DNA from: a virus | Strand: one strand, 5' to 3' | IMG/VR virus record: IMGVR_UViG_3300043409_002481 | Location: 11,700 to 75,699 of that record | DNA: 64,000 nucleotides | Shown here: in pieces, positions 1 through 64,000 of the stretch | How the letters are laid out: each line of letters opens with the position of its first letter | Position numbering within the stretch: the stretch's first letter is position 1 | Made by a program: the position numbers and the translations under genes | Notes under the pieces: model-generated | Told to the model about the DNA's origin: nothing | Databases searched by the model: none | The model's input: only the letters and a program-made list of their open reading frames with translations

Positions 1-1
1 T

Positions 2-2392
2 TCGGCTGCAATTACTGGTACTTTAGCAGTCGTCACCCCGACGATCGCTGCTTTTAAATTACTAGCAGGGGCAATCGTTGAGAAGACTGTTGCAGAAAAT
101 GCATCAGTAGCAGCTACCACAAGGTCAACGGCTGCTGTTGTTTCTCAAGGTGTTGCACAAGGCGCGACAGCCATCAAAACTAAAGCTAGCGCGATCGCGA
201 CTGGCTTATATAGCCTTGCTACCACAAAGGTTACGGGTGATTTAATTCTAACTAATGCCCAATTAGCGATCAAGAATGTGCAACTAGGGTTGGTTGCTGC
301 TAAGACAGCGATCGCCACAGGCGCGACGGCTTTATATTCTGGTGCTACGAATATACTTACGGGATCGTTAACGGCTGCTACAGGGGCGGCTAGTGCTTTG
401 ATTATCCCTTTAGGTTTAGCGGCTGCCGCTGCTGGTGTTTTGTTCGCACAAATCAAAGCAAACCAGATCGCTGAATCGTTGGATGCACTTAACGCGACAG
501 GTGTAGGCGTAAAAACTTTAGGTGATGAAGCAATTAGATCTGCTACCAAGGCTCAAACATTTAGTAACCAATTAAAAGGACTAACTGCTGATGGTAAAAA
601 AGCCAGTGAGCAGCAAATCACTGACGCAAAAAATCTAGTAAAAGCCAATGAAGAAAGATTAAAGGCGATCGCTGAGCAAGAAAATAAAATCAAACAAGGT
701 GGCGCGATTGATGAGACTAAAGGCACTCGCGAAGCTCAGCTATTAGATCTTAAGCAATCAGAAAATGCTTTAAAAGGACAAAACGACACACTCAAGGAGC
801 AAATCAAATTAAATGAAACTAATGCAACTGCATCGGCAAAATTTGGGGCGGCTGCACAAGTAAATACCGAGGAACTCAAAAAACAAGCGATCGCACTAAA
901 GGAAACCCAAAACCAAGACGCTGAAAAAGGTATCAAGCGCTCCTTTGATGATGGCAAGGCTAAACGCGATCGCGAGAATGCTGATGCAATCAAAGCAATC
1001 GAAGAGAAAAATGCACTCGCTAAAGGTGAACTAGATCGCAAGCAAGCGCTAGAAACTGAAGCGCTGAAAGAACGTCAAACCCTAGCTCTACAAGACAAGC
1101 AAAGGGCTTTTGATGAGACTCAGAACGCTAAAAAACTACAACTTGAAGATGCTCTTGACGCTAAAAAACGTGCAAATGAGGAGAAACTTAACGCGCTTAA
1201 ACAAGCATTTGACGATAAGCAAAACGCGCTCAAGGAGCAACGAGCAGAGAAGCAACGCAAAGATGATGAGGCATTTGCTAAGGCGCGTTCAGAACGTGAT
1301 AAACAAGCATCTGAGGCTTTATCAGGTGCTAAGCAACTAATCAGTAACGAAGGTACGATCGCCACTGCCAAACCAGAAGATCGGGCTAAGATTGCGGCGC
1401 AACTTGAAGAAGAAAACCGCATCAGAGCGCAGGCGGCGCAACAAGGTCAAGGCGGTGTGCAAAGTCAAGAGCAGTTAGTTGCACAAGCCAAGCAAATCGC
1501 GCAAGTATCAGCGATCGCCACGGGTGAAGAGCAGAAAAAAGTACAGCTTGCATTAGATGAGTTGGAGAAAGCAAATAAAGCTAAGCAAGCTGAAATTGAT
1601 AAAGCTGAGGATGCAAAACGTACTGAAGAAAAACGAGCTAGTGACAAAGCTTTTGAAGCTGAGCTAAATGCGTCTAAACTCGCTTTCGATGCTGAGCAAA
1701 ACACCGCAAAACTCAACTTTGAGAACACTGTACTCAAACCTGAAAAACAAAAAATCGAAGCTGAGTTACAAGCGAGTAAATTAGCCTTTGAACGTGGCGA
1801 ATTAGCAGCGCTCAAAACACAGCAAGCAGCCGATGAACGGGCGCTTAAACTACAACAAACTAACGAGGATTTAGCAGCTAAGAAAGCGGCTGACGCTGAG
1901 TTAGAGTCGATTAAGCTAGCTCAAAAAGAGAAAGAGTTAGCACTAGATCGCGCCTTTGAAGATGCAAAGATTGAACGTGAGAGAGCATTTAAGGAGCAAC
2001 AAAGGGCGCTAGACAAAGCATCTGCAATCGAGATACAGCAAATCCTTGGTAAGTCTGCACAGCAAATTATTAGCGCTTTGACATTGGCAACTAAAGGTGG
2101 TACATCACTTAGCGCCGCTACTGGTGTTGGTGCTCCTAAACTTCCGTCATTTAGTGAAGGTGTTACCAATTTTAAAGGCGGTTTAGCTTTGGTGCATCAA
2201 GGCGAAGCGCTAGTAAATTTACCTAGAGGATCAGACGTTATTCCTGCCAATCAAACCAAGCAGATCATGAATAATAATTCGGGCGGTAACAAAACCTATA
2301 ACGTAAATGTGACGACTGGCGGCGGCGATCCTACTGAGATCGCCTTGCAGATTCAGAGAGAGATGGCGCGATCGGCGGCGTTGAGTAGTTAA
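2..2392 (+). CDS. Tail tape measure protein, C-terminal part (frame open from window start)
   Basis: Ala/Gly-rich hydrophobic stretch, long coiled coil, and typical TMP C-terminus (PSFSEGVTNFKGGLALVHQGEALVNLPRGSDVIPA). No stop in this frame from nt 2. Confidence 0.85.
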   Translation, partial: SAAITGTLAVVTPTIAAFKLLAGAIVEKTVAENASVAATTRSTAAVVSQGVAQGATAIKTKASAIATGLYSLATTKVTGDLILTNAQLAIKNVQLGLVAAKTAIATGATALYSGATNILTGSLTAATGAASALIIPLGLAAAAAGVLFAQIKANQIAESLDALNATGVGVKTLGDEAIRSATKAQTFSNQLKGLTADGKKASEQQITDAKNLVKANEERLKAIAEQENKIKQGGAIDETKGTREAQLLDLKQSENALKGQNDTLKEQIKLNETNATASAKFGAAAQVNTEELKKQAIALKETQNQDAEKGIKRSFDDGKAKRDRENADAIKAIEEKNALAKGELDRKQALETEALKERQTLALQDKQRAFDETQNAKKLQLEDALDAKKRANEEKLNALKQAFDDKQNALKEQRAEKQRKDDEAFAKARSERDKQASEALSGAKQLISNEGTIATAKPEDRAKIAAQLEEENRIRAQAAQQGQGGVQSQEQLVAQAKQIAQVSAIATGEEQKKVQLALDELEKANKAKQAEIDKAEDAKRTEEKRASDKAFEAELNASKLAFDAEQNTAKLNFENTVLKPEKQKIEAELQASKLAFERGELAALKTQQAADERALKLQQTNEDLAAKKAADAELESIKLAQKEKELALDRAFEDAKIERERAFKEQQRALDKASAIEIQQILGKSAQQIISALTLATKGGTSLSAATGVGAPKLPSFSEGVTNFKGGLALVHQGEALVNLPRGSDVIPANQTKQIMNNNSGGNKTYNVNVTTGGGDPTEIALQIQREMARSAALSS

Positions 2393-2417
2393 AATATCTA
2401 AAAGCTAAGGTGAAGCG

Positions 2418-2726
2418 ATGACAACTTTTAATCTACAACTCGAAGATAAAATCTACAAAATCGATCTGTATCCAGAAGTGCGAGTTGCTATAACCCGTCA
2501 CATGGTGCAGCTATACACAGAGTTTTGCGCTGTGAATCCTAATAAGCCAGTGACCTTTGATGAGTATCTAGATTTTGTAGCAACGCAGTCACATCCCGAA
2601 AATCATAGCCAAATAGTTGAGGCTGAAGTTATAAGCGACGATGAGATTAATATTTTGTGCGACCAAATGCGGCGCAAAGATAAGATGATCGATGCATTGC
2701 TAGAGGCGATCGGTAAGATGAAGTGA
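2418..2726 (+). CDS. Hypothetical protein
   Basis: 102-aa ORF with AAGGTG RBS directly after the TMP gene. Confidence 0.55.
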   Translation: MTTFNLQLEDKIYKIDLYPEVRVAITRHMVQLYTEFCAVNPNKPVTFDEYLDFVATQSHPENHSQIVEAEVISDDEINILCDQMRRKDKMIDALLEAIGKMK

Positions 2727-2995
2727 TATCTAAATACTAAACAGAGTTGAGAGATCTATAACTTTCCCTAATCTATTTAGACAACCTTTGCGACCTCGAC
2801 TGATAACAATTTGGCAACACCTTGTATAATGCAAATCCTTATTAGATACAGGTATATGCCGATTGCGATCGGCTGATAAGGAGATATTACCGTTAGTCTC
2901 TTCAGCGCCGCAAATATCGCAAACTTGCATAATCTTGTTTTGATAGGTTAGTTAATTATTGCAAGTATCTCGCAGGATTTTGTATAGGAAATTAC

Positions 2996-3035
2996 GCAAC
3001 AAAAAAGCCGATCAAGCGATCGGCTTTTTTGTTGC
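2996..3035. terminator. Bidirectional intrinsic terminator
   Basis: gcaacaaaaaagccgatc-aagc-gatcggcttttttgttgc inverted repeat with A/T tracts. Confidence 0.8.
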
Positions 3036-3088
3036 AAGGGGTGACTCACCGCTAAGAATAGGGTTTAACCTTGCATGGTTATTTTAGC

Positions 3089-3238
3089 TTAATCCCGAAT
3101 TAACTTATGCTCTAATTCTGGATAATGCTTACGGATTGCTTGCTTTGTGAATTGTGTTGTATCAATGGGGAACGGATTATATACTTTGGGTTTGGGATCT
3201 GCCCTTGGTAGTATTTGCGTGATGTCGAATTGTTCCAT
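3089..3238 (-). CDS. 49-aa small protein, paralog of 54347-54496
   Basis: Hand-translated MEQFDITQILPRADPKPKVYNPFPIDTTQFTKQAIRKHYPELEHKLIRD; same length and largely identical to the second copy. Confidence 0.8.
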   Translation of the reverse strand: MEQFDITQILPRADPKPKVYNPFPIDTTQFTKQAIRKHYPELEHKLIRD

Positions 3239-3242
3239 GATG

Positions 3243-4025
3243 TTAACCGATTAACATCTGCCAATTTTTAACATCGCGCAAATAAGCGATCGCCTTGTCA
3301 GAACATTCCGATGGCACATAATCGGTAATGATTTTACGAGGTGCAGAGCCTAGTAAACTTTCACCTGTCTGAGCTTCAATTGCTTCTAAAACCTCTTTAA
3401 CGGCTTTACCTGTCTTAAAAGTAATCCCATAGCGTGATTTCATGTAGTCTTTGAGTTGAGCGCACGTTTGACCAATGTATTTAACTTGTTGCCCGTCGCG
3501 ATCGTCAAAGACTTCGATTGTCGGTTTCTCAATCTCGACTACTGCATCAGATTTACCCTCTAGCATCAAAGCAATAGGCAACCCATGAAGCGCGATTCTG
3601 TTATCTTGCCTTGTTGACCATTCAAGCATCAGACGCATATTCTCGTTGGCAAGTTCAAGCTCACGGATACGATCGTTTTGTTTTGGGATAACAGCCCTGA
3701 TAATTTGCTTAGCTTCAGAAAAAGCAGCTACTAAATCTAATTTGCAATCAACAACAGCATCAGTATTTTTACTGAATGTCATCAAAGTAGTAGCCTGATT
3801 TTCTGTGAGTAGTGCATATTTCTCAGGACGACCGCCCTGACTACCTTCTATGGGTTTATCGATTTCAAATCGCACAACCCCAAAACGATCTTCGATCCTT
3901 GTCTGGTAACGTTTTAGAGTCTTCATGAAACTCTGATGCTCAATATTTAATCTCGCAGCAATCAAACGGGAATCTACAACTAGATCACCGTTTTGCTCAG
4001 TAACTTGTAAACTTGAATTAGACAT
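3243..4025 (-). CDS. Rha-family phage regulatory/antirepressor protein
   Basis: VVDSRLIAARLNIEH...GGRPEKYALLTENQATTLMTFSKNT...KLDLVAAF Rha signature. Confidence 0.85.
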   Translation of the reverse strand: MSNSSLQVTEQNGDLVVDSRLIAARLNIEHQSFMKTLKRYQTRIEDRFGVVRFEIDKPIEGSQGGRPEKYALLTENQATTLMTFSKNTDAVVDCKLDLVAAFSEAKQIIRAVIPKQNDRIRELELANENMRLMLEWSTRQDNRIALHGLPIALMLEGKSDAVVEIEKPTIEVFDDRDGQQVKYIGQTCAQLKDYMKSRYGITFKTGKAVKEVLEAIEAQTGESLLGSAPRKIITDYVPSECSDKAIAYLRDVKNWQMLIG

Positions 4026-4111
4026 ATAGCCTCGCTATTAGGTTATGTGGATAGCTTGCGTGATAACAAGCTGTAGGCGATTACTGTGATAAAGGTAGTC
4101 GCCTTAATATT

Positions 4112-4342
4112 TTAGCATTTTTCAGCTTTTATCTTAGCTCTTGACTCTGCTTGCTTTAGTCGCATGTATTGCTTGCCATCATCCGTTTTAAGCCAACAGG
4201 CGCGGCAAATAGTGAGAGGCGAGTCTGATCTGAGTTGGCGATCGCATTGCGTACAGTAGTAGCGTGGTTTGTCTGCTGTACGCTTTAGATAGGCGGCGCG
4301 ATCTATTTCGGCGCGTGATTTAGGCATTTTTACTTTGCCCAT
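4112..4342 (-). CDS. Small CxxC zinc-finger protein
   Basis: CTQC...CRAC; last gene of a three-gene operon starting at 4809. Confidence 0.55.
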   Translation of the reverse strand: MGKVKMPKSRAEIDRAAYLKRTADKPRYYCTQCDRQLRSDSPLTICRACWLKTDDGKQYMRLKQAESRAKIKAEKC

Positions 4343-4538
4343 GTAAAAGTTTTTGATTGATTTCTACATATTCCAACTCAGAAATAAATTCTGGGTTGTC
4401 GGTTTTATAGTCTGGAAGTAAATTAATCAATTCAGCGATTGCATTACAGTAATGTTGATCGCTAGAGCAAGGGGCGCAATCTGCTTTTATTCTCATTAAA
4501 AGCAGATTGTTTAAAACTTTAAGCAGAGATTTGTGCAT
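4320..4538 (-). CDS. Hypothetical protein
   Basis: Overlapping operon ORF. Confidence 0.45.
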   Translation of the reverse strand: MHKSLLKVLNNLLLMRIKADCAPCSSDQHYCNAIAELINLLPDYKTDNPEFISELEYVEINQKLLHGQSKNA

Positions 4539-4809
4539 ATTTAGCGCTCTTTGCGATTTCAGTAATTAGTAAATTAGCTGCGGGGCTGCAATCAGTAATT
4601 TTTAGTAGTCTTTTCAAAGCTCTATAAGTTCTAGCTACAACCTTGCCAGACTCATCGCGAAAACTTCTACCTACTCCAATGAGCTTGCTGTCTGGGGTGA
4701 AAGAGAATGCTTGCAATGTTTCGTCATGCTCTTGAGGTGTAGCACCCGTAGATACATAAATAAAATGACCGTTTTTTTGGAAGCAATATTCAACTTGTAA
4801 TGTTTTCAT
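4519..4809 (-). CDS. Hypothetical protein
   Basis: ORF downstream of a TTGACA promoter and AAGG RBS. Confidence 0.55.
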   Translation of the reverse strand: MKTLQVEYCFQKNGHFIYVSTGATPQEHDETLQAFSFTPDSKLIGVGRSFRDESGKVVARTYRALKRLLKITDCSPAANLLITEIAKSAKYAQISA

Positions 4810-4825
4810 TGTCTTTTGCCTTGCA

Positions 4826-4872
4826 TGTTTAACTCAATGATCTATTATTGATCGATATCCTGTATTTGTCAA
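4826..4872 (-). promoter_or_regulatory. Sigma70-type promoter with 30-bp leader identical to 27825-27854
   Basis: TTGACA followed by TCGATCAATAATAGATCATTGAGTTAAACA on the minus strand. Confidence 0.7.
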
Positions 4873-5076
4873 CTACTATTTACAACTAATTTAGACACAA
4901 AAAAGACGACCTTGCGATCGCCTTCAAATTCTCAAAAAATCATTACAAATCCACAAATCAAAAAACAATCGGCTTTTTAGTTCGCTCCTTAGAATCTAGG
5001 TCAGTCGAAATTTAACGCGATCAAAATGTAGCATAGATTGATGTGCGATAATTAATCAAAATCCCTTGACTTACTC

Positions 5077-5706
5077 ATGGCAAAGTACTGGCTAGACACT
5101 GAATTTATTGAAGACGGCAAAACTATAGATTTGATTTCTATCGGTATTGTTTGCGAAGATGGGCGCAAATATTACGCGATTAATAGTTGGTGTGACTTTT
5201 CCAAGGCTAGTCAGTGGGTCAAGGAAAATGTTATAGCCAAATTACCTGATTCATTTGTTAATCCTCAAACCGCATCACCGTCAGAAGTTGAGGGAATGTT
5301 TTACTGGAAGGATAAACCGACGATCGCTAAAGAAGTCGCTGAGTTTTTTGAGTGCATTGGCAATCCAGAGTCAATTATTGATGATGGCTTATACCCTCGC
5401 TTTATGCGATGGCTAGGGTTTTCAAGTGTAGGAATTAAATTAAAATATCACTGGGAATGCGCAGAAAAGCCCGAAATTTGGGCTTACTATGCAGATTATG
5501 ATTGGGTCGTATTCTGTCAACTTTTTGGCGCAATGATGGATTTACCCAAAGGATTCCCCATGTATTGCCGTGATATTAAACAAGAATGCGATCGCCTTGG
5601 TAATCCTAAATTACCAGAGCAAGGCAAGGGTGAACACGATGCCTTAGCTGATGCTCTTTGGAATAAACAAGCTTATGAATTTTTGCAAGGTGTAGTGGTA
5701 AAGTAA
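5077..5706 (+). CDS. DEDDh 3'-5' exoribonuclease (Rv2179c/RNase AS-like)
   Basis: WLDTEF...LISIGIV...WAYYADYDWVVFCQLFG.M..LPKGFPMYCRD...HDALADA motifs. Confidence 0.85.
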   Translation: MAKYWLDTEFIEDGKTIDLISIGIVCEDGRKYYAINSWCDFSKASQWVKENVIAKLPDSFVNPQTASPSEVEGMFYWKDKPTIAKEVAEFFECIGNPESIIDDGLYPRFMRWLGFSSVGIKLKYHWECAEKPEIWAYYADYDWVVFCQLFGAMMDLPKGFPMYCRDIKQECDRLGNPKLPEQGKGEHDALADALWNKQAYEFLQGVVVK

Positions 5707-6440
5707 TGGCTGCAGGCGATCTCACACTCGTATATTTTGGGCGTAGCTATACCTTTACATTTAGTGGTAGCGCCATAACCCCATCGACGCAAGTATTTGC
5801 GGTTGACGATATCGTGCGCTTTACCACCACAGGCACATTACCAACGGGATTAGCGTTAAACACTAGCTATTATGTCGCGAGTGTAGGCGCAACGATTACC
5901 GTATCAGCTACGCAGGGGGGATCGGCTATAAGTCTTAGCGGTGGCAGTGGTACGCACTCGATTCGCGTTTACCTGAGTGTGGTATTTAGGAATTTTAGCT
6001 CTGATTCTCCACCGCCCCGCCAAAGTTCTCGACTATCAGGAAATGGGACTTTTAGCGTAAATGGTGCTTTTGTTGATACGGGCATAAGCTTTGAAGATCC
6101 TCAGCAATATAATATTCAGTCAAAAGTATCTATTGCTGATGCGCTAAAGCTTAAAGCGATGTGGACTACTGCTAATAATATAAGGCGCGAAGCTCAAGTG
6201 CTAACGGGTTCGCCATACTTAGAATTGATTGATGAAATTACTTTATATTTTGAGGAAGGGAAAACATCAGCAACCAAAACGCGATCATCTGTTGGCACTC
6301 CCTTTCAGCAAAATGGCGGTGTAAATTATTACCCTAAGCTGCAAGTAAAAATGCCAATCGAGCCAACGTTTAGCCCAGATACTGGCGTTGGTAATGTGAT
6401 GGCGGTGTTTGAATTACAGGAAACGGGGGTTAAAATATGA
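5706..6440 (+). CDS. Putative tail (distal-tail-like) protein
   Basis: Beta-rich virion-type sequence (TTTGTLPTGLALNTSYYV) in a coupled operon after the TMP. Confidence 0.6.
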   Translation: MAAGDLTLVYFGRSYTFTFSGSAITPSTQVFAVDDIVRFTTTGTLPTGLALNTSYYVASVGATITVSATQGGSAISLSGGSGTHSIRVYLSVVFRNFSSDSPPPRQSSRLSGNGTFSVNGAFVDTGISFEDPQQYNIQSKVSIADALKLKAMWTTANNIRREAQVLTGSPYLELIDEITLYFEEGKTSATKTRSSVGTPFQQNGGVNYYPKLQVKMPIEPTFSPDTGVGNVMAVFELQETGVKI

Positions 6441-8455
6441 CCGTTAATCTAAGCTCTCGCAATTTTTCTTTAACGATTGCTGGAGTAGATCGCACATCAG
6501 AACTCGATTCCATCACCCTCTCGCAACCATCAACATTAGAGCAGCGTCATGCACCAACTACAGGATCGATAACTTTAACTTTTAACCCTCTCAGATATAA
6601 CGAATTTATAACTATTGGCAATCCTACAACAGCAGCTAATTGGGCGGTAGAGGCGGCTGTAGTTTATCAAGTTGCTAATGATTCAGGAACGCTCGTTAAT
6701 TATTTTACTGGCTTTATCCTCAAGGAGCCATCACCGCCAAATATAGGCTTTAACGAGGGGACATTACAGATTGATGTTGGTGATATCCTTGCTTATCAAA
6801 GTCAACGCACAGTCGATCGCGATGTCTCTGGCGTAACGATTGGTACTAATACCGATCGCGACGAGATTGTGGTTAGAGTGCTGGAAGATGCGGGAATTAC
6901 AGCTCACTCTATCCCCTCACTTGGATACCCATTCAATACACCAATCCAAAAAACAGGCGGATCGCCTATTAAGTTTGTAGGCGATTTAGTAGGAGCCGAT
7001 CGCCATGTGCTTTACTGCAATGCATCAGGCACGGTAATAGCGTCGCCTATTGATTTAGCTGCTACAGCGATCGCTACCCTCACAATTGGGCAAGATGAGG
7101 AAAAGTTTCCCCCTGTTGATGGCTCTTCTATTCCCACGGTTACAGAGCTTACGATTTCGGGTGTAGTGCAAGAGCCTGACCAAGGCGAATACCCGATCCT
7201 GTCGGTTTTAGAGCGCTATATAACTTATCGATCATTAGGGTTTTCTGCCGAATATCGAGTGCTAGTGAATCGCACGACAGAGGATATTCAGTCTGAAAAT
7301 TACAAAGCTTCTTATTCGGAAATACATTATTCTGTGATTGAAGCCGATCTGTTGCAAGGATTTGTACTGAGAGAGGGGGATTACTTTGCAATAAATTTAC
7401 AAGAAGAGTTTACAGAATTTGATTTGCTTTTTAGGCTTAAACGAAAAACTTTAAAAAGATATTTAAGATTTAGCGTTGTTTCTAATTTAGTTGAAGTCAG
7501 TTTTCTAACTCCATTTTTAGAAAGCTATAGAGAGGTTGAAGAATACGAATACAACGAAGAGACAGGCGCGATTGCGGAAATTAAAACCACTATTTTTTAT
7601 GGTGAGGTCACAACCACTAGCGTGAGTGCTAGCCTTACCTTGAACACCATAACCCGCACTGCATATCAGAAAAATGGAACTTTTTGGGCTAAAACAGTAA
7701 CCACGGAGCTGAACATTCAACCGCCTGACGTGTTTGCTGGTAACGAACGGAGGAATATAACAATTAATGGCGCTGTATTTCCTGTTGTAGGCTGCGTGGA
7801 TAATTTACAGCCTACAACAGAAGAAAGCACAAGTGTAATAGAGACTAAAAACGACAGCTCAACCCGCCCACCATCAATCACCTATAGCGAGGCAGTAAAA
7901 ACCAGAAACAAAGAAGTATCAGCAACAGTAACCGCAATCCCTTTAGCTGGTGTGCCTAGCAAAGAGAAACACGAGCCTCTAACTGTGGATTGGCTAACTA
8001 GCGATGCGCAAGCTCTTGAGTATGGACAATTAGAGATAGTGCTGATTAATGGGCGCAAACAATGCCGATTTATGGTCACAGCATTGACTGATGTCCTCTT
8101 AACTTTGCGCCCTCGCAGTAGAATTGATATTGTTTTTAACGGGATTTTGTACAGGTGCTTAGCAGATGCGATTACATTTAGTCAAGATTTGACTAAGCGA
8201 AGCATCGGCTTTATGTGCGATGTCATCTCGACTAGCCCTGCTGATACGCCTAGCACGGTTTATCGTCCTGTTACTCCAATACTCTCTCTAAGAGGAGCTA
8301 TAACTATTGATGCGATCGCTTCGGGAGAATTTACTCAATCCTTTGATGTTGGCACGATCATTATTGATGCTGTTGTCAATGGAGTATTAGCGGTACAAGG
8401 TCAGATTGATGGTGAAATCACTATTGATGTAATCACTTTTGGAATATTAAATTAG
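6437..8455 (+). CDS. Putative tail tip/baseplate hub protein
   Basis: 672 aa, Thr/Val-rich, positioned after TMP and the Dit-like gene. Confidence 0.6.
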   Translation: MTVNLSSRNFSLTIAGVDRTSELDSITLSQPSTLEQRHAPTTGSITLTFNPLRYNEFITIGNPTTAANWAVEAAVVYQVANDSGTLVNYFTGFILKEPSPPNIGFNEGTLQIDVGDILAYQSQRTVDRDVSGVTIGTNTDRDEIVVRVLEDAGITAHSIPSLGYPFNTPIQKTGGSPIKFVGDLVGADRHVLYCNASGTVIASPIDLAATAIATLTIGQDEEKFPPVDGSSIPTVTELTISGVVQEPDQGEYPILSVLERYITYRSLGFSAEYRVLVNRTTEDIQSENYKASYSEIHYSVIEADLLQGFVLREGDYFAINLQEEFTEFDLLFRLKRKTLKRYLRFSVVSNLVEVSFLTPFLESYREVEEYEYNEETGAIAEIKTTIFYGEVTTTSVSASLTLNTITRTAYQKNGTFWAKTVTTELNIQPPDVFAGNERRNITINGAVFPVVGCVDNLQPTTEESTSVIETKNDSSTRPPSITYSEAVKTRNKEVSATVTAIPLAGVPSKEKHEPLTVDWLTSDAQALEYGQLEIVLINGRKQCRFMVTALTDVLLTLRPRSRIDIVFNGILYRCLADAITFSQDLTKRSIGFMCDVISTSPADTPSTVYRPVTPILSLRGAITIDAIASGEFTQSFDVGTIIIDAVVNGVLAVQGQIDGEITIDVITFGILN

Positions 8456-8465
8456 GAGAATCAAA

Positions 8466-8849
8466 ATGGGACATGGCAACGCATTTGGAGATGATCAGGC
8501 GCAAAACATTCAGATAGCGATCGATCAAGGAACGGGCGCTGGTAAACTCAAGATTTATACCGCGGCTTTTGCAACCTTATTGGTCAATTTTACATTACCA
8601 GATCCTTGCGCTCCCTCAGTCGTGACTAACTCAAAAAAGATAGTCTTTAATGCCATCACGCCTGTAAATGCGGCGGCATCAGGCACGGCAGCAGCCTATC
8701 GATTGACCGATAGCGACGACGTAACTATTTATGAGCAAGATAATCAAGTAGGGGTAAATGGCAGTGGTAGACAGCTAATTATGAATACTACAACAATTAC
8801 TTCTGGTGTACCTCAAAACGTTGTTAGCCTTGAAATTGGCTATGCATAA
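8466..8849 (+). CDS. Virion structural protein
   Basis: GAGKLKIYT...ASGTAAAYRLTDS motif common in tail-associated proteins; GGAG RBS. Confidence 0.6.
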   Translation: MGHGNAFGDDQAQNIQIAIDQGTGAGKLKIYTAAFATLLVNFTLPDPCAPSVVTNSKKIVFNAITPVNAAASGTAAAYRLTDSDDVTIYEQDNQVGVNGSGRQLIMNTTTITSGVPQNVVSLEIGYA

Positions 8850-10141
8850 TGGATAATCTCACCCCAGCCCAAAAAGTACGATTACAACTTGAGAAACAAA
8901 TAACTCAAGATGCGATCGCTCGCGCGAGAAGGATTAATCGCGAATCAACTTCTATTTTGCCTACCTTCATGGGCGCTGATGGGAAAATCAAGAGGATTGG
9001 GCATGGTGAGCAAAGAACTGCGATCGCCACTAACTTGTTTTACAGCGAAGGAGAAGAAATGCGCCCTATCCCCGTTAGAGGTGGTTTGCCAATGGTGGAT
9101 AATAAACCTTTAATAGCTCCTAGCCTAGTTCCTATTCCTGTCGTATTAGCTGGTTTACCAATCAAAATACTGCTTCAAAATGGTAGTGATCTTTATATTG
9201 GAGGCGATCGCGATCCTGAGCAAATATACACAATCCCTAGTGGCAGATTTTTAAGTAATTCTTCGATAAAATCTACGGGATTAGCATCTAATGATTATGT
9301 TGTTAATTTTGTATTGAGTCCTGTTTCAGGGAATCTTTATGATTTTTGTTCTATAAAGAACGGCGTTTTTAGTAGTCGCGAAGTTGACTTGACTTGGACA
9401 TTTACTGCTGATGTCCTGAACTCTTCTGGCGATATAGTTACAGAAAGTTTTGACGGCTCTGGGCTTCAAGTCTCTACTTATTTTGATAATGATTTTTGCT
9501 TTATCGTCAACACAGTATTTTATTCGCTGGAAAATCAAGATATTGACGGGAACGTAATTGGATACAAGGATTCTCAGCTTTTTGCTAAAAGTCGATACGT
9601 TGATGTAAGAAACAATCTAAACGCCGATATAGATGAATTATCGGTGACACTAGCAGACAATGGGATAACGTCTAGCTTTGCATCACCATTAACACTACCG
9701 CTTAACCAAACTAAACGAGTTGATGGGCAAATAGTAATATTTGCACAAGATGACGGCTCTGGCGGATTTCTTCTTAGCGGTGGTACTAGCGATATTCTTT
9801 ATTCGACTGGTATAGATAATAATTCGGTGATATTTCAAAGTTATTTAAATAATACTATCCAATTATTTACGGGTGCAGCGCTAGATCTGACATCAAGCTA
9901 TCCTTCTTCGGTCATAAATCCGCCTAGTTATACTCTAAATGTTTTTGATGTTTTCCGAATCAATTTAATCGATAGCAGTAAATTCACTTTAATCAAAGAG
10001 CTAAAGCCTGACGGGACTGCTGATGTTTATGTAGCTAATTTAGGAGCGAATATTATTTATCAACCTTTACAGACAGTTGATTACACAACTTTTAACGAGA
10101 CTTACACTTTACTTTGTGCAACATCTTATACACCGCAATGA
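8849..10141 (+). CDS. Putative tail protein
   Basis: 430-aa beta-rich ORF coupled in the tail operon. Confidence 0.55.
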   Translation: MDNLTPAQKVRLQLEKQITQDAIARARRINRESTSILPTFMGADGKIKRIGHGEQRTAIATNLFYSEGEEMRPIPVRGGLPMVDNKPLIAPSLVPIPVVLAGLPIKILLQNGSDLYIGGDRDPEQIYTIPSGRFLSNSSIKSTGLASNDYVVNFVLSPVSGNLYDFCSIKNGVFSSREVDLTWTFTADVLNSSGDIVTESFDGSGLQVSTYFDNDFCFIVNTVFYSLENQDIDGNVIGYKDSQLFAKSRYVDVRNNLNADIDELSVTLADNGITSSFASPLTLPLNQTKRVDGQIVIFAQDDGSGGFLLSGGTSDILYSTGIDNNSVIFQSYLNNTIQLFTGAALDLTSSYPSSVINPPSYTLNVFDVFRINLIDSSKFTLIKELKPDGTADVYVANLGANIIYQPLQTVDYTTFNETYTLLCATSYTPQ

Positions 10142-10401
10142 GTACTTCAGAAACCATTCAAACCATTTTATCTCGCGCTTACACGCAAAGCATTGTGGCA
10201 ATGCGTATTCGTCTCACCCAAGACGATAATCAACAAACTTTTAGTGCTACTTATCTAGGAGCAAACAAAGTCCAGCTTGCTAATGGCGATATTCGACCAG
10301 CTCAAAATCAAGGCACAAAAGAGGTAGCAATAGGCGAGTCTGTGACAGTCATTTTCCCATTGCATTCTGGGATTGGGTTTTATACGAGTAAGATTTTTTG
10401 A
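10138..10401 (+). CDS. Small tail-associated protein
   Basis: ATGA overlap with the previous gene. Confidence 0.5.
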   Translation: MSTSETIQTILSRAYTQSIVAMRIRLTQDDNQQTFSATYLGANKVQLANGDIRPAQNQGTKEVAIGESVTVIFPLHSGIGFYTSKIF

Positions 10402-10564
10402 ACAAAAAAGCCCATGATGCATATTCAGGATAGATATTCTTGGAGATCGCCAGCTCAGAGGCTCCAGCTACAACACCCAAAACGGTTAGCCATTGTGTAG
10501 AGTTCATTTGAAATTCCTTGAAAAAGTGTCATAATCATTCTAATACTTTCTTCCTGTTTCAATA

Positions 10565-11317
10565 ATGAAATCTTATATTGTTGTGGCTACATCACAGCCA
10601 CAATCTCAGCCTCAGCCTAATGGCTTACCCTCGCAAGGGATAGATCCTTTGTTTATCTATATAGCTGGGCTTCTAACTACTGGACTCGCAGGATTTGGGG
10701 CGTTTTTACTCAAAGCTGGCAATAGTGATGTGGTATCAAAAACTGTTGCGGCAAAAATTAATCAAAAACAAGCGGAAACCAATGCAGAGGTTGCTGAGAA
10801 GCTTACTGATATTAATATTGAGAAGCAAATAGAAGAAAGCCGTATCGATCAAGCAGTAGCACTCGCGGAAATCGCGAAAGCTGGGGTAAGCCATTCGGCT
10901 GATACAACTAATTATTTACTCAGATTGGCTGAAGGGGCTTTAAACTCATCGGCTGCTAACGCTCAATCAACACAGGCATTATCAAGGGCTAGCGAATCGC
11001 AAGTACAAGCAACTGAAGACTTGATCAAAGCCACGACACACAACAGCGAAGCTTTAAAAGCCCTAAAAGAGGCAATAGAGGCAGTCCCAAAAGAGACAGC
11101 CTCTATACTAGAAATCCATGCAGCGGAATCAAGAATTGCTTTAGATAATATTGATCGTAGGATTGAGGAAAGCAATCAAATCAAGCATGAAGGTTACGAG
11201 CGAATCGAGAAAATTATCCACATAGCAGAAACCCGCATCATCGAACAATACACAGGTACGATCGCCCAGTTGCGGGTTGAGATAAAGGATTTAGAGAAAG
11301 TGGTTAAAGGTCAATAA
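10565..11317 (+). CDS. Membrane-anchored coiled-coil protein (possible lysis accessory/holin-like)
   Basis: One TM helix (LFIYIAGLLTTGLAGFGAFLL) then a coiled coil, at the end of the tail module. Confidence 0.45.
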   Translation: MKSYIVVATSQPQSQPQPNGLPSQGIDPLFIYIAGLLTTGLAGFGAFLLKAGNSDVVSKTVAAKINQKQAETNAEVAEKLTDINIEKQIEESRIDQAVALAEIAKAGVSHSADTTNYLLRLAEGALNSSAANAQSTQALSRASESQVQATEDLIKATTHNSEALKALKEAIEAVPKETASILEIHAAESRIALDNIDRRIEESNQIKHEGYERIEKIIHIAETRIIEQYTGTIAQLRVEIKDLEKVVKGQ

Positions 11318-11339
11318 AACGCAAATACTAGGATGCTGC

Positions 11340-12047
11340 TCATAACTCAATAGATTGGCTAGGATCGAGCTTACAGATAGCATCGTAAATGACGCGCTTA
11401 ATCAGGGTTAGAGCGCCGCCCCATTTCTGGATTGGTACTGATTCCCATGCTTTCAGCATACGCATAATGCTTGTTAGCTCTGATAGGCGATCGCTTTCGG
11501 AGCGAGTGAGGTTGTCTTCTAGGATTTGAGTCTGTTGATATAGCTTTTTATATTCAATCGTGCTACCTCTCAGAGCCGCGTCTCTTCCATCGATCTGGAC
11601 TTTGGCATCAGAACTAACAGTCTCTAAAGCTTCTCGCAGTCTTTCGATTTCTTTGTTCTTAGTGGTTAATTCTGCACATGCGGAATAAGCACCATCACAA
11701 ATTGCCTTCCAATTTGTGATTTGATGCCTCAACTCATCGCACTCATTTAACGCCAATTTAAGGCTGTGCTGTAACGCGATTGTGGGATCGGGAATGGGGA
11801 GAAGGAATTCAGCTAACTTATCAGCACAGTACGCAGAGAAATCAATATCACTAGCATTGCTAATATCTGTTACAAACGCACCAACAAGCCAAAATTCATC
11901 ACAATACTGCGATGCTGTAAAAAGCCCAGATTCTCCACCGCGTTCTAATGTTAATTTCACAGGAATTGATTGCCCTTCCTTCAAAATTCTGTCAGCTAAT
12001 TTGTAATCTGTACTAAATTGATAATATTGGTTATTCATAATATTCAT
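11340..12047 (-). CDS. Hypothetical coiled-coil protein; N-domain related to 18332-18697
   Basis: YQFSTDY...EGQSIPVKL...YCADKLAEFLLP resembles YELSKDH...QGDRLACEV...RCTELNIEFYLP. Confidence 0.6.
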   Translation of the reverse strand: MNIMNNQYYQFSTDYKLADRILKEGQSIPVKLTLERGGESGLFTASQYCDEFWLVGAFVTDISNASDIDFSAYCADKLAEFLLPIPDPTIALQHSLKLALNECDELRHQITNWKAICDGAYSACAELTTKNKEIERLREALETVSSDAKVQIDGRDAALRGSTIEYKKLYQQTQILEDNLTRSESDRLSELTSIMRMLKAWESVPIQKWGGALTLIKRVIYDAICKLDPSQSIEL

Positions 12048-12243
12048 CCATAGTTTGTTTATACCAAGTCCTATCCAATCGCTCGACCATGCTCACCGCA
12101 TAGCAGCGGCGCAACCACGCGATCTTAATCTCTCTCAATCTGCGATCGCGGTATTCAATCTGCGAGTCCACAAATCGCGCATACCAGCGGCAAATAAAAG
12201 CGAAGACGATTAAGGAGATCGGGATTAAAAGTAAATTAGTCAT
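12031..12243 (-). CDS. Small membrane protein
   Basis: N-terminal hydrophobic helix; GGAG RBS. Confidence 0.5.
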   Translation of the reverse strand: MTNLLLIPISLIVFAFICRWYARFVDSQIEYRDRRLREIKIAWLRRCYAVSMVERLDRTWYKQTMDEYYE

Positions 12244-12397
12244 AGCAGCTCCAAATAGTATCGATCGGTTTTCTTGTGGTAGTAATAATGGCTAGATTTT
12301 GGCTTTATTACTATGTTTTGCGGGTTTGGGATTTCCTGTAATTGGAGATAAAGTTTTGATGCTAGTGATCGCGTTAAGGGCGCTTCTGTCATATTTT

Positions 12398-12862
12398 TTA
12401 CGCGGCTTCAACTTGCGACAATTCAGGCAAGGGGAATAGATTTAAGTCCCCTTGCACTGGCAACGAATTATAAAAATCATCCCATTCAGCGATCGCAAAA
12501 TCGCTTAACGCTTCAATCAAATCAGAGTTGCGCTCTACGATTTGATGCGGTAATGAGGGGAAAGATATAGACATTTCACCGCAAGATTCATCATTAAACT
12601 TGAGAGAGAAATTTAACTTGCAAGGCTCTTTAAATTCATCGTAATCAAAAGAGATTTGATTAACGACAAAATCACAGGTTAGCTCTAAAGGGTAATGCCT
12701 CTCAATCAATCCATTTAGGAATTTTTCAACCTCATCAGCCAATGCATCAGAATTAAAGATAAGCCTCTCATGCGTTACCTTTTGGCTGTTGTGGTCAAGG
12801 TAAGAGATCTTAGTTATCAATTTCTCTTTGTCAAATTTAATAGCTGTTAAACGTCGTTTCAT
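12398..12862 (-). CDS. Hypothetical protein
   Basis: 154 aa with AGGAG RBS. Confidence 0.6.
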   Translation of the reverse strand: MKRRLTAIKFDKEKLITKISYLDHNSQKVTHERLIFNSDALADEVEKFLNGLIERHYPLELTCDFVVNQISFDYDEFKEPCKLNFSLKFNDESCGEMSISFPSLPHQIVERNSDLIEALSDFAIAEWDDFYNSLPVQGDLNLFPLPELSQVEAA

Positions 12863-12875
12863 GGTGTTTACTCCT

Positions 12876-14558
12876 TTAAATAATTTTCCTTGCTTCTAGT
12901 CCATTTCTTCCAGCGCTTCGAGTTTCCACATAGCCTTGCTCCTCTAAATACTGAAGATAGTTTTGTACTTCAGAGATCGGCGTTTTATTCCTTTTTAGGT
13001 CAGTGATTGACTCACGAATATGATTATCGCGCTCCCATCCCCTACCATTTAGAAAGTCAACAATTTTTAAAAATATTGGCTCTCTATCTTGCAGAAAATC
13101 AAAGTCAGAGTTATCAACAATCTCGCCAGATTTAACCGTGATTGTGTTGGATGGCTCTGCTAAATCATCAAGGGAGTAGACAGGATCGCCCTTGGTTAAC
13201 TTCGCAAAGTCGCTAGGTTCGCAAAGCAAAGACTGTAAGCGATCGCCATTAAAAAATAGATCGCCACGTCCTAGCAAATCGCGTCCATCGTAAGGGACTT
13301 TACCGAGTAAACACTCAGTATCGCCTTCTTCAAGTACCTTCAAAAGTGCTCTAGCTGGTAGATTAGAGCGAATCTTTTTATCGATCACATCAACAGCTTT
13401 TTGGGTAACGATACCCTCAGAGATTCCAGAAGCCCTAGCCATTTGACCTAATCGAATATTAATATTCATGATTTCAGCCCATTGCGCCTTACCCTCCTTA
13501 TCCTCTCCACAGGCAGATTTAAGATCGCCGTATTCGTCATTTAAGAAGAAAATACGTGGCAACTGCTCAGATTTAGAAACCCTTGCATTGTATTGATCAA
13601 TATTTTCAACCTTATACTCTGCAAACAGCGCATAGCGCCGCATCATTTCAGCTATCAGCCATCTACCAATTAAAATTACTTCTTCAGGTGTGTGGATAAT
13701 TGGGATTAGCAAATTAGCACAATCCTCAAAAGCAAAAAACGATACCCGTTTAGGATCGCAAATTACCACTAAGAACTCTTGAGGCGATCGCCCAATCAAT
13801 AGCGACAATAATAAGCTCTGTAGCCATACAGACTTACCCGATCCTGTAGTTCCAGCCGCTAGGATGTGGCAAGTCTCAGGATGCGATAAATCAATAGATA
13901 CGAGTTTATTGTTAATATCAACACCGATCGCCGCTTCTACTTTTTGACTAGATTTCCAGTAGTCAGAAAATCTAGCAATTTGGCGATCGCTGCGAGGGGT
14001 ATCAATGGCGATCGCACCTTTACTGATAGAGATAATAGGCGGCGAATCAAGGGCTAACTCTAGGTGTAATTCCTTGCCAATCCCTAGCACTTTTTGCGCT
14101 GTGCAATTAGTAGGTTTTACCAATGTGCGAACAAACGATGGAGATTTTAATTCACCAGCAAAATCACACTCTAACTTTTGGTTGTATAGCGCTCTTAGAA
14201 TCGGATGCGATGGAACTGGCTTAACTTGCTCTGCTTGCATCAAAGTTACTTCACGCTTAGGCGGCGCATAGGATACCGCTAAATGATTAGATAAGCCCTC
14301 ATTAGCTCGATTAACAACACTTAGATGGTTTTCACTGGCTAAACTTTGATTAAGTCTTGAGAGCTTAAAACATGTTGCTGTAGCTGCTAATTGAGAGATA
14401 AAGATAAAGCCCTTTGCGAAATCATTGGACTGAAATGGAATAGATAGGAATAGCAAGAAAGCGATAAATGAACTCGAAAGGCTCCCATAGTGAGAATAGC
14501 GCTGAGTAATAAGTACTAGCGCTACCTGTGATACATGGAAATCTTTTGTTAAGTTCAA
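12876..14558 (-). CDS. FtsK/SpoIIIE-family DNA translocase with N-terminal TM helices and C-terminal wHTH
   Basis: HILAAGTTGSGKS Walker A, ICDPKRV, EMMRRY, FFLNDEYGDL Walker B, ARASGI..TQK, LLGRGD. Confidence 0.92.
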   Translation of the reverse strand: MNLTKDFHVSQVALVLITQRYSHYGSLSSSFIAFLLFLSIPFQSNDFAKGFIFISQLAATATCFKLSRLNQSLASENHLSVVNRANEGLSNHLAVSYAPPKREVTLMQAEQVKPVPSHPILRALYNQKLECDFAGELKSPSFVRTLVKPTNCTAQKVLGIGKELHLELALDSPPIISISKGAIAIDTPRSDRQIARFSDYWKSSQKVEAAIGVDINNKLVSIDLSHPETCHILAAGTTGSGKSVWLQSLLLSLLIGRSPQEFLVVICDPKRVSFFAFEDCANLLIPIIHTPEEVILIGRWLIAEMMRRYALFAEYKVENIDQYNARVSKSEQLPRIFFLNDEYGDLKSACGEDKEGKAQWAEIMNINIRLGQMARASGISEGIVTQKAVDVIDKKIRSNLPARALLKVLEEGDTECLLGKVPYDGRDLLGRGDLFFNGDRLQSLLCEPSDFAKLTKGDPVYSLDDLAEPSNTITVKSGEIVDNSDFDFLQDREPIFLKIVDFLNGRGWERDNHIRESITDLKRNKTPISEVQNYLQYLEEQGYVETRSAGRNGLEARKII

Positions 14559-14863
14559 TGCCCTGCTCTCAATGCTTTTTCTAATTTGTGGTTAGCAGCT
14601 TTTAATCCTTCATCTGATACAGATCTAAGCTGCACATCGCTTTTAAATCCAGATTTATCCAGTAATTCACGATGCTTGTCTTCTAGTTGTTTGCGAGATT
14701 CCGAAACCTCTACTACTGCAACTTTAGGTTTGAGATAAGTCTCGTAAGCCCAACTACCAGCAAGCCAAGCAGCAGACAAAACACAAGAACTCATGGCGAC
14801 TAAAAAGGCTGTGCCAATTGCTCTGACATGATTAAGGTTGTGTCTGTGATGAGTTGTAGCCAT
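14555..14863 (-). CDS. Small membrane protein (FtsK operon)
   Basis: One TM helix; overlaps the FtsK start. Confidence 0.6.
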   Translation of the reverse strand: MATTHHRHNLNHVRAIGTAFLVAMSSCVLSAAWLAGSWAYETYLKPKVAVVEVSESRKQLEDKHRELLDKSGFKSDVQLRSVSDEGLKAANHKLEKALRAGH

Positions 14864-15014
14864 CTCGAATATCTCGCAATAATTGATTCTTTTTAAACGC
14901 AGATTTAGATTCCAAAATTTGCTCTGGTTGCGAGTTTAGGATGTAAGCTGCAAAGCCCAAATATCCTAAACTCGCAATAGTTAAAGCCGCTGAGACAATC
15001 TCTTTAATCTTCAT
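14832..15014 (-). CDS. Small membrane protein (FtsK operon)
   Basis: TM helix IVSAALTIASLGYLGFAAYIL. Confidence 0.55.
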   Translation of the reverse strand: MKIKEIVSAALTIASLGYLGFAAYILNSQPEQILESKSAFKKNQLLRDIRDGYNSSQTQP

Positions 15015-15113
15015 GCTCTTGGCAATACTTATCTTGATATTCGTCGGAATCCCAATTTTTGGGAATGCTAATCAAAGCCCCAAAAGCTTGCAGGATTGCA
15101 TTGATAAGCCTGC

Positions 15114-15296
15114 TCATTTTGCCCTCTGTATTTGTGCGGATGTAGGGATAGCAACGAATGCGACAACAATTGAGACGCTTAAAATCGCGCCACAGATAAC
15201 AAGCAAGGCAAGCATCACAATGATCTGATCTTTCTTTTGTAGTCGTCGGATCAGATCTTCGGTAGGAAGCGAGGCTAGATCAGGTGATGTCATCAT
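15114..15296 (-). CDS. Small membrane protein (FtsK operon)
   Basis: TM helix IIVMLALLVICGAILSVSIVVAFVAI. Confidence 0.6.
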   Translation of the reverse strand: MMTSPDLASLPTEDLIRRLQKKDQIIVMLALLVICGAILSVSIVVAFVAIPTSAQIQRAK

Positions 15297-15423
15297 TATT
15301 TTTCTTGCCTCTAAAAAGTAAAATTGGAATCATAATAACTCCAGCGATCGCAGCCGAGATGACGGCGAAAGGCTTGGCGATCGGATTGTGAATTGCGCCA
15401 TCTGATTCTTGGCTGCATCTCAT
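15280..15423 (-). CDS. 47-aa membrane protein (FtsK operon; not in ORF track)
   Basis: Hand-translated MRCSQESDGAIHNPIAKPFAVISAAIAGVIMIPIYFLEARKNNDDIT; TAATG-coupled to the upstream gene. Confidence 0.5.
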   Translation of the reverse strand: MRCSQESDGAIHNPIAKPFAVISAAIAGVIMIPILLFRGKKNNDDIT

Positions 15424-15890
15424 TATTTCAGCGCCCCTAAAGCCTTAAGCTTTGCTTCAACTTCATCCAATTCTGAGAGCTGCTCATCAGTAGCTTCAGA
15501 GCTTTTCTCTAATGCCACTAACTCATCGAATCGGGCTGTAAGTGCTTCGATTTCTGTAGGATTAGGCTCAACAGGGGAAGATGGAATGCACAAGAGCATA
15601 GGCGTATGACTCAGAGCGATCGGACTGTAGTTTTTCGACAAATTGGTAAAAAAATCAGGATCGATCTTTGGCTCTTCTAACGCACTATCGAACTCATCGC
15701 GCCATGCTTCAAATTTAATTCGTTGCACAACTGATCGGGCTTTATTGCGTTGATGGGTGTAAATCATCTCAAGACTACCTTCTAAGCCCTCAATAACGGG
15801 GATAGAGGTACTATTTGCATCTTGAGATGGCTTATCTTGAGATGCTTGATCAGCTTTTACTTCAGCTTTGGTCTTGTATTGAGTGTTCAT
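15423..15890 (-). CDS. Hypothetical coiled-coil protein (FtsK operon)
   Basis: ATGA-coupled to 15887-16129. Confidence 0.6.
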   Translation of the reverse strand: MNTQYKTKAEVKADQASQDKPSQDANSTSIPVIEGLEGSLEMIYTHQRNKARSVVQRIKFEAWRDEFDSALEEPKIDPDFFTNLSKNYSPIALSHTPMLLCIPSSPVEPNPTEIEALTARFDELVALEKSSEATDEQLSELDEVEAKLKALGALK

Positions 15891-16129
15891 AATGATCTTA
15901 AGATCCTTGCTATTTTTGTAGTATTTCTATTTCTCGAAGCGCCAAACGCTCTAGCAGCCTTGATTTGAGCGTTCTCAAGAATAATCTTTAACTCACTCTT
16001 TGTATAAGGTGGGTTGCCGACTCCTGAAAAAACTAAATCGCGCCATCTTTCAAATGTTTTTTGATTTAGTCCGTATGCCCTAATTATCTGCTGAACGCTA
16101 AGCTGTACCTCTGTTTGCGGGTGCGTCAT
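15887..16129 (-). CDS. Putative HTH DNA-binding protein, first gene of the FtsK operon
   Basis: LSVQQIIRAYGLNQKTFERWR, HTH-like. Confidence 0.55.
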   Translation of the reverse strand: MTHPQTEVQLSVQQIIRAYGLNQKTFERWRDLVFSGVGNPPYTKSELKIILENAQIKAARAFGASRNRNTTKIARILRSL

Positions 16130-16159
16130 GGCTTACGTCATGGCTTACGTCATGGCTTA
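16124..16159. repeat. 3x perfect 12-bp tandem repeat CGTCATGGCTTA
   Basis: Copies at 16124, 16136 and 16148; overlaps the start codon of 15887-16129. Confidence 0.95.
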
Positions 16160-16224
16160 TACTACAGCGCTGTAGCAAATAACGTCAAGTGCTATATTTA
16201 TATTTGTTTCTTAAGTGGTAATTT

Positions 16225-16467
16225 ATGGCAGGGCAACCTCGCAACATTAGGATCGATGATGATATCTATAGTGCGCTTATTCAGTGTGTAGCGGCGCGTA
16301 ATGCTAGGTTTGAAGCTGATGGCAGTAAAGAGCGAATCACTATTATTGATTTAATAAATGAGTCTTTGCGGTTACAGATGCCTATACATGTTTGGGATAA
16401 GCTAAATAATCGCGTGACCAAATTAGAGCAACAAGTAAGCAATATTGAGGAGAGATTAGACAAATAA
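16225..16467 (+). CDS. Ribbon-helix-helix-like regulator, divergent from the FtsK operon
   Basis: PRNIRIDDDIYSAL...IIDLINESL RHH-like pattern. Confidence 0.55.
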   Translation: MAGQPRNIRIDDDIYSALIQCVAARNARFEADGSKERITIIDLINESLRLQMPIHVWDKLNNRVTKLEQQVSNIEERLDK

Positions 16468-16897
16468 AAAAGGCGGATCGCTGTAGGGAGTGCGATCCGC
16501 CTTCACATCAAGAAAGTAACAAGTAACAAAGGTAACAATGCTCTTTTAGTATAGCTTTTAAATTTAAAAATAAAACATGCAACTACAATTAACCGAATAT
16601 CAAGTACAAGAGTCTTACCCCGCTCTGCTAGCAAATACCCATGATGTGCGATCGCTGAAAGGCTGTCACAATTGCAGATTTAATAATTGGCGACTCTGCA
16701 CTAAAGTACCGTCTAGGGATAGCGCTAGTTTTTATGCTGCGAACGATTGCCATGATTGGCAAAACAAAAGTACTTAAAAGCTAATCTTGATTTTAACCAT
16801 CGCGATTACTCAAAGCTTTGCGCTGTATAGAAAAAGTGCTTAAACGCTAATCGGTAAAAAGCGAATATTTGCGGATATAGCCAAATGACGGTCAAAT

Positions 16898-16940
16898 AAA
16901 AAAAAGAACTGCTCAAATAATTTGAGCAGTTCTTTTTTTT
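16898..16940. terminator. Bidirectional terminator
   Basis: A-tract gaactgctcaaa-taa-tttgagcagttc T-tract. Confidence 0.8.
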
Positions 16941-17427
16941 ATATTTGCTTGAACGGTCTACCACGTTTTACCGTGCCGTCACCGCTCCTGCTTTTCCCGC
17001 AATGCTTACAGATCCATTGCTGTATGCCTTTGCGTTTGCCGTTGCGTAGCCATTGGTGATCGCATTCTGGGAACTCAAAGAACTCAATCTTAAGACTGAG
17101 TTTTTGAACATATGGCGCAATTACGCGATCGCAATCATTAACTAATAAATCATTGCTGGCTGATGGCTCGATCCCATTACGATAGCTAACCGTAATGTGA
17201 GGTCTGGGCTTGTGGGGAATATTATCAGGCATTAACACAGAGATCGCTTGAATATCCTTATTCCAGATATTAGCGATCGCTGTTGCTTCAAACTCAGTGC
17301 CGACTAGGTGCTTATACTGAATCTTTTCCACATCATAAAACAGGGTGATGTGATGCGGACTGCCGTTTTTGAATATTGGCAGTACTACAAGGGGCGATCG
17401 TAGTACTGCCCAGAGAATACCTTTCAT
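16939..17427 (-). CDS. 2H phosphoesterase fused to a Zn-ribbon and AT-hook
   Basis: Two HxT motifs (HHITL, PHITV); C-terminal CDH...RNGKRKGIQQWICKHCGK and KRGRP. Confidence 0.7.
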   Translation of the reverse strand: MKGILWAVLRSPLVVLPIFKNGSPHHITLFYDVEKIQYKHLVGTEFEATAIANIWNKDIQAISVLMPDNIPHKPRPHITVSYRNGIEPSASNDLLVNDCDRVIAPYVQKLSLKIEFFEFPECDHQWLRNGKRKGIQQWICKHCGKSRSGDGTVKRGRPFKQI

Positions 17428-17801
17428 TAAGCTGCTTTTGCTTTACGCGCTAGCATTTTACGGGGGGGGGTAACAACATTCTGCCATAAGCGGCAAATAG
17501 CCTCTTTTTGCCCCGTAATACGGAATAGATCGCGTCCTTCAGCGCCAAATCCAGCGGCGCTACTCCCAATTTTAAAAAGAATTTGGTATTCATTCTCCCG
17601 ATACCAATAAAGGTTTACGGACAGATGTATATTTCCCTCTAGTGAGAGGGAAAACCCATGGCTACCCCAACAATCAGCGAGACTGCTTAGGCTAGCCAAC
17701 AGCGCCGCGCTGTTGATGGGACTGCCAACAGCGTTTTTTAAGTCGCGTAATATGCTGTCAGGTAGCATAAATGATTCTGCGTTGTCATAGTTATATCTCA
17801 T
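17427..17801 (-). CDS. Hypothetical protein
   Basis: GGAGG RBS and TTGACA promoter upstream; coupled to the 2H gene. Confidence 0.6.
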   Translation of the reverse strand: MRYNYDNAESFMLPDSILRDLKNAVGSPINSAALLASLSSLADCWGSHGFSLSLEGNIHLSVNLYWYRENEYQILFKIGSSAAGFGAEGRDLFRITGQKEAICRLWQNVVTPPRKMLARKAKAA

Positions 17802-18331
17802 TTGTTTTGCGCCTCCCAGCGCTTGACTTGCTTATGTAAATTAAGTTATCAAGTATTTAACTATTTTGTCAAGCATTTAATTAAAATAGTTTTTACTCAC
17901 TAACTCGTACTCGCAACGCGCCGCTAATAAAAACAAACATCGCAACGCCTGAAAGCCTTGATTCCTCGTTGCGATTTTTATTGTGTTTATATGTTTTGTT
18001 GGTTGGCGCATAGCGCCGCTACTTATTTCAAATACTCCTTGTTCATCGTTGGATATTTATCCACTGGTACATACTCGATCACGAACTCCTTCCACGGGCG
18101 CGATCGGTATCGCTCAATGGTCGGTGTTGGTGCGATCGCTAGTTCTTTCTTGGGCGCTGATTTTCTAGCCATTTTCCCTGCCAATCAATTCACAAACCAG
18201 CTCTTCATCATCACTGAAGAAAATATTGAGTCTTGTGCCATCAGTAAAATAAATAACGGTAAAGCCATCTTCACCCCGATTGGCAGATTTAATAACTTTA
18301 CCTACAAGCAATTCGTCAACAGTTGGTTTAC

Positions 18332-18697
18332 TCATAATATAGACTCCACTTTTTTAATTAGTTCATCCAAAGGATCTCCAATGGATTTTTTGATAACTTT
18401 TCTTGCTACTTCTTCAAATAGTTCTGCACTTATCACGATCATATTGTCGTTAAGTGGTAGGTAAAATTCGATATTTAGCTCTGTGCATCGCTTGGCAAAA
18501 AGATCAAAAGTATTTTCTTCATCAGCCAGCCAAGCGTAATTAACACTTTTAGCATTGATGATCATCACTCTAGACTTCCAGTTGTAAGCACTCCCAACAT
18601 CTCTACCTAATCGGCAATCAACTTCACAAGCTAAGCGATCGCCCTGCTGTATCAACTCCCATGCACGTGCATGGTCCTTACTCAGTTCATAAATCAC
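18332..18697 (-). CDS. Hypothetical protein
   Basis: AGGAG RBS; similar to the N-domain of 11340-12047. Confidence 0.6.
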   Translation of the reverse strand: MIYELSKDHARAWELIQQGDRLACEVDCRLGRDVGSAYNWKSRVMIINAKSVNYAWLADEENTFDLFAKRCTELNIEFYLPLNDNMIVISAELFEEVARKVIKKSIGDPLDELIKKVESIL

Positions 18698-18928
18698 AAT
18701 CTCTACTCCTTAACAATTCTGGATAATATCTCTCAACCGCCTTACGCATCCAATCACCTAAATCTGCAAAGGGATCTACTTTTGGCTTAGGCTTAGGCGG
18801 ATCATCGCGGAGTACAACTTTGGTAATGTCAAAGCTCAGTGGTTCGTCCATACTTTTGCTCCATATCAGCTCTATAACAAAGCTCTCTCATGCGCGATCT
18901 CGTTTCTCGCTCGTGCTCAATCATGTAT

Positions 18929-19135
18929 TCAGCAAACGGGACTTTGAGCGATCGCGATCCATAGCAGGATAGCATCTTTGGGGATTGCATCGCGATCAAC
19001 TTTAGTCACGTCAAGAGCAAGAGAGTTTGTGTCGTATTGAGCGACAAATTTAGCATCTTCCCAAGAGTAGGCTTCGTAGTAATTGCGATAACCTTTTTCT
19101 CGATCTTCAACTAGAAAATACTTTGATTTCGGCAT
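18929..19135 (-). CDS. Hypothetical protein
   Basis: AGGA RBS; 68 aa. Confidence 0.5.
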   Translation of the reverse strand: MPKSKYFLVEDREKGYRNYYEAYSWEDAKFVAQYDTNSLALDVTKVDRDAIPKDAILLWIAIAQSPVC

Positions 19136-19202
19136 GTTATAATTCCTTTCAAGTTACTGAACAGGGTATTTATAAGCGATCGCGTGACATGCGATCGCTT
19201 AT

Positions 19203-20162
19203 TTAATTTTTAAAGGTTTCCGCTAATCTTTCTGCGCGTTGCAATAAATTAATTTCGCGATCGCCGAACATCTGATAAATGGCATAAGTCACTATCGGAT
19301 AATGAGAGCAAATGTCACAGAAGGCGATCGCCTTGTCACGGTTAAAAGTTCGGGAATGTGGAAGCATAAACCCACTTAAGTGAACTACAGCAAAATGGTT
19401 AGTCCATTGGAGTTTTACAACTTTCAATCCTTCATTTTGATGAAGGACTGGGTAATGCTTTAACTCGCTATTGACAATGACAAACACATCCTGTTTTGCG
19501 AGGCTGGTACAATCGTTTGCAATTAGCCAGTCGCCAATCCAACTTGCGGTTAGCAAATCTTGCTCTGGCGTGTCTATATCTGGCTCCCACCAGCTAGAGC
19601 CGTAGCAGCCAGAATAAAGCGACAATAGCCAATTTACGGCTTGAGTAATCTCTCCCTGATTATCAAGATCATCGTCAAAAACAGGGGCAAAATAAGGATT
19701 GGCATGGATAACGCGATCGCCTACAAACCAAGTAGCATTTATTCTCTCAACACCAAAAATCGACCCGCTAAATTGGTGATGGTATTTGTGATTCTCTAGC
19801 GATGCTTTTAAGGCGATCGCTGCTTCGCGCCCAATCAGATTAAGCAATGAAAAGAAGGGGTATTTATTCTCTTCCCAATTACTGCGATAAGTACCACTAC
19901 CATTGAGTTCACCGTTATCATCGTAGTAAAGATGTCTGCACAATGGTTCATCACTAGTATGGGTTTCACAAACGTTGCACCATTGGTAATGACTATCGCA
20001 ATCATCACAAATAACGCAGTTTTCAAAATCATAGCTACTGCTTTCGGCTTCAGTGAGTTCACCGCACTGAGAGCATTCTGATGTTAGAGGTATTAGATCA
20101 AAAGCTCTTTGATAAGCAGGACTTAGAGTTATTCTTTGAGAATCACGATTAAATTCAAACAT
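19203..20162 (-). CDS. Cys-rich hypothetical protein
   Basis: Several CxxC pairs; likely start MFEFN with GAGG RBS. Confidence 0.6.
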   Translation of the reverse strand: MFEFNRDSQRITLSPAYQRAFDLIPLTSECSQCGELTEAESSSYDFENCVICDDCDSHYQWCNVCETHTSDEPLCRHLYYDDNGELNGSGTYRSNWEENKYPFFSLLNLIGREAAIALKASLENHKYHHQFSGSIFGVERINATWFVGDRVIHANPYFAPVFDDDLDNQGEITQAVNWLLSLYSGCYGSSWWEPDIDTPEQDLLTASWIGDWLIANDCTSLAKQDVFVIVNSELKHYPVLHQNEGLKVVKLQWTNHFAVVHLSGFMLPHSRTFNRDKAIAFCDICSHYPIVTYAIYQMFGDREINLLQRAERLAETFKN

Positions 20163-20643
20163 TAGCGATCGCCTCAACAGTATCTTTAAAAAATGAAATA
20201 GCTTTGTCCATAGTTGCTTGCTCCGATGCCCTGACAAAAGACAGTTTGAGCGATGTAGGGGAACATGGCGCGATCGTTAGTTGGATCTTTTTGGCATGGC
20301 ATAGCAGTATTAGCAAGGTTAGAGATCCACCAAAATAGCCAGTTGTTAATTTACATGGGTAATTTAAATCAATGCGATTACCTTTACCTGTCCAGCCTTT
20401 ATAAGAAACAACATTTTCCCAGTGGTATAACCCCGCATGAGATACTTCTTCGCGAGTGCCGCCTTTAGGCATTTGGACGTTAGAGATTTCAAATCTTATA
20501 CATCCAAACCTTTGCTCTACCTTAGTTTGATACTTGCGAATCGTTTTGATAAAACTCTTGTGATCAATATCAAGACGATCAGCAATCAAACGAGAATCTA
20601 CAACAAAAACTCTATCAACTTCTATTACAGTCAACTTACTCAT
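20155..20643 (-). CDS. Chimeric/truncated Rha-like protein
   Basis: First ~65 aa resemble 3243-4025 (VVDSRLIADRLDIDHKSF); the remainder is unrelated. Confidence 0.6.
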   Translation of the reverse strand: MSKLTVIEVDRVFVVDSRLIADRLDIDHKSFIKTIRKYQTKVEQRFGCIRFEISNVQMPKGGTREEVSHAGLYHWENVVSYKGWTGKGNRIDLNYPCKLTTGYFGGSLTLLILLCHAKKIQLTIAPCSPTSLKLSFVRASEQATMDKAISFFKDTVEAIANV

Positions 20644-21139
20644 TAGTTGCAACCTCACCAGCTTTCATAATTGCGTGGTACATTTCAGCAGCTTCCACAA
20701 TTCTATGGAATGTCATATAAATGTATTCTCCTTCGCGCCGCAATGCTTTTAGCTTGTCTAGGTCAGATGCTAAGACAAGCAAGCAAATCTTGCCATTTGG
20801 TTTTGTCTTTCTTACTCTTTTTACTGGTTTAACAAAAACTTTTTTGCCACTAACATTTAACGGTGGCTTAAACCAAGCGATTAAAGCTTTTTCAATTTCT
20901 GGCAACAAATCAGAGCAGCTAACCTCTAACCAAGCGATTGAAGAATCAGGTTGCAAATCTTTGTAATGGTGATGACACTCGGCACTCCACCGACTGCGGG
21001 GATTTACAGCTCTCCCAATATACTGAATAGATCCGTTGGATATTGCAAAATATATACACGGAGCCGTAGGCAATTTCAAGCGATCTCTAAGTGGTACTGA
21101 TGGCAGTGTAGTTAAATCTAGTGATTCAGGATCGCTCAT
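20636..21139 (-). CDS. GIY-YIG nuclease-family protein
   Basis: PCIYF...YIGRAVNPRSRW...EIEKALIAWFKPPLN. Confidence 0.8.
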   Translation of the reverse strand: MSDPESLDLTTLPSVPLRDRLKLPTAPCIYFAISNGSIQYIGRAVNPRSRWSAECHHHYKDLQPDSSIAWLEVSCSDLLPEIEKALIAWFKPPLNVSGKKVFVKPVKRVRKTKPNGKICLLVLASDLDKLKALRREGEYIYMTFHRIVEAAEMYHAIMKAGEVATNE

Positions 21140-21357
21140 GATAAAACCTCTAACAAATCTTCTGGCAAACATTCAAACACCTTGCAAAGCTTTGCAACAC
21201 GTTCAATAGACTTTCTATTGTTCTTACCTTTCTCCCAATTCTGGAAACCAGCAACAGTCATTCCTAGCTCATCGGCTAGATCTTTTTGAGTCAAACCTTT
21301 TCTTTGCCTAAGCTCTGAAATTTTTGATAAAGCCATATACTCCTCTGTGTAATTCAA
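21136..21357 (-). CDS. XRE/Cro-like HTH regulator
   Basis: ISELRQRKGLTQKDLADELGMTVAGFQNWEKG. Confidence 0.9.
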   Translation of the reverse strand: MNYTEEYMALSKISELRQRKGLTQKDLADELGMTVAGFQNWEKGKNNRKSIERVAKLCKVFECLPEDLLEVLS

Positions 21358-21369
21358 TTATCAGTAAAG

Positions 21370-21445
21370 CATAAAAAACTTTATAAGTCAACAAAATATT
21401 TGACTAAAAAACTTATTGACTTATTCAAAATACTATGTAATACTT
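21370..21445. promoter_or_regulatory. Divergent promoter/operator region
   Basis: AAGTCAA...TTGACTA...TTGACTT elements and a TAATAC-like -10 between the XRE gene and the rightward early operon. Confidence 0.5.
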
Positions 21446-21540
21446 GAATTATTGAATCGCAAAACAAAAAGCGCGGTCGCCCCTTAACAGCAACCGCGCT
21501 TAGTACAAAATCTAATTCTCTCTTCTAACGGTATCTTATC

Positions 21541-22002
21541 ATGATCAGTCAAAAAGTTAAAAAGTTCGCAAATGATAACGGGTTTGACTTCTATGTTTCT
21601 AGATTGGGTTACAGCACTACAGCACAAATCACCAATCTCGACGGCTCTGTAAATATCACCCGTTGCAGTAATAACTCTAAATTGGCACTGCAAGCCATCA
21701 ACACTCTAATTGCACAACGCAAGCTTGATGCTAAATCCGATGATGCGATCGTCACTGAATCCGAGCAAGCCATCACCGATCTCTTGCCCCCTACCGTCAC
21801 CATCTGCGAAGTAGAAGCAGAGCAAGCTTATCAAGAGCTTTTACCAGTAGTTGATGAGTGGGAATTGAATCGCCAAGAACGTATCGCGGCACAAGGCACA
21901 CTTACCGCCGATGATTTTCAATCTACCTACTCACCACGCGATAACTACGGTGACAATGCATTTTCGATGAGCATGAGCTATGGTTGCGGAGCATTGATCT
22001 AA
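21541..22002 (+). CDS. Hypothetical protein
   Basis: First gene of the rightward operon. Confidence 0.6.
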   Translation: MISQKVKKFANDNGFDFYVSRLGYSTTAQITNLDGSVNITRCSNNSKLALQAINTLIAQRKLDAKSDDAIVTESEQAITDLLPPTVTICEVEAEQAYQELLPVVDEWELNRQERIAAQGTLTADDFQSTYSPRDNYGDNAFSMSMSYGCGALI

Positions 22003-22150
22003 TGTACAAACCCCTTCAACAAACGCGCTACCAAGGCGCGATCGCCACAATAATCGATACTCTTGGTAACGTCGCAGGATACGATTCTTTGATTAACTGG
22101 AACGGGATACACAAACCCGTCGCACACGATGAGCTTAAGGAGGTTTAGCA

Positions 22151-22339
22151 ATGGCAGAGTTAGGCGAATTTTGGCGTGATGTCAAAGATGCTCGTAAAGA
22201 GTTCAAAGCACAGCACGGTATCCCCTGCCCTGAGTGCCAACGCTTGCTACCTAAAAGCATTCCCACAATCCTACTACCACAGCAACGATGCAAGGTGGAT
22301 GGGTATAGAGATCCAAGGCAACGTATTAACGAGATTTAG
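22151..22339 (+). CDS. Small Cys-containing protein
   Basis: AAGGAGG RBS; CPEC...C motif. Confidence 0.65.
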   Translation: MAELGEFWRDVKDARKEFKAQHGIPCPECQRLLPKSIPTILLPQQRCKVDGYRDPRQRINEI

Positions 22340-22444
22340 CATGACCCCTTACGACTACTACCATCAACAAATGGTTTACTGGCTGTCTGTCGCGTTCCTA
22401 TCGCCTATTATTTTGGCGATCGCTATTAATATCAATCCACACAG

Positions 22445-22792
22445 GTGAACATCATGAGATTAGAAAAAGTTGGAGCCGAATATAAGCGTAAGTTCAATTT
22501 AGGTAACTACGAAGCAGCAGAGATCGGCGCTATCATTTGGGCTAGTTGCGATGAAGGCGATGACATTGGCGAAGTGTTCGACACTTTGTTTGAAGTAGCT
22601 AAAGAGACGGTTAAAATCAATGTACCGCCAAGCTACAAGAAGCACACCCCGGACTATACAGAATCATTTACCAAGTATGGTCAAAAGGTTGACAAATCTG
22701 AGCTTATTGCTTCTATCGCTAATGATTCTGAGTTGGTTGATAATGACAGACTTTTAGATGAATTAGCAGAGGTGGATAATGGAAAAGCTTGA
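22445..22792 (+). CDS. Hypothetical protein
   Basis: YKRKFNLGNYEAAEIG motif seen in phage early proteins. Confidence 0.6.
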   Translation: MNIMRLEKVGAEYKRKFNLGNYEAAEIGAIIWASCDEGDDIGEVFDTLFEVAKETVKINVPPSYKKHTPDYTESFTKYGQKVDKSELIASIANDSELVDNDRLLDELAEVDNGKA

Positions 22793-23045
22793 TTTACTTG
22801 ACGGTCAATACACCGTTATTTACGATCCCGAAACTGAACTAATCTCTGAGGTTTTGCGGCACGGAGAAAAGTGGAGAACTGTGCATGGCGACAATCTTAT
22901 TCATGCTTTATTCTGGAAGGTGTTAGAGTTAAGCAAAAAATAACCACCACCGCCCCTACAGCGCTTTGTAGGTTTTGCACCGTAGCGAGTTGCGAGTAAA
23001 AAAGAGCTAAATTAAACGAAATAAAAGACGGAAACAAAAGACATT

Positions 23046-24086
23046 ATGGCTATTCAATTTTCACTAAAAACAATGCCCTTTGCTGCCAATCTTCTTACCC
23101 AAGATGAATGGACACAAGTTGGGTATGGAGAACTAGCAGCTACAGCCGAAATTACGGCTGGTGATTACTCTGAGATCTTCTATGCTATTCTTGCAATCCT
23201 TTGCGGTGCTAACAACAATAAGTACTCAATGGACGAGCTTTTTTCTGAGATTTTCTCAGTTCGCAGCTCCGCGACTGATACTGATCGCCGCTTGGTTGAA
23301 GACATTTATGGCGGTCGTATCAAAAAGAAAGATGATGAGTTGCTTCTAATCTTTGGTAATCGTCAATTCCCGATCGTTCAGGATGGCGAAAATCTAATCT
23401 GTGGCAATATTACAGGTCGCCTCACTTCCACTCCTAAGAAGGATATAAACGATAAACAATACTATGTCTTGGAATGGTCGCCTAAAGCTTCTTACGAAGA
23501 TAAATCTTTTCGCTACATTATCCCTGTAGCGATCGCTAAGGTTGACGACAAGTTCCCATCAATGGACTTGGATCGACTTGATGACATTGCTGAGAAAAAT
23601 AATCTCATTAATTGGGTTGAAACCGTTGGAGCTGGTGGAAGTTTTTTCAAGGCTTACCAGCTTTTTGAAGGCACTGGCATCCAATCTTTTAAGGTTATAG
23701 ATGTATCTGTCACACCTTCTAATAAGGAAGGTTTTAAGGATAATGTGCTGTTTACTCTTGAAGATGGTCGTAAAGTCAATGCAAACAGCAACGCTCAAAC
23801 CTATTTTATTGAACTGAGTGAAGCCGATCGCAAAGCCGCGATCCCTTGCATGTGGACTATCAACAAATACGAAGAGAAAAAGTGTTCTTCATCTGTTGAG
23901 TCTTTAGGTAGGAAGATTGGCTCTACTAAGATTCCTTCATTTGCTAATTTGATAGGCGGCTCTACTGCCGATTTCGAGAAATTGGAAGCAGCGCAAACTA
24001 GAGTAGCTGTAGCACCCGTTGCAGTGATTGAACCTAGTAAGAGCGCTAGTCCTAATGCTGTTGATTTGGATGACCTTCCCTTTTGA
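23046..24086 (+). CDS. Putative single-stranded DNA-binding/recombination protein
   Basis: Acidic C-terminal tip DLDDLPF typical of SSBs; located in the early region. Confidence 0.5.
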   Translation: MAIQFSLKTMPFAANLLTQDEWTQVGYGELAATAEITAGDYSEIFYAILAILCGANNNKYSMDELFSEIFSVRSSATDTDRRLVEDIYGGRIKKKDDELLLIFGNRQFPIVQDGENLICGNITGRLTSTPKKDINDKQYYVLEWSPKASYEDKSFRYIIPVAIAKVDDKFPSMDLDRLDDIAEKNNLINWVETVGAGGSFFKAYQLFEGTGIQSFKVIDVSVTPSNKEGFKDNVLFTLEDGRKVNANSNAQTYFIELSEADRKAAIPCMWTINKYEEKKCSSSVESLGRKIGSTKIPSFANLIGGSTADFEKLEAAQTRVAVAPVAVIEPSKSASPNAVDLDDLPF

Positions 24087-24140
24087 TCGCCACTAAGAGG
24101 GCGGTATAACACCGCCCTTAAACAAACAACAACTAAAACC

Positions 24141-24341
24141 ATGACCAAAGAAGAAGAATTGTGGAATAGATTCAAGGAAATTGAAATAGAGATTTCTCAT
24201 TTGAAGTTTATTATTCAAAATCCTATTTCTGAGTATCCCCTACGACCTGACGACATTACCTCTTGGCAAAGCGAAGCCAAAGCCGCTATTGAACACTTAA
24301 AATTTATCGTTACCAAAACAGATAAATTTGTTAACAGCTAA
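24141..24341 (+). CDS. Hypothetical protein
   Basis: Early operon ORF. Confidence 0.5.
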   Translation: MTKEEELWNRFKEIEIEISHLKFIIQNPISEYPLRPDDITSWQSEAKAAIEHLKFIVTKTDKFVNS

Positions 24342-24386
24342 CTCACACTCACAGGCGGCGCAATGCCGCCTTAACATTACAACATT

Positions 24387-24650
24387 ATGACTAAAACCTA
24401 CGCAGAAAAAGCCATTGGCGAACTAATGCAAGGCGGCATTATCAAGATTGATGATCACGAATACATCTATCAAGATGGTCAATTCTCTACCAAAGCTATC
24501 AGAATTGAGAATGGTATCGAGTCTGAAGTATGGCTTGGCGGTATGTGCGCTGATATGAGTTTTGAGTACTTCTTACAGTACTGCGAAACTAAAACTTTTG
24601 ACGACATTGTTAAAGATTTTCCGATTAAAATTCCCGCAAAACTACGCTAA
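24387..24650 (+). CDS. Hypothetical protein
   Basis: Early operon ORF. Confidence 0.5.
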   Translation: MTKTYAEKAIGELMQGGIIKIDDHEYIYQDGQFSTKAIRIENGIESEVWLGGMCADMSFEYFLQYCETKTFDDIVKDFPIKIPAKLR

Positions 24651-24655
24651 ACATC

Positions 24656-24925
24656 ATGTACCAATTTGAACAAATCATTGACCTGTACGAAGATGAATCC
24701 CATAATCTTTCGGGATTTATTGCAAGCTATAAGAATCTCGGCACTGAAGCATTGGAAGATATTATCCTGAGCTTTCAAGCGCTTTACCAATCTGGTGATA
24801 CAGATTGCGAAACAAACGCTTTCATTCATCAGGATGATTGGCTTGCATTTAGTCACTGGCAACCAAGCGATCAGTCTGATTTTTTGGCTTACCTCGCTAT
24901 TAAGATTGCGATTGCAAGGAGTTGA
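24656..24925 (+). CDS. Hypothetical protein
   Basis: Early operon ORF. Confidence 0.5.
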   Translation: MYQFEQIIDLYEDESHNLSGFIASYKNLGTEALEDIILSFQALYQSGDTDCETNAFIHQDDWLAFSHWQPSDQSDFLAYLAIKIAIARS

Positions 24926-25019
24926 TTATGTTTCTACTAACAGCGATCGGGTTTTGTCTACTCCTTCTTGGTATGTTCTTGCTCCTGTTTTGGCTTGGCT
25001 ACACTATTGGAAAAAGAAG

Positions 25020-25301
25020 ATGATTGACAAGCAATTTAAACTCATCCGCACCATCCGCAAAACAGAAGACGTAACCAAGTACACCGCAAGACTTGATGTA
25101 CTACGCCTCATGATGGAACGCCATCAAAACAGCAATCCCGATTATGATTACGCGATCGTTGACGAACAAGACAACCCCGCCGAATTAGCCGATTTCCTTG
25201 AATCGGAGCTAGCCCATCCTGTGGCTAAGGCGAAGCGGGTTAAGGAAGAGAAGAAAGAGCAGTACAAAGCTAATGTAGTTAAGAGGTTGAAGCAATGCTA
25301 G
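25020..25301 (+). CDS. Hypothetical protein
   Basis: Likely start MIDKQF. Confidence 0.5.
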   Translation: MIDKQFKLIRTIRKTEDVTKYTARLDVLRLMMERHQNSNPDYDYAIVDEQDNPAELADFLESELAHPVAKAKRVKEEKKEQYKANVVKRLKQC

Positions 25302-25576
25302 ACGTAATTAAAGTCGCCATCACCGCCGCACACATCGCGGCTGCAAAGTATCCCAGTAATTCGCCATTAGCTCTTGCCCTGCGAGAAATTGGCTATGCCG
25401 ATGCTCACGTTACACAGCGCTACGCATATATCGGTAACAAGGTTTATGCACTACCAGAGAATGCGATCGCATCAGAGCGTTGTTTTGATTACTTGGCTAA
25501 AGGCGGATCAACGCAAGGTGAGATTGCTGAGAATATTTTTGCTTATGAGTGCGAGTTGGTGGAGTTGGTGCAGTGA
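25295..25576 (+). CDS. Hypothetical protein
   Basis: Coupled ORF. Confidence 0.5.
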   Translation: MLDVIKVAITAAHIAAAKYPSNSPLALALREIGYADAHVTQRYAYIGNKVYALPENAIASERCFDYLAKGGSTQGEIAENIFAYECELVELVQ

Positions 25577-25651
25577 CTTTAAACGAAGTTTTACAAATCA
25601 TCAAAAAAGCGATAGAAGATGGCACTATAACTATTTAGGAGCGATCGCATC

Positions 25652-25903
25652 ATGAAATCATGGGAACAGAAATCACTCGCAATCATTAACCCAACTGTGC
25701 ATTTATTGCGGAGCGATTGCGAGAACGGGACTATTACAGAGAAAGACTTGCGAAGGATTTTATCTAAAAAATATCCTTTCGGGCAAAGGGTAAACCATCC
25801 TTACAAAATTTGGTGCAAGTGTGTAAATCTTGCGATTGAGGATGTGTTTGCAGCAAAGCAAGAATCGCTAGAACAGCTTCCATTATTTGAGGTTGCGTCA
25901 TGA
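25652..25903 (+). CDS. Hypothetical phage protein
   Basis: YPFGQRVNHPYKIW motif; AGGAG RBS. Confidence 0.6.
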   Translation: MKSWEQKSLAIINPTVHLLRSDCENGTITEKDLRRILSKKYPFGQRVNHPYKIWCKCVNLAIEDVFAAKQESLEQLPLFEVAS

Positions 25904-26807
25904 GACGGCTCAAAATGATCAGCCTGTTCTCTGGCATAGGCGGATTTGAAGTAGCAGGGGAATGGGTCGGAATTGAAACACTTGAATCGGTTGAAATTAA
26001 CCCATTCTGCCAAAAAGTATTAAAGAAAAACTTTCCAAACACACCAATTTACAACGATGTCACCACATACAAGCCTCCGTCATACTGCGATCTCGTTGTT
26101 GGCGGATCGCCTTGTCAAGACCTTTCAATCGCAGGAGCGCAAAAAGGTATCATTGAAGGCAAACGATCAAGCCTATGGTTTGAGCAGCTACGAATCTACA
26201 AGGAAAGTGGAGCAACTTTCCTTATTTGGGAAAACGTCACAGGAGCTTTTCGCAACGGATTTAGAGAAGTTCTCAGGAGCCTTTCCGAAAGCGGGTACGA
26301 TGCGGAATGGCAAGTTATCAGCGCAGCCGCCCTTGGAGCGCCACACCTTAGAGAGCGAATTTTTCTCATTGCCTACCCCACAAGCTTACAGTTTTCAGCA
26401 GAGCCGCAGACCTGGGCAGACCAAATTGGATGTCAAGCTGCGATCGCTGCTTCCTACCCCTACAGTTTGCGGGAACCACAACCGCAAAGGAGCCAGCAAA
26501 AAAAGCGGAGACGGTCTAGTGACTGCATTGCAAAAGTTGCTCCCTACCCCAGATGCAAACGAAGGGAAGCGAGGAACTTGCTCAATAACAAGATTTCTCA
26601 ACACAAAAAAGCAAACTCATTTAGTGGATTATGTGAAACACAACCTGGGGCTACCTACTGGTCAAGTATTGAACCCCCAATTTGTGGAGTGGATGCAGGC
26701 TTCCCCATAGGGTGGACAGACTTGCAGCTTTAGGTAATGCGATCGTACCTCAGTGTGCGGTTGTTCCATTACTTAGAGTTAAATATCTAGCGTCATTGCT
26801 CCAATAA
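25900..26807 (+). CDS. C5-cytosine DNA methyltransferase alpha chain; motif X displaced by a 1-nt frameshift near 26698
   Basis: SLFSGIGG (I), GGSPCQD (IV), ENV (VI), RERIF (VIII). Motif X (RLAALGNAIVPQ) lies in another frame ending TAA at 26807. Confidence 0.85.
26057..26733 (+). CDS. C5 MTase beta chain (TRD + motif IX) in the overlapping +1 frame
   Basis: PKAGTMRNG, three LPTP repeats, LNPQFVEWM; the expected GFPIGWTD end is reached across the same frameshift. Confidence 0.7.
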
Positions 26808-26878
26808 AAATCAGCGATCGCCCCATGACAAGCGATCGCTGAATACCCGAAAACTGCATTTCTACCAAGTATTAAACC

Positions 26879-27097
26879 ATGAAACTATTACTAATCACTC
26901 TTGCATTGCTTTCTATATCCACCCCTGCGATCGCACAAGTTAACCGCACCGCTGGCGATCGCGTTTCTAATCTTGGCACTGTATCAGCCAAAAACAATCG
27001 CGAGGCTGCTAAATTGTGCCGCAAAAAGGGCGGTAACGTTGTGATTAAATCTGGTAAAACCTACACATGCACTTATGTGCAGAGGTTAGCAAGATGA
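26879..27097 (+). CDS. Small secreted protein
   Basis: Signal peptide MKLLLITLALLSISTPAIA; two Cys. Confidence 0.6.
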   Translation: MKLLLITLALLSISTPAIAQVNRTAGDRVSNLGTVSAKNNREAAKLCRKKGGNVVIKSGKTYTCTYVQRLAR

Positions 27098-27567
27098 TGG
27101 ATTATATTTTTACCCGTCGCGAAGTCTTAGCAGTCACTAAATCTACATCTAATCAGCTTCAGTATTTAGAGCGTAAAGTCTTAATCAACCCCGTTCGTGT
27201 AGAGAAAACTGGTAAACCTACAGTGCTTTACTCTTTGGGGCAAATGATGGCGATCACCCTGAATAAACGGCTTAAAAATATTGACAGTGATTGCGCTACT
27301 TCATTGGTTTATTTTCTAGGAAACTTTAATAAGCCTGTAGATTTTGATTATGCTGGTACATCGCTTTACTGCATAGGTGGTTATGTCAGTTTCGATATTA
27401 CGGATTTAGTGCCAGACATCAAAGCTGTAACCCCTTACACCAAAAACCCAAGTCAGCACATACTCGCTATGGTTCCAGACTTAGGCGAAATCCTAGCAGA
27501 AATTATCGTCAATGCTAAAAGTTCTGATGTGATTGATTTCGATTCATTTAGAGGTCGTATAAGATGA
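27094..27567 (+). CDS. MerR-like HTH protein
   Basis: FTRREVLAVTKSTSNQLQYLERKVLINP...VLYS. Confidence 0.65.
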   Translation: MMDYIFTRREVLAVTKSTSNQLQYLERKVLINPVRVEKTGKPTVLYSLGQMMAITLNKRLKNIDSDCATSLVYFLGNFNKPVDFDYAGTSLYCIGGYVSFDITDLVPDIKAVTPYTKNPSQHILAMVPDLGEILAEIIVNAKSSDVIDFDSFRGRIR

Positions 27568-27806
27568 CAGACCTAACCCGCCTCTATGCCCTAACCGACG
27601 AAATGAAATACGCCGCCCAAAACAAAGGCTTGGACGAGAAAGCGTTACGGGCGCAACTGATGCAACTACGCAGCAAAATCAACCGCGAATTGGCTGCGAT
27701 CGTTGCGGCTAATGCGCGGATTGAGTAAAATAAACTAACTTCACATTCCCCAAGCCGTTGCACCCGTGACGGCTTTTTTTGTGGATAAAATAGTTTGGTT
27801 TTACTA

Positions 27807-27854
27807 TTGACAAAACCTATAGACTCGATCAATAATAGATCATTGAGTTAAACA
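27807..27854 (+). promoter_or_regulatory. Sigma70-type promoter sharing a 30-bp leader with 4826-4855
   Basis: TTGACA at 27807, AATAAT at 27831. Confidence 0.7.
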
Positions 27855-27859
27855 AGGCG

Positions 27860-28177
27860 ATGACTAATCTGACAAAAGAGAATTACACGGTTGAGTTAAA
27901 AGAACATGTTACTGGGCTGGGAGTTGATAGCCGTAATCGTGAGATCGGTGTTTTAATTGAAAAATTTATATCTATTTTTACTCCCACAGATACTAGCTAT
28001 GGGTGGACGAAAAAGGCTGGTACTTACTATGGTTTTAAACCACACTCCACACGCAATAGTCAAACTTATGGGGCTTCCCAAGAGCGTCGCTATTTTAATA
28101 CTCCAGAAGAGAGAGACAAAGCGGTAGCTAAGTATATGAATACTAAATGCAAACGGGAGAAAGCACCTAATGCCTAG
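27860..28177 (+). CDS. Hypothetical protein
   Basis: ORF directly after the promoter. Confidence 0.6.
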   Translation: MTNLTKENYTVELKEHVTGLGVDSRNREIGVLIEKFISIFTPTDTSYGWTKKAGTYYGFKPHSTRNSQTYGASQERRYFNTPEERDKAVAKYMNTKCKREKAPNA

Positions 28178-28475
28178 AGGCGGCGCTCACGGAGGCGGTA
28201 GACCCAAAATACCGCCCGAAATAAAGGCTAAAACAGTAACCTACTATATAAGCCCTATCCTGATTGATGCGATCGCCGCATCAGGTGAAAATAAATCTCA
28301 TCTAGTCGAAAAAGCTTTGCTCAAGCATTTTGGCATTACTCCTTTGCAATGGGAGATATACACAGTTTGGATTGAATGCGATCGCAGGGTCATCGCAGCA
28401 GCCGAAAAGTTAGGGCGCGATCCTGAGAACGTAAGGCAAGTTGTTGCAAAGGTTGAACGGAAATTAAAAACATAG
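28170..28475 (+). CDS. DNA-binding protein (GRP hook + RHH/HTH)
   Basis: RGGAHGGGRPK...NKSHLVEKAL...AAAEKLGRDPENVRQ. Confidence 0.65.
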   Translation: MPRGGAHGGGRPKIPPEIKAKTVTYYISPILIDAIAASGENKSHLVEKALLKHFGITPLQWEIYTVWIECDRRVIAAAEKLGRDPENVRQVVAKVERKLKT

Positions 28476-28709
28476 TTTTGAGAGCTGCTATCTAAGCAGC
28501 TTTTTTGTGCTGATTATCCGCAGCCAATTGCTGATTATCAACACCACACATAGAGAATTATCTATGCTTTGCGGGGTTGGGATTATGGATTTGATGCATA
28601 TAGTTTTGCTTATGATAATCGTCAAAATCATTTGGAAGTAATGCTTTACAATTATAGGAATAAGGTATATATTTATATAGTAAGCAAGTAAAACAAAGAG
28701 CTAACTACC

Positions 28710-28937
28710 ATGACTAGTCAAATTAAAGAAATTTTTTCCTATGACGATCTCATTGATGCGATTGAATATTTAGGCGAAACAGGTCGAGTATTTCCCTTTG
28801 CCTCTGGTGGTTCAATTCAATTTCAACGCCATGAAAACAGCGATCGCTTATATGCGGGTCAAGCTGCCGATAATTTTGAATTGAATGATGCTGATATGGA
28901 GCAATTGCATATTGATTTAGTTTCAATTAACCAATAA
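28710..28937 (+). CDS. Hypothetical protein
   Basis: ORF after an AT-rich promoter-like region. Confidence 0.5.
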   Translation: MTSQIKEIFSYDDLIDAIEYLGETGRVFPFASGGSIQFQRHENSDRLYAGQAADNFELNDADMEQLHIDLVSINQ

Positions 28938-29010
28938 TTCTAACTGATGTTTTTAGCGATCGTCATCGCAGCGATCGCTAAGTAAATTTATTTAACTAAG
29001 GAGTAAAAAC

Positions 29011-29190
29011 ATGGCAAAGAAAAAGTATGAGGATCGGGTTTTGGTGACTGCATGGGTTGACGAAGACTTGCGGACTCAGGCAAACATCGCAGGGCAACTG
29101 CTCAAGAAGTCTGTAACTGACATGGTGATCGAAGCATTAGAAGCGGCGATCGCTGAAGCAAAAGCTAAGTCTGATGAGGTGGCGGCGTGA
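29011..29190 (+). CDS. RHH-like DNA-binding protein (not in ORF track)
   Basis: Hand-translated MAKKKYEDRVLVTAWVDEDLRTQANIAGQLLKKSVTDMVIEALE...; AAGGAG RBS. Confidence 0.6.
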   Translation: MAKKKYEDRVLVTAWVDEDLRTQANIAGQLLKKSVTDMVIEALEAAIAEAKAKSDEVAA

Positions 29191-29402
29191 CTAGTTGTCT
29201 TAAATGCAAGTACTTACAAACCAGAGACGAAATAGATTTGCTGTATCGCATCGGTAAAACCACTTTGTCATGCAGTAATGGTGATGCTGTTTTCGCAGGA
29301 TACAAGGAATGGGAACGGCTAGATCCCAAGCTCGTGAAAGATTATCCTAAAACTTGTAGACAGTTTGAAAAGACAATTGCGAATAAGGAGCATATAGCAT
29401 GA
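29187..29402 (+). CDS. Small Cys-containing protein
   Basis: Coupled GTGA overlap. Confidence 0.45.
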   Translation: MTSCLKCKYLQTRDEIDLLYRIGKTTLSCSNGDAVFAGYKEWERLDPKLVKDYPKTCRQFEKTIANKEHIA

Positions 29403-29717
29403 GATTTTTTACACACGAAATCAATTCACGCAACGATGGCATGAAATCGATCAAAAGATTGATACCATCTTGGAGCAAAAACAAGAGCGTATTGAGCTAA
29501 TCCTAGAGGGCAAACGTAAGACTTTACGCGGTATTGGTTCACCCGCAGACATCGCTCAAGAGCTTTGTGAAGATATTCTTGCTAAAGGCAAGAAAAAATA
29601 AAGCTTACCTACTTTGCATAGAGTTCTATTTATGCAAAGTAGGTAAATGATTATTAAATTAATCGGACTATTTAGAACTATAGAACTATACTTAGAGAGT
29701 AGAAATCAATCAAAACT

Positions 29718-29888
29718 ATGGAAACTCAAACCCAAGAATCAACTATTGAGTGGTATCAAGCCAAGGCGCGACTTCCTAAAAAGTTGCATCAACCAAGCAA
29801 GATCGCGCTAGCCAAGCTAAATAAATCCTTGGCAGAAGTTTTTGAAGAAGCCCTTGAACGTGTTATTGCTGAAGCAGGGGTACAGTAA
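29718..29888 (+). CDS. RHH-like regulator preceding rep (not in ORF track)
   Basis: Hand-translated METQTQESTIEWYQAKARLPKKLHQPSKIALAKLNKSLAEVFEEALERVIAEAGVQ. Confidence 0.55.
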   Translation: METQTQESTIEWYQAKARLPKKLHQPSKIALAKLNKSLAEVFEEALERVIAEAGVQ

Positions 29889-30851
29889 ATGTCAACACAT
29901 CTTTTGTTGAATGAGCGCCCTTTACAGGTTTTGCCGACGCTAGCAGCGATATTTGGGATTAATGAAGCGATCGCAATTCAACAAATTCACTGGGTTATTA
30001 CGATCAAGCATGAACACCAAGACGATAAAACTTTTTACGAAGATTTTATGTGGTGTAAATACACATTAGTTCAATGGGGCGAAAAAATGCCTTGGCTTTC
30101 AGGCTCTAGTATTTTCCGACTTTTCAAAAAGCTTGAAAATGAAGGAATTGTGAAGACCGTTCAACCCTATGCATCAAGCAGAGATCAGACGAAATGGTAC
30201 AGGATCGATTATGACGTTTTGCATGTCAGATCGAAAACTGCATCTAGTCAATTTGACGATCTCCCATCTAGTCAAAATGACCAAATCAGATCTAGTCAAA
30301 ATGACTACATGATCAATAGATCTAAAGATCTTAAAAATTTAAATAAAAAACAGAGTTTGCAAGATCAGAAAAAATTACCACCTGAACAAAAAACAGATCC
30401 CCTCTTGGATCTAGGTAAACCTGAATCCGAGGATCTTGAGAAGACCCCCCCCATAGCCCCCCCCGCCGTGCCGCGAAATTATGCTCAAGAGATGAGCGAT
30501 CGCTTTAACAACAAAACAAATCGATTTGCTCCTAAAGGTTTAGACTTGCAGGGTTTTGCTAATTGGCACTTAGGCGGTAAGCGCAATAACTGGCATCTAG
30601 ATTTGATTGCGATCGCCAAAGCTCATTTAAAGAAGCATGAAAAGCCTTTTGGTGATGGCGACGCGATTAATTTTATTAACGGTATTTGCATGAAAGAAGA
30701 TTGGGCAAAATTCGAGCTTTTTGCGGATGAAGCTAAAGTCCATCAGCAAAAGTCCCAAGCTCAAACACAGCGATCGCCCGCACCAATACCGCAAGAATTA
30801 ACCGCAACAGCACCCCCCGCACACATTAGAGAGAGATTTAAGACAGCATGA
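29889..30851 (+). CDS. Phage replication initiator (lambda O/DnaD-like wHTH)
   Basis: LLLNERPLQVLPTLA..FGINEAIAIQQIHW...DQTKWYRIDY; internal iterons; followed by DnaB. Confidence 0.85.
   Translation: MSTHLLLNERPLQVLPTLAAIFGINEAIAIQQIHWVITIKHEHQDDKTFYEDFMWCKYTLVQWGEKMPWLSGSSIFRLFKKLENEGIVKTVQPYASSRDQTKWYRIDYDVLHVRSKTASSQFDDLPSSQNDQIRSSQNDYMINRSKDLKNLNKKQSLQDQKKLPPEQKTDPLLDLGKPESEDLEKTPPIAPPAVPRNYAQEMSDRFNNKTNRFAPKGLDLQGFANWHLGGKRNNWHLDLIAIAKAHLKKHEKPFGDGDAINFINGICMKEDWAKFELFADEAKVHQQKSQAQTQRSPAPIPQELTATAPPAHIRERFKTA
30242..30350 (+). repeat. Putative replication origin: 3 iterons (24-bp period) plus AT-rich tract
   Basis: ATCTAGTCAA(TT/AA)TGAC at 30242, 30266 and 30290, followed by ttaaaaatttaaataaaaaa. 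Confidence 0.75.
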
Positions 30852-32203
30852 ACGATTTAAGCACGCCCGATCTGCTATGTTCTAACGTTTCAGAAATCAA
30901 CGTGGTTGCCACTTTTTTGCAGAGTGGAGACTGGTTACCCCCCCTCACCGCTATACTCACACCTGAAATGTTTTTCAACCACCTTCACGGCGCTATTTTT
31001 GGCATGGCTTTGAAATTGCATCAACAAGGTTGTCAAATAACACCCGAAATCGTCGCTCAAGAGTTGGAAACCAAAAGCCAAATGGCAGGGGCAGGTATTT
31101 TTGATTATCGCGGCAAAATTTATGAGATCATGGAGAGCACGTTTCCAACACCTAGCTGTTTGGAGTATGCCCATTTAATCCGAGATAAATATAAATCTCG
31201 CAAGTATCGCGATTTCTGCAAACAATCGGCTGGACTATTTCAAGAATTGCCAATTGATGAAGCTAAAGAAAAGTTTGAGTCTGGACTTGTAGAGCTATCA
31301 AAAATCAGCTCTAGTGATCATACAGTCCCTCTCTCTAAGCCGATGGCTGATGTGTTTACTGATTTAATGGAAGTCTACGATCGTAAGCAAGCGGGATTAA
31401 TGCATGAAGTACTTTTGCCTACTGGTATTAGAGACTTTGACGCTTTGATCGGTGGTGGAATTGGTGAGGAACAATTCATTACAATCCTTGCTGATACAGG
31501 GATCGGCAAAACTACCGTACTCAGAAAAATCATCAAAACGGCTGCTTCTTTGGGAGTTCCTACCCTTGAGTTCAGTATTGAAATGAGCGCAGAAAGCATG
31601 TCTCAAAAGATTTACTCAGACTTGGCTCAAATCCCTACAACAGCTTTACGAAATGGCGCGATCCGTGATGACCAATGGGAAAAACTAGCACAAGTTAGAG
31701 AATCTTATATTGATCTTCCTTCGCTGATTAATGATCAAGTTCGCAACATCGAAGATATAATCTCTATCTCAAGAAATTATTATGCTAAGTATGGAAAGAT
31801 TGGCATCATTGCAATCGATTATTTACAGCTAATCGAATCGACTAGGAAGGAATTACAGTATGACGATCGCCGTCGCTTTGTCTATGCTTGCAACGAATTG
31901 AATGCACTCAAGAAAGAGCTAAAAACTCGCATCATTTTACTATCGCAGATTGGGCGCAACGTAAAAGATAGATCCGATAAACGCCCGACTCTTCACGATG
32001 CTGCTGAGTCTGGAAGGATTGAGCAAACGAGCGACATTTTGATATCCGCTTACCGCGATGAACATTACAACATAGATACTACTGATCGAGGAATCATGGA
32101 GATATCCGTACTGAAGGGGCGATCGGTTCCTAGAGGGACAGTCAAGGTTTTATTTGATGGTCAATACTCAACTATTCAGGATCTAAAATATGGATCTTTC
32201 TAA
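30848..32203 (+). CDS. dnaB: Replicative DNA helicase
   Basis: ADTGIGKT Walker A, FSIEMS, IAIDYLQLI, LSQIGR, RPTLHDAAESGRIEQTSD. Confidence 0.93.
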   Translation: MNDLSTPDLLCSNVSEINVVATFLQSGDWLPPLTAILTPEMFFNHLHGAIFGMALKLHQQGCQITPEIVAQELETKSQMAGAGIFDYRGKIYEIMESTFPTPSCLEYAHLIRDKYKSRKYRDFCKQSAGLFQELPIDEAKEKFESGLVELSKISSSDHTVPLSKPMADVFTDLMEVYDRKQAGLMHEVLLPTGIRDFDALIGGGIGEEQFITILADTGIGKTTVLRKIIKTAASLGVPTLEFSIEMSAESMSQKIYSDLAQIPTTALRNGAIRDDQWEKLAQVRESYIDLPSLINDQVRNIEDIISISRNYYAKYGKIGIIAIDYLQLIESTRKELQYDDRRRFVYACNELNALKKELKTRIILLSQIGRNVKDRSDKRPTLHDAAESGRIEQTSDILISAYRDEHYNIDTTDRGIMEISVLKGRSVPRGTVKVLFDGQYSTIQDLKYGSF

Positions 32204-32633
32204 ATTTGAATCTGATTTTTCTCCATACATCACCACCAAACAGACAGAATTGGAACTGATCGCCGCATACGTCGGTAAAGATGAAGCCCAAAACATCTTG
32301 ATAACAGCACTGCAGGAAATAGGCGAAATCTCTCCCCCTGTGGTTACTACAACCGCAATGATTAAAGATCCTTACGACTATATTTTATTAGCTGGAAAGC
32401 TAGTAGAAAAGCGTAAAACTTTAGTAAATCAGCGCAAAGAATTAGACAACGAACTCAAACAAAATCTATCTCTACTGGAAAAGAAATTAGGCGAAATCCC
32501 AGTAAGCGATCGCCTTGCTGCTTGGCTCTCTAAGTTCAAATTGCGAACTGGTTCAGAAGTTCAGACTGTTTCCCAAATTGCCGATATCGCCACGATTGAA
32601 AAATTAATTAGCTCTTTAAAATCTTTATTATGA
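32190..32633 (+). CDS. Hypothetical protein
   Basis: Coupled to dnaB. Confidence 0.6.
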   Translation: MDLSKFESDFSPYITTKQTELELIAAYVGKDEAQNILITALQEIGEISPPVVTTTAMIKDPYDYILLAGKLVEKRKTLVNQRKELDNELKQNLSLLEKKLGEIPVSDRLAAWLSKFKLRTGSEVQTVSQIADIATIEKLISSLKSLL

Positions 32634-33763
32634 AACCATCCCTACCCATCTGCATCCCCTCGCTCCCATCACCTGACACCAGCCCCGAAATATGGCGACA
32701 AGTTGCGCCGATCCTAAGTGCGATCGCAGAACGTGAACGCAATGATGAGAACCTATACCCATATGAAAAGATTGCATATAGTGCGCTTTCCTTTGCTACT
32801 TGGAACGCAAATAAAAAGCAATGGAGGACTTTGTGGCAATACCTACTAGATCGGCAAATTGTGCAGATTGGCATGATCGCAACGCCACCGCCAAAACCAA
32901 AAAGCGATCGCCCAAAGACAAAGCCGCCTAAGAATGTTGCGGCAACGCCAAAACCAAAGGCAACTACGAAGAAAAAGCCACGTAAACGGGTACGCAATCG
33001 CAAAAGATTATCTGATCGCAAATCACCAACGTACCTATATGTTTTTGCGTGTTTAAAGCCTTGTCTAAGTGGTTTGCAATTAATCCTGAATCTATACAGC
33101 TTTTTTGCCTACAGTGCCCCGTTATGCCCAAGGCAAAAACCACCGATCGCAATTCGTCCTGATGGTCAACGCATTAAAGCTTTGCTTGCATATAAAACGA
33201 GCAGCGGCGAATATGCGAGTCTAAAAGTGTATCTCCCATCGCTCAAAAAGCGGTACAGAATGAACTCTGATGTTTTGCGTCTTTTACTAGATTGGAGTAA
33301 TCCAATGAGAACTCGCACCAGAAAAAAGGTTGAATCTGACAAAAAGAAGGGAGTCGCTAAGCGGATTATCTCGACTGAGCAGATTAACCAAGTGCTAACA
33401 GACAAATGGCAAGATGCTGTAACTATCTCTTTTAAGTTAAACGAGCTGTTAGGCGAGAATATTGAGTTAAGGAGGTTATCGAAGCTACTCTACAATCGCT
33501 CCGTAGCAGGTGAGATCTATCGCTACAATCGCGATCACCATGAGATTTCATATTTCTCGAAGGTACAAGCTACTGAGTTTGAGAACGAGTGGATGACCTT
33601 AGAGATGGCTTATCAGCTTGCAGTATCTAGAGGCTGCCCATTTGCTAGACATACATTCAGGAAAACCCATAGATTCGATTACAGCGCTTATGGGTTAGAG
33701 TTTCGCAAAGTCGCCCCTGATAACGAGTGCAGTCTATTACGGTATCGCGATATCCAGCTATAG
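32630..33763 (+). CDS. Hypothetical basic protein
   Basis: 377 aa with a Pro/Lys-rich linker. Confidence 0.55.
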   Translation: MKPSLPICIPSLPSPDTSPEIWRQVAPILSAIAERERNDENLYPYEKIAYSALSFATWNANKKQWRTLWQYLLDRQIVQIGMIATPPPKPKSDRPKTKPPKNVAATPKPKATTKKKPRKRVRNRKRLSDRKSPTYLYVFACLKPCLSGLQLILNLYSFFAYSAPLCPRQKPPIAIRPDGQRIKALLAYKTSSGEYASLKVYLPSLKKRYRMNSDVLRLLLDWSNPMRTRTRKKVESDKKKGVAKRIISTEQINQVLTDKWQDAVTISFKLNELLGENIELRRLSKLLYNRSVAGEIYRYNRDHHEISYFSKVQATEFENEWMTLEMAYQLAVSRGCPFARHTFRKTHRFDYSAYGLEFRKVAPDNECSLLRYRDIQL

Positions 33764-33898
33764 ATTCAAGTCTATGCTTTGCGGGTTTATTGCGGTAGAT
33801 AACTATGATTAGGGTATTGTATGTTTGTATTGTTTGTACTATTGTGTAAACAGTTGAGAGATTAACGAGTAAATAAGTAAATCAAGGGAGTAAATATT

Positions 33899-34141
33899 AT
33901 GGCTGTTTGGAACTCACTAAAAAATACTGTTGACGAAGCTTTGAGCTTGCCAGAAGGTGGCTTTGCTGCTGACTTTGGCTTCCTTGTAGAGCAATCAGTA
34001 AGCCCTGACATGGTACTTGAAGTTGTGACCGAATTAAAAGAAAAACAAATTGATGTCACGGTTGCAAGCCAATCAGGAATTTTGGTCAAGGCTAAAGAAA
34101 AAGGGTTGCTTGAGAATTGGGCGGCACTAGTTCTGCTTTAA
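33899..34141 (+). CDS. Hypothetical protein
   Basis: GGGAG RBS. Confidence 0.55.
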   Translation: MAVWNSLKNTVDEALSLPEGGFAADFGFLVEQSVSPDMVLEVVTELKEKQIDVTVASQSGILVKAKEKGLLENWAALVLL

Positions 34142-34460
34142 AGCTCCCCTTCTCTCACTAAGAAGTATCACCTGCGGTCAAGTTGTGAGCGCGATCGCGT
34201 CTAAAAAGATACGTAGACACGTATTGGTAATATATCCCCTTCCCCTACTGGAAGCCACATCACGCGATCAAGGGTAGGCGCGATCGCATTATTAAATTAT
34301 TTGGAGAGAGTATGCAATTTCTAACTATTTTTGCAGTTTATATAGGTTGCTATTTGGTATCAGTTGGATGGAATTGGGCATTGATAGCGAGTGGAATATT
34401 CTTTTTAGCTGTCTTATTTGATTGGCTAAAAGATTACGCGAATGCAAACTGGTAAATACA

Positions 34461-34733
34461 ATGATTGCAGAATACCTCACAATCTCAGACTTCCGTAAAG
34501 CCCCTACCCGCCTATGTCGCCCCGTGGCGGCTGGTAAAAAAGAGTATATCGTGACCTCTAACGAGTTGCCTATATTCACGGTTGTTAAAGTTAAACCCAA
34601 TACTCAGGACAAACAGATCGGAGTTGACGCAATGCGAAAAAGCTTATTTGATTTCCAGAATCTATTGGAAGAATATGGAGCTGTAACTCTGACGGCGTAT
34701 GGCAAACCACTTGCAAGGTGTGTGAAATTATGA
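34461..34733 (+). CDS. Tandem Phd/YefM-like domain protein
   Basis: LTISDFRKAPTRL...YIVTSNELP and IGVDAMRKSL...VTLTAYGKPLA both match the Phd DNA-binding pattern. Confidence 0.55.
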   Translation: MIAEYLTISDFRKAPTRLCRPVAAGKKEYIVTSNELPIFTVVKVKPNTQDKQIGVDAMRKSLFDFQNLLEEYGAVTLTAYGKPLARCVKL

Positions 34734-35282
34734 AACCAGAAATCAGACAAGACGCGATCACAGGTACAGAGCAAGCCATTGATAAGATCGTAGAATCGGT
34801 ACGCGATCGCATGGCAGATCACGCAATTGGTAAAACTGTAGTTGATTGCCAAATTAATCAGGACTTGGCTGCGTATCGGATGCTGAAGGAAGAATGGAAG
34901 GAGTTGAAGGGATTATGAGTAAAATTATCGACAAAATCGCAACCACCATGCAAACCTCGCACGATTGCAGCCAGTGCGCTCTTCGCAACTCATGCGATCG
35001 CACTCCGTTAGAGAATGCATGGCGCGATCAAAATAAACGCTGTAGTTTGTGGAAGGTGTGGAATGGATAAGCGATCGTTTTTTGTGAAAGTAGCAGGATT
35101 TGAGGACGCTTTAATATTTGCGGAAACACATGGCAAAGCAAAACTTCAAGTAGCTAGAACATTGAAAGAATGTGGTTACGCAGTTTCTGTTAAAGATGGG
35201 TTTAGTCAGATTAATTCTTGCAAACTCTCTACAGCTGAAACGATGGCAGAATACATGAAAGCCCATACTTGGAGCTAAAAGC

Positions 35283-35456
35283 ATGAGTAACTTATCGCCC
35301 GAAAAAGAATTCACTCACATGATGTTTTGCCAACAAATCCAAAACATCGATCTAGATGCAGCTAAGCAGCTACTCACTGAGCTACATTTGCTGTATTTGG
35401 GGCAGCAAGCAGTATTTGCGAAGATTGCGAAAAATGAGTTTTTAGGAGGTATTTGA
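35283..35456 (+). CDS. nblA: NblA-like phycobilisome degradation protein (not in ORF track)
   Basis: Hand-translated MSNLSPEKEFTHMMFCQQIQNIDLDAAKQLLTELHLLYLGQQAVFAKIAKNEFLGGI; fits the NblA pattern LSxEqeF...F..Q.Q.m..eqak..L..Ly. Confidence 0.75.
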   Translation: MSNLSPEKEFTHMMFCQQIQNIDLDAAKQLLTELHLLYLGQQAVFAKIAKNEFLGGI

Positions 35457-36013
35457 TTGTGATCACTTTACAGCCTAATCTATTCTCAATGTCTTTAGTC
35501 GTTACTGAAGAAGACAAAGACAACGATGAGAACTATACACCAGACCGAATCGTAAAACCATTCCGCGACTTGGTTGGAGGTTTCCACCTTGACGCTTTTT
35601 CATGCGCTAGAGCTAACGAAATCATCCAAGCTAAACTTTATTTTACAAAAGCCGATGATGCATTTAGTCAGGATTTAACGGAGTTCTACAACAAGTGGTT
35701 TAATCCACCGTATTCAAAGGGCAACATTGACAGGGCTGTAGAGTTAGTTTTGAGCTATGCCCATATTGGGAATAGCTTTTTATTGGTCAACTCAAATACC
35801 TCTAGCAATTGGTTTATAGACGCTCAAAAATATTGTGTATGCCAACTAACTTTTGATCAAAGAATTGAGTTCACAAACCCTAAAAATGATGGGACTAAAA
35901 AAGATTCTGGCAACACCAAAGGGCAGACATTATTTTACCTTGGAGTGGACTACACACCCAAGCAAATCAAGGCTTGCTGTAAGCATCTTGGCAATGTATC
36001 GGTAACTATTTAG
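35453..36013 (+). CDS. Phage N6-adenine DNA methyltransferase
   Basis: YTP, LDAFS, WFNPPYS, RIEF motifs of phage Dam-like MTases. Confidence 0.8.
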   Translation: MIVITLQPNLFSMSLVVTEEDKDNDENYTPDRIVKPFRDLVGGFHLDAFSCARANEIIQAKLYFTKADDAFSQDLTEFYNKWFNPPYSKGNIDRAVELVLSYAHIGNSFLLVNSNTSSNWFIDAQKYCVCQLTFDQRIEFTNPKNDGTKKDSGNTKGQTLFYLGVDYTPKQIKACCKHLGNVSVTI

Positions 36014-36292
36014 GATCAAAAATGTCAACAACTACACTAATAATAATCATCTTTACGATCGCTCTTTCTCTAGCGAGTCTAGCAATTTCGCTATTCTCAA
36101 TTATTTATTCTTTGAGGATCAAAAAATGAAATACTACAAAGCAACTACTGGCGAATATTACTCCGCCAAAAATATCCTAGATGCATTGGCAGCAGCTAGA
36201 CACAAACATCCAAACACGACTCCATCCCTGAAGCTAATTGACAGAGGCGAAATCCCCTCAGACGCAAAAATAATCGAGACTGGCGAAATAAT

Positions 36293-37021
36293 CTAGCAAG
36301 CCAACAGCATTAATGGTGACGCATTGTACACAGGCGCAGCTAGCGATCGCTTGGGGTAAACCAAAGGATTATGTACTAACCCTGAATAGCCCTGCACAAA
36401 TGAAACAGAGCCGTTTTCTGTCCAGTTATACCCATTGCCCGAATAATCCTTGCTCCTTTGGGCATCGGATGGTGATGGCATGTAGCGGACTAGATTTGCT
36501 GTACGCTGTGGAGTTGATCTCCACATCTGATTGAGTATTTCCGTATTTGTAAGCGCGGCTGAATATTGATAGAGCTGATCTATATTGCCATCCAATTCAT
36601 AGGGGAACGCAGCATTTAAAGCTCCTACAATATTTTTCCCTACAGCAGCCCGACCAGTGATATTAGTGCTATTAGTGGCTACAGATACGCCATTTTCGTA
36701 AACGATTAAGGCAGTTGCAGACTCTCTAACCACTGCCACATGTACCCACACACCAAAGCCAGAAGTGAATGAGGGTTGAATATTATTAGATCCTGCGATC
36801 CCTACATCAATATAGAAATTAGTTGAACTAATCAGAGCAACGTAATCGTAATTATTTAGACTGCCTGTGTCGTTACCGTCTGTTATGCCAAAAAATGACA
36901 AAGCCGCGTCTGGTTGGCTATTGATAAAAAACCATGCCATCAGCGTATATGGCAGGTTGTAATCAATCAGATTCGTTGTTACTTGGAGGTCTTCGCCAGA
37001 AGCGTTTAATAATACAGCCAT
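36293..37021 (-). CDS. LamG/ConA-like lectin domain virion protein
   Basis: YTLMAWF...WVHVAVV...VYENGV...GNIDQLYQYSAALT. Confidence 0.75.
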   Translation of the reverse strand: MAVLLNASGEDLQVTTNLIDYNLPYTLMAWFFINSQPDAALSFFGITDGNDTGSLNNYDYVALISSTNFYIDVGIAGSNNIQPSFTSGFGVWVHVAVVRESATALIVYENGVSVATNSTNITGRAAVGKNIVGALNAAFPYELDGNIDQLYQYSAALTNTEILNQMWRSTPQRTANLVRYMPSPSDAQRSKDYSGNGYNWTENGSVSFVQGYSGLVHNPLVYPKRSLAAPVYNASPLMLLAC

Positions 37022-37027
37022 GATTCT

Positions 37028-37519
37028 TTAGCTCGCGTCATAAATTCCAGCCGATAGCAAAGCAACCGTAGCAGCTACATTTGACCCCACACTGATATCT
37101 CGATCTAGGCGGAAAATCACGTATTCCCCTGCTGCAACAGAGTCTCTATTGGTTAGGGTGATAGATATCTCTTTCGGATTGAAGGTAGTCCCTGCAACCG
37201 CTATAGAGCCGCTTGAGTTAGCAGTGTCAAAACTATTACTCGTATCGATATTGATTGCCTCCAAGGAGGCGATCGCCTCAACTTGTACCCGAAATTGCAT
37301 ATTACCAGTTGTAGCTGAACAGGCTGTGAGAGCTTTAAAAGTTAAATCGCCTGTGAATAATGGCATCGGCATACAGGCAGAGCGAAGAACCTCTGATACG
37401 CTCTGTCTAAAACCCCATGCACTACGTTCAGCGCCGCCTGTTGCGGTTTTGATGTACACGGGAAAATTTGCGCCAAGTGGCAAGAAAATTTCATTTGGCA
37501 GTGGAAGGATAAGAGCCAT
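37028..37519 (-). CDS. Virion structural protein
   Basis: Beta-rich; located in the fibre operon. Confidence 0.55.
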   Translation of the reverse strand: MALILPLPNEIFLPLGANFPVYIKTATGGAERSAWGFRQSVSEVLRSACMPMPLFTGDLTFKALTACSATTGNMQFRVQVEAIASLEAINIDTSNSFDTANSSGSIAVAGTTFNPKEISITLTNRDSVAAGEYVIFRLDRDISVGSNVAATVALLSAGIYDAS

Positions 37520-38058
37520 TACAAAACCCTCCTCAGATTGTATTTTTTGAGTGAAGCGTTAACTGTTGTGCGGTCTTGAACGTTAAGACTAGCTGCTGTA
37601 GCTAAAGCTGCTAACGCAAAGTAAAAACCGTTATCATTAGCAGGGGCGCGAAGTTTAAATACTGAAGAAGAGCCTAATCCAGCTTTGCCAACTCCAAACA
37701 ATCTAAACCCAAGGCTAGGTTTTACATCTATTTGATCCATCAGTAGTCTGCCGATGCGATCGCGATTAGCGTTAGCAGTATCAAAATAATCAGCTAGGAA
37801 CGCTGTAGGATTGCCAACTGCATCTAAATCTAAGGCGACTACTACCCAAGTTTTTGTAGCTGTTTGCGCCTCTAGATCGATGACTGGTGTTCCCTCGTCT
37901 AATCTCTCTATATCAGGATCGATTGTTGGACGATCACTAATTATTTGAGGTAAATAATATCCATCAACAATCTCTGACCCCGACTCAAGTTTCACCCATT
38001 TCTCGAATGTGCGATCGGGTGTGAGGAGAGCATATATTCCTGTTGTTTCGATAATCAT
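37519..38058 (-). CDS. Tail-fibre-associated/assembly protein
   Basis: Likely start MIIETT; RPTIDPDIERL...KTWVV motif. Confidence 0.5.
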   Translation of the reverse strand: MIIETTGIYALLTPDRTFEKWVKLESGSEIVDGYYLPQIISDRPTIDPDIERLDEGTPVIDLEAQTATKTWVVVALDLDAVGNPTAFLADYFDTANANRDRIGRLLMDQIDVKPSLGFRLFGVGKAGLGSSSVFKLRAPANDNGFYFALAALATAASLNVQDRTTVNASLKKYNLRRVL

Positions 38059-38104
38059 ATTTTTTTGTCTAAAGGTTAGCCGCCTGACATGACGGCTTTG
38101 TTGA

Positions 38105-38425
38105 TTAAAGTTCAGAAGTAGGCACAAACATTGTTGTAATTTCTCCAGCCATCCGCACATCGTAATCGCCTGTGAGGTAGCGAACAAAATAATCGAGAGG
38201 CAAGACCAATCGAGGACTACCACTTAGCACAATAGAGAATACGCGGATGATATTCTCGCCTGTGGTTTCCACATCAAAAACTTCTTGAGTTTGAGTGTTG
38301 TACCAACGAGAACACTGATTATATAGAGTGGTTCCTAGGAATGTTTCGATCTCTGAGTAGTTTGAGCCTGTAAATTCCACGTAATCAACAAAGTGATCTC
38401 TATAACCAGCTCTTACAATTGCCAT
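38105..38425 (-). CDS. Hypothetical protein
   Basis: AGGAG RBS. Confidence 0.55.
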   Translation of the reverse strand: MAIVRAGYRDHFVDYVEFTGSNYSEIETFLGTTLYNQCSRWYNTQTQEVFDVETTGENIIRVFSIVLSGSPRLVLPLDYFVRYLTGDYDVRMAGEITTMFVPTSEL

Positions 38426-38482
38426 GAGTTTTTGCTCCTATAGTTTTTAGCGTTACACCCGCACTATTCGGGACTGAAAATC

Positions 38483-39385
38483 TTACCAAGATGCAATGCA
38501 AATATAGCCATCACCGCCTCGACCTCCAGCTCCACCAGTGACACCGCCACCGCCACCGCCACCACCTGAACCTAGTCCAGCCGATCCACCAGCACCACCA
38601 ACACCAGCCGCGCCATTAGAACCGCCGCCTGATCCCCCTGCTGTATAAAATGTGGGGAAAAACGAGGAATAGCCATCAATTCCAGCTCCACCACCAGCAA
38701 CACCGCCTGAGATTACAGGATAGATACCAGCCGCTGTAATATTTCCCCCTGCGTTATTTGTGTTTGCAGTGGGAGTACTTCCACCACCAGCGCCGCCGCA
38801 AGTAATACTAGTGGCGAATTGAGTAATACTGCCACCAGCAGCACCACCAACAGCACCACCAGCACCGCCGCTCATACCTGCAACTGAGGTAAAAATACCT
38901 AAAGCAATATATGCCGCTTGGGTTGCACCCGATACCGTCTCACCAGCACCAGCCGTACCAGCTACAGCTCCACCACCAGCTACAGCATTACCAGAAGCTA
39001 AAACTACATTATGACTAGCCGCCGCCGCCGCATTGGTTCGCAATATCAGCGATCGTTGCCCAGCCGTGCCTGCTCCGTTAGCTGCACCACCAGCTCCACC
39101 AGCACCAACTTGGATATACAAAAGATCGGGCAATAAAAAAGCTGGTATCAGTAATCGTGCCTGCCCACCTGCACCGCCGCCACCACCGCCTGTTCTACCA
39201 GTACCAGCCGCGCCCGTTGCACCACCAGCACCACCAGCACCAGAGCCGATCGCAAGCATATAAACAAACGTACAACCTTGAGGTTTTACCCAAGCCTGAA
39301 AAGTGGCGTTACCAGTGGCGAAAAACTCTTTAATTTCACCGCCAAAACCGCCTTGTCTTTGAGAAGTTTGGAATCCTGCAAACAT
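38483..39385 (-). CDS. Glycine-rich virion/fibre protein
   Basis: WVKPQG...IGSGAGG...GGRGGDGYICIASW Gly-rich domain. Confidence 0.75.
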   Translation of the reverse strand: MFAGFQTSQRQGGFGGEIKEFFATGNATFQAWVKPQGCTFVYMLAIGSGAGGAGGATGAAGTGRTGGGGGGAGGQARLLIPAFLLPDLLYIQVGAGGAGGAANGAGTAGQRSLILRTNAAAAASHNVVLASGNAVAGGGAVAGTAGAGETVSGATQAAYIALGIFTSVAGMSGGAGGAVGGAAGGSITQFATSITCGGAGGGSTPTANTNNAGGNITAAGIYPVISGGVAGGGAGIDGYSSFFPTFYTAGGSGGGSNGAAGVGGAGGSAGLGSGGGGGGGGVTGGAGGRGGDGYICIASW

Positions 39386-39825
39386 TACAAATCACCGCCC
39401 CATCCAGTAAAGTACCAACCCAAAGCCGCGCCAACGGTTGTACCTAAACAGACATTTATTTTGTAGCCGTTTGGGAGCATCTTAAATACGGGGAGTACGA
39501 ACTCTTGAATAGCTGCGTTTGCCGAACCTGTAGTAGCTTGCAGAGCTAACTCTGCAAAGAATGAATTATTGGCTGCCGTTGTGTTAGCTGAGCCATTATT
39601 AACAAAAAATCTAGCCACATTAGCAACGTTATTAGAGCCTGTATGACTAACAGGTTTTACGGTAATAGTTTGGACAAAACCGCCTTCAGCTTCTGCCCCG
39701 TTAGCTGTCCATATTGTTGCTACTGTACCCGTCCCATCGGTAGCTGTATTCGCCGCCGTATTGATGATCGACACCCATTGGACATTAGGTCTGCGACAAA
39801 AGATTGGTGATGTATTTGCTGCCAT
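39385..39825 (-). CDS. Virion structural protein
   Basis: MAANTSPIF...VARFFVNNG...GGDL, commonly paired with Gly-rich proteins. Confidence 0.65.
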   Translation of the reverse strand: MAANTSPIFCRRPNVQWVSIINTAANTATDGTGTVATIWTANGAEAEGGFVQTITVKPVSHTGSNNVANVARFFVNNGSANTTAANNSFFAELALQATTGSANAAIQEFVLPVFKMLPNGYKINVCLGTTVGAALGWYFTGWGGDL

Positions 39826-39893
39826 TTGGTTTGCCTTTGATATACTTGATTTGTATTTAATTAGTAATTCTAGAAAAAACTAGTTAAATGTCA

Positions 39894-39958
39894 GGTGTGC
39901 TAGCTCAAGGGAGCGTACTGGTGGACAGTAAGGTAGGTTCGATTCCTAATGCACATCA
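39894..39958 (+). ncRNA. Degenerate tRNA-like cloverleaf (pseudo-tRNA)
   Basis: GGTGTGC/GCACATC acceptor stem, TA-GCTC-AAGG-GAGC D arm, TACTG/CAGTA anticodon stem, TAGG-TTCGATT-CCTA T arm. Confidence 0.55.
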
Positions 39959-40528
39959 TTAAAAAAAGTTAGCTCTTGCCGCTAAAACTGAACCTAAAGC
40001 CAATGGCACGACAGCCGCAGGATAAGCCCCAATCGTCGTACCAATTAGATCCCATTTAGAATCTGTTGAGTTATACCGAAATCCGATATAGTCTTCAGCG
40101 CTCGATCCTGTGGTAGCAGTTGGCAAAGAGAGGGAGCTAGCAGCCTGATAGGCAGTGCCAAAAGAAATCGCCCTTGAAGTGCTACTTGTAATCCTGATTT
40201 GGAGTAATTGTCCATTAGTGGGACTGCCTGTCGGATTAGCGAAAGTAGTCGTTTGAGAGAGGCTAGTAAGTATGCCAAGATCCGTTGTATCGGCGTTTGG
40301 GGTAACAGTGGCTGCATCGGTGAGGGTGACAACTCTCAAAGAGCCGCCCGATCCCCCAACGTTTTCCCATGTTGAACCATTGCTAATTTGCAATACGCCG
40401 CCACTAATTCGCAACGCATCCGCACCAGCACTAGCGGCAGAGATACTTGATTCTGTACCAATGCCGCGCAAAACATTTGATTGATTGTCTAGACCGAATC
40501 TAGCTCTTAGAGGCGTTTGAGTTCCCAT
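39959..40528 (-). CDS. Tail fibre/virion protein
   Basis: FANPTGSPTNGQLLQIRI...DYIGFRYNSTDSKWDL motif. Confidence 0.65.
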   Translation of the reverse strand: MGTQTPLRARFGLDNQSNVLRGIGTESSISAASAGADALRISGGVLQISNGSTWENVGGSGGSLRVVTLTDAATVTPNADTTDLGILTSLSQTTTFANPTGSPTNGQLLQIRITSSTSRAISFGTAYQAASSLSLPTATTGSSAEDYIGFRYNSTDSKWDLIGTTIGAYPAAVVPLALGSVLAARANFF

Positions 40529-40559
40529 AAAGTTCCCTTCCCTTTATAGATTGAATTGA

Positions 40560-42008
40560 TTAAGCAGCGATCGCACGATAAGTCACGCGATACACAGTCA
40601 CCGCGTTTGTTGGAGTCACAAGCAGGCGAAGGTTACCGCCATTAATATCGGTGTTAATCGTGGTTAGCGAAGCACCTGTAAAAATGTCGCCATACTGAGT
40701 ATGAGAAGGAGTTGTCCCATCATGAATCATAGGCACAGTAAGCGTGTGATAGCTCGATCCACTAACAATACTAATATCGGCAATAAGAGATCTGTAAAGA
40801 GTTGCAGAAACAGAGAGCAGAACTTGGTCGGCGGTTGTTGCTGCCGTGGTCAGTGTTGCAGATCCTAGTAAAGCTTGAGCTAGTCCAAGGCTGACGGCTG
40901 TAGGAGTATTGAGTACAGGCGATCCTGTGAAGGTTGGAGTACCGCCACTAAAAATTACAGAGCCAGCCGTCCCACTTTCATCGGTCAAAGCCGCCGCTAA
41001 GTTGGCGCTTGAAGGAGTGGCTAGGAAGGTTGCGATGTTAGCGCCTAAGCCAGATACACCTGTACTGATAGGCAGTCCAGTAGCATTTGTGAGAGTTGCG
41101 CTTGATGGCGTTCCTAACGCACCGTTAAAGGTTGTAAATGCACCAGCCGAGCCGATGGCAACAGCCAAGGCAGTAGCAACACCCGTCCCAAGCCCAGATA
41201 TACCCGTCGATACGGGTAAGCCTGTTGCATTGGTCAAAGTTCCGCCTGATGGAGTGCCAAGAGCGCCACCATTGACAACTACTGATCCAGCCGTGCCAAT
41301 ATTGACCGCTAATGCTGTTGCGACACTAGTTCCAAGCCCACTGACCCCTGTGGCTATGGGCAGCCCTGTAGCATTAGTAAGTGTTCCGCTAGATGGAGTA
41401 CCAAGCGCTCCATTAAAAGTGACAAAAGCACCTGCCGAACCAACGTTTACACCAAGGGCTGTAGCTACGCCTGTACCCATCGTAAGTGCAGAAGCTACCC
41501 CAGATGTCAGGTTTAAAAGCCCTGTCCCCGTTGATCTTTTAAGTAGTTTCCCTGACGTATCAGCAAATAATGCAACTTCATCAACTACTGATGTAGCCGT
41601 ATTTGTCGATGCATCACCACCAGCGCCACCAACAAGAGCAGCACCCGATCGCCTTGAGTAGAATAGGCAGCGCCAATTACCCGATCCTTCGGATACAAAC
41701 AAGGCTGTATCACCTGCGGCAGTTGTGATGCTCGCGCTAGTTGGCAGGATTAGCGAAGTTGCGTTATAGGTGAGAGTTAATACACCTGTAAAGGTGACGT
41801 TTCTCCATACGCCAGCCGCGCTAGTGCCAAGCCCTGTAATGCTTGTAGTACCTGTAATCTGTACATAGTTACCAAGCGCCGCCCCTATGTCAGTCGTGGT
41901 AGCTGATGCAATATCAGCACCCTTTGCCATATTTACAGCACGGTCAAAAGTACTGGTTAGATCGGCTCTAATCCCTAACGGAAATCTTGTTGCTACTGGT
42001 GTTCCCAT
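40560..42008 (-). CDS. Tail fibre protein with three ~48-aa internal repeats
   Basis: ALGTPSSGTLTNATGLP..TG.SGLG repeats at a 144-bp period. Confidence 0.75.
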   Translation of the reverse strand: MGTPVATRFPLGIRADLTSTFDRAVNMAKGADIASATTTDIGAALGNYVQITGTTSITGLGTSAAGVWRNVTFTGVLTLTYNATSLILPTSASITTAAGDTALFVSEGSGNWRCLFYSRRSGAALVGGAGGDASTNTATSVVDEVALFADTSGKLLKRSTGTGLLNLTSGVASALTMGTGVATALGVNVGSAGAFVTFNGALGTPSSGTLTNATGLPIATGVSGLGTSVATALAVNIGTAGSVVVNGGALGTPSGGTLTNATGLPVSTGISGLGTGVATALAVAIGSAGAFTTFNGALGTPSSATLTNATGLPISTGVSGLGANIATFLATPSSANLAAALTDESGTAGSVIFSGGTPTFTGSPVLNTPTAVSLGLAQALLGSATLTTAATTADQVLLSVSATLYRSLIADISIVSGSSYHTLTVPMIHDGTTPSHTQYGDIFTGASLTTINTDINGGNLRLLVTPTNAVTVYRVTYRAIAA

Positions 42009-42010
42009 TT

Positions 42011-42640
42011 CTATACCTCCATAGTGGTTCTAAACACTTTTATTTTTGTATTCGCAGAAACTGGCGTAACCAATAACCGCACATTCGCCCCGTTTAATTC
42101 AAATCTAAAAGTAGCTAGATCGCCACTACTTTTGATGTTTGCGTACTGAGTATATGGAGGCGGATCGAGTCCATTATTTGAAACCAAGATTTCTGAAGCA
42201 TGGGTATCGGAGCCTGAAGAAATTTGGATTAAATATTTAGCAGTGCGATACAAAGTTCCATCAAAGCTATCAACTACTTGATCGGCTGTAGTGCTAGAAG
42301 TAGTTAATTGCGCCCCTGTAATCCTTCCTATATTTGGGATTGAGAGGGTAGCAAAATCAATATTAGTAATCGCAAACGAGCCGCTAGAATTACGCTGTAC
42401 TAAGGTGTTTGCTGTATTTAAAGCCGAATAAGCAGCCGTGGCTATTTTGGCTAGAGTTACCGATACAGCATTGATCGCCCAATTAGAACCGCCACTAGAT
42501 ACCGTAATATCGCCTTTGTTACCATCGGTTACACCACCACCATTAATCTGAACAGGCGCAGTCTGGATTATTAGAGTCGCCTGATTAGGACGCTCAATAA
42601 TCTGTAACAGTGGCTCTGTGACTTTCAGTATTTGCGTCAT
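42011..42640 (-). CDS. Fibre/virion protein sharing its C-terminal domain with 40560-42008
   Basis: TTADQV...TLYR...TQY...NG.N.RLLVTP occurs in both. Confidence 0.7.
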   Translation of the reverse strand: MTQILKVTEPLLQIIERPNQATLIIQTAPVQINGGGVTDGNKGDITVSSGGSNWAINAVSVTLAKIATAAYSALNTANTLVQRNSSGSFAITNIDFATLSIPNIGRITGAQLTTSSTTADQVVDSFDGTLYRTAKYLIQISSGSDTHASEILVSNNGLDPPPYTQYANIKSSGDLATFRFELNGANVRLLVTPVSANTKIKVFRTTMEV

Positions 42641-43002
42641 GGCGACACCACAGGATCAATGACCAAAATCTCTAGCTGAGTTTTAAATGTTGGCACAGGA
42701 TCAGAGATTAAAGATAGAAAGCAATGTCCCACCCATGTACCCGCACTCATAGCTTCGGTTTGAGTGTCGCTAAATTCAAATGTTGCAAGACCATCGTCAT
42801 ACCTCGTAATAGTTGGAATCACGATGTTGGTAGAAATCAAAGCAGAGGCGATCGCAAAGTAAATATCGTATAAATCTAAATCCAAATAAACAGGAGCCGC
42901 TAGCGTACCTGTCGCAAAAGTAAATTGATCGCGCCAAGGAAAGCCCTTAAGGATAGGGTTATTCTTAAATTTATTTACGGGTAACGGTTCAGCGCAACTC
43001 AT
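42637..43002 (-). CDS. Virion protein (possible BppU-like N-domain)
   Basis: Late operon position; FEFSDTQTEAM motif. Confidence 0.45.
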   Translation of the reverse strand: MSCAEPLPVNKFKNNPILKGFPWRDQFTFATGTLAAPVYLDLDLYDIYFAIASALISTNIVIPTITRYDDGLATFEFSDTQTEAMSAGTWVGHCFLSLISDPVPTFKTQLEILVIDPVVSP

Positions 43003-43049
43003 TTATTTATTAAAATAGGCGACCTTGCGATCGCCTATTCCATTTAGAT

Positions 43050-43256
43050 TTATTCGGGATCTACAGGGACTGCTAACGTAGTAGCCTTAGCCTTTTTCTT
43101 AGGTGCGATCGCTTCTGGTTCGCCCTCAACAATCGGACTTAAATCAGGCGGTGACGTTAGCCATCCGTCTGCAATCCAGCCTTCAACATCATGGTGATGG
43201 ATTCGTCTTAATTCCCCTGTTTTAGGGTGATAAAGATTCATTTTCATGATTAGCAA
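43050..43256 (-). CDS. Small head-associated protein
   Basis: Follows the capsid and decoration genes. Confidence 0.5.
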   Translation of the reverse strand: MLIMKMNLYHPKTGELRRIHHHDVEGWIADGWLTSPPDLSPIVEGEPEAIAPKKKAKATTLAVPVDPE

Positions 43257-43696
43257 CCAGATGGAACGAGGTATGCACCAAAAGTGAGGTTTCCTGCTGT
43301 GCTGAGTTTGGTAGCTACAATTCGTAAAAACCTTGCATTAGCAAAAGTTTTATTAATTTGTTCGCCGCTCAAGAATACCTCTTGACCATTGAGAGCCGCG
43401 CCAGCCGCTACAGTAGGAGCGATAGAGGCGACTTGACGATAAGTACCGCCAACAGTGTCGCAAACTTCAAGAGATAAAGTCCAGCTAACCGATCCAGCCG
43501 AATAGCTAGAGTAAGCAGCCTGATTGATGATCACTTTTACCGATTCTTCAGCAGTAAAAGGATATTCAATGGGAGTACCTGTGAAAGTTGAACTAGCAGC
43601 AGCAGCCGTGTAATCGCGCAAAGTAGTAAGAGCGTCAATCTGCGACGTATTCGCAGGACGTGGCAATGTAGATTTGAAAGCGCCTGAGTAGACCAT
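43250..43696 (-). CDS. Putative capsid decoration/cement protein
   Basis: Beta-sandwich ORF right after MCP; RFLRIVAT...FGAYL. Confidence 0.55.
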   Translation of the reverse strand: MVYSGAFKSTLPRPANTSQIDALTTLRDYTAAAASSTFTGTPIEYPFTAEESVKVIINQAAYSSYSAGSVSWTLSLEVCDTVGGTYRQVASIAPTVAAGAALNGQEVFLSGEQINKTFANARFLRIVATKLSTAGNLTFGAYLVPSGC

Positions 43697-43765
43697 AATT
43701 TTCTCTTTAATTGGGTTGAAAGCATTGCAAAATATCAATTACGGGAAATCCCATAATTGATATTT

Positions 43766-44719
43766 TTAAGCGACAAAAGCAGCGTCCTTTACACCAGCAA
43801 GGCGAACAAAGGAGCGAGGGTTGTAGGTTGCGAAATTATTGAGCCAATCCATGCGAATCAAGCGCTTGGTTTCGGTTTGCATCTCACCCATGTCGCGCAC
43901 ATCGATACCGCCTGTTTGGATACCTGTAAGATCTTCAGGGCTAAACGCAACGACGTAGATCGAAGAGGTTACAGCCGATCCGCCACCGCTTCCAGTTTCT
44001 GCAAAGCCAAGGATTTGATCGCCTTCAGCGTCTTCTTCAATTGCGTACCAAGGAATACCCTTAAATGTAGGAGCTTCTACGCCTACGTCATTTTTGGTCT
44101 GCACAACATAACCAGAAATCGAAGGGTTAGAGATTGCATCTTGGTAGCGCAAAGCCAACTCTAGATTAGAGTAGATACGAAGTTGAGCGCGAGGATTAAC
44201 AGGACGTACCTTAGCGATCGCACGACGTAAAGAGCTGAGAGATAAAGCGTCACCGCCTGAAGTACTGCCAGCTTGGATTAGTTGAGTACCGCCTGCACGG
44301 GTTTTAAGCCCTGAAAATTCTTTGGGGTTAGCAGCATGATCGCCATTAAAGAAATCACCATGCCATTTCAATTGCAACGACTTGAGAGCCATCGAAATTT
44401 GAGTGGTCAAGACGTTTTCGCCATACAGCTTTAAGCCAGCCGTATCGATCTTGATTTCGCCACCAGCGATAACCACTTTCTCGATCCGTCTTTCAACTTC
44501 ACCGATATCTGCTGTAAAACCTTCATTGATGGAGCGGTTAGCCATTACAGGAAGTCGCTTTTCTTGTAACCACTCAACGACACCGCCCGCACGTTCTTCA
44601 AACGTAATTACGTCAAGGATCGGAGAATTACCCGCATACTGCTCGACAATACCAGCCTTTAAGATGTCACCCATCTCACGGGCTTGTTTCGCCATTTCTA
44701 ATAGTGTTAAAGCTGCCAT
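43766..44719 (-). CDS. Major capsid protein
   Basis: MAALTLLEMAK...RSINEGFT...FFNGD...PKEFSGLKTR...FKGIP...RLAGV pattern; AGGA RBS. Confidence 0.88.
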   Translation of the reverse strand: MAALTLLEMAKQAREMGDILKAGIVEQYAGNSPILDVITFEERAGGVVEWLQEKRLPVMANRSINEGFTADIGEVERRIEKVVIAGGEIKIDTAGLKLYGENVLTTQISMALKSLQLKWHGDFFNGDHAANPKEFSGLKTRAGGTQLIQAGSTSGGDALSLSSLRRAIAKVRPVNPRAQLRIYSNLELALRYQDAISNPSISGYVVQTKNDVGVEAPTFKGIPWYAIEEDAEGDQILGFAETGSGGGSAVTSSIYVVAFSPEDLTGIQTGGIDVRDMGEMQTETKRLIRMDWLNNFATYNPRSFVRLAGVKDAAFVA

Positions 44720-44735
44720 ATTTATGATTCCTAAC

Positions 44736-44832
44736 TTTGAGTGCTTTGCTGTGTAGCGGGGGCATCACGCTCAAAGGTAGAAATCACTTCTAATCTTTTC
44801 CGCAATCTTTTATTAATTAGGGCATCACGCCC
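44736..44832 (-). promoter_or_regulatory. Structured 5' leader of the capsid gene, three GUGAU-loop hairpins
   Basis: GGGC-GTGAT-GCCC, TAGAA-GTGAT-TTCTA and GAGC-GTGAT-GCCC on the mRNA strand. Confidence 0.6.
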
Positions 44833-44887
44833 CATTAACTTGGATTAACCTGATAATATCATATTAATAATTAATGTTGCAAAAGCC

Positions 44888-45250
44888 GTGAAAGTTTTTA
44901 TCGGATGGACAAAAAGCAAAGAAGCGATCGCTACTCATAAATACCCTGAGTCTGGTTTACATCCCAAAGAATTTATTGAATGGGCTTTAACTACGCAGTT
45001 TAGCGAAACAGATCTCATCCTCACCAATTGCCCATCGCTTTTGTTTGCTTTAGCTATAAGGTTTACAGATTCGCTAGAAGCATTTTATGTTTTTGATGAT
45101 GGCAACGTACTGCAATTATTGATAGACGATGAAGGCTACTTCATCGAGAATCGCCCCGAAAACTGGGGGGATGAGATACATCAATTAGCATCAGGATCTT
45201 ATGGTGATTTCAAGGAATTTTTTAAATCTGGTACTAGGGAGTTGATCTAA
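44888..45250 (+). CDS. Hypothetical protein
   Basis: Abuts the portal gene; YPESGLHPK resembles the tail of AAA/ABC ATPase domains. Confidence 0.5.
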   Translation: MKVFIGWTKSKEAIATHKYPESGLHPKEFIEWALTTQFSETDLILTNCPSLLFALAIRFTDSLEAFYVFDDGNVLQLLIDDEGYFIENRPENWGDEIHQLASGSYGDFKEFFKSGTRELI

Positions 45251-46873
45251 ATGGCAACAACAGAAACTTTAATCACGCTACAGCCAAATCAATTGCCAGA
45301 GGCGATCGCTAAAGGCTATCGTGGCGGTAATATCCTTGGCGATGACAACAACCCAACATTAAAGAGCATTGCTTATCAAAGACAGCAAGCTAATGTAAGG
45401 CGTTGTATCGATTTCTACGAAGGTCAAAGCGCTTGGATCTATGGCGAAAACCTCGATCAGATTATTGATAATTTGGCAGAAGAGTATCTACCCCTTATGC
45501 CAAGCGAAACACCGAAAGAGTGGTATTTCAGATTAAGGCGATCGCTATTCGTTAACTTCTTTAAACCAGCCGTCAAGATTGTATCTAGCTTGCTAAGTAA
45601 ATGGGTGCTTAGTGGCAATGTACCTGAATCGGTTGTCAATGCATCTAAGAACTTTGACAAGCGCGGCACATCAATTAGAGCATTCTTTCTTGAAGCCGAT
45701 CGCATGGCTGTACGTGATGGCTTTGTGGGAGTGCTTACCCTCTATCCTAATTTTGGCGAAATTCCTAATCGAGCCGTAGAACAACAATTGGATTTACGCC
45801 CCTACTCAGTACTAATTCCCCGCCTTGATATTGATATCAAGGATTACGAATACACTAATGACGGATCAGTATTGCTTAAGCATGTGACCATTGATCGTAG
45901 TGAGGTGATTAGCGAAACCCGTTACAAGCAATCGATGAAAAATTATTGCTGGGAATACGAGCTAATCAAGGTACAGGAAGAAGATCGTATTTATTATGCG
46001 GTCATGCGATCGGTAACTTGCATCGAAACTAACGACAAAGGCGAAAAGGAATATATAGAGGTGGAAGCACCCAAACCATTGCTAGACACCAATGGTAAGC
46101 CATTGAGTCAAATCCCCTTTGTTCTTTACTCAGTAACCAGCGCTAACCCTTGGGATACGATACCGCCGTTGCTTGATTTGCAGCAAAAAAATCATACTTA
46201 TTACCAAGTATCTAGTGATTGGCTTGCAACGGTTCGCAAGATGCAACCCACGGCTGTACGTGAGCATATTGATTTTATTCCTAAAACCTTGTCACCTCTA
46301 TCCACAGGCGGCGCGTCTGTTATCGAGACGGTGATAACTCAGATTGGAGCTGCTAAGGTTTACTATTTGCAAGCTGATGCCAATAGTGTCGCGCCTATGA
46401 TTCAAGCGCTAGACCGATTAGAGGCATTGATTAAGCAGACTGTTTTCAACTTTTTAGGCGAGTCATTTGTCCAACAATCTGCTACTGAGGTAAGCATCAA
46501 AGCAGGGCAAAATGAAGCTGGTTTACAAGAGTATGAGGTCAATAAAGAGTCATTCTCTCAGCAAATTTTCTGTCATTGGGCTATGTGGGAAGGTGAAGAC
46601 GTAACCGAGGATCGCGGTACAATTGACGTAGATTTGAGCTTTATTCTTGCCCCTGCGGATGTGAATCTGATTCGCACTATATTTGAGGTGATCAATAAAG
46701 GACTAACAGAAGAAGCAGCTACCGAGATTTTACACAGGATTAACTTCCTACCAAAAGATCAGAAGATTGTGGCGATCGCTTCACCTGTTGAGATGGTTGC
46801 TAATACTAATCAAAGCCAATCGATAGAGACTGAAGAAGATGATAATGATGACGAATCGGAGTCGGAATCATGA
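45251..46873 (+). CDS. Portal protein (DUF4055-like)
   Basis: EYLPLMPSE...YFRLRRSLFVNFF, QIPFV, PPLLDL..KN...YQVSSD, QSATE. Confidence 0.85.
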   Translation: MATTETLITLQPNQLPEAIAKGYRGGNILGDDNNPTLKSIAYQRQQANVRRCIDFYEGQSAWIYGENLDQIIDNLAEEYLPLMPSETPKEWYFRLRRSLFVNFFKPAVKIVSSLLSKWVLSGNVPESVVNASKNFDKRGTSIRAFFLEADRMAVRDGFVGVLTLYPNFGEIPNRAVEQQLDLRPYSVLIPRLDIDIKDYEYTNDGSVLLKHVTIDRSEVISETRYKQSMKNYCWEYELIKVQEEDRIYYAVMRSVTCIETNDKGEKEYIEVEAPKPLLDTNGKPLSQIPFVLYSVTSANPWDTIPPLLDLQQKNHTYYQVSSDWLATVRKMQPTAVREHIDFIPKTLSPLSTGGASVIETVITQIGAAKVYYLQADANSVAPMIQALDRLEALIKQTVFNFLGESFVQQSATEVSIKAGQNEAGLQEYEVNKESFSQQIFCHWAMWEGEDVTEDRGTIDVDLSFILAPADVNLIRTIFEVINKGLTEEAATEILHRINFLPKDQKIVAIASPVEMVANTNQSQSIETEEDDNDDESESES

Positions 46874-47021
46874 GTATCAACGAATCAATAAATCATCAGC
46901 TAATTATTAAAAATGGTTGCGAGTATTTCAAAAACTCACAGCCAGTTACTGATCGCAATCATTTTACTGGTTACATGGTTCGATATTCCCCATCTACTTA
47001 TTTGCCATCAAGGAAACCGTT

Positions 47022-47393
47022 ATGACACAAACATGGACAGACAACGATCGCGATCGCATCGTGAAATATCTCAATCTCACACGCGATTACTACGCATTGA
47101 TTGAAAGTACACTTACAACCTATGAAACCACATATGGGGTAAGTGCTATAACTGAGGTACAATCAAAGCTTGATGAACTTGACGCATACAAAACTACTAT
47201 TGATGGTCAGATGACCGATGGGAGTATTGGAGTAACATCAGTAGCTGTGACAGGATTTCACAGCTACTCACAAACAGGAGGCTCTAACATTAGAGCTACA
47301 ATGACTTTGTATAAAGGCGATCAGCAATGGCTTATCGACAATTTGCAACTACAGAATTATGCGAGTCTATCAGGTAAACATACTAGAGCTTAA
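47022..47393 (+). CDS. Putative head completion/adaptor protein
   Basis: Lies between the portal and scaffold genes. Confidence 0.5.
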   Translation: MTQTWTDNDRDRIVKYLNLTRDYYALIESTLTTYETTYGVSAITEVQSKLDELDAYKTTIDGQMTDGSIGVTSVAVTGFHSYSQTGGSNIRATMTLYKGDQQWLIDNLQLQNYASLSGKHTRA

Positions 47394-47395
47394 AT

Positions 47396-48142
47396 ATGCG
47401 ATTTAAATATAGAAATTATTTCTGCCAGAACGAAGCAACAGACGGAGATGTGATTGATGTAGATGCATCTAGCGGCGCAACAGATGAGGTGAAACCAGAA
47501 CCAGAAGAAAATGAAACAGTAAAAATCACGCTCAAAAAACTGAGATTGCAAGCCGAAGCAGCAGAGAAAAGAGCGAAACAAGCTGAGGCTCAACTCAAGG
47601 AAAGGGAGCGCTTAGATGAAGAAGAACGCGCAAAACGGACAGGCGATTTCGAGACCTTAAAAGAGCGTTTACTGACCGAAACAGCAGCTAAGGAAACAGC
47701 AGCTAAGAAGCGTGAAGAAGAAGCTTTAGCAAGGCTAGAAGAGAAAGACGCAAAGGTTAAGCAGCAATTTATCAAAAAGGAAATCAAAGCCGCCTTTGCT
47801 CAGGTCTTTAAATCTGAATTTCTTGACGATCTAACCAACAATCCAGCTTACGCTAAGCAGTTGGAAGCGATCGAGAATGAAGATGGTGAGTACGAGGTAA
47901 TTGTGGTTGAGTCCGTCAAAGATCGCACTCAGCGATTCAAGGTAGTGGACAAAAAGACTGTCCCCTTCACGATTGAAGATTGGGCTAACGAGATTGCAGC
48001 TAAAAAGCCGTCGGCAGCAAAGCCACTTAATCGCGCTAGTGGTGACAATATCCCTAATGGCAGTGGCAAACGTCAAACGAGTGATTTTAATCGCACCGCA
48101 GATCCGATGGACTTGGTGAAGAAGGGTTTAGGACTCAGCTAA
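47396..48142 (+). CDS. Capsid scaffolding protein
   Basis: Acidic N-terminus, long charged coiled coil, typical C-terminal ASG...G tail. Confidence 0.75.
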   Translation: MRFKYRNYFCQNEATDGDVIDVDASSGATDEVKPEPEENETVKITLKKLRLQAEAAEKRAKQAEAQLKERERLDEEERAKRTGDFETLKERLLTETAAKETAAKKREEEALARLEEKDAKVKQQFIKKEIKAAFAQVFKSEFLDDLTNNPAYAKQLEAIENEDGEYEVIVVESVKDRTQRFKVVDKKTVPFTIEDWANEIAAKKPSAAKPLNRASGDNIPNGSGKRQTSDFNRTADPMDLVKKGLGLS

Positions 48143-48156
48143 TTAGCTAACAAAAT

Positions 48157-48194
48157 CAACAAAAAAGCGCTGTAGTTATGGCGCTTTTTTGTTG
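48157..48194. terminator. Bidirectional terminator between convergent scaffold and terL
   Basis: caacaaaaaagcgc...gcgcttttttgttg. Confidence 0.8.
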
Positions 48195-48196
48195 CG

Positions 48197-49648
48197 TTAC
48201 ATAGCTCTACTACTGCCAAAGCTTGATTGACGATTAACAGGAGGCATAGATGCGATCGCATATCGCAAACAGTCGATACCATGTGTCACTTGGTTATCCG
48301 CCTCCTCCTCAGTGATGTTGCCATATTTATCCTTTTTGCGGTGATACGATTGGCACTCTTCAAAAAACTGAGGCAATGTGTCCACAATCTTGATTCGTTC
48401 GTGGTAAAAATCACTGCTCATTAAGTCAATGCCCTTGATAAAATCATTTACCGCGCCCCTGACTTCTGAGCAGTAATTCTTAAATGGCTCTTTAAATATT
48501 TGACCCTCTTTCGGTTTCCATACTCGCAATGATTTGATTGCATCTGGTCTAGATGGGTCACCAAAGGCTCTGTTAACTTGCCACTTCATTGCTAATTTAT
48601 GGCACTCGTACAAAAAGTCATCTTCTAATATAGCCTGACCTTGCATTGTCCTAGGTACACGCCACTCATCAACTACAAACCAATGATAAAAGCCATCTTT
48701 GATAAAGGCGCAAACCACTAAAGCCCTTGGATTTACCGCGCCCCAATCCACTGACAATATGCGATATGCAAACTCATTAGGTAAGTCGCGATCGCTGATG
48801 ATATGCCTAGCGCTTAGCGTCTCAAAGAATTGCCCCTCAAACATCTCAAAAGATGCTTCCATTTCTTGACGGAATAGCCTTGGTGACAAGCTTTGTCTAA
48901 GCAACTCAATGTCTTCTGGCTTGAGGTGTGGATTGTCTACGCTTTTAAATTTAAAAGCTTGCCATACCATCGGATCGGCTATGAGTGCATTTTCGTAAGC
49001 ATCATAGGTATGATTACTTTTACCTTTAGGTGTATAAGTGAATAGCGCTGTACTGCCTTGCGTATCAGATAATGCTGGCTGAATAATTTCAGGGAAAATA
49101 CTAGCTTTCCAGTCTTGCCACTCATCACCGCCAAAATGCCATAGGCGCAAACCACGAGCGCGATCGCCATCACCATCATTCAAACCCATAATCATGAGAT
49201 CGGGCATATAGAACTTATACGGATCGGGGTTCTTAAAGGTAATCGTAAACTCTGATTTACTAACATTCTCGACAGCTTTGTGATTGCGTAGGATGTTTTG
49301 CAACTGCTTCCATAGCAGTCGCCTAGCCATAACCAAGGTAGGAGCAGCTAACACTACTACAGGCGGCGACACTGGATTGTATGGCGCACCAATCGCAACG
49401 CGCTCTAGGGCTTTGTATATCTGCAATACAGTTTTACCAAAACGCCGCCCTGACACTGCGATCGTGTATTTGGCGTGGCTATTGGCTATCGTTTGCTGTA
49501 ATGGATGTAACTGTATCTTCTGCTGTTGCGAGTATGTCTGAGAACGGGTTTGTTTCTGAGCTATCTGAGTCTCTACCTTTTCCCAAGCTCTTTCCATCCG
49601 AGCCTGTGTCGCTGGTAAGAGTTCTAGGATCGGTGAGAAGGTAGCCAA
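48197..49648 (-). CDS. terL: Terminase large subunit (start may be ATG 49597)
   Basis: SGRRFGKT Walker A, RGL...GGDEW Walker B, YTPKG, FRQEMEASF, SVDWG, HGIDCLRY. Confidence 0.92.
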   Translation of the reverse strand: MATFSPILELLPATQARMERAWEKVETQIAQKQTRSQTYSQQQKIQLHPLQQTIANSHAKYTIAVSGRRFGKTVLQIYKALERVAIGAPYNPVSPPVVVLAAPTLVMARRLLWKQLQNILRNHKAVENVSKSEFTITFKNPDPYKFYMPDLMIMGLNDGDGDRARGLRLWHFGGDEWQDWKASIFPEIIQPALSDTQGSTALFTYTPKGKSNHTYDAYENALIADPMVWQAFKFKSVDNPHLKPEDIELLRQSLSPRLFRQEMEASFEMFEGQFFETLSARHIISDRDLPNEFAYRILSVDWGAVNPRALVVCAFIKDGFYHWFVVDEWRVPRTMQGQAILEDDFLYECHKLAMKWQVNRAFGDPSRPDAIKSLRVWKPKEGQIFKEPFKNYCSEVRGAVNDFIKGIDLMSSDFYHERIKIVDTLPQFFEECQSYHRKKDKYGNITEEEADNQVTHGIDCLRYAIASMPPVNRQSSFGSSRAM

Positions 49649-50090
49649 GTTTTAATGCCTCATTTACGATTTTGTCTGGCGACCATGTATCAAGGTCTAA
49701 TGCTGTCCGTCCGATGCGTTGGATAGTGGATAGAGAGCCAGATAACAGGCTTATATCCTTTGTTGCTAACAGTGTTTTATTAACCTTAGCTTCATTCAAA
49801 TGTCCAATTATCTGCCCTTGTAATGCCCTCGCAACAGTCAAGATATCAGCATCAAACTTAGTTTGCTCCCCTGCTAGGCTTGATACTTTTTCTTGCTTTG
49901 ACTCTTGAGATACACGCCTCAAGAATATCTTAGATTGCTCTACCCATTTGTCTTTTGACGATCTTTGCTGAATATAATTAAGGCTCATCCCATACTTTGT
50001 AGCTAAACTTTGCAAAGATGGGCGTGTATCATCGCTAGGGGCTTCTATATACTCCTTACTAATTTTATCCCAATCATGTTTTGATGCCAT
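49479..50090 (-). CDS. terS: Terminase small subunit
   Basis: DWDKISKEYI...SLQSLATKYGMS HTH; directly upstream of and overlapping terL. Confidence 0.75.
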   Translation of the reverse strand: MASKHDWDKISKEYIEAPSDDTRPSLQSLATKYGMSLNYIQQRSSKDKWVEQSKIFLRRVSQESKQEKVSSLAGEQTKFDADILTVARALQGQIIGHLNEAKVNKTLLATKDISLLSGSLSTIQRIGRTALDLDTWSPDKIVNEALKLGYLLTDPRTLTSDTGSDGKSLGKGRDSDSSETNPFSDILATAEDTVTSITANDSQ

Positions 50091-50166
50091 ATCAAGTACT
50101 TGACATTAAACCTTATATTATTTTATCAGCTAGCTTATATTAGCTAATCTAACTAATTTACTGCGA

Positions 50167-50517
50167 TTATCTAGAAGTTCCATATTTCGCAAATTCAGAT
50201 CCCGCATCATAAATTTTCCCAGAACCTCCACCCATGCCATTAGTACCAGTAGCGCTTCTAGCATTCACTGTAATCAACCGTTTAGCCTTACCTCGTTCTT
50301 GCTGGGTAGAATTCGGGTTTTTAAGAATAGCTTGATTTTTAGCAATATTACCAGCCGACGCTCCAAACTTAGACTCAACACTACTACGCTGACCTACAGC
50401 GCTACGCTTAGCGCCGCCTCCACCACCGCCTCCCTTCTTGAACCGACCACTCATCTTTGCGGGATCATTACCACCGTAATACTGAACACCGTTGCTATTG
50501 TCTAATGATTCCAACAT
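50167..50517 (-). CDS. Basic Gly-rich protein B with conserved leader (candidate radical-SAM substrate)
   Basis: MLESLDNSNGVQYYGGNDPAKMSGRFKKGGGGGG; GAGG RBS. Confidence 0.8.
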   Translation of the reverse strand: MLESLDNSNGVQYYGGNDPAKMSGRFKKGGGGGGGAKRSAVGQRSSVESKFGASAGNIAKNQAILKNPNSTQQERGKAKRLITVNARSATGTNGMGGGSGKIYDAGSEFAKYGTSR

Positions 50518-51739
50518 AATCGACCTCATTAATTTCATTATCATCATACTCAATCATAGTATGAGTCCATCCATCCGCGCCATAACATAGTATAGGCAAT
50601 TTATCCACATCATCTAACAAATAATTACCATTGCTGTCTACAGCATAGCTGAAAGCAGCTTTGTTGACTGGATGAAAAGGTACGTTATGAGACTTCAAAG
50701 AGCATTTTAAGATTGTCTCAAATGTTGGATTCTTAGGCACTTTAAAACCTAACGCTTTCTCAGGACACATTCTAACATTGCTATCGATATAGTGATAATT
50801 TTGTGATGTAACAAATGTGGGTAGTAATGGAGTAAAGAACTCTACCCATTCCCGTTGCGTGAAAAACTCACGGTTTAACGTAGCACACCGATTAATAAAT
50901 TGCTGAACAACTGGGAATAATTTCGGGTACATCTTATAAGCGTCAAAAAAGTTTGAATACTTACCATTAGCAATACTGTAATTCTCTAACCCTATTGAGC
51001 TTGAATATTCACGACACATCTCTACAAATTCTTTCCTGTAAGGATCGCTATGTTTCTTCTTGAGGCAATCACTAATTAAATCTTCGCCTAATAACTTGCG
51101 ATCGCGATCTGACATTACCTTTTTCTGCTTAGTATTGATGTGCAGATTCTCCATCCATGTACCAAACACACCGATCTCTTTTAGCCGATCAAAGAACGGG
51201 ATAGGGTCTAATAACCAGTCAGGCTCGCAAGGGTTACATCCAACGATTACCGTATGACCTTTTGCGATCAAAGCTTCTAATAATTCATAGCGATGCTCTA
51301 AAGGCGGTGCGCTAGGCTCTATGGATTTGCGTGTTTCATCATCAGAGAAAGAGATCGACACATACCAAACACCAATCGGCATAAACTCTAATACCTTTTC
51401 CCATCCTTTACCGCCCTTGGTTTGCACAGAGTAAGGTATACCAAGCTCTGTCATGGTTCCCATAAAAGGAACCATTTGACGATAATTTGAAGCACTAAAC
51501 GGGTCTATGTGGTTGCTAACAATTACAGGATAGCCGTCTCTCAGTAAATATCCCTCTATGGTATTTCTATTTTGATAATCAGCTAATAGCCTTGATACGC
51601 CCTTAACGTCAAGTGTACGAGTAGGACTATTAAGATTTGCGAAACAGTAGGCGCAAGCGTGAGCACACCAATTACCGCTTAATTCTAGGGGTGCGGGTAT
51701 CTTAAGCAAACCGCCGTAAAGAGGCTTTAATCCATCCAT
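50495..51739 (-). CDS. Radical SAM protein (spore-photoproduct-lyase-like subfamily)
   Basis: CAHACAYC (CxxxCxxC), DPF, QTKG, ISFSDDE.RKSIEPSAPPLEHRY motifs. Confidence 0.88.
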   Translation of the reverse strand: MDGLKPLYGGLLKIPAPLELSGNWCAHACAYCFANLNSPTRTLDVKGVSRLLADYQNRNTIEGYLLRDGYPVIVSNHIDPFSASNYRQMVPFMGTMTELGIPYSVQTKGGKGWEKVLEFMPIGVWYVSISFSDDETRKSIEPSAPPLEHRYELLEALIAKGHTVIVGCNPCEPDWLLDPIPFFDRLKEIGVFGTWMENLHINTKQKKVMSDRDRKLLGEDLISDCLKKKHSDPYRKEFVEMCREYSSSIGLENYSIANGKYSNFFDAYKMYPKLFPVVQQFINRCATLNREFFTQREWVEFFTPLLPTFVTSQNYHYIDSNVRMCPEKALGFKVPKNPTFETILKCSLKSHNVPFHPVNKAAFSYAVDSNGNYLLDDVDKLPILCYGADGWTHTMIEYDDNEINEVDYVGIIRQ

Positions 51740-51742
51740 GTT

Positions 51743-52102
51743 TTATTTAAAAAGGTTGAGTTGTCCTTGCCTTTCAAGTCTAGCGGATTGAATACTAGCA
51801 TTACGAGAAATATCACCTGAAGTCATGGCGCGTTTTTGAAATAGTGTTTTCTCTCCTTTGACGCGAGTATATGCCCGTTTACCCTTCCCTTGTATTGTGG
51901 CAATCGCGATTTTGTTGTTACGAATATCTCTAAGCAATTTACCAGTTTTTTTCTTTATACCTCTTTTGTTTAGACCCTTTACATTCATTAACAGTCGAGT
52001 CCCCCCCCCCGATCCTCCCTTCTTGAACCGACCACTCATCTTCTTAGGATCGTTCCCGCCGTAATACTGAGTACCGTCACTGTTGTCTAGCGATCGCACC
52101 AT
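51743..52102 (-). CDS. Basic protein A with conserved leader (candidate radical-SAM substrate)
   Basis: MVRSLDNSDGTQYYGGNDPKKMSGRFKKGGSGGG; K/R-rich; ends QLNLFK. Confidence 0.8.
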   Translation of the reverse strand: MVRSLDNSDGTQYYGGNDPKKMSGRFKKGGSGGGTRLLMNVKGLNKRGIKKKTGKLLRDIRNNKIAIATIQGKGKRAYTRVKGEKTLFQKRAMTSGDISRNASIQSARLERQGQLNLFK

Positions 52103-52112
52103 AATAATCACC

Positions 52113-52760
52113 TTAGATCTCTTGAGATTCTAGCAGCATTTCAAACGCAGCAGTATCATTTTTTATCCCAATACTTTCCTTATACTCATTCCATCTTTGC
52201 ATAGTGCGACTGCCAACGACAATCGGTATAGGCTGCTTGTTGCCGCCACTGCGATCGCTTGCGTATGCTGGTAAGTCATTATTGTCTGAGAACTTGAGAA
52301 AGTCAGGCTCTTGATGGTCAATTATTTCTTGCTTTTGCTCAGCTAACTTTGCGAGTTCATCGTCAAAATATAGATCGCTGATGTCAATTATTTGCGCTGT
52401 TTCTTGCAGTAAATCAATATCTAAATCATAGTTAATCTCACTGATGCGATTGTCTGCAATGCCTAACCTGATAGCGCGAGGATCATCGGCGGTGGGGATA
52501 TCAACCCGTCTAAGAATTACAGGGCGCGTACCATCGATATCAAATACGATAGGCTCTGCTTCATCACCAAATAGCTCTTGTGCCGTCTCTAATCTTGCAC
52601 TACCACTAAATGTCTCGTTGTTAGCCGCGACAGTGATAGCAGACTGCCATCCTTCCTTTGAGATGATATTGGATAGCTGTCCCATACCACGGGGTTTGTG
52701 TTTATTGAGATTTTTTTCTTGAATACGAAAATCTGAGAGCTTAGCTTTACTTTTCGCCAT
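52113..52760 (-). CDS. ParB/Srx-like N-terminal domain protein
   Basis: KNLNKH...ISKEGWQSAITV...SGSARLETA...LGIADNRISE pattern of phage ParB-N proteins near terS. Confidence 0.7.
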   Translation of the reverse strand: MAKSKAKLSDFRIQEKNLNKHKPRGMGQLSNIISKEGWQSAITVAANNETFSGSARLETAQELFGDEAEPIVFDIDGTRPVILRRVDIPTADDPRAIRLGIADNRISEINYDLDIDLLQETAQIIDISDLYFDDELAKLAEQKQEIIDHQEPDFLKFSDNNDLPAYASDRSGGNKQPIPIVVGSRTMQRWNEYKESIGIKNDTAAFEMLLESQEI

Positions 52761-52915
52761 AAATCAACATACGAATTTACTGCGATTCTAGCATTATCGC
52801 GCCCCATGATGGCGATATCGCAAGATTACTGATATTAAAAAGTGGTAAAATATTTGTGTGATCGCGTATGCAACTACCGATCACATGAGCATACCTAAAA
52901 TCAGTAGGAATACTA

Positions 52916-53449
52916 ATGAATATTGTAGATGAAATCTGGAAAGATGTATTGGGTTACGAAGGCTTGTATCAAGTTTCTAATCTTGGGCAAGTAAGAAGTT
53001 GCGATCGGATGGTAAAGAGTAAAAACGGTTACAGGATAGCTAAAGGCAGAATTTTAAAGCTTTCCATGCGTAACAAATATTTGTCTACTGGGATTTGCAA
53101 TCTAGGTAAAAAAATCACTTGCGATGTTCACGTTTTAGTTGCAGAAGCTTTTTTAGGTGCAAGACCTTCTAAGCACAATGTCAATCATTTAAATGGAGTA
53201 AAAACAGATAATCGATTAGACAATCTAGAGATCTGCTCTGCATCCCAAAACACTTTACACGCTTTCAAAATGGGGCTAGCGAAATCAGGAGAGAATCATT
53301 TTGAGGCTAAGCTGACAAATAGTCAGGTCTTGGAGATTCGTGAATTACTTAAACAAGGCAAAAGTGGCAAAGAATTAACTCTTTTATTTGGCGTTAATAA
53401 GGTGTGTATTTCAAGAATTAAAAGTAACAAGATCTACAAATTGGTCTGA
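52916..53449 (+). CDS. NUMOD4-HNH homing endonuclease
   Basis: EIWKDVLGYEGLYQVSNLGQVRS; VHVLVAEAF...VNHLNGVKTDNRLDNLE. Confidence 0.9.
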   Translation: MNIVDEIWKDVLGYEGLYQVSNLGQVRSCDRMVKSKNGYRIAKGRILKLSMRNKYLSTGICNLGKKITCDVHVLVAEAFLGARPSKHNVNHLNGVKTDNRLDNLEICSASQNTLHAFKMGLAKSGENHFEAKLTNSQVLEIRELLKQGKSGKELTLLFGVNKVCISRIKSNKIYKLV

Positions 53450-53495
53450 ATTGATAACCACATGATCAACCTCATACTTAACAACGCAGGTCAAT

Positions 53496-54347
53496 ATGAC
53501 AAGTTTACAACTATTTTCGTTCAATGATCAATCGGTTCGTGTTATCTCTGTTAATGGAGATCCTTGGTTCATTGCTCAAGATGTACTGACAGCCATCAAA
53601 TCTACAACGACTGTCACAGCAGCTAAAACCGTTATAGAGAAAGAGTTAGGAGAGGAGTTTGTTAGTAACACACCCCTTCAAACTTCAGGAGGGACTCAGG
53701 ATTTTATTATTTTTGCTGAGGCGGCTATAACCTTTCTTGTTTCCCGTTCTCGTACCGCAATGGGTAAAGCATTTAATCGACTGCTTCACTCTGAGATCCT
53801 CCCAACCATCCGCAAGACTGGCAAGTATGAGGTTAACCCGCAATTAGCGATCGCCACTGCGATGCCTCAAAACTACATCGAGGCATTAGAAGCTCATCTG
53901 CAATCTGAGAAAGAAAAGTTAGTGCTGACGGCTGCTAACCAGAAACTCATTGAGGCTAATCAATCGCTGCAATCTGAAGTGGAAGTCTTAGAGCCGAAAG
54001 CGATCGTCTATGATGCTGTCATGGACTCTGAAACATGGTTAGACGTTCGAGAGCTTTTCAAGTGCCTTGCTATCCCCAAATATAGGGAAAAAGATTTTAG
54101 AGCATTCCTTTGTCACAAAGATGTGAAGATTTTAAGTAAAGAAACAATGCAGCCATATAGCACTTGGATCGGCTCTGGACTTGCAAAACTAACACCTGTG
54201 ACTCTACCTACTGGCAACATTTACCACAAACCCGTATTTAGCTGGAAGGGGTGCGAGAAAATCATCAATGCTTTACGGGGTCATGGTGTGATTATGAGTA
54301 GTCATCAAATTGATTTGAATCTAGGATTTAAGGTAGTGAAAAACTAA
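53496..54347 (+). CDS. BRO-N antirepressor (KilA-C-like C-terminus)
   Basis: FSFNDQSVRVISVNGDPWFIAQDV...EILPTIRKTGKY...PQNYIEAL...LEPKA. Confidence 0.88.
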   Translation: MTSLQLFSFNDQSVRVISVNGDPWFIAQDVLTAIKSTTTVTAAKTVIEKELGEEFVSNTPLQTSGGTQDFIIFAEAAITFLVSRSRTAMGKAFNRLLHSEILPTIRKTGKYEVNPQLAIATAMPQNYIEALEAHLQSEKEKLVLTAANQKLIEANQSLQSEVEVLEPKAIVYDAVMDSETWLDVRELFKCLAIPKYREKDFRAFLCHKDVKILSKETMQPYSTWIGSGLAKLTPVTLPTGNIYHKPVFSWKGCEKIINALRGHGVIMSSHQIDLNLGFKVVKN

Positions 54348-54496
54348 TGGAACAATTCGACATCACCAAATGTGTACCACGGGCAAGCGCAAAGCCCAAA
54401 GTACACAACCCGTTCCCCGTCGATACGAGTCAGCTAACTAAGCGATTAATTCGTGAGCATTATCCAGAGTTGGAGCATCGGTTAATACGAGATTAA
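54347..54496 (+). CDS. 49-aa small protein, paralog of 3089-3238
   Basis: Hand-translated MEQFDITKCVPRASAKPKVHNPFPVDTSQLTKRLIREHYPELEHRLIRD; TAATG-coupled to BRO. Confidence 0.8.
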   Translation: MEQFDITKCVPRASAKPKVHNPFPVDTSQLTKRLIREHYPELEHRLIRD

Positions 54497-54500
54497 GTAA

Positions 54501-54543
54501 TAAAAAAAGAGTATGTTCTATTTTGGAACATACTCTTTTTTTA
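54501..54543. terminator. Bidirectional terminator
   Basis: taaaaaaagagtatgttc...gaacatactcttttttta. Confidence 0.8.
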
Positions 54544-54575
54544 TCTCTTTGGACGCGTGGCACATGAGGCTATCT

Positions 54576-54926
54576 TCATTCTAAATCAGGAACCGCATTC
54601 CAAGCCGCTAATTTAGCCTTCCCCACAGGCACTCCATGTAATCGAGCATGACTATAAGCCTTAGCTCTGAGCTTTGCTATATCACGCTGTTTTAGCTCAT
54701 TTGGTGTTGCCTTACGCATCTTAGGGATAGCCCTGTAATTACCCTCTATACACTCAATATGCAAGCGCCTATTACCATAAGCGATCGCGCCTTGGTTAAG
54801 GAGTAAGCGCAATGCGCTCGTATTGATTTGAGTACATATTTCGATATAGCGTAGGGAGTAAGATCCGCGATGGGCAACAAAGAAGCCGATGAGCTTGGCT
54901 CGTTCAAATTCCAAGTTGGTATGCAT
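54576..54926 (-). CDS. Hypothetical protein
   Basis: Operon ORF. Confidence 0.5.
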   Translation of the reverse strand: MHTNLEFERAKLIGFFVAHRGSYSLRYIEICTQINTSALRLLLNQGAIAYGNRRLHIECIEGNYRAIPKMRKATPNELKQRDIAKLRAKAYSHARLHGVPVGKAKLAAWNAVPDLE

Positions 54927-55288
54927 TAATAATCAACCAAATCCACGATTAAACCCTCTCGACCTCGTAGCCAGTTATTTTCGTAAACCTCCATAGAACC
55001 AATAAAAAAACTAATAGTACCTAAAGTAGTCCTGATCTCATGATCGTGTTTTTTCACGCTAAGGATTTGCAACCCATCGGCTTGATAATTATCTCTGATA
55101 ATTTCAGTCAACATTGGTAGAATCCACTGAAATTGTCGGTGAGTTGCGAGTCTGCAATAGATTTCCTGATTACCTAGTAATAAATGATTGCAGACATTAC
55201 TGAGAGCGATCGTAGTTTTGCCACATCCGCGATCACGGATATTGTTTTCTAGTACATGTAACGCTCTTTCAGTATCTAATTTCATCAC
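54926..55288 (-). CDS. Small P-loop-like protein
   Basis: RGCGKTT...LRGREGLIVD. Confidence 0.5.
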   Translation of the reverse strand: MMKLDTERALHVLENNIRDRGCGKTTIALSNVCNHLLLGNQEIYCRLATHRQFQWILPMLTEIIRDNYQADGLQILSVKKHDHEIRTTLGTISFFIGSMEVYENNWLRGREGLIVDLVDY

Positions 55289-55294
55289 ACAACC

Positions 55295-55702
55295 TCACTC
55301 TACATACTCTCCATCGTCATCAATAATCACAACCTGTCGAGGCGCGATCGGTGTGGGGTTTATGGCTAACAAGAGTTTGCAGAGTGCGAGTGCTGGTGTG
55401 ATTGCAGACGCTGATTGTAAAAGGCAAGCTGCATCATACATAGGATTATCTCTATATCCTTCACCCTGACATTTTAAAAGGCATGGCGATAAACCAAGGA
55501 TTTCAAAAACCTTCCAGATTGCATCCAAGCTCTCAACATACTTAGGCACAAACTTGCCTAGCTCTGGATGTGCGACGTTAGTGCCCTTGAGAACATCTGG
55601 GAACGATCCACTGCTATACCAAGGCTCAATCTCAGTCCATCCCGCTTTCTCTGCTACAGCGCGGTTAATTTCTTTATTGGTCATTTTTGTGTCCAATATC
55701 AA
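55295..55702 (-). CDS. Phage ABA-sandwich/NinX-like protein
   Basis: MTNKEINRAVAEKAGW...PKYVESLDAIWKV...TPALALC. Confidence 0.6.
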   Translation of the reverse strand: MILDTKMTNKEINRAVAEKAGWTEIEPWYSSGSFPDVLKGTNVAHPELGKFVPKYVESLDAIWKVFEILGLSPCLLKCQGEGYRDNPMYDAACLLQSASAITPALALCKLLLAINPTPIAPRQVVIIDDDGEYVE

Positions 55703-55898
55703 TTACTTCTTTATCCAAGGCTAGCATGATCAGTGCTAGCTCACCTTTTAGATCCTCTAGAGTCAAACCTGCGGGAGTAATCTCATGAGCGCTCCAGCTA
55801 GTTAATTCTCCCTTGCTATTGGAATAAAACTCACGAATAGCAAATATTTCGTCGCCATTCTTGAAGATTTGCTTTGAAACTCGATATGTCCATCTCAT
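55674..55898 (-). CDS. Hypothetical phage protein
   Basis: WTYRV...FAIREFY...LEDLKGEL motif. Confidence 0.55.
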   Translation of the reverse strand: MRWTYRVSKQIFKNGDEIFAIREFYSNSKGELTSWSAHEITPAGLTLEDLKGELALIMLALDKEVIDIGHKNDQ

Positions 55899-56482
55899 AA
55901 TAGTTCCTCCAAATAATCATCAACAAACTGCACGCGATCGCACAAATCCAAGCAATCTTTTGGCATCACCTTATAAGGCAAATCCAAATAACCAAGCATC
56001 CCTAAAAGCTGAGTATGCAACTTAAAAATCAATGGCTGATTAATTGCTGCTTTATACTCCCTCTCAACAAAAGGAATAGCGGGGGGAATTAGTACGATTT
56101 TGTCAAAATATTTAATCGTGACATTAATACAAGTCTGCAAGTAATCCATGACTCTTGACTGCATACGCTCGCTTAGCTCACCGTTGCCAATATCTGCGAG
56201 TAGGTAAGCAACCATATCGAGAGGGGTGCGATCGCAGATAAAACTAGGTTCGTCAATATCGAACCAGATATTTCCAGCTTTATCTAAAATCTCCTCTTGC
56301 AAACGCAATCTAATAAGAATATCAAGTTTATCCGACGGGTGAAAACCATGCCGCAAAAACACGCTACTTGCATCAATGGGGATATATGGAATCCCTAGCT
56401 TGTGCTCTAAGGCGATCGCTAGTGTAGTTTTGCCTGTACCATGAGCGCCGCAAAGTCCTAAGTTAGCCATTAGTTTCACCAT
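55895..56482 (-). CDS. NadR/AAA_28-type P-loop nucleotide kinase
   Basis: GAHGTGKTT; FICDRTPLD. Confidence 0.75.
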   Translation of the reverse strand: MVKLMANLGLCGAHGTGKTTLAIALEHKLGIPYIPIDASSVFLRHGFHPSDKLDILIRLRLQEEILDKAGNIWFDIDEPSFICDRTPLDMVAYLLADIGNGELSERMQSRVMDYLQTCINVTIKYFDKIVLIPPAIPFVEREYKAAINQPLIFKLHTQLLGMLGYLDLPYKVMPKDCLDLCDRVQFVDDYLEELL

Positions 56483-56771
56483 CGTTACTTAGCAAAATCT
56501 TCAAAGCACCCCGCAAGATTGGGAGTTTTTCACTGTCTGTACAACGCAAGCTATTAGCATATTTAATCTGTCTTGCAATATCGTCTAGAAATCTGCCGTA
56601 TTCCGTCGGCGGGATTGAGTTGTAATCGTTGATATTAGCCATCATATTTACCATACATAGTTTTAATAGCGGATTCGGCTTGCAACTTCCTATATTGCTT
56701 TAGTACCAACATACAAGCCTGAAACTCGCGCTCTATTATTTTGGGCTTGCAGTCTTCAAATGTTTTTGCCA

Positions 56772-57437
56772 TCATGCCCTCGCTGTATATACTGATTGTG
56801 CCTGATTCTGATATTTGCCGTTGCGATCGCTGTAACTAATATCGCAGTCATCACCTTGGAAAAATGCCATCTGCAAGATCCCCTCATTTGCATAGAGCTT
56901 ACAAGGGAAATCGGTATAGTTGCCAAATTCCAAAGTCAAAAATCCCTGCCATTCGGGTTCTACTTCTGTAGTAAATGGAATAGCAGCACAGCGAGCATAA
57001 GTAGATTTACCGATCGTTAAGCCGATCACGTTACGGGGCATATCAAACCGTTCTACCGATACACCAAGGGCGGCGCTATGCGGGGGCATTACAAAGTATT
57101 GTCCAGATTCATCGCTATGAAGTTTTGCTTGATATAAAACAGACTCATCAAAATTTTTAGGATCAATAATTGGTGTTTTTAGCCATCCTAGTTTTTGCCA
57201 GATATTCCGATCTTTGAAGATACGAAAATCGTGATCAGCAAGCCGCAAGTCGTAGCCATAGGAGCTTACACCATAGCTAATAGCTTTACGGGTAGGATAT
57301 GCGTAAACACTGGCATATAAATGCACTGACGGCAGATCAGTAGTTTTTACTTGAGTGTTTACAAATGGCGAAAGCATCGGACGATCACCTTTGCATAGTT
57401 CTTTAATTTGGCGATCGCTAAGCAGTGAAAATGTCAT
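56772..57437 (-). CDS. dcd: dCTP deaminase
   Basis: ISYGVSSYGYDLRL, GKSTYARC, EPEWQGFLTLE, YANEGI.Q, GKYQ. Confidence 0.93.
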   Translation of the reverse strand: MTFSLLSDRQIKELCKGDRPMLSPFVNTQVKTTDLPSVHLYASVYAYPTRKAISYGVSSYGYDLRLADHDFRIFKDRNIWQKLGWLKTPIIDPKNFDESVLYQAKLHSDESGQYFVMPPHSAALGVSVERFDMPRNVIGLTIGKSTYARCAAIPFTTEVEPEWQGFLTLEFGNYTDFPCKLYANEGILQMAFFQGDDCDISYSDRNGKYQNQAQSVYTARA

Positions 57438-57572
57438 TTAATCCTCCAAAAATAATAAACTAATCATCACAAAAGCCCAAAATATTATGCCTAGAATGCT
57501 TGCCGTAACGTCAAAGAATCCCCAAATAGTGAGTATCCATCCAAACGTAAAAGCCATCATAAATTTCATAAC

Positions 57573-57809
57573 CTAAAGCCTCCTAATCTTCTGTAAATCA
57601 TCAGCATTGCAATTCAGTACATTGCAAAAAGCGTCAATCAGATCAAACTCTAAATACTTAAAATGACCTTGCTCTAACTTTTGGATTTTGCGGATATTAC
57701 AACCCTCCAAAACTTCGCCATATTCTTTAATCCAATCATCGCAAAGCTTAGCTAGTTGCGCTTGGGTTAGCGATCGCGCTTTGCGTAGGCGCTTTAGATT
57801 TAGCTGCAT
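57573..57809 (-). CDS. XRE-family HTH regulator
   Basis: LKRLRKARSLTQAQLAK...IQKLEQG...FCNVLNC. Confidence 0.8.
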   Translation of the reverse strand: MQLNLKRLRKARSLTQAQLAKLCDDWIKEYGEVLEGCNIRKIQKLEQGHFKYLEFDLIDAFCNVLNCNADDLQKIRRL

Positions 57810-58027
57810 GACTTTAGCTCTTGATATTTGCGCTCTAACTCTGGTAGATCGCAAGCAGTCCAAACACCTCTAAGGCGTTTCTTCCATCTACCCTCTTGAA
57901 ATTTAAACGAGCTAGTTTCCATGATTTTACTCCATTGGATTTCTCCCTCAGATTCTTTGCGAATAAAGATCTCACCCTCAAAACTAACTTCTGTTGTTGT
58001 TACTGCATACTCTTTTCTAATAATCAC
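57800..58027 (-). CDS. Hypothetical protein
   Basis: GAGG RBS. Confidence 0.5.
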   Translation of the reverse strand: MIIRKEYAVTTTEVSFEGEIFIRKESEGEIQWSKIMETSSFKFQEGRWKKRLRGVWTACDLPELERKYQELKSCS

Positions 58028-58064
58028 ATTGTTACCTCATTAACTACTACCCACTATAACATCT

Positions 58065-58161
58065 ACTATCCCTTTAAGGGATACTTTTTACTTATACGAT
58101 TAGGCGAAAAGCAGTGATAATACTAATCATTTGTGTATTGACTATCCCTTGAAAGGATAGT
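58065..58161. promoter_or_regulatory. Two palindromic operators in a divergent promoter region
   Basis: actatccctttaagggatac (58065) and actatcccttgaaaggatagt (58141), the latter between TTGACT and TATAAC. Confidence 0.7.
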
Positions 58162-58190
58162 AGTGTATAACTCAATCAGGTAACACAATC

Positions 58191-58442
58191 ATGAAACCCG
58201 CAAACCAGTACGCCTCGACCACGCCGATCCCTGATTGGTTTGAGTCTGAAATTATCAAGCTAAACGCAGATGATACCGCCCATTTTATAAGCGATCTAGG
58301 ATTGGCTTTACATTATGGAGAATGGGATATGAATCTAGGATCTATAGGATTATCTAGTGCTGCTTACGAGTGGCTAGAATCTCAAGATCGCGTCACATTC
58401 AAAGCATTGCTCAAATGGGTATCTATGGAGTTGATCGACTAA
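58191..58442 (+). CDS. Hypothetical protein
   Basis: ORF after the operator/promoter. Confidence 0.55.
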   Translation: MKPANQYASTTPIPDWFESEIIKLNADDTAHFISDLGLALHYGEWDMNLGSIGLSSAAYEWLESQDRVTFKALLKWVSMELID

Positions 58443-58476
58443 GCTAAAATCAATTAAACCTACCCTCTAAAACCAC

Positions 58477-58764
58477 ATGCTAAATACTTTGGATTTTGCC
58501 AGAAAAAAGCAGATAATCAGAAGTTTTCGAGAGGGGATTTATCAAAATTTTAACTACAAGTGCGTATATTGCGGATCGCTAGCACAATCACTAGATCACG
58601 CAAAACCGAAAGCAAAAGGCGGCGAAACAGTGGCAAGCAATTTATTACCTGCTTGCTTGTCCTGTAATCGCGATAAAGGTAGTCAAGAGCTATTTGCATG
58701 GTATCGAGCGCGATACTACTGGACTCAAGAGCGTGAAGCGGCGATCGCTAATTGGATTAATTAA
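58477..58764 (+). CDS. HNH endonuclease
   Basis: CVYCG...DHAKPKAKGG...NLLPACLSCNRDKG. Confidence 0.88.
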   Translation: MLNTLDFARKKQIIRSFREGIYQNFNYKCVYCGSLAQSLDHAKPKAKGGETVASNLLPACLSCNRDKGSQELFAWYRARYYWTQEREAAIANWIN

Positions 58765-58780
58765 CAAAGGAGTAAATACT

Positions 58781-59191
58781 ATGGGTCGTGAAGTTCGCAG
58801 AGTTCCCCCTGATTGGGATCATGAAAAGTATTCAAGCAAGCCATTAGGCGATCGCTTTGGCAAAGCATTAACTGATTGGATAAAAGGTTACTCTGAGTGG
58901 AGAAAAGGTTATCGATACAGCCATTTAGTCGAAGAGTGGATTCCTATAGAGCAAGAATACAAACAATATCCTTATACCGACTTTGTTGGCGATCGCCCTG
59001 ATCCTAATGACTATATGCCTGATTGGAACGAGTCAGATCGCACACATTATCAAGTTTACGAAAATGTGACTGAGGGCACTCCAATCTCACCAGTATTTGC
59101 AACTGAGGAAGAGATGATCGATTGGCTTGTACAAAATGAGTCAGGCGCGCGCGAGTATTGGGTTAACGCGATTAAGACTGGAATTTATTAA
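58781..59191 (+). CDS. Hypothetical phage protein
   Basis: MGREVRRVPPDWDH...YQVYENVTEGTPISPVF; AAGGAG RBS. Confidence 0.7.
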   Translation: MGREVRRVPPDWDHEKYSSKPLGDRFGKALTDWIKGYSEWRKGYRYSHLVEEWIPIEQEYKQYPYTDFVGDRPDPNDYMPDWNESDRTHYQVYENVTEGTPISPVFATEEEMIDWLVQNESGAREYWVNAIKTGIY

Positions 59192-59205
59192 CAAAAGGAG
59201 TAACA

Positions 59206-59526
59206 ATGATGATAATGACAGTAATCAGAGCTTACGGACAGCAATTAAACCTTGCTTGCGATGGCAATTGCAACAAAGCGTATGGAATTAACAACCGCCC
59301 AAAAAATCAGCTTTCCAATGATGAAGACAATTATGAGTGGCTAGCAGATCATGAGATTGGGATTGCACCTATAGATCCTAAAACTTATGTAGGCGATCAC
59401 GCAAAGCCTACCGACGGGAAGCATAATAAATGGTGCTTTCATGAGTGTGAAAGATCGGCAAGCGCTGAGTTTCCAGATATTCCGCAACTGCCAGATTTTA
59501 GTAATCGCCACGCTAATATTTCGTAG
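59206..59526 (+). CDS. Hypothetical Cys-containing protein
   Basis: CDGNCNKAYGINNRP...NKWCFHECER; AAGGAG RBS. Confidence 0.65.
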   Translation: MMIMTVIRAYGQQLNLACDGNCNKAYGINNRPKNQLSNDEDNYEWLADHEIGIAPIDPKTYVGDHAKPTDGKHNKWCFHECERSASAEFPDIPQLPDFSNRHANIS

Positions 59527-59552
59527 CAGCACAACCAAAGGAGTAAACCATA

Positions 59553-59783
59553 GTGTTAAAAGAAATTTTTACCGCAGCTAAGAAAAGCTGGATTAGTGGT
59601 GGAATTAAATGGCGTGAAGAATTTGTAGAAAAAGATATTGACCCAGACAAATTTTTAACCTTGCCAAACAATCAAGGTGTGGAGATGTTGCAAAAATATC
59701 TACGCTGTACCCCGCAAAGCAAAATTCAATTTCTAAATATGACGGTGCGTTCCAACTTGTTTAAATTTATAAAAATTGATTAA
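59553..59783 (+). CDS. Hypothetical protein
   Basis: AAGGAG RBS. Confidence 0.5.
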   Translation: MLKEIFTAAKKSWISGGIKWREEFVEKDIDPDKFLTLPNNQGVEMLQKYLRCTPQSKIQFLNMTVRSNLFKFIKID

Positions 59784-59797
59784 TTAGCACAACCCAC

Positions 59798-59835
59798 AAA
59801 AAAAGAGAGCGATCAATGCGATCGCTCTCTTTTTT
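59798..59835. terminator. Bidirectional terminator
   Basis: aaaaaaagagagcgatc-aatgc-gatcgctctctttttt. Confidence 0.75.
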
Positions 59836-59938
59836 ACTTATAAGGCTTTGGCTTAGGCTTACTACCTTTGGGCTTTGGTTTCATCTTCATGGCAGTGGTT
59901 TTGTGTGGGTTTGCACTTTTATTATTGCAGTATAGCAA

Positions 59939-60799
59939 TCATGCAGTAAATAAGCTTAGTTGTCCTTTTGGCACTCGTGGCGGTTTCTTGGTTTTGATTG
60001 GTGCGTTCGGATCATGATTTTCGATCCTGTTACGCATCACCTCAAAATAATGCTCATCTTTCTCAATGCAGATATAGCGGCGGTTTGTGTTGATACAGCC
60101 TATGGCTAATGTGCCACTCCCTGCGGTGTTATCTAGGATTAGTTCGCCTTCGAGGGAATACGTTTTTAATAAATATTCGATTAGTTTTACAGGCTTTTGG
60201 GTGGGGGCTAGACGATTTAAATTGTTTGTTTCTAGTAGCTGAGAATTGTATCTATATACTGACTTCGGATACTTTAACCCATCTGACACCAAAGACCTTT
60301 CGTACACTGTCGTAAAATTTAAGCTCCCATTTCTGGGGCGGTTGCCATGATTTTTTACGATTCTTAGTCCTTTCTTTTGAGGGTAATAATTGTGAGAGCC
60401 TTTAGAAAAAATTAGTACGTTCTCATGGCTTTTAAGCGGTTGAAACTTTGCACAGCCAAAATTAGAGCCTACTTCTTTATCCCAAATCCACTCATACTTA
60501 AACCACTTAGGATTGCTCATCACAAGCGCACTAGTAAACGGTTGTGAACCAAAAAGACAGATCGCGCCATTAGGCTTAATGATTCGCTTGTACTGCTCCC
60601 ATAGCAAATCGAAGGGAATGACTATATCCCAATGACACGCGGTAATACTTTCTCAACCATAGGGCAAATCGCAAATAACACAGTCTATACTTCTGTCTGG
60701 GATAAACTTCATAGCTTCCAGACAGTCGGCATTAACAATGCTATTAGGCGCGATTTGCCCTATGGCTTCAACCTCATTAATAGACTTGATTACGTTCAA
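59939..60799 (-). pseudogene. Beta-class N6/N4 DNA methyltransferase with an in-frame TGA after DLPYG (pseudogene or recoded)
   Basis: TTG start; DCLEAM...ICDLPYG*ESITACHWD...PTQKPV...LDNTAGSGT all in one frame; TGA at 60653-60655. Confidence 0.8.
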
Positions 60800-60925
60800 T
60801 TTAAACTTGAGGGGCTAAAAAATGATAAAATATTAGTGTGCTTAAAGTGAGATTACCACAAATCACCCTAAGCACTGCTACCTAAAACTACTAGGCAACT
60901 ACCATTACTTTCACGGAGTAACAGC

Positions 60926-61474
60926 ATGAATAAATTATATCAAGAAACTGTCTGGAAAGATATTAAGGGTTTTGAAGGTCACTATCAAGTAAGTAGCGAT
61001 GGCAGGGCTAGATCGCTTGATCGTATGACAATAATGAAAAACGGCTACCCTAGACCTTGTAAAGGTAGGGAGCTAATTCAAGCAATCAACAATGGGTATT
61101 TACAGCTTTGCCTACATCTTTCTGGTAAAAGTAGCCCAAAGCTTGTTCACCATTTAGTCGCTTTTACTTTTATCAGCGAAAGACCTGAAGGGCTAGAAAT
61201 CAACCACATTAACGGTATTAAAACAGATAACCGAGTTTGTAATCTTGAGTATGTAACCCCAAAGGAAAATTCAAGACATGCATTGCAGCTAGGCTTGAAA
61301 ATCCCTAAAAGGGGTTCTGCCTTGATGATATCAAAACTTGACGAAGAAAAAGTTTTGATTGTAAAAGAGAGGCTAAGCAAAGATGAGTCTTGCACCTCTA
61401 TTGCCAAATCGCTTGGACTAAACACTTCAACAATTAGAGATATAAAAATCGGGAAAACTTGGAAACACGTTTAA
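60926..61474 (+). CDS. NUMOD4-HNH homing endonuclease
   Basis: WKDIKGFEGHYQVSSDGRARS; VHHLVAFTF...INHINGIKTDNRVCNLE. Confidence 0.9.
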   Translation: MNKLYQETVWKDIKGFEGHYQVSSDGRARSLDRMTIMKNGYPRPCKGRELIQAINNGYLQLCLHLSGKSSPKLVHHLVAFTFISERPEGLEINHINGIKTDNRVCNLEYVTPKENSRHALQLGLKIPKRGSALMISKLDEEKVLIVKERLSKDESCTSIAKSLGLNTSTIRDIKIGKTWKHV

Positions 61475-61513
61475 TCACGATTTTATGAATGGTAACCGCC
61501 TAACGATTTACTT

Positions 61514-61903
61514 TTGTTAGGCGGTTACCATTCATCTCGCAACCAGAAAACCAAAGATGCAAAGCGCACCAAAATCCTAGAGAGCTATGGCTTTATCGTT
61601 TTGCGATTCACCAATACACAAGTTAATCAGCCAGATTTACTCATCACCAAAGTTCGGGCGGCGCTAAATATTCGCGAAGTCAAAAAACCTCAAATCGTGG
61701 CGATCGTTGCGGATGCTTCAGATTTAAAGAAAATGGTTGACCAGAAAACCAAGGATAATACTTTTCACCTGATAGCTAAAAAAGCTGCTAAGACTGCAAT
61801 TAGACAAGAACGTATTGGCAATCGCAAAGCAGAACGTAACGGGCTTAAAGCTGAAAACGCGAGGCTTAGGAAAGAACTTAAGGATCTGAAAGCTTCTTTA
61901 TAA
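61514..61903 (+). pseudogene. N-terminally truncated DUF559/Vsr-like endonuclease
   Basis: GGYH...KDAKRTKILESYGFIVLRFTN is only the C-terminal half of the fold; the upstream half is absent, next to the HNH gene. Confidence 0.55.
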
Positions 61904-61973
61904 AATACTTGCGACAGATTGTTTTCATCTTTCCCAAAATGGTAAAATCTCAGGCAATCAAGGGAGTTAAGCA

Positions 61974-62375
61974 ATGAGAAAACAACCATTAATAGGCGCT
62001 TGCAGATGCAAAACTATGCGGATGGTGAAAGGGCGCAAAGATTATGAATGCTGTGAATGTAACGCGATACTTGGCAAAGGTACAGTGCATCAGTTAGCCA
62101 AAGGGATTTGGGGTAACTCAAATCTAGAGTTTCGCACCTGTGAAGATTGCTTAAACCGATGGGAACAATTAATAGCTGATTACCCAGATTTTAATTTAAC
62201 CCCGTTCAATCATGGCGATCTTAATGAGGCGATCGCATACAACGAATTGCAGCAAGCTTTTAAAGTTGGTGATTTGGATTTAGTTGATACTGCCATCAAG
62301 AACTTTGAGCCGTATGCCTACGGAGAATTTAAACAATCATTGCAACAGATAAAAGCTGAATTGGTAGCTGCTTAA
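61974..62375 (+). CDS. Zn-binding hypothetical protein
   Basis: RKDYECCEC...TCEDC; GGGAG RBS. Confidence 0.6.
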   Translation: MRKQPLIGACRCKTMRMVKGRKDYECCECNAILGKGTVHQLAKGIWGNSNLEFRTCEDCLNRWEQLIADYPDFNLTPFNHGDLNEAIAYNELQQAFKVGDLDLVDTAIKNFEPYAYGEFKQSLQQIKAELVAA

Positions 62376-62409
62376 TAAAAAAGCCCGATCAAATGATCGG
62401 GCTTTTTTA
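62376..62409. terminator. Intrinsic terminator
   Basis: taaaaaagcccgatca-aa-tgatcgggctttttta. Confidence 0.8.
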
Positions 62410-62507
62410 TGTTAATATAGCTTCACCACTGGTTAATTTTGAAGGTCAGAGATCAAAATTAACGTTACTCGAAAGGGGCGTGGAGATCCAACTGTTGACG
62501 CAGTCGA

Positions 62508-63509
62508 ATGACACAATCTTACCATAACTACACGACAATATACACAGCATTTAGCCAAAGTGATAAATTACCTCACTTGGTTAAGTTGCTGTATTTATTC
62601 GTGCGTTCCTATGATAAGCAGTCATTCGTACCGCGTCACAAGAAGGGTACACAGGGCAAAGGATCAGGCATTGTAGTTTTAGACATTCCGACGATCGCAG
62701 CTACTTTAAAGCGCAAAGAATCCACAATTAAAAAGAATTTACGCTTAGCTCTAAAGCTAGGTGTTTTCTGGATGCTTGAGATTAAAGGTAATTGCGTGAG
62801 GCTTGTTTATTCTGCCATGACTAAACTTTGCTCACTGCTTGGCATATCTAATTTAGGCGCTATACACGAAGAAAAAGCTACTGAGCTTGATAATATTCGG
62901 ACGCATAACATTAGAGCTACTGTTGCTCAAAAACAACGCAATGCACAGCAAGGAGCTTTACGCAAAACCAAGGAGGAAAATGAATTAAACCAAGGAAAGA
63001 AACTTACCAGACGGGTAGTTAAACCATCCAAGATTTTTAAAAACGTGTCAATTCTAAGCGATCGCGATCTCCCCAAAGAAAAGGTAGAGAAAGCATCAGG
63101 CATCAAGGCTTTTAGAAAGGTACTTGGAACTAGGTTTTTACTGGTAAACCGTCAATTCGTGCCATATGGCGTTTCTCAAGAGACTATAGGTAAATTAGTT
63201 AATCGGACACCTCAAACGGTTAGAAAGCATCTTAAAGCTATTAAGGACTTACCATCTATTGAGTGTGTACAAATTTGCTACCCTAGCAACGATGCAATAA
63301 GAACCCCTGAATTTTGGCTTGACCATAATTTAGGAGAAAAGCATTATTTGCGCTTTAAAGGCGATCGCGAATTGTATCAGATTCACACTAATATCTATAA
63401 CCTTGAAGAAGACGCTAAGCAGCTACTTGGATGCAATGCACTGAGAAGACGTATAAGCAAAGCTACCCGAAAATATCAGCATAGCGCCCCTGCGGTATTG
63501 CAAGCTTAA
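62508..63509 (+). CDS. Basic protein with two HTH-like segments
   Basis: IPTIAATLKRKESTIKKNL and VSQETIGKLVNRTPQTVRKHL. Confidence 0.6.
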   Translation: MTQSYHNYTTIYTAFSQSDKLPHLVKLLYLFVRSYDKQSFVPRHKKGTQGKGSGIVVLDIPTIAATLKRKESTIKKNLRLALKLGVFWMLEIKGNCVRLVYSAMTKLCSLLGISNLGAIHEEKATELDNIRTHNIRATVAQKQRNAQQGALRKTKEENELNQGKKLTRRVVKPSKIFKNVSILSDRDLPKEKVEKASGIKAFRKVLGTRFLLVNRQFVPYGVSQETIGKLVNRTPQTVRKHLKAIKDLPSIECVQICYPSNDAIRTPEFWLDHNLGEKHYLRFKGDRELYQIHTNIYNLEEDAKQLLGCNALRRRISKATRKYQHSAPAVLQA

Positions 63510-63662
63510 GTAGAGATTACTTTTCATCCCTCTAAATCAGATCGCTGTCATAGGCGATCGCTTTGCTGAATTTGCTAATTAAATAAAGTTGTAGAAAATA
63601 GTTGACAACTTAACCAATGATCTATATATTTAGATCAAGGTAACAAACAAAGGAAAACAGCA

Positions 63663-63935
63663 ATGAAAGCATTAGTTTTGACAAACGAAATCAAATACAC
63701 AGTAAGCACTAAAAAAGGTGTTAAGACCTACTCATTATTTGCTCGTGAGTTTGGCGGTTACGTTGACGATTTAACTTTACCTTGCAGACCTGTTAAACGC
63801 GCAGTGATTGGTAGATTTATCCAAATTGCTAAAGGCACTGATAAAAAGAAGTTTGACCAGTACATCAAAAAATGTCGCGCCGCAGGTGACATTATCGAGC
63901 TAGAAGGTGAAAACCTTAGATATGGGATTGGGTAG
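63663..63935 (+). CDS. Hypothetical protein
   Basis: TTGACA promoter and AAGGA RBS upstream. Confidence 0.6.
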   Translation: MKALVLTNEIKYTVSTKKGVKTYSLFAREFGGYVDDLTLPCRPVKRAVIGRFIQIAKGTDKKKFDQYIKKCRAAGDIIELEGENLRYGIG

Positions 63936-64000
63936 CATGAACACCGATCAACTCTTAACCCATACTCGAAACTTGCTTGCATCATACGGTAAACCTGATG

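Follow-up and report, generated by a model that had tools for sequence, protein, structure and literature searches.

A predicted membrane-anchored FtsK-type ATPase and its small-protein operon in a Pseudanabaenaceae phage: a possible DNA pump

Introduction

Why would a cyanobacterial phage encode an FtsK/SpoIIIE-type ATPase in one operon with a string of tiny membrane proteins? FtsK-type motors are, as a family, hexameric dsDNA translocases. Here we analyze such an operon in a window of 64,000 nucleotides (positions 11,700 to 75,699 of IMG/VR record IMGVR_UViG_3300043409_002481; coordinates below are those of the window). An earlier note had likened the locus to the TraB/Spd transfer system of Streptomyces plasmids and suggested spread along the host filament or a plasmid-prophage state. 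Our own answer, drawn by analogy with known translocases and offered tentatively as possible rather than probable, though the likeliest of the readings weighed here, is that the operon may build a membrane-tethered, sequence-reading dsDNA pump that would serve to transfer or position the element's own DNA across a cell boundary.

Phage and host

The phage record (75.7 kb, estimated 72% complete) carries portal, DnaB and DnaD-like genes, the HIP1 motif GCGATCGC is present 97 times where 0.86 would be expected, and CRISPR spacers from Pseudanabaenaceae genomes match the phage, all of which bears out its description as a cyanophage. The spacers identify the host as a filament-forming, Pseudanabaena-type cyanobacterium (Pseudanabaenaceae). 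Searches of the record, at its estimated 72% completeness, found no ParA, integrase or resolvase, which leaves the plasmid-prophage state unsupported; relaxase, VirB4, other T4SS genes and recombinase were likewise not found in it.

Operon organization

The operon consists of eight overlapping minus-strand genes (16129-12876), and the ORF coordinates, with overlaps of 1-32 nt between successive genes, agree with the tight coupling reported before. The first gene, g1 (15887..16129), encodes an 80-aa basic protein that is 64% identical in seven sister loci; for its earlier label as an HTH gene the search gave a Pfam HTH_23 match (E 0.0023) that fails the cut-off. It is followed by g2 (15423..15890), a 155-aa acidic protein (28 D+E) outside known families, without a match in Pfam, PHROG, PADLOC or Atlas, which is kept at 85-88% identity in six sister loci and at 40% in locus L008. 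Two single-span membrane proteins come next: g3 (15280..15423; 47 aa, hydrophobic residues 14-40), which has no counterpart in the sister loci and is an addition peculiar to this phage, and g4 (15114..15296; 60 aa, hydrophobic residues 21-57), with 45-52% identity in sister loci. The short ORF g5 (15004..15117), a 37-aa acidic peptide with the motif W-D-S-D-E-Y-Q, is real as noted earlier, its position being occupied by an ORF in sister phages too. A similar acidic motif was spotted by visual inspection, unscored, in L008 and in a 62-aa peptide of L035, and a 50-aa peptide of L034 shows a loose, unscored likeness; judged in the same way, the motif recurs among small acidic peptides of Pseudanabaena elements. 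The 60-aa product of g6 (14832..15014; 66-74% identity in sister loci) has a marginal N-terminal hydrophobic span (Kyte-Doolittle over 19 residues, 1.62), and g7 (14555..14863) encodes a 102-aa bitopic membrane protein (hydrophobic residues 13-37) with 78-81% identity beside all three ATPase versions. Of the four single-TM proteins claimed before, the 47-aa, 60-aa (g4) and 102-aa products therefore have a clear span and g6 a doubtful one. The g7 stop and the g8 start overlap by 4 nt, and the ATPase gene is strongly predicted to be translationally coupled to four to five tiny membrane proteins and two acidic proteins.

A consensus scan predicted a sigma-70-like operon promoter on the minus strand (16159..16188; TTGACG, 18-nt spacer, TAGTAT), the hexamers of which are kept in seven sister loci. 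Between them lies a 14-bp perfect palindrome, CTACAGCGCTGTAG (16162..16175), read directly from the sequence, kept in L008 and present as a near-palindrome in L002-L007; we regard it as a candidate operator that a regulator may bind. A small gene of 80 aa diverges from the operon (16225..16467, plus strand) and has a homologue beside every sister operon version (31-91% identity). Its divergent placement holds, and its earlier identification as an RHH regulator is unconfirmed: the protein is RHH-like by pattern only, Pfam and a PDB profile search gave no hit, and with Atlas included no more than faint RHH leads emerged. We propose, from these sequence features, that the operon is an autonomous, repressor-controlled accessory unit with its own promoter.

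The 3x12-bp tandem repeat of CGTCATGGCTTA reported between operon and regulator is present and perfect (16124..16159; 3.0 copies, TRF score 72). Along the operon strand it forms three TAAGCCATGACG units, giving two ATG-ACG-TAA mini-frames and then the real g1 start codon, and it extends over roughly +1 to +36 of the transcript, covering the g1 5' end and start codon. Sister phages hold two spaced copies of part of it and no tandem array, and no conserved clt-like repeat cluster was found; given this overlap with the g1 start codon and the lack of a conserved array, a clt-like role for the repeat is not upheld.

The ATPase

The 560-aa product of g8 (12876..14558, minus strand) is built of a hydrophobic hairpin, an FtsK alpha/beta motor and a C-terminal winged helix. 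It matches PF01580 (FtsK_SpoIIIE, E 2.4e-29), aligns with the P. aeruginosa FtsK motor (E 4e-33), and its AF2 model, compared by Foldseek, retrieves the FtsK alpha/beta fold (E 1.7e-22), confirming the family assigned earlier. With Walker A (GTTGSGKS) and Walker B (DE) intact, it is on very firm prediction an FtsK-type motor. The N-terminus holds two conserved hydrophobic segments of ~15 residues with basic residues at their flanks; their Kyte-Doolittle values over 15 residues (1.2-2.5) are borderline for true TM helices, so that a conserved hydrophobic hairpin stands in place of the TM helices described before. This hairpin is strongly predicted to be able to anchor the protein in the cytoplasmic membrane. 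A DNA-binding winged helix is likewise strongly predicted to come after the motor: the model of this domain (pLDDT 86, H-H-H-H-beta-beta layout) resembles ArsR/BlaI/MarR/RosR winged helices at TM 0.6-0.7, with E of only 8e-3 or above, and the wHTH of the earlier note is retained as a prediction.

A new observation is the narrow distribution of the full-length family: 10 of 71 Pseudanabaenaceae species yielded it, in both phage-like and plasmid-like contexts, while a sample of about 360 other cyanobacterial species yielded none. On plasmid/island-like contigs the same ATPase is accompanied by acidic peptides and, upstream of it, a bitopic membrane protein, and the carriers include ParA, serine recombinase, type I restriction enzyme and Tn3 transposase genes and, in one case, a replication-type 1150-aa gene. 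Two of the plasmid-like carriers have a complete-looking T4SS with its own VirD4-type coupling protein 28-45 kb from the module, which indicates that the module is not needed there for conjugation.

Sister phage loci

All 13 sister phage contigs examined, seven of which were recovered via the ATPase itself, hold an operon of membrane proteins plus a P-loop ATPase at the same locus between the same flanks, with at least five different kinds of motor; this too is a new observation. Some of these motors are short P-loop cores without the FtsK alpha domain, and HerA-like cores also occur. Four of the 13 contigs add a membrane-anchored Peptidase_M23+SLT wall hydrolase within the operon, and two versions add an SNase nuclease. 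The locus is a positionally fixed cargo hot-spot, where near-identical phages differ in the motor and partners they have taken up. Membrane proteins, a motor, a wall hydrolase and a nuclease form a parts list typical of envelope-crossing DNA-transfer machines.

Comparison with known systems

The TraB/clt/Spd/Kor (TraR) system of the Streptomyces plasmids pIJ101 and pSVH1 shares with the operon an FtsK-superfamily ATPase that has a membrane-associating N-terminus and ends in a winged helix (pIJ101 Tra has PF01580 plus a MarR-type wHTH), translational coupling to small membrane proteins, a repressor-type gene in divergent orientation, a host that is multicellular and filamentous, and an element without relaxase or VirB4. 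Unlike pIJ101, the membrane genes lie here upstream of the ATPase and not downstream, no operon protein resembles SpdA, SpdB, KilB or KorA of that plasmid, and the regulator does not belong to the GntR type; the carrier is a tailed phage and its host a diderm. In a tree the ATPase falls with cyanobacterial FtsK-like proteins, outside the TraB clade (29% BLAST identity to pIJ101 Tra over 224 aa). What survives of the TraB/Spd comparison is therefore the three-part ATPase, the coupled small membrane proteins, the divergent small regulator with its kil/kor-like layout, the filamentous host and the plasmid-like carriers; TraB membership, Spd and Kor counterparts, the clt-like repeat and the pIJ101 gene order do not.

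Cellular FtsK/SpoIIIE (P. aeruginosa, E. coli; PDB 2IUU, 6T8O, 2IUS) gives the best sequence and fold match, over g8 residues ~142-436, with the same order of membrane anchor, linker, motor and C-terminal winged helix. The phage protein differs in having a two-segment hairpin instead of a four-TM domain (annotated '4TM domain-containing FtsK'), a very short linker, a winged helix that is not detectably a gamma domain, and a mobile-element origin with dedicated small partners. Among the nearest motor relatives outside the family, about level with a 470-aa 'g470' group, are cyanobacterial 3'-5' exonuclease/PD-(D/E)XK/FtsK fusions (~850 aa, e.g. Dolichospermum; 41-44% core identity), chromosomal genes in which nuclease domains replace the hairpin and no such winged helix occurs.

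The second-best fold match (Foldseek E 2.5e-16) is TcpA of Clostridium perfringens pCW3 (PDB 6O1X), likewise an FtsK-like ATPase that is anchored in the membrane and encoded by a mobile element, and Tcp-type systems also contain wall hydrolases, as do the sister versions. In contrast to TcpA/VirD4-type systems, VirB4, relaxase and T4SS genes are missing from the phage record, and the plasmid-like carriers have their VirD4-type protein elsewhere. Phage records with an FtsK-like gene number 284, most of them from phages of Bacillus and Mycobacterium. Tailed-phage examples (phrog_1358) are CrV-01T gp053 (Cylindrospermopsis), Omega gp203 (Mycobacterium) and BSP9 gp079 (Bacillus); CrV-01T and Omega have membrane-protein genes just upstream, in Omega a 2-TM gene. 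These reach no more than 30-33% identity to g8 in the motor, lack the N-terminal hairpin and C-terminal domain of its family, and belong to hosts that include non-filamentous bacteria. A further parallel is TdtA of Thermus thermophilus ICEth1, a hexameric ATPase of the HerA/FtsK superfamily that is borne by a mobile element, associates with the membrane and pushes dsDNA out of donor cells together with a nuclease partner (PMC5365140). By description, the HerA-like cores and SNase of the sister versions recall it; no TM segment or winged helix is described for TdtA, and its partners NurA and a restriction enzyme are absent here.

Proposed function and alternatives

The occurrence of the same pump on plasmid-like elements, and its replacement by other motors in sister phages, make a role in DNA handling at the cell membrane probable; the purpose set out here is a proposal. 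In the proposed mechanism, the divergent small protein, the g1 protein or both would keep the operon shut, much as kor genes hold down toxic kil/tra genes. Once expressed, the ATPase would use its conserved N-terminal domain to dock on the small membrane partners and its winged helix to bind element DNA, and would then pump dsDNA, either at the cytoplasmic membrane or septum or across it, with spread to neighbouring trichome cells or export to recipients as the outcome. It would work in a mode like Streptomyces TraB/Spd or Thermus TdtA while belonging to neither family. This DNA-transfer reading draws on the FtsK identity and fold, the winged helix and hairpin, the gene overlaps, the promoter with its palindrome, the filamentous host and restriction of the family to Pseudanabaenaceae among the species sampled, the plasmid-like contigs with the same ATPase, and the motor and membrane proteins in all sister operons examined, with a wall hydrolase or SNase in some. 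Against it we count the position outside the TraB clade, the lack of Spd/Kor homologues and a clt-like cluster, the T4SS and coupling protein of plasmid-like carriers, the pairing of FtsK-like and membrane-protein genes also in phages whose hosts are non-filamentous, the lack of a wall hydrolase in this phage's version, and a diderm envelope with a two-membrane septum, a harder path than the Streptomyces cross-wall. The 284 phage records, the 2-TM neighbour in Omega and the T4SS-bearing carriers speak against a filament-specific role; cell-to-cell spread is, by analogy, possible.

A restriction system and an apparent toxin-antitoxin pair beside the module in one carrier, and a hot-spot with swapped motors, also count against transfer, being typical of defence or exclusion genes as well. 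The pump and its membrane partners might instead intercept incoming rival phage or plasmid DNA, blocking its entry, expelling it or passing it on for nuclease attack, thereby shielding the resident element. Exchange of motor and partners at a fixed site among near-identical phages fits such a cassette, as do its sharing with plasmid-like elements, some with their own T4SS, the type I restriction system and apparent toxin-antitoxin pair that adjoin the module in carrier G414, the SNase of two sister versions and the PADLOC similarity of the ATPase domain to the FtsK-like components of three defence models (SspH, mad8 and HerA). We nevertheless consider exclusion rather unlikely: the partner proteins match no PADLOC defence model, neither a nuclease nor another effector is encoded in this phage's version, an operon present in all 13 sister contigs looks more core than cargo (seven were found via the ATPase), and the exclusion proteins known to us, which are small membrane proteins, lack an FtsK motor.

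DNA need not leave the cell if the operon helps replication, recombination or segregation, clearing or sorting element DNA at the closing septum in the manner of FtsK or assisting in the resolution of concatemers or dimers. The affinity of the ATPase to cyanobacterial FtsK-like proteins and cellular FtsK, and not to conjugative ATPases, points this way, as do the serine recombinase and ParA of plasmid-like carriers and the FtsK gene of Mycobacteriophage Omega, which adjoins an RDF gene near a Ku-like gene. Such a helper would however leave the string of tiny membrane proteins, the sister wall hydrolase and nuclease and the separate repressor-type control unexplained; no recombinase was found in the phage record, and the motor is replaceable by short cores without the FtsK alpha domain, which makes a purely intracellular role improbable. 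A lysis or envelope-remodelling cassette, with holin-, antiholin- or spanin-like small proteins and the ATPase as accessory regulator of envelope breaching, would account for the many single-span proteins, the M23+SLT hydrolase within sister operons and the absence of any other lysin among the genes found in the record. We judge it very improbable, since this phage's own version has no hydrolase, the same ATPase and membrane partner occur on plasmid-like elements, which do not lyse cells, and we know of no lysis system with an FtsK-type DNA motor and DNA-binding winged helix.

Flanking genes

Four minus-strand genes follow g8. The 154-aa acidic protein g9 (12398..12862), outside known families, is missing from the L002-L008 relatives. 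The conserved flank consists of g11 (12031..12243), a 70-aa single-span membrane protein (hydrophobic residues 1-25) conserved in 11 of 12 sister contigs, the exception being L061 without a match, and of g12 (11340..12047; 235 aa), which ends the minus-strand run, has a weak SbcC-like match far below cut-off and is conserved at 32-64% identity, in L061 over a 23-residue piece only. The 50-aa protein g10 (12240..12392) is kept in the L061-L064 relatives at 76-82% identity.

Host of the phage

The source record is linear, 75.7 kb long and estimated to be 72% complete, and the window encodes a portal and a DnaB-type helicase with a DnaD-like loader. The cyanobacterial HIP1 octamer GCGATCGC occurs 97 times against 0.86 expected. 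Positions 36000-55999 were compared with DNA of the 71 species in the GTDB family of Pseudanabaena sp. 'Roaring Creek', which gave matches of 32-43 bp at 88-97% identity. In two Pseudanabaenaceae genomes, G425 and G415, these short matches are concentrated in a few kb occupied by CRISPR arrays (repeat length ~35-37 nt, spacer length ~35 nt): L053 (G425:C297:48000-52600), L054 (G415:C118:1-4000) and L055 (G425:C163:23500-26500), holding ~37 to more than 60 repeats each. Across the three arrays, 11 spacers match the same 20 kb of the window at 88-97% identity. Since the spacer-bearing arrays belong to Pseudanabaenaceae, the window element is a tailed phage of this family, and the host of the phage lineage is thus a filamentous cyanobacterium of the Pseudanabaenaceae. 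The stretch occurs in one freshwater metagenome, from which it probably derives, with small shares in three further runs and no RNA run among those listed; blastn of the operon region against 50,697 phage records gave no match.

The ATPase and its operon

Eight minus-strand ORFs (g1 to g8) run from 16129 to 12876 with neighbours overlapping by 1-32 nt, and four further ORFs (g9 to g12) follow down to 11340. What is solid in the parts list is a regulated operon, a membrane-tethered FtsK-type dsDNA motor with a winged helix, and tiny membrane and acidic proteins; the purpose of the operon we infer. We class the whole as an FtsK-superfamily membrane translocase module of a mobile element, and not as a member of the TraB family.

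The motor is the 560-aa product of g8 (14558-12876). It matches Pfam PF01580 (E 2.4e-29; 102.8 bits, cut-off 24) and phrog_1358 (E 2.7e-42), and its residues 142-436 align with the alpha/beta motor of Pseudomonas aeruginosa FtsK (E 4e-33). The AlphaFold model, for which 26 homologues served as input (mean pLDDT 75.6), begins with three helices and a disordered linker; the FtsK motor follows, and the protein ends in a helix-helix-helix-helix-hairpin domain. Foldseek ranked FtsK (E 1.7e-22) before TcpA (2.5e-16) and EssC (8e-10). The Pfam score above gathering level, the PDB alignment and the Foldseek ranking together bear out the FtsK/SpoIIIE identity that an earlier note had proposed.

The ends of the protein appear to differ from those of cellular FtsK. 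Two hydrophobic segments of ~15 residues are conserved near the N-terminus in 26 homologues, with basic flanks and a short P-S-H-W or P-F-Q-S-N-D loop, where cellular FtsK has four TM helices. The segments fit a membrane hairpin that would leave the motor in the cytoplasm; the N-terminal TM helices of the earlier note thus survive as a two-segment hairpin with predicted insertion and borderline hydrophobicity. No sequence match to the gamma domain of FtsK was obtained. The C-terminal 81 residues, modelled alone (pLDDT 86), superpose on the winged helices of ArsR/SmtB, BlaI, MarR and RosR with TM scores of 0.6-0.7 and E-values of only 8e-3 or more, and a PDB profile search found nothing significant and no sequence match to any solved chain, so that the wHTH stands as a predicted, generic winged-helix fold. 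The three-part build of membrane association, translocase and C-terminal wHTH is supported by AF2 models, Foldseek and the hairpin hydrophobicity in the 26 homologues, with membrane insertion being predicted.

Several known roles of such motors were rejected. T7SS-like protein export was set aside because the protein has a single ATPase domain and a winged helix instead of the tandem ATPase domains of EssC/EccC, whose models give 74 bits (cut-off 778) and 55 bits (cut-off 509), respectively. A T4SS coupling protein of the TcpA/VirD4 kind is contradicted by the lack of VirB4 and of a MOBP or MOBQ relaxase in the 75.7-kb record, and a packaging motor by the portal in the window.

Among the small products, a clear single hydrophobic span is present in those of 47, 60 and 102 aa and a marginal one in the other 60-aa protein, hence three of the four single-TM proteins that had been proposed are clear. 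The 37-aa short ORF (15117-15004) is real, as its position is kept in the sister phages; by eye, a W-D-S-D-E-Y-Q-like motif of its product recurs in the sister contig L008 and in small acidic peptides beside Pseudanabaena ATPases. The HTH label of the first gene corresponds to a weak match (E 0.0023). The RHH label of the divergent 80-aa regulator (16225-16467, plus strand) found no confirmation, the PDB profile search being not significant and Atlas giving only faint RHH leads, and the 155-aa acidic protein (g2) returned nothing usable from Atlas. Complex prediction that paired residues 1-115 of the ATPase, its N-domain, with g7, the membrane protein of 102 aa, scored 0.00 against a mark of 0.32, which decides neither way. 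No homology emerged when the profile of this 102-aa protein was set against those of the membrane proteins of 95-106 aa in Pseudanabaena elements (probability 0.3); the two correspond in position only.

Control region

The intergenic DNA upstream of the operon carries the promoter TTGACG-18-TAGTAT with a perfect 14-bp palindrome between the hexamers; the hexamers and the palindrome are kept in seven sister loci, the latter as a near-palindrome in L002-L007. The 3x12-bp repeat (16124-16159) is perfect and, as noted earlier, situated between the operon and the divergent regulator, but it overlaps the start of the first gene and is not a conserved tandem array. It begins at the end of the -10 hexamer and on the operon strand reads TAAGCCATGACG three times, providing two ATG-ACG-TAA mini-frames followed by the true start codon of the first gene, a leader that could affect operon translation. 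It is the only tandem array, and no other repeat clusters besides HIP1 were found at 10-18 kb. None of the seven relatives keeps the tandem form; they have instead two spaced GCCATGACGCACAC copies within the coding 5' end. As this applies even to L008, whose regulator is 91% identical, neither a clt site nor an RHH operator is supported for the repeat. Lacking conservation in the sisters, the array resembles the outcome of local slippage within the leader and not a conserved cis site like clt.

Relatives of the ATPase

Close homologues of the ATPase (60-92% identity) come from metagenomes, and a group at 43-48% identity includes proteins named from Pseudanabaena. Further relatives, at ~40% identity across the motor, are cyanobacterial fusions of ~850 aa. 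The fusions join a 3'-5' exonuclease, a PD-(D/E)XK nuclease, an FtsK alpha domain and an FtsK motor, and occur in many cyanobacteria, e.g. Dolichospermum, Oscillatoria and Pleurocapsa (P0063, P0084 and P0085 among them); they are annotated at source simply as 'DNA translocase FtsK' and count among the closest relatives that the phage motor has.

A maximum likelihood tree was built from 27 ATPase cores, including four Streptomyces plasmid Tra/TraB proteins. A clade of 21 rows (support 95/95) unites the window ATPase with cyanobacterial and cellular FtsK, whereas the four Tra/TraB proteins form a separate one. Together with the Pseudanabaena proteins the window ATPase makes up a well-supported clade, whose neighbours are the cyanobacterial fusions and a group of 470-aa proteins; cellular FtsK branches outside these three groups, as do the FtsKs of phages Omega and BSP9, and gp053 of phage CrV-01T is unplaceable. 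In core BLAST the ATPase scores 57 bits with pIJ101 Tra, 119 with FtsK and up to 171 with the fusions; a separate BLAST with pIJ101 Tra gave 29% identity across 224 aa. Judged by its sequence, it is not a TraB family member. BLASTP of all the operon proteins against SpdA, SpdB, ORF66, KilB and KorA of pIJ101 gave E-values of at least 0.26. The earlier description of a TraB/Spd-like module inside a cyanophage holds for the build and the kil/kor-like layout, but not for the clade of the ATPase or for Spd and KorA homologues; no conserved clt-like array was found, and the tiny membrane proteins and the divergent small regulator are only positional or architectural analogues of the TraB/Spd parts.

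Among 401 cyanobacterial species sampled class-wide, a full-length or N-terminal match to the ATPase was found in five genomes, all of the Pseudanabaena family, within which the ATPase family is present in 10 of 71 species. A scan of genome contigs gave only two loci, and the distribution was therefore taken from the genome search. As to the enrichment in filamentous over unicellular hosts for which a test had been proposed, the carriers constitute one host clade, in which 'filamentous' and 'related' are inseparable. FtsK-like genes are common in Bacillus and Mycobacterium phages. In Omega a 2-TM gene directly precedes the FtsK gene, and CrV-01T likewise has membrane-protein genes upstream; a filament-specific function is therefore not required.

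A fixed locus with interchangeable motors

Seven IMG/VR contigs found via the ATPase itself (L002-L008) keep the whole gene order. Their ATPases are 66-84% identical to that of the window over the N-terminal ~110 and C-terminal ~85 residues, but their middle parts are of two other kinds: a HerA/DUF87-like core in the version of 419 aa, and a third core in that of 441 aa. The FtsK alpha domain is absent from both versions; Walker A, Walker B and an R-K-x-G...Q motif are kept. The 47-aa membrane protein gene g3 (15280-15423) and g9 (12398-12862; 154-aa acidic product, 3' of the ATPase gene) are without counterpart in these seven, indicating small insertions even within one version of the module.

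Five more contigs were found via the flanking 250-aa gene. Their right flank is the same (regulator and 66-aa gene), as is most of the left (g10-g12). Four of them (L061-L064) encode one acidic protein and three or four membrane proteins, along with two products anchored in the membrane: a P-loop ATPase, and a hydrolase with Peptidase_M23 and SLT domains (E 1.7e-9 and 4.9e-5). The hydrolase has 394 aa in L062 (10710-11894, minus strand) and is situated within the ATPase operon in all four; L061 and L064 have an additional 164-aa SNase nuclease (E 5e-12). The hydrolase could be a phage lysin or the wall-opening part of an envelope machine. The window version has no wall hydrolase, and searches of the record for a lysozyme, an amidase or an SLT domain were negative. 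L059, the fifth contig, has a 318-aa P-loop protein and membrane proteins between the flanks. A membrane-protein-plus-ATPase operon thus occupies the locus in 13 of 13 sister contigs examined, in at least five versions. These contigs are a natural experiment, in which motor and membrane partners are exchanged while flanks and regulator are shared, and function is testable by swaps.

Carriers in Pseudanabaena genomes

The ATPase has two kinds of context in Pseudanabaena genomes. The phage-like one (L010, L036) shows a collagen-like tail-protein match and, separately, a match to a PHROG of unknown function (E 2e-115), together with a DUF3854/D5_N primase-helicase and a divergent pair of small HTH-like genes. 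Plasmid- or island-like carriers are the contigs G414:C1 (111 kb), G412:C2 (297 kb) and G238:C1 (70 kb). Taken together, the three encode ParA and a serine recombinase, a 1150-aa protein of replication type, a Tn3 transposase and a type I restriction enzyme. Their core module combines the ATPase with two acidic products, a protein of ~90 aa and a peptide of 50-62 aa, and with a bitopic protein of ~100 aa in which two cysteines are conserved. In G412:C2 and G238:C1, a T4SS cluster lies 28-45 kb from the FtsK module; it encodes a PF02534 coupling protein (E 1e-33) and contains a VirB4-like gene of 915 aa. With this separate coupling protein inside a T4SS of their own, the FtsK module is neither the coupling protein nor the sole transfer route in these carriers.

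New for this ATPase family are the Pseudanabaenaceae-restricted distribution, the sharing between phages and plasmids, and the fixed locus with interchangeable motors; a full-text literature search returned no paper combining Pseudanabaena, phage and FtsK.

Possible function

Tentatively, we favour a role in moving the element's own DNA across a cell boundary, by analogy with TraB/Spd (PMC4447253) or TdtA (PMC5365140). This reading is suggested by the presence of the module in both phages and plasmid-like elements of a filamentous host, by the wall hydrolase and nuclease added in sister versions, and by kil/kor-like control and tight translational coupling, which suit a potentially toxic multi-subunit membrane machine. 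Somewhat less probable is a superinfection exclusion or defence cassette, which would explain the hot-spot behaviour with its swapping of motors, the proximity to a restriction system and the occurrence on plasmids already equipped with a T4SS. Yet the window version has no effector, and no known defence system matches: in a PADLOC-DB 2.0 scan the ATPase domain alone matched parts of the SspH, mad8 and HerA models, the eight neighbouring-gene products scanned (g5 and g10-g12 lay outside the scan) gave no match, and a described defence system was rejected as no complete component set was matched. An intracellular FtsK-like role explains fewer features and appears unlikely; a lysis-linked role, which likewise explains fewer, is more improbable still.

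The narrower form of the transfer reading, a T4SS-independent, TraB-like conduit shared by phages and plasmids of filamentous cyanobacteria, is doubtful, about on a par with the intracellular role. In it, the dsDNA genome would travel from cell to cell along the trichome by way of an FtsK/HerA-type pump and tiny membrane proteins, joined in some cases by a wall hydrolase, and the phage could infect neighbouring cells without virions. Intercellular DNA movement by the module, if real, would provide the first example outside Actinobacteria of a TraB-like route for dsDNA; virion-free phage spread in a multicellular bacterium would also bear on bloom-forming cyanobacteria and the gene flow among them. 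As an exclusion or defence device it would define a new class, based on a DNA pump tethered to the membrane. FtsK-like genes without known role occur in hundreds of phage genomes, and a tractable case would help to explain all of them.

Additional observations

In CrV-01T, whose host is the filamentous Cylindrospermopsis raciborskii (Nostocales), gp049-gp053 (L048:1123-4497) comprise a 672-aa FtsK gene with three small membrane-protein genes upstream; an extra 138-aa gene without predicted membrane span is also directly upstream of the FtsK gene. The layout is analogous to that of the window, although the proteins are only distantly related.

The T4SS clusters of the plasmid-like carriers (L056:14922-19493 and L057 in G412:C2; L058:9119-19068 in G238:C1) include small membrane proteins and a VirD4/TraG-type 645-aa gene. 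That of G412:C2 also has a Toprim-type 719-aa gene, and genome G412 holds three cluster copies. In G414:C1, a type I restriction-modification system (L032:9799-16706) is directly beside the FtsK module, with ParA at the other side, and what looks like a HigB/HigA-type pair is nested between the hsdS-like and hsdR genes; HsdR was assigned by Pfam, and hsdM, hsdS and HigBA by eye.

In the window, a perfect 23-bp inverted repeat with a 1-nt loop and A/T runs on its flanks (16896-16942) sits between the convergent 66-aa (plus strand) and 162-aa (minus strand) genes and looks like a two-way terminator.

Follow-up and report, generated by a model that had tools for sequence, protein, structure and literature searches.

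A putative portable module of a ParB-like protein, a radical SAM enzyme and N-terminally tagged proteins beside the terminase genes of a putative cyanophage

The internal proteins IPI-III and Alt of phage T4 share a short, conserved N-terminal capsid-targeting sequence (CTS) and are otherwise unrelated; they are often basic and include an ADP-ribosyltransferase (ART), the cargo diversifies rapidly and the genes are linked to head and packaging genes (PMC3012670, PMC9503650). The T4 CTS, which acts without a special enzyme of its own, is recognised by the scaffolding core and cut off by the prohead protease. Enzymes of the ART, NUDIX and GNAT types have been inferred to be packaged in phage heads and injected (PMC9503650; for the T4 CTS, PMC3012670), and in MuF-fused and polyvalent effectors ART and Nudix domains are carried on a constant N-terminal module beside the portal or terminase (PMC9503650). 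A ParB-like protein is the partner of a phage thymine dioxygenase and activates DNA base modification, the only case in which such a partner of a phage enzyme has been characterised, and the 5-methylpyrimidine dioxygenases (5mYOX) with their associated ParB proteins co-occur with terminases (PMC13229309). The radical SAM maturases of RiPPs, such as SuiB/StrB and SkfB, recognise an N-terminal sequence with a variable sequence behind it. PFL-AE is a minimal radical SAM enzyme without auxiliary clusters, and its target is a glycine in a protein loop.

The locus considered here lies in a window of 64,000 nucleotides (positions 11,700 to 75,699 of IMG/VR virus record IMGVR_UViG_3300043409_002481) from a phage genome of 75,699 bp, in which the cyanobacterial HIP1 signature was found at 97 sites versus 0.86 expected. 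Six genes, coding for a ParB-like protein, protein B, the radical SAM enzyme (rSAM), protein A and the small and large terminase subunits, follow one another on the minus strand (Table 1); all of them were found, in the order given in the preliminary description. The genes of the module are tightly coupled: the start codon of A lies within the rSAM gene, 20 nt from its 3' end, an overlap present in all close relatives, while the stop codon of B is 3 nt ahead of the rSAM ATG and its start is 10 nt past the stop of the ParB-like gene. The start codons of both tagged proteins are the ATGs of Table 1 and not the longer ORF starts, as homologues also indicate; GAGG is located 6 nt upstream of the ATG of A, and the Shine-Dalgarno sequence AAGGTG is located upstream of that of B. 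The locus may be one copy of a portable phage module heading the packaging operon of a cyanophage, a view to which we would give not quite an even chance.

Table 1. Features of the tag-bearing locus, with positions in the window
Feature	Positions	Strand	Family match or remark
ParB-like protein, 215 aa	52113..52760	-	PHROG 620/498 ParB-like, E 1e-12
Protein B, 119 aa from ATG 52102: tag, Gly run, K/R-rich tail	51743..52102	-	
Tag of B, 34 codons, MVRSLDNS...GRFKKGG + Gly run	52001..52102	-	
Radical SAM enzyme (rSAM), 414 aa: partial TIM-barrel core + C-terminal domain	50495..51739	-	Pfam PF04055
CxxxCxxC [4Fe-4S]/SAM motif of rSAM, C25/C29/C32, CAHACAYC	51644..51667	-	
rSAM C-terminal domain, residues 260-414, weakly winged-helix-like	50498..50962	-	
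Protein A, 116 aa from ATG 50517: tag, Gly run, basic low-complexity tail	50167..50517	-	
Tag of A, 34 codons, MLESLDNS...GRFKKGG + Gly run	50416..50517	-	
Terminase small subunit, terS	49479..50090	-	PHROG 1206/51, weak; directly before terL
Terminase large subunit, terL	48197..49648	-	PHROG 2, E 7e-32; Pfam Terminase_6N

Proteins A and B have a common N-terminal leader, as had been proposed (29 of 35 residues identical, BLASTP E 1e-19), and unrelated tails, no significant similarity being found past this tag (tail score 27). Both DNA copies of the leader exist; the ranges first given for them fall within the fuller copies at 50416-50517 and 52001-52102. The suggestion that the peptide is under selection agrees with the comparison of A and B over codons 4-30, where 10 synonymous and 5 non-synonymous differences were counted (pS 0.60, pN 0.078; pN/pS of about 0.13 for the B tag versus the A tag). 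Among the tag copies generally, pS is 0.43-0.97 versus pN of 0.015-0.12, and 22 of 34 columns of the tag alignment are invariant. This pattern of substitutions indicates that the tag is evolving under strong purifying selection. The whole genome of the phage contains two copies of the tag, both flanking the rSAM gene, and none on any other gene.

No family match was obtained for A or B in Pfam, PHROG or NCBIfam, and a look-up of B in the ESM Atlas gave merely helical hairpin look-alikes with scores of 0.84. Both are small basic proteins (the K+R fraction of B is 0.24) that probably bind DNA. When residues 4-45 of B were co-folded with rSAM in the presence of SAM and a 4Fe-4S cluster, the median was 0.21, the mark being 0.32; no conclusion on binding follows in either direction.

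The tag gene was found in 18 further public contigs and invariably adjoins this rSAM gene where the contig extends that far. The six tag-bearing contigs of the viral_contigs set are exactly the six with a close rSAM, and 12 metagenome contigs show the tag gene directly next to rSAM in every case, or next to ParB where the contig stops before rSAM. The expectation that rSAM homologues should have leader-bearing neighbours held good: such genes abut the enzyme gene in all close relatives, and the distant ones have tag sets of their own. The tails had been supposed to be swappable, and with rSAMs of at least 87% identity there occur at least five different tails in the upstream slot and at least three complete ones in the downstream slot. 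A functional link between rSAM and the shared leader is supported. A 52% match to the tag in a 70-kb metagenome contig (L120) was rejected as a chance one, situated within an arginyl-tRNA synthetase-like gene among housekeeping genes.

Altogether, 123 rSAM homologues, mostly viral, were found; about 100 of them are distant (29-44% identity) and belong to phages and prophages spread over several phyla, and the phages carrying the module are cyanobacterial, Bacteroidota, Chloroflexota, Acidobacteriota and proteobacterial ones by host group. A tblastn search with rSAM in 50,697 deposited phage records gave no homologue. At least 57 of the 93 non-duplicate loci have their own recognisable class of tag beside rSAM, and no tag was recognised in 36. 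By N-terminal paralogy within a locus (score of at least 45, a threshold passed by 9 of 8931 pairs in the reversed-sequence null), tag sets were found beside rSAM in 18 distinct loci, and tag-like starts are 15-fold denser next to rSAM than elsewhere (0.305 versus 0.021 per kb). The common core K-x-[S/G]-G-x-F occurs in 20 of 41 tagged ORFs versus 39 of 1119 background ORFs. Small 'W-L-E' ORFs downstream of rSAM in high-GC loci were also considered and dropped; an overlapping MAG...Gly/Arg-rich frame is conserved there between loci.

The tagged proteins include small basic proteins, ARTs, a NUDIX enzyme, GNAT paralogues and, once, a ParB-like protein: in locus L029, a ParB_N protein (Pfam E 3e-11) encoded directly after rSAM is itself tagged. 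They span up to 607 aa, and those of 196-607 aa include folded enzymes. Since the large ORF in the terminase position differs among loci with one tag class (at least 5-7 unrelated ones), the partner of the tag should be sought inside the module. Tag classes correspond to rSAM subfamilies and their C-terminal domains. As the tag and the enzyme are passed on jointly, linkage by itself may account for their co-variation, and the correspondence between tag class and rSAM clade was not counted as co-evolution, given the shared ancestry of linked genes.

The enzyme belongs to the radical SAM superfamily, having the CxxxCxxC motif in a partial TIM barrel, and its match to Pfam PF04055 Radical_SAM (E 1e-6) reaches 29.3 bits versus a cut-off of 29.5. 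Across 35 homologues, the three cysteines of the motif are the only invariant ones, and no SPASM or twitch cysteines were found; one further, nearly invariant cysteine is situated in the C-terminal domain. The AF2 model of rSAM (pLDDT 91) matches many rSAM structures with Z of 12-18, PFL-AE (3c8f) being at the top (Z 17.7, rmsd 3.4 over 225 residues; Foldseek E 5e-7). The preliminary description called the enzyme SPL-like. In the comparison of folds, SPL (4fhc) gives Z 16.9 over 237 residues, less than one Z unit below PFL-AE and nearly tied with it; at the sequence level the label is weak, the best models being the Rv2578c-type ones of NCBIfam at 28-29 bits. That scan, extended to E of 0.1, contained no SPL model and comprised Rv2578c-type, rSAM_link_UDG, PA0069 and ThiH models, none of which came near its cut-off. 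A search of PDB sequences with the rSAM family profile gave a chance match alone (E 0.12) and no SPL chain. Judged from the model, the structural neighbours thus appear to tie between the protein-acting PFL-AE and the DNA-acting SPL.

The C-terminal domain of rSAM is modelled with a pLDDT of 84, all its matches have Z of 5 or less and are mostly winged-helix ones, and no Foldseek match was obtained when the domain was folded alone. The model does not allow the domain to be assigned to either the RREs or the DNA-binding domains. Many homologues align no further than about residue 283, and the domain varies between the rSAM subfamilies bearing different tag classes.

The best reading of these data is a module composed of a ParB-like protein, a minimal rSAM and one or more proteins consisting of a lineage-specific tag, a linker rich in Gly and a body that varies. 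In such a module, the rSAM/ParB pair would recognise the tag, and rSAM would probably perform a radical modification within its Gly-x-Phe/Lys core; the tagged proteins would thereby be marked for association with phage DNA or the capsid and might be delivered into the next host. We regard as tentative, at somewhat below even confidence, the view that a portable tag is recognised and probably modified by rSAM/ParB, marking proteins for delivery with DNA. It is supported by the action of PFL-AE, the top structural neighbour, on a glycine in a protein loop, as the tags are Gly-centred, and by the tagged ParB_N protein of L029. A more specific version, in which a ParB-like DNA clamp and rSAM would covalently alter the tag core by cross-linking or radical activation and the cargo would be loaded onto packaged DNA and then injected, is, in our opinion, unlikely. 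The SPL/PFL-AE tie, the ParB-like partner, the loci without a recognised tag and the lack of a clear peptide-binding domain point against the reading of a modified delivery tag.

The likeness to PFL-AE, an enzyme also devoid of auxiliary clusters, has its limits: no PFL-AE sequence model is matched, and PFL-AE has neither the C-terminal domain nor a ParB partner. The tags also do not conform to the glycyl-radical signature RVxG[FWY], as in K-x-[S/G]-G-x-F the aromatic residue is at +2, not +1, and Arg-Val is lacking.

The ParB-like gene is the most conserved partner of rSAM, a position overlooked in the preliminary description. It is upstream of rSAM in 61 of 73 testable loci and abuts it in 43, often overlapping the rSAM start by 4 nt. 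Its product consists of an N-terminal ParB/Srx-type nucleotide-binding domain, an acidic linker and a conserved C-terminal module, with no HTH. Its earlier designation as a ParB-N gene is upheld by PHROGs and the family profile but not by Pfam on its own sequence; Pfam ParB_N is matched by 8 of 20 family members, and the family alignment meets the solved ParB N-domains with E 1e-6 over profile positions 8-92 only. As a conserved partner, it makes a DNA substrate a serious alternative (PMC13229309), namely that the ParB-like protein and rSAM form an oxygen-independent pair modifying or repairing DNA, the tagged proteins being docked or merely co-expressed and remaining unaltered. We consider this rather unlikely. 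It draws on the frequent upstream position of the ParB-like gene and on the domain build of its product, which resembles that of the 5mYOX-associated ParB protein, likewise encoded beside an enzyme near the terminase (PMC13229309). The near-top structural match to SPL, the weak NCBIfam matches to Rv2578c-type and 'DNA modification/repair' rSAM models and the 36 loci without a recognised tag also agree with it. The enzyme here is, however, a radical SAM protein and not an Fe(II)/2OG dioxygenase, glycosyltransferase, kinase and other hypermodification genes are absent, and nothing like the tagged proteins occurs in the 5mYOX clusters. Furthermore, no base-activating, transferase or sugar genes were found beside the pair in the window. 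Action on DNA would also leave unexplained why the tag gene abuts the enzyme gene in the majority of loci and without exception in close relatives, why the tag class tracks the rSAM subfamily and its C-terminal domain, and why enzymes such as ARTs are tagged.

Another explanation is that the tag directs proteins to the capsid in the manner of the T4 internal proteins, with the scaffold, portal or prohead as its reader, and that the job of rSAM is unrelated to it. The occurrence of the tag on unrelated basic proteins and ARTs fits T4 IPI-III and Alt (PMC3012670, PMC9503650), and the genes are located within the packaging and head operon. Nevertheless, the tag class is independent of the terminase and backbone type and yet always stands beside rSAM, the tag and the rSAM/ParB-like pair moving together between unrelated phage backbones. 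The tag on the ParB_N protein of L029 and the absence of the tag from the other genes of this phage are also at odds with such targeting, which we find improbable. There is no sequence similarity between the T4 CTS and the tag. MuF effectors differ in that their constant part is a structural MuF domain, whereas here it is a tag of 15-35 residues co-occurring with an enzyme pair.

The proposed analogy to RiPP biosynthesis was right in that a conserved leader stands beside the enzyme, and it failed in other respects. A classical RiPP cluster, in which the N-terminus would be the leader, the tails the cores and the product a small modified peptide, accounts for the conserved leader, the variable C-terminal parts and the rSAM alongside, and the maturases SuiB and SkfB are among the structural matches of the model (Z 13.6). 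However, the supposed cores are whole proteins of 196-607 aa, folded enzymes included; the presence of only three invariant cysteines implies that there is no auxiliary cluster; neither a clear RRE nor, in the operon, a protease or exporter was found; and the module is situated between ParB and terminase genes in phages of many phyla. Such a cluster is very improbable, and the module is not a classical RiPP system. Hardly credible is an SPL-type photoproduct lyase acting with SASP-like A and B proteins that coat packaged DNA, UV lesions being repaired after injection: it fits the SPL fold match, the small basic proteins and the sunlit-water host with its cyanobacterial HIP1 signature, but there is no match to an SPL sequence model, and the invariant tag, the enzyme cargo and the ParB partner remain unexplained.

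Returning to the reading of a tag recognised and probably modified by rSAM/ParB, the module seems to mark phage proteins in a manner not described before, and no published description of a tag/rSAM/ParB-like module was found in the literature. If the enzyme acts on DNA instead, ParB-dependent radical SAM modification of DNA would be new. Were the tag to serve rSAM/ParB as a substrate or docking element, radical SAM protein chemistry would gain a new class, and phages a new route to first-strike proteins, including toxin-type enzymes; the ParB-CTPase fold would have another role outside chromosome segregation. A tag of 15-35 residues directing arbitrary cargo would be useful for loading proteins into phage particles. 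Should the tag indeed be covalently altered, phages of many phyla would possess an enzyme-dependent, programmable protein-delivery tag.

Six minus-strand genes lie between 48.2 and 52.8 kb of the window, in a phage genome of 75,699 bp represented by one contig. Proteins A and B, two basic proteins encoded on either side of the radical SAM enzyme (rSAM), gave no family match in Pfam, PHROGs or NCBIfam. The ParB stop is followed after 10 nt by the ATG of B, the B stop after 3 nt by the ATG of rSAM, and the ATG of A lies within the rSAM 3' end with an overlap of 20 nt. This spacing indicates that the ParB-like gene, B, rSAM and A form a single translationally coupled unit.

Genes of the block and a neighbouring reading frame (window coordinates)
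Feature	Position	Strand	Remarks
ParB-like gene	52113-52760	minus	PHROG 620/498; family profile matching solved ParB N-terminal domains
Protein B	51743-52102	minus	ATG behind AAGGTG site
rSAM gene	50495-51739	minus	CAHACAYC at residues 25-32
Protein A	50167-50517	minus	ATG behind GAGG site
terS	49479-50090	minus	covered by PHROGs and Pfam
terL	48197-49648	minus	covered by PHROGs and Pfam
ORF of 248 aa	47396-48142	plus	opposite strand to terL; highly charged, coiled-coil-like; may be a scaffolding protein (candidate)

The preliminary description had noted that A and B share a leader beside rSAM; this was borne out, with coordinates and start codons refined. Over 35 residues at the N-terminus, A and B are identical in 29 (E 1e-19), no significant similarity was found beyond this tag, and no further copies occur elsewhere in the 75,699-bp genome. 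The two tags differ by pS 0.60 and pN 0.078, and seven copies from related contigs by pS 0.43–0.97 and pN 0.015–0.12; high pS together with low pN means that conservation acts on the peptide rather than on the DNA. Public gene calls start protein B from an internal Met, which leaves a product of 81 aa (P0121), and its Atlas record begins at residue 39, so the deposited protein is without the tag and the paralogy of A and B is hidden by automated annotation. HIP1 sites (GCGATCGC) number 97 against 0.86 expected over the whole window, one of them inside the codons of the B tag (52090-52097). This excess points to a HIP1-rich cyanobacterial host; a tag-bearing relative, P0133, takes its name from a Pseudanabaena MAG.

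With B as query, a protein search yielded 14 proteins of 81–141 aa, 12 of which open with the nearly invariant tag and continue into varying tails. When viral and metagenome contigs were searched with back-translated tag patterns, the tag was found in six viral contigs, precisely the six with an rSAM of at least 87% identity, and in twelve true metagenome contigs. In all twelve, within contig reach, the tag gene either separates ParB from rSAM or overlaps the 3' end of rSAM. A thirteenth match, inside a tRNA synthetase gene, was due to chance and was rejected. Bodies behind the tag are exchanged among nearly identical rSAMs: the upstream slot shows no fewer than five kinds, and the downstream slot no fewer than three complete ones. 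On one contig, two tagged genes lie upstream. The close relative L002/L105 (IMGVR_UViG_3300042884_001293) is without the upstream tagged gene; instead, a second ParB-like gene, a paralogue with 59% identity, lies another 1.3 kb upstream. On metagenome contig L114 (458-600), the downstream tagged gene ends right after the tag (...GGRIKKRAGCGWR, then stop) and may have been frameshifted or be decaying.

More distantly, 123 rSAM homologues were found in a large protein collection, and profile-guided scans gave about 100 rSAM loci in viral contigs and in prophages of Cyanobacteria, Chitinophagaceae, Blastocatellia, Chloroflexia and several proteobacterial groups. A ParB-like gene stands on the same strand no more than 1.3 kb upstream of rSAM in 61 of the 73 loci with enough sequence, abutting or overlapping the rSAM start in 43 of those, and most loci have terminase downstream. 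The tag sequence of the window does not occur in these distant loci (about 100), which have tags of their own. A within-locus N-terminal similarity test (threshold 45, passed by 9 of 8931 pairs in a reversed-sequence null) revealed tag sets adjoining rSAM in 18 distinct loci. Such sets include three genes opening MASKGGSWKSG.F in an Oculatella prophage, three or four opening MAASGGHWK.G.F, three opening MASSGGHW.K, three in Nodosilinea opening MAS.AVR.K.G.KFGG, and two opening M.Q.LINE...NAQALGAF, one on each side of rSAM. In a second rSAM subfamily, similarity to the window enzyme ends near residue 283, and a single Gly/Arg-rich MAG... gene of 45–75 aa starts 28–41 nt past the rSAM stop. Loci L063-L083, L089 and L090 represent this subfamily, with its different C-terminal domain; their gene, opening MAG(R/S/A)(N/G)(N/G) about 30 nt past the stop, is conserved across loci and, in high-GC DNA, masked by longer spurious ORFs in a different frame.

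By a purely compositional rule, tag-like starts occur at 0.305 per kb beside rSAM versus 0.021 elsewhere in the same loci, a 15-fold difference. A recognisable tag class is present in 57 of 93 non-duplicate loci, a lower bound that includes 16 labels given by eye. The core K-x-[S/G]-G-x-F, found in 20 of 41 tagged ORFs versus 39 of 1119 others, links the window tag (KMSGRF) to several other classes; the window tag resembles a minimal tag (MSGRFKKGGGG, cf. MASAGGSFKKGGG in locus L009) with a conserved 22-residue extension in front. The largest tag array observed (L097:8406-11647) has five or six consecutive genes opening MAGNG(S/A)RGG.GRG.GG, 2.4–5 kb downstream of an rSAM with a long N-terminal extension (550 aa). 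The linkage of tag and module is strong, and we consider it highly probable.

Tagged cargo includes small basic proteins, ADP-ribosyltransferase domains (L019, L042) and a NUDIX domain (L047). Locus L018 has three tagged GNAT-like paralogues (4583-5176, 5282-5872 and 7291-7884; tag GSNGTAKGTAKGSKS), two upstream of rSAM and one downstream; in contrast to most loci, homology extends to the bodies. In the viral contigs L029 (7225-7971; Pfam E 3e-11) and L032 (7208-7975), a ParB_N-domain protein encoded 28 nt after rSAM is itself headed by the locus tag (MASQGWKKNKKGY...), and a search of both loci for an upstream ParB gene found none. In L032, the same tag is also carried by a divergently oriented 93-aa gene. 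Two findings make it most likely that the tag's partner is part of the module: a single tag class is found with several unrelated large ORFs in terminase position, and ParB itself can bear the tag.

The AF2 model of rSAM is confident (pLDDT 91). Among solved structures it comes closest to PFL-activating enzyme (Z 17.7) and spore photoproduct lyase (Z 16.9); NifB, viperin and others come next, none above Z 15. As judged from the model, the first two would represent rival kinds of substrate, a loop of a protein in one case and DNA in the other. Across 35 homologues, no cysteines are invariant other than the three of the cluster, so the enzyme lacks a SPASM or twitch cluster. Folded alone, the last 155 residues give a confident model (pLDDT 84) but match winged-helix domains only, at Z 5 or less, a predicted likeness compatible with peptide or DNA binding alike.

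In the reading that we tentatively favour, at somewhat short of even confidence as a whole, rSAM would recognise and probably modify the tag, and tagged proteins would thereby be marked for delivery along with DNA. Within it, chemical modification is a step that we hold with similar reserve, and packaging of the tagged cargo seems evenly balanced. For ARTs and Nudix enzymes whose genes adjoin those of terminase and portal, comparative work has inferred head packaging and injection (PMC9503650). According to the main rival, the substrate of ParB and rSAM would be DNA, with the tag serving only to dock proteins to their complex. The ParB-like family lacks an HTH and combines the ParB nucleotide-binding domain and an acidic linker with a conserved C-terminal module, the same architecture as reported for ParB activators of phage thymine dioxygenases (PMC13229309); a radical SAM partner for ParB is mentioned neither there nor in a recent ParB-CTPase fold survey (PMC12704722). 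We regard this rival as serious, though rather unlikely. A capsid signal independent of rSAM has its precedent in T4, where internal proteins and Alt carry a conserved capsid targeting sequence on diverse cargo (PMC3012670); it fits the data more poorly and is improbable. A classical RiPP pathway, despite the leader beside rSAM, is a poorer fit and very improbable, and an SPL/SASP-like repair pair, for all the structural match to the lyase, is likewise a poorer fit and very improbable.

The module of ParB-like, rSAM and tagged protein genes is real and recurrent in phages and is undescribed within the literature searched. Its putative chemistry is readily testable by experiment.
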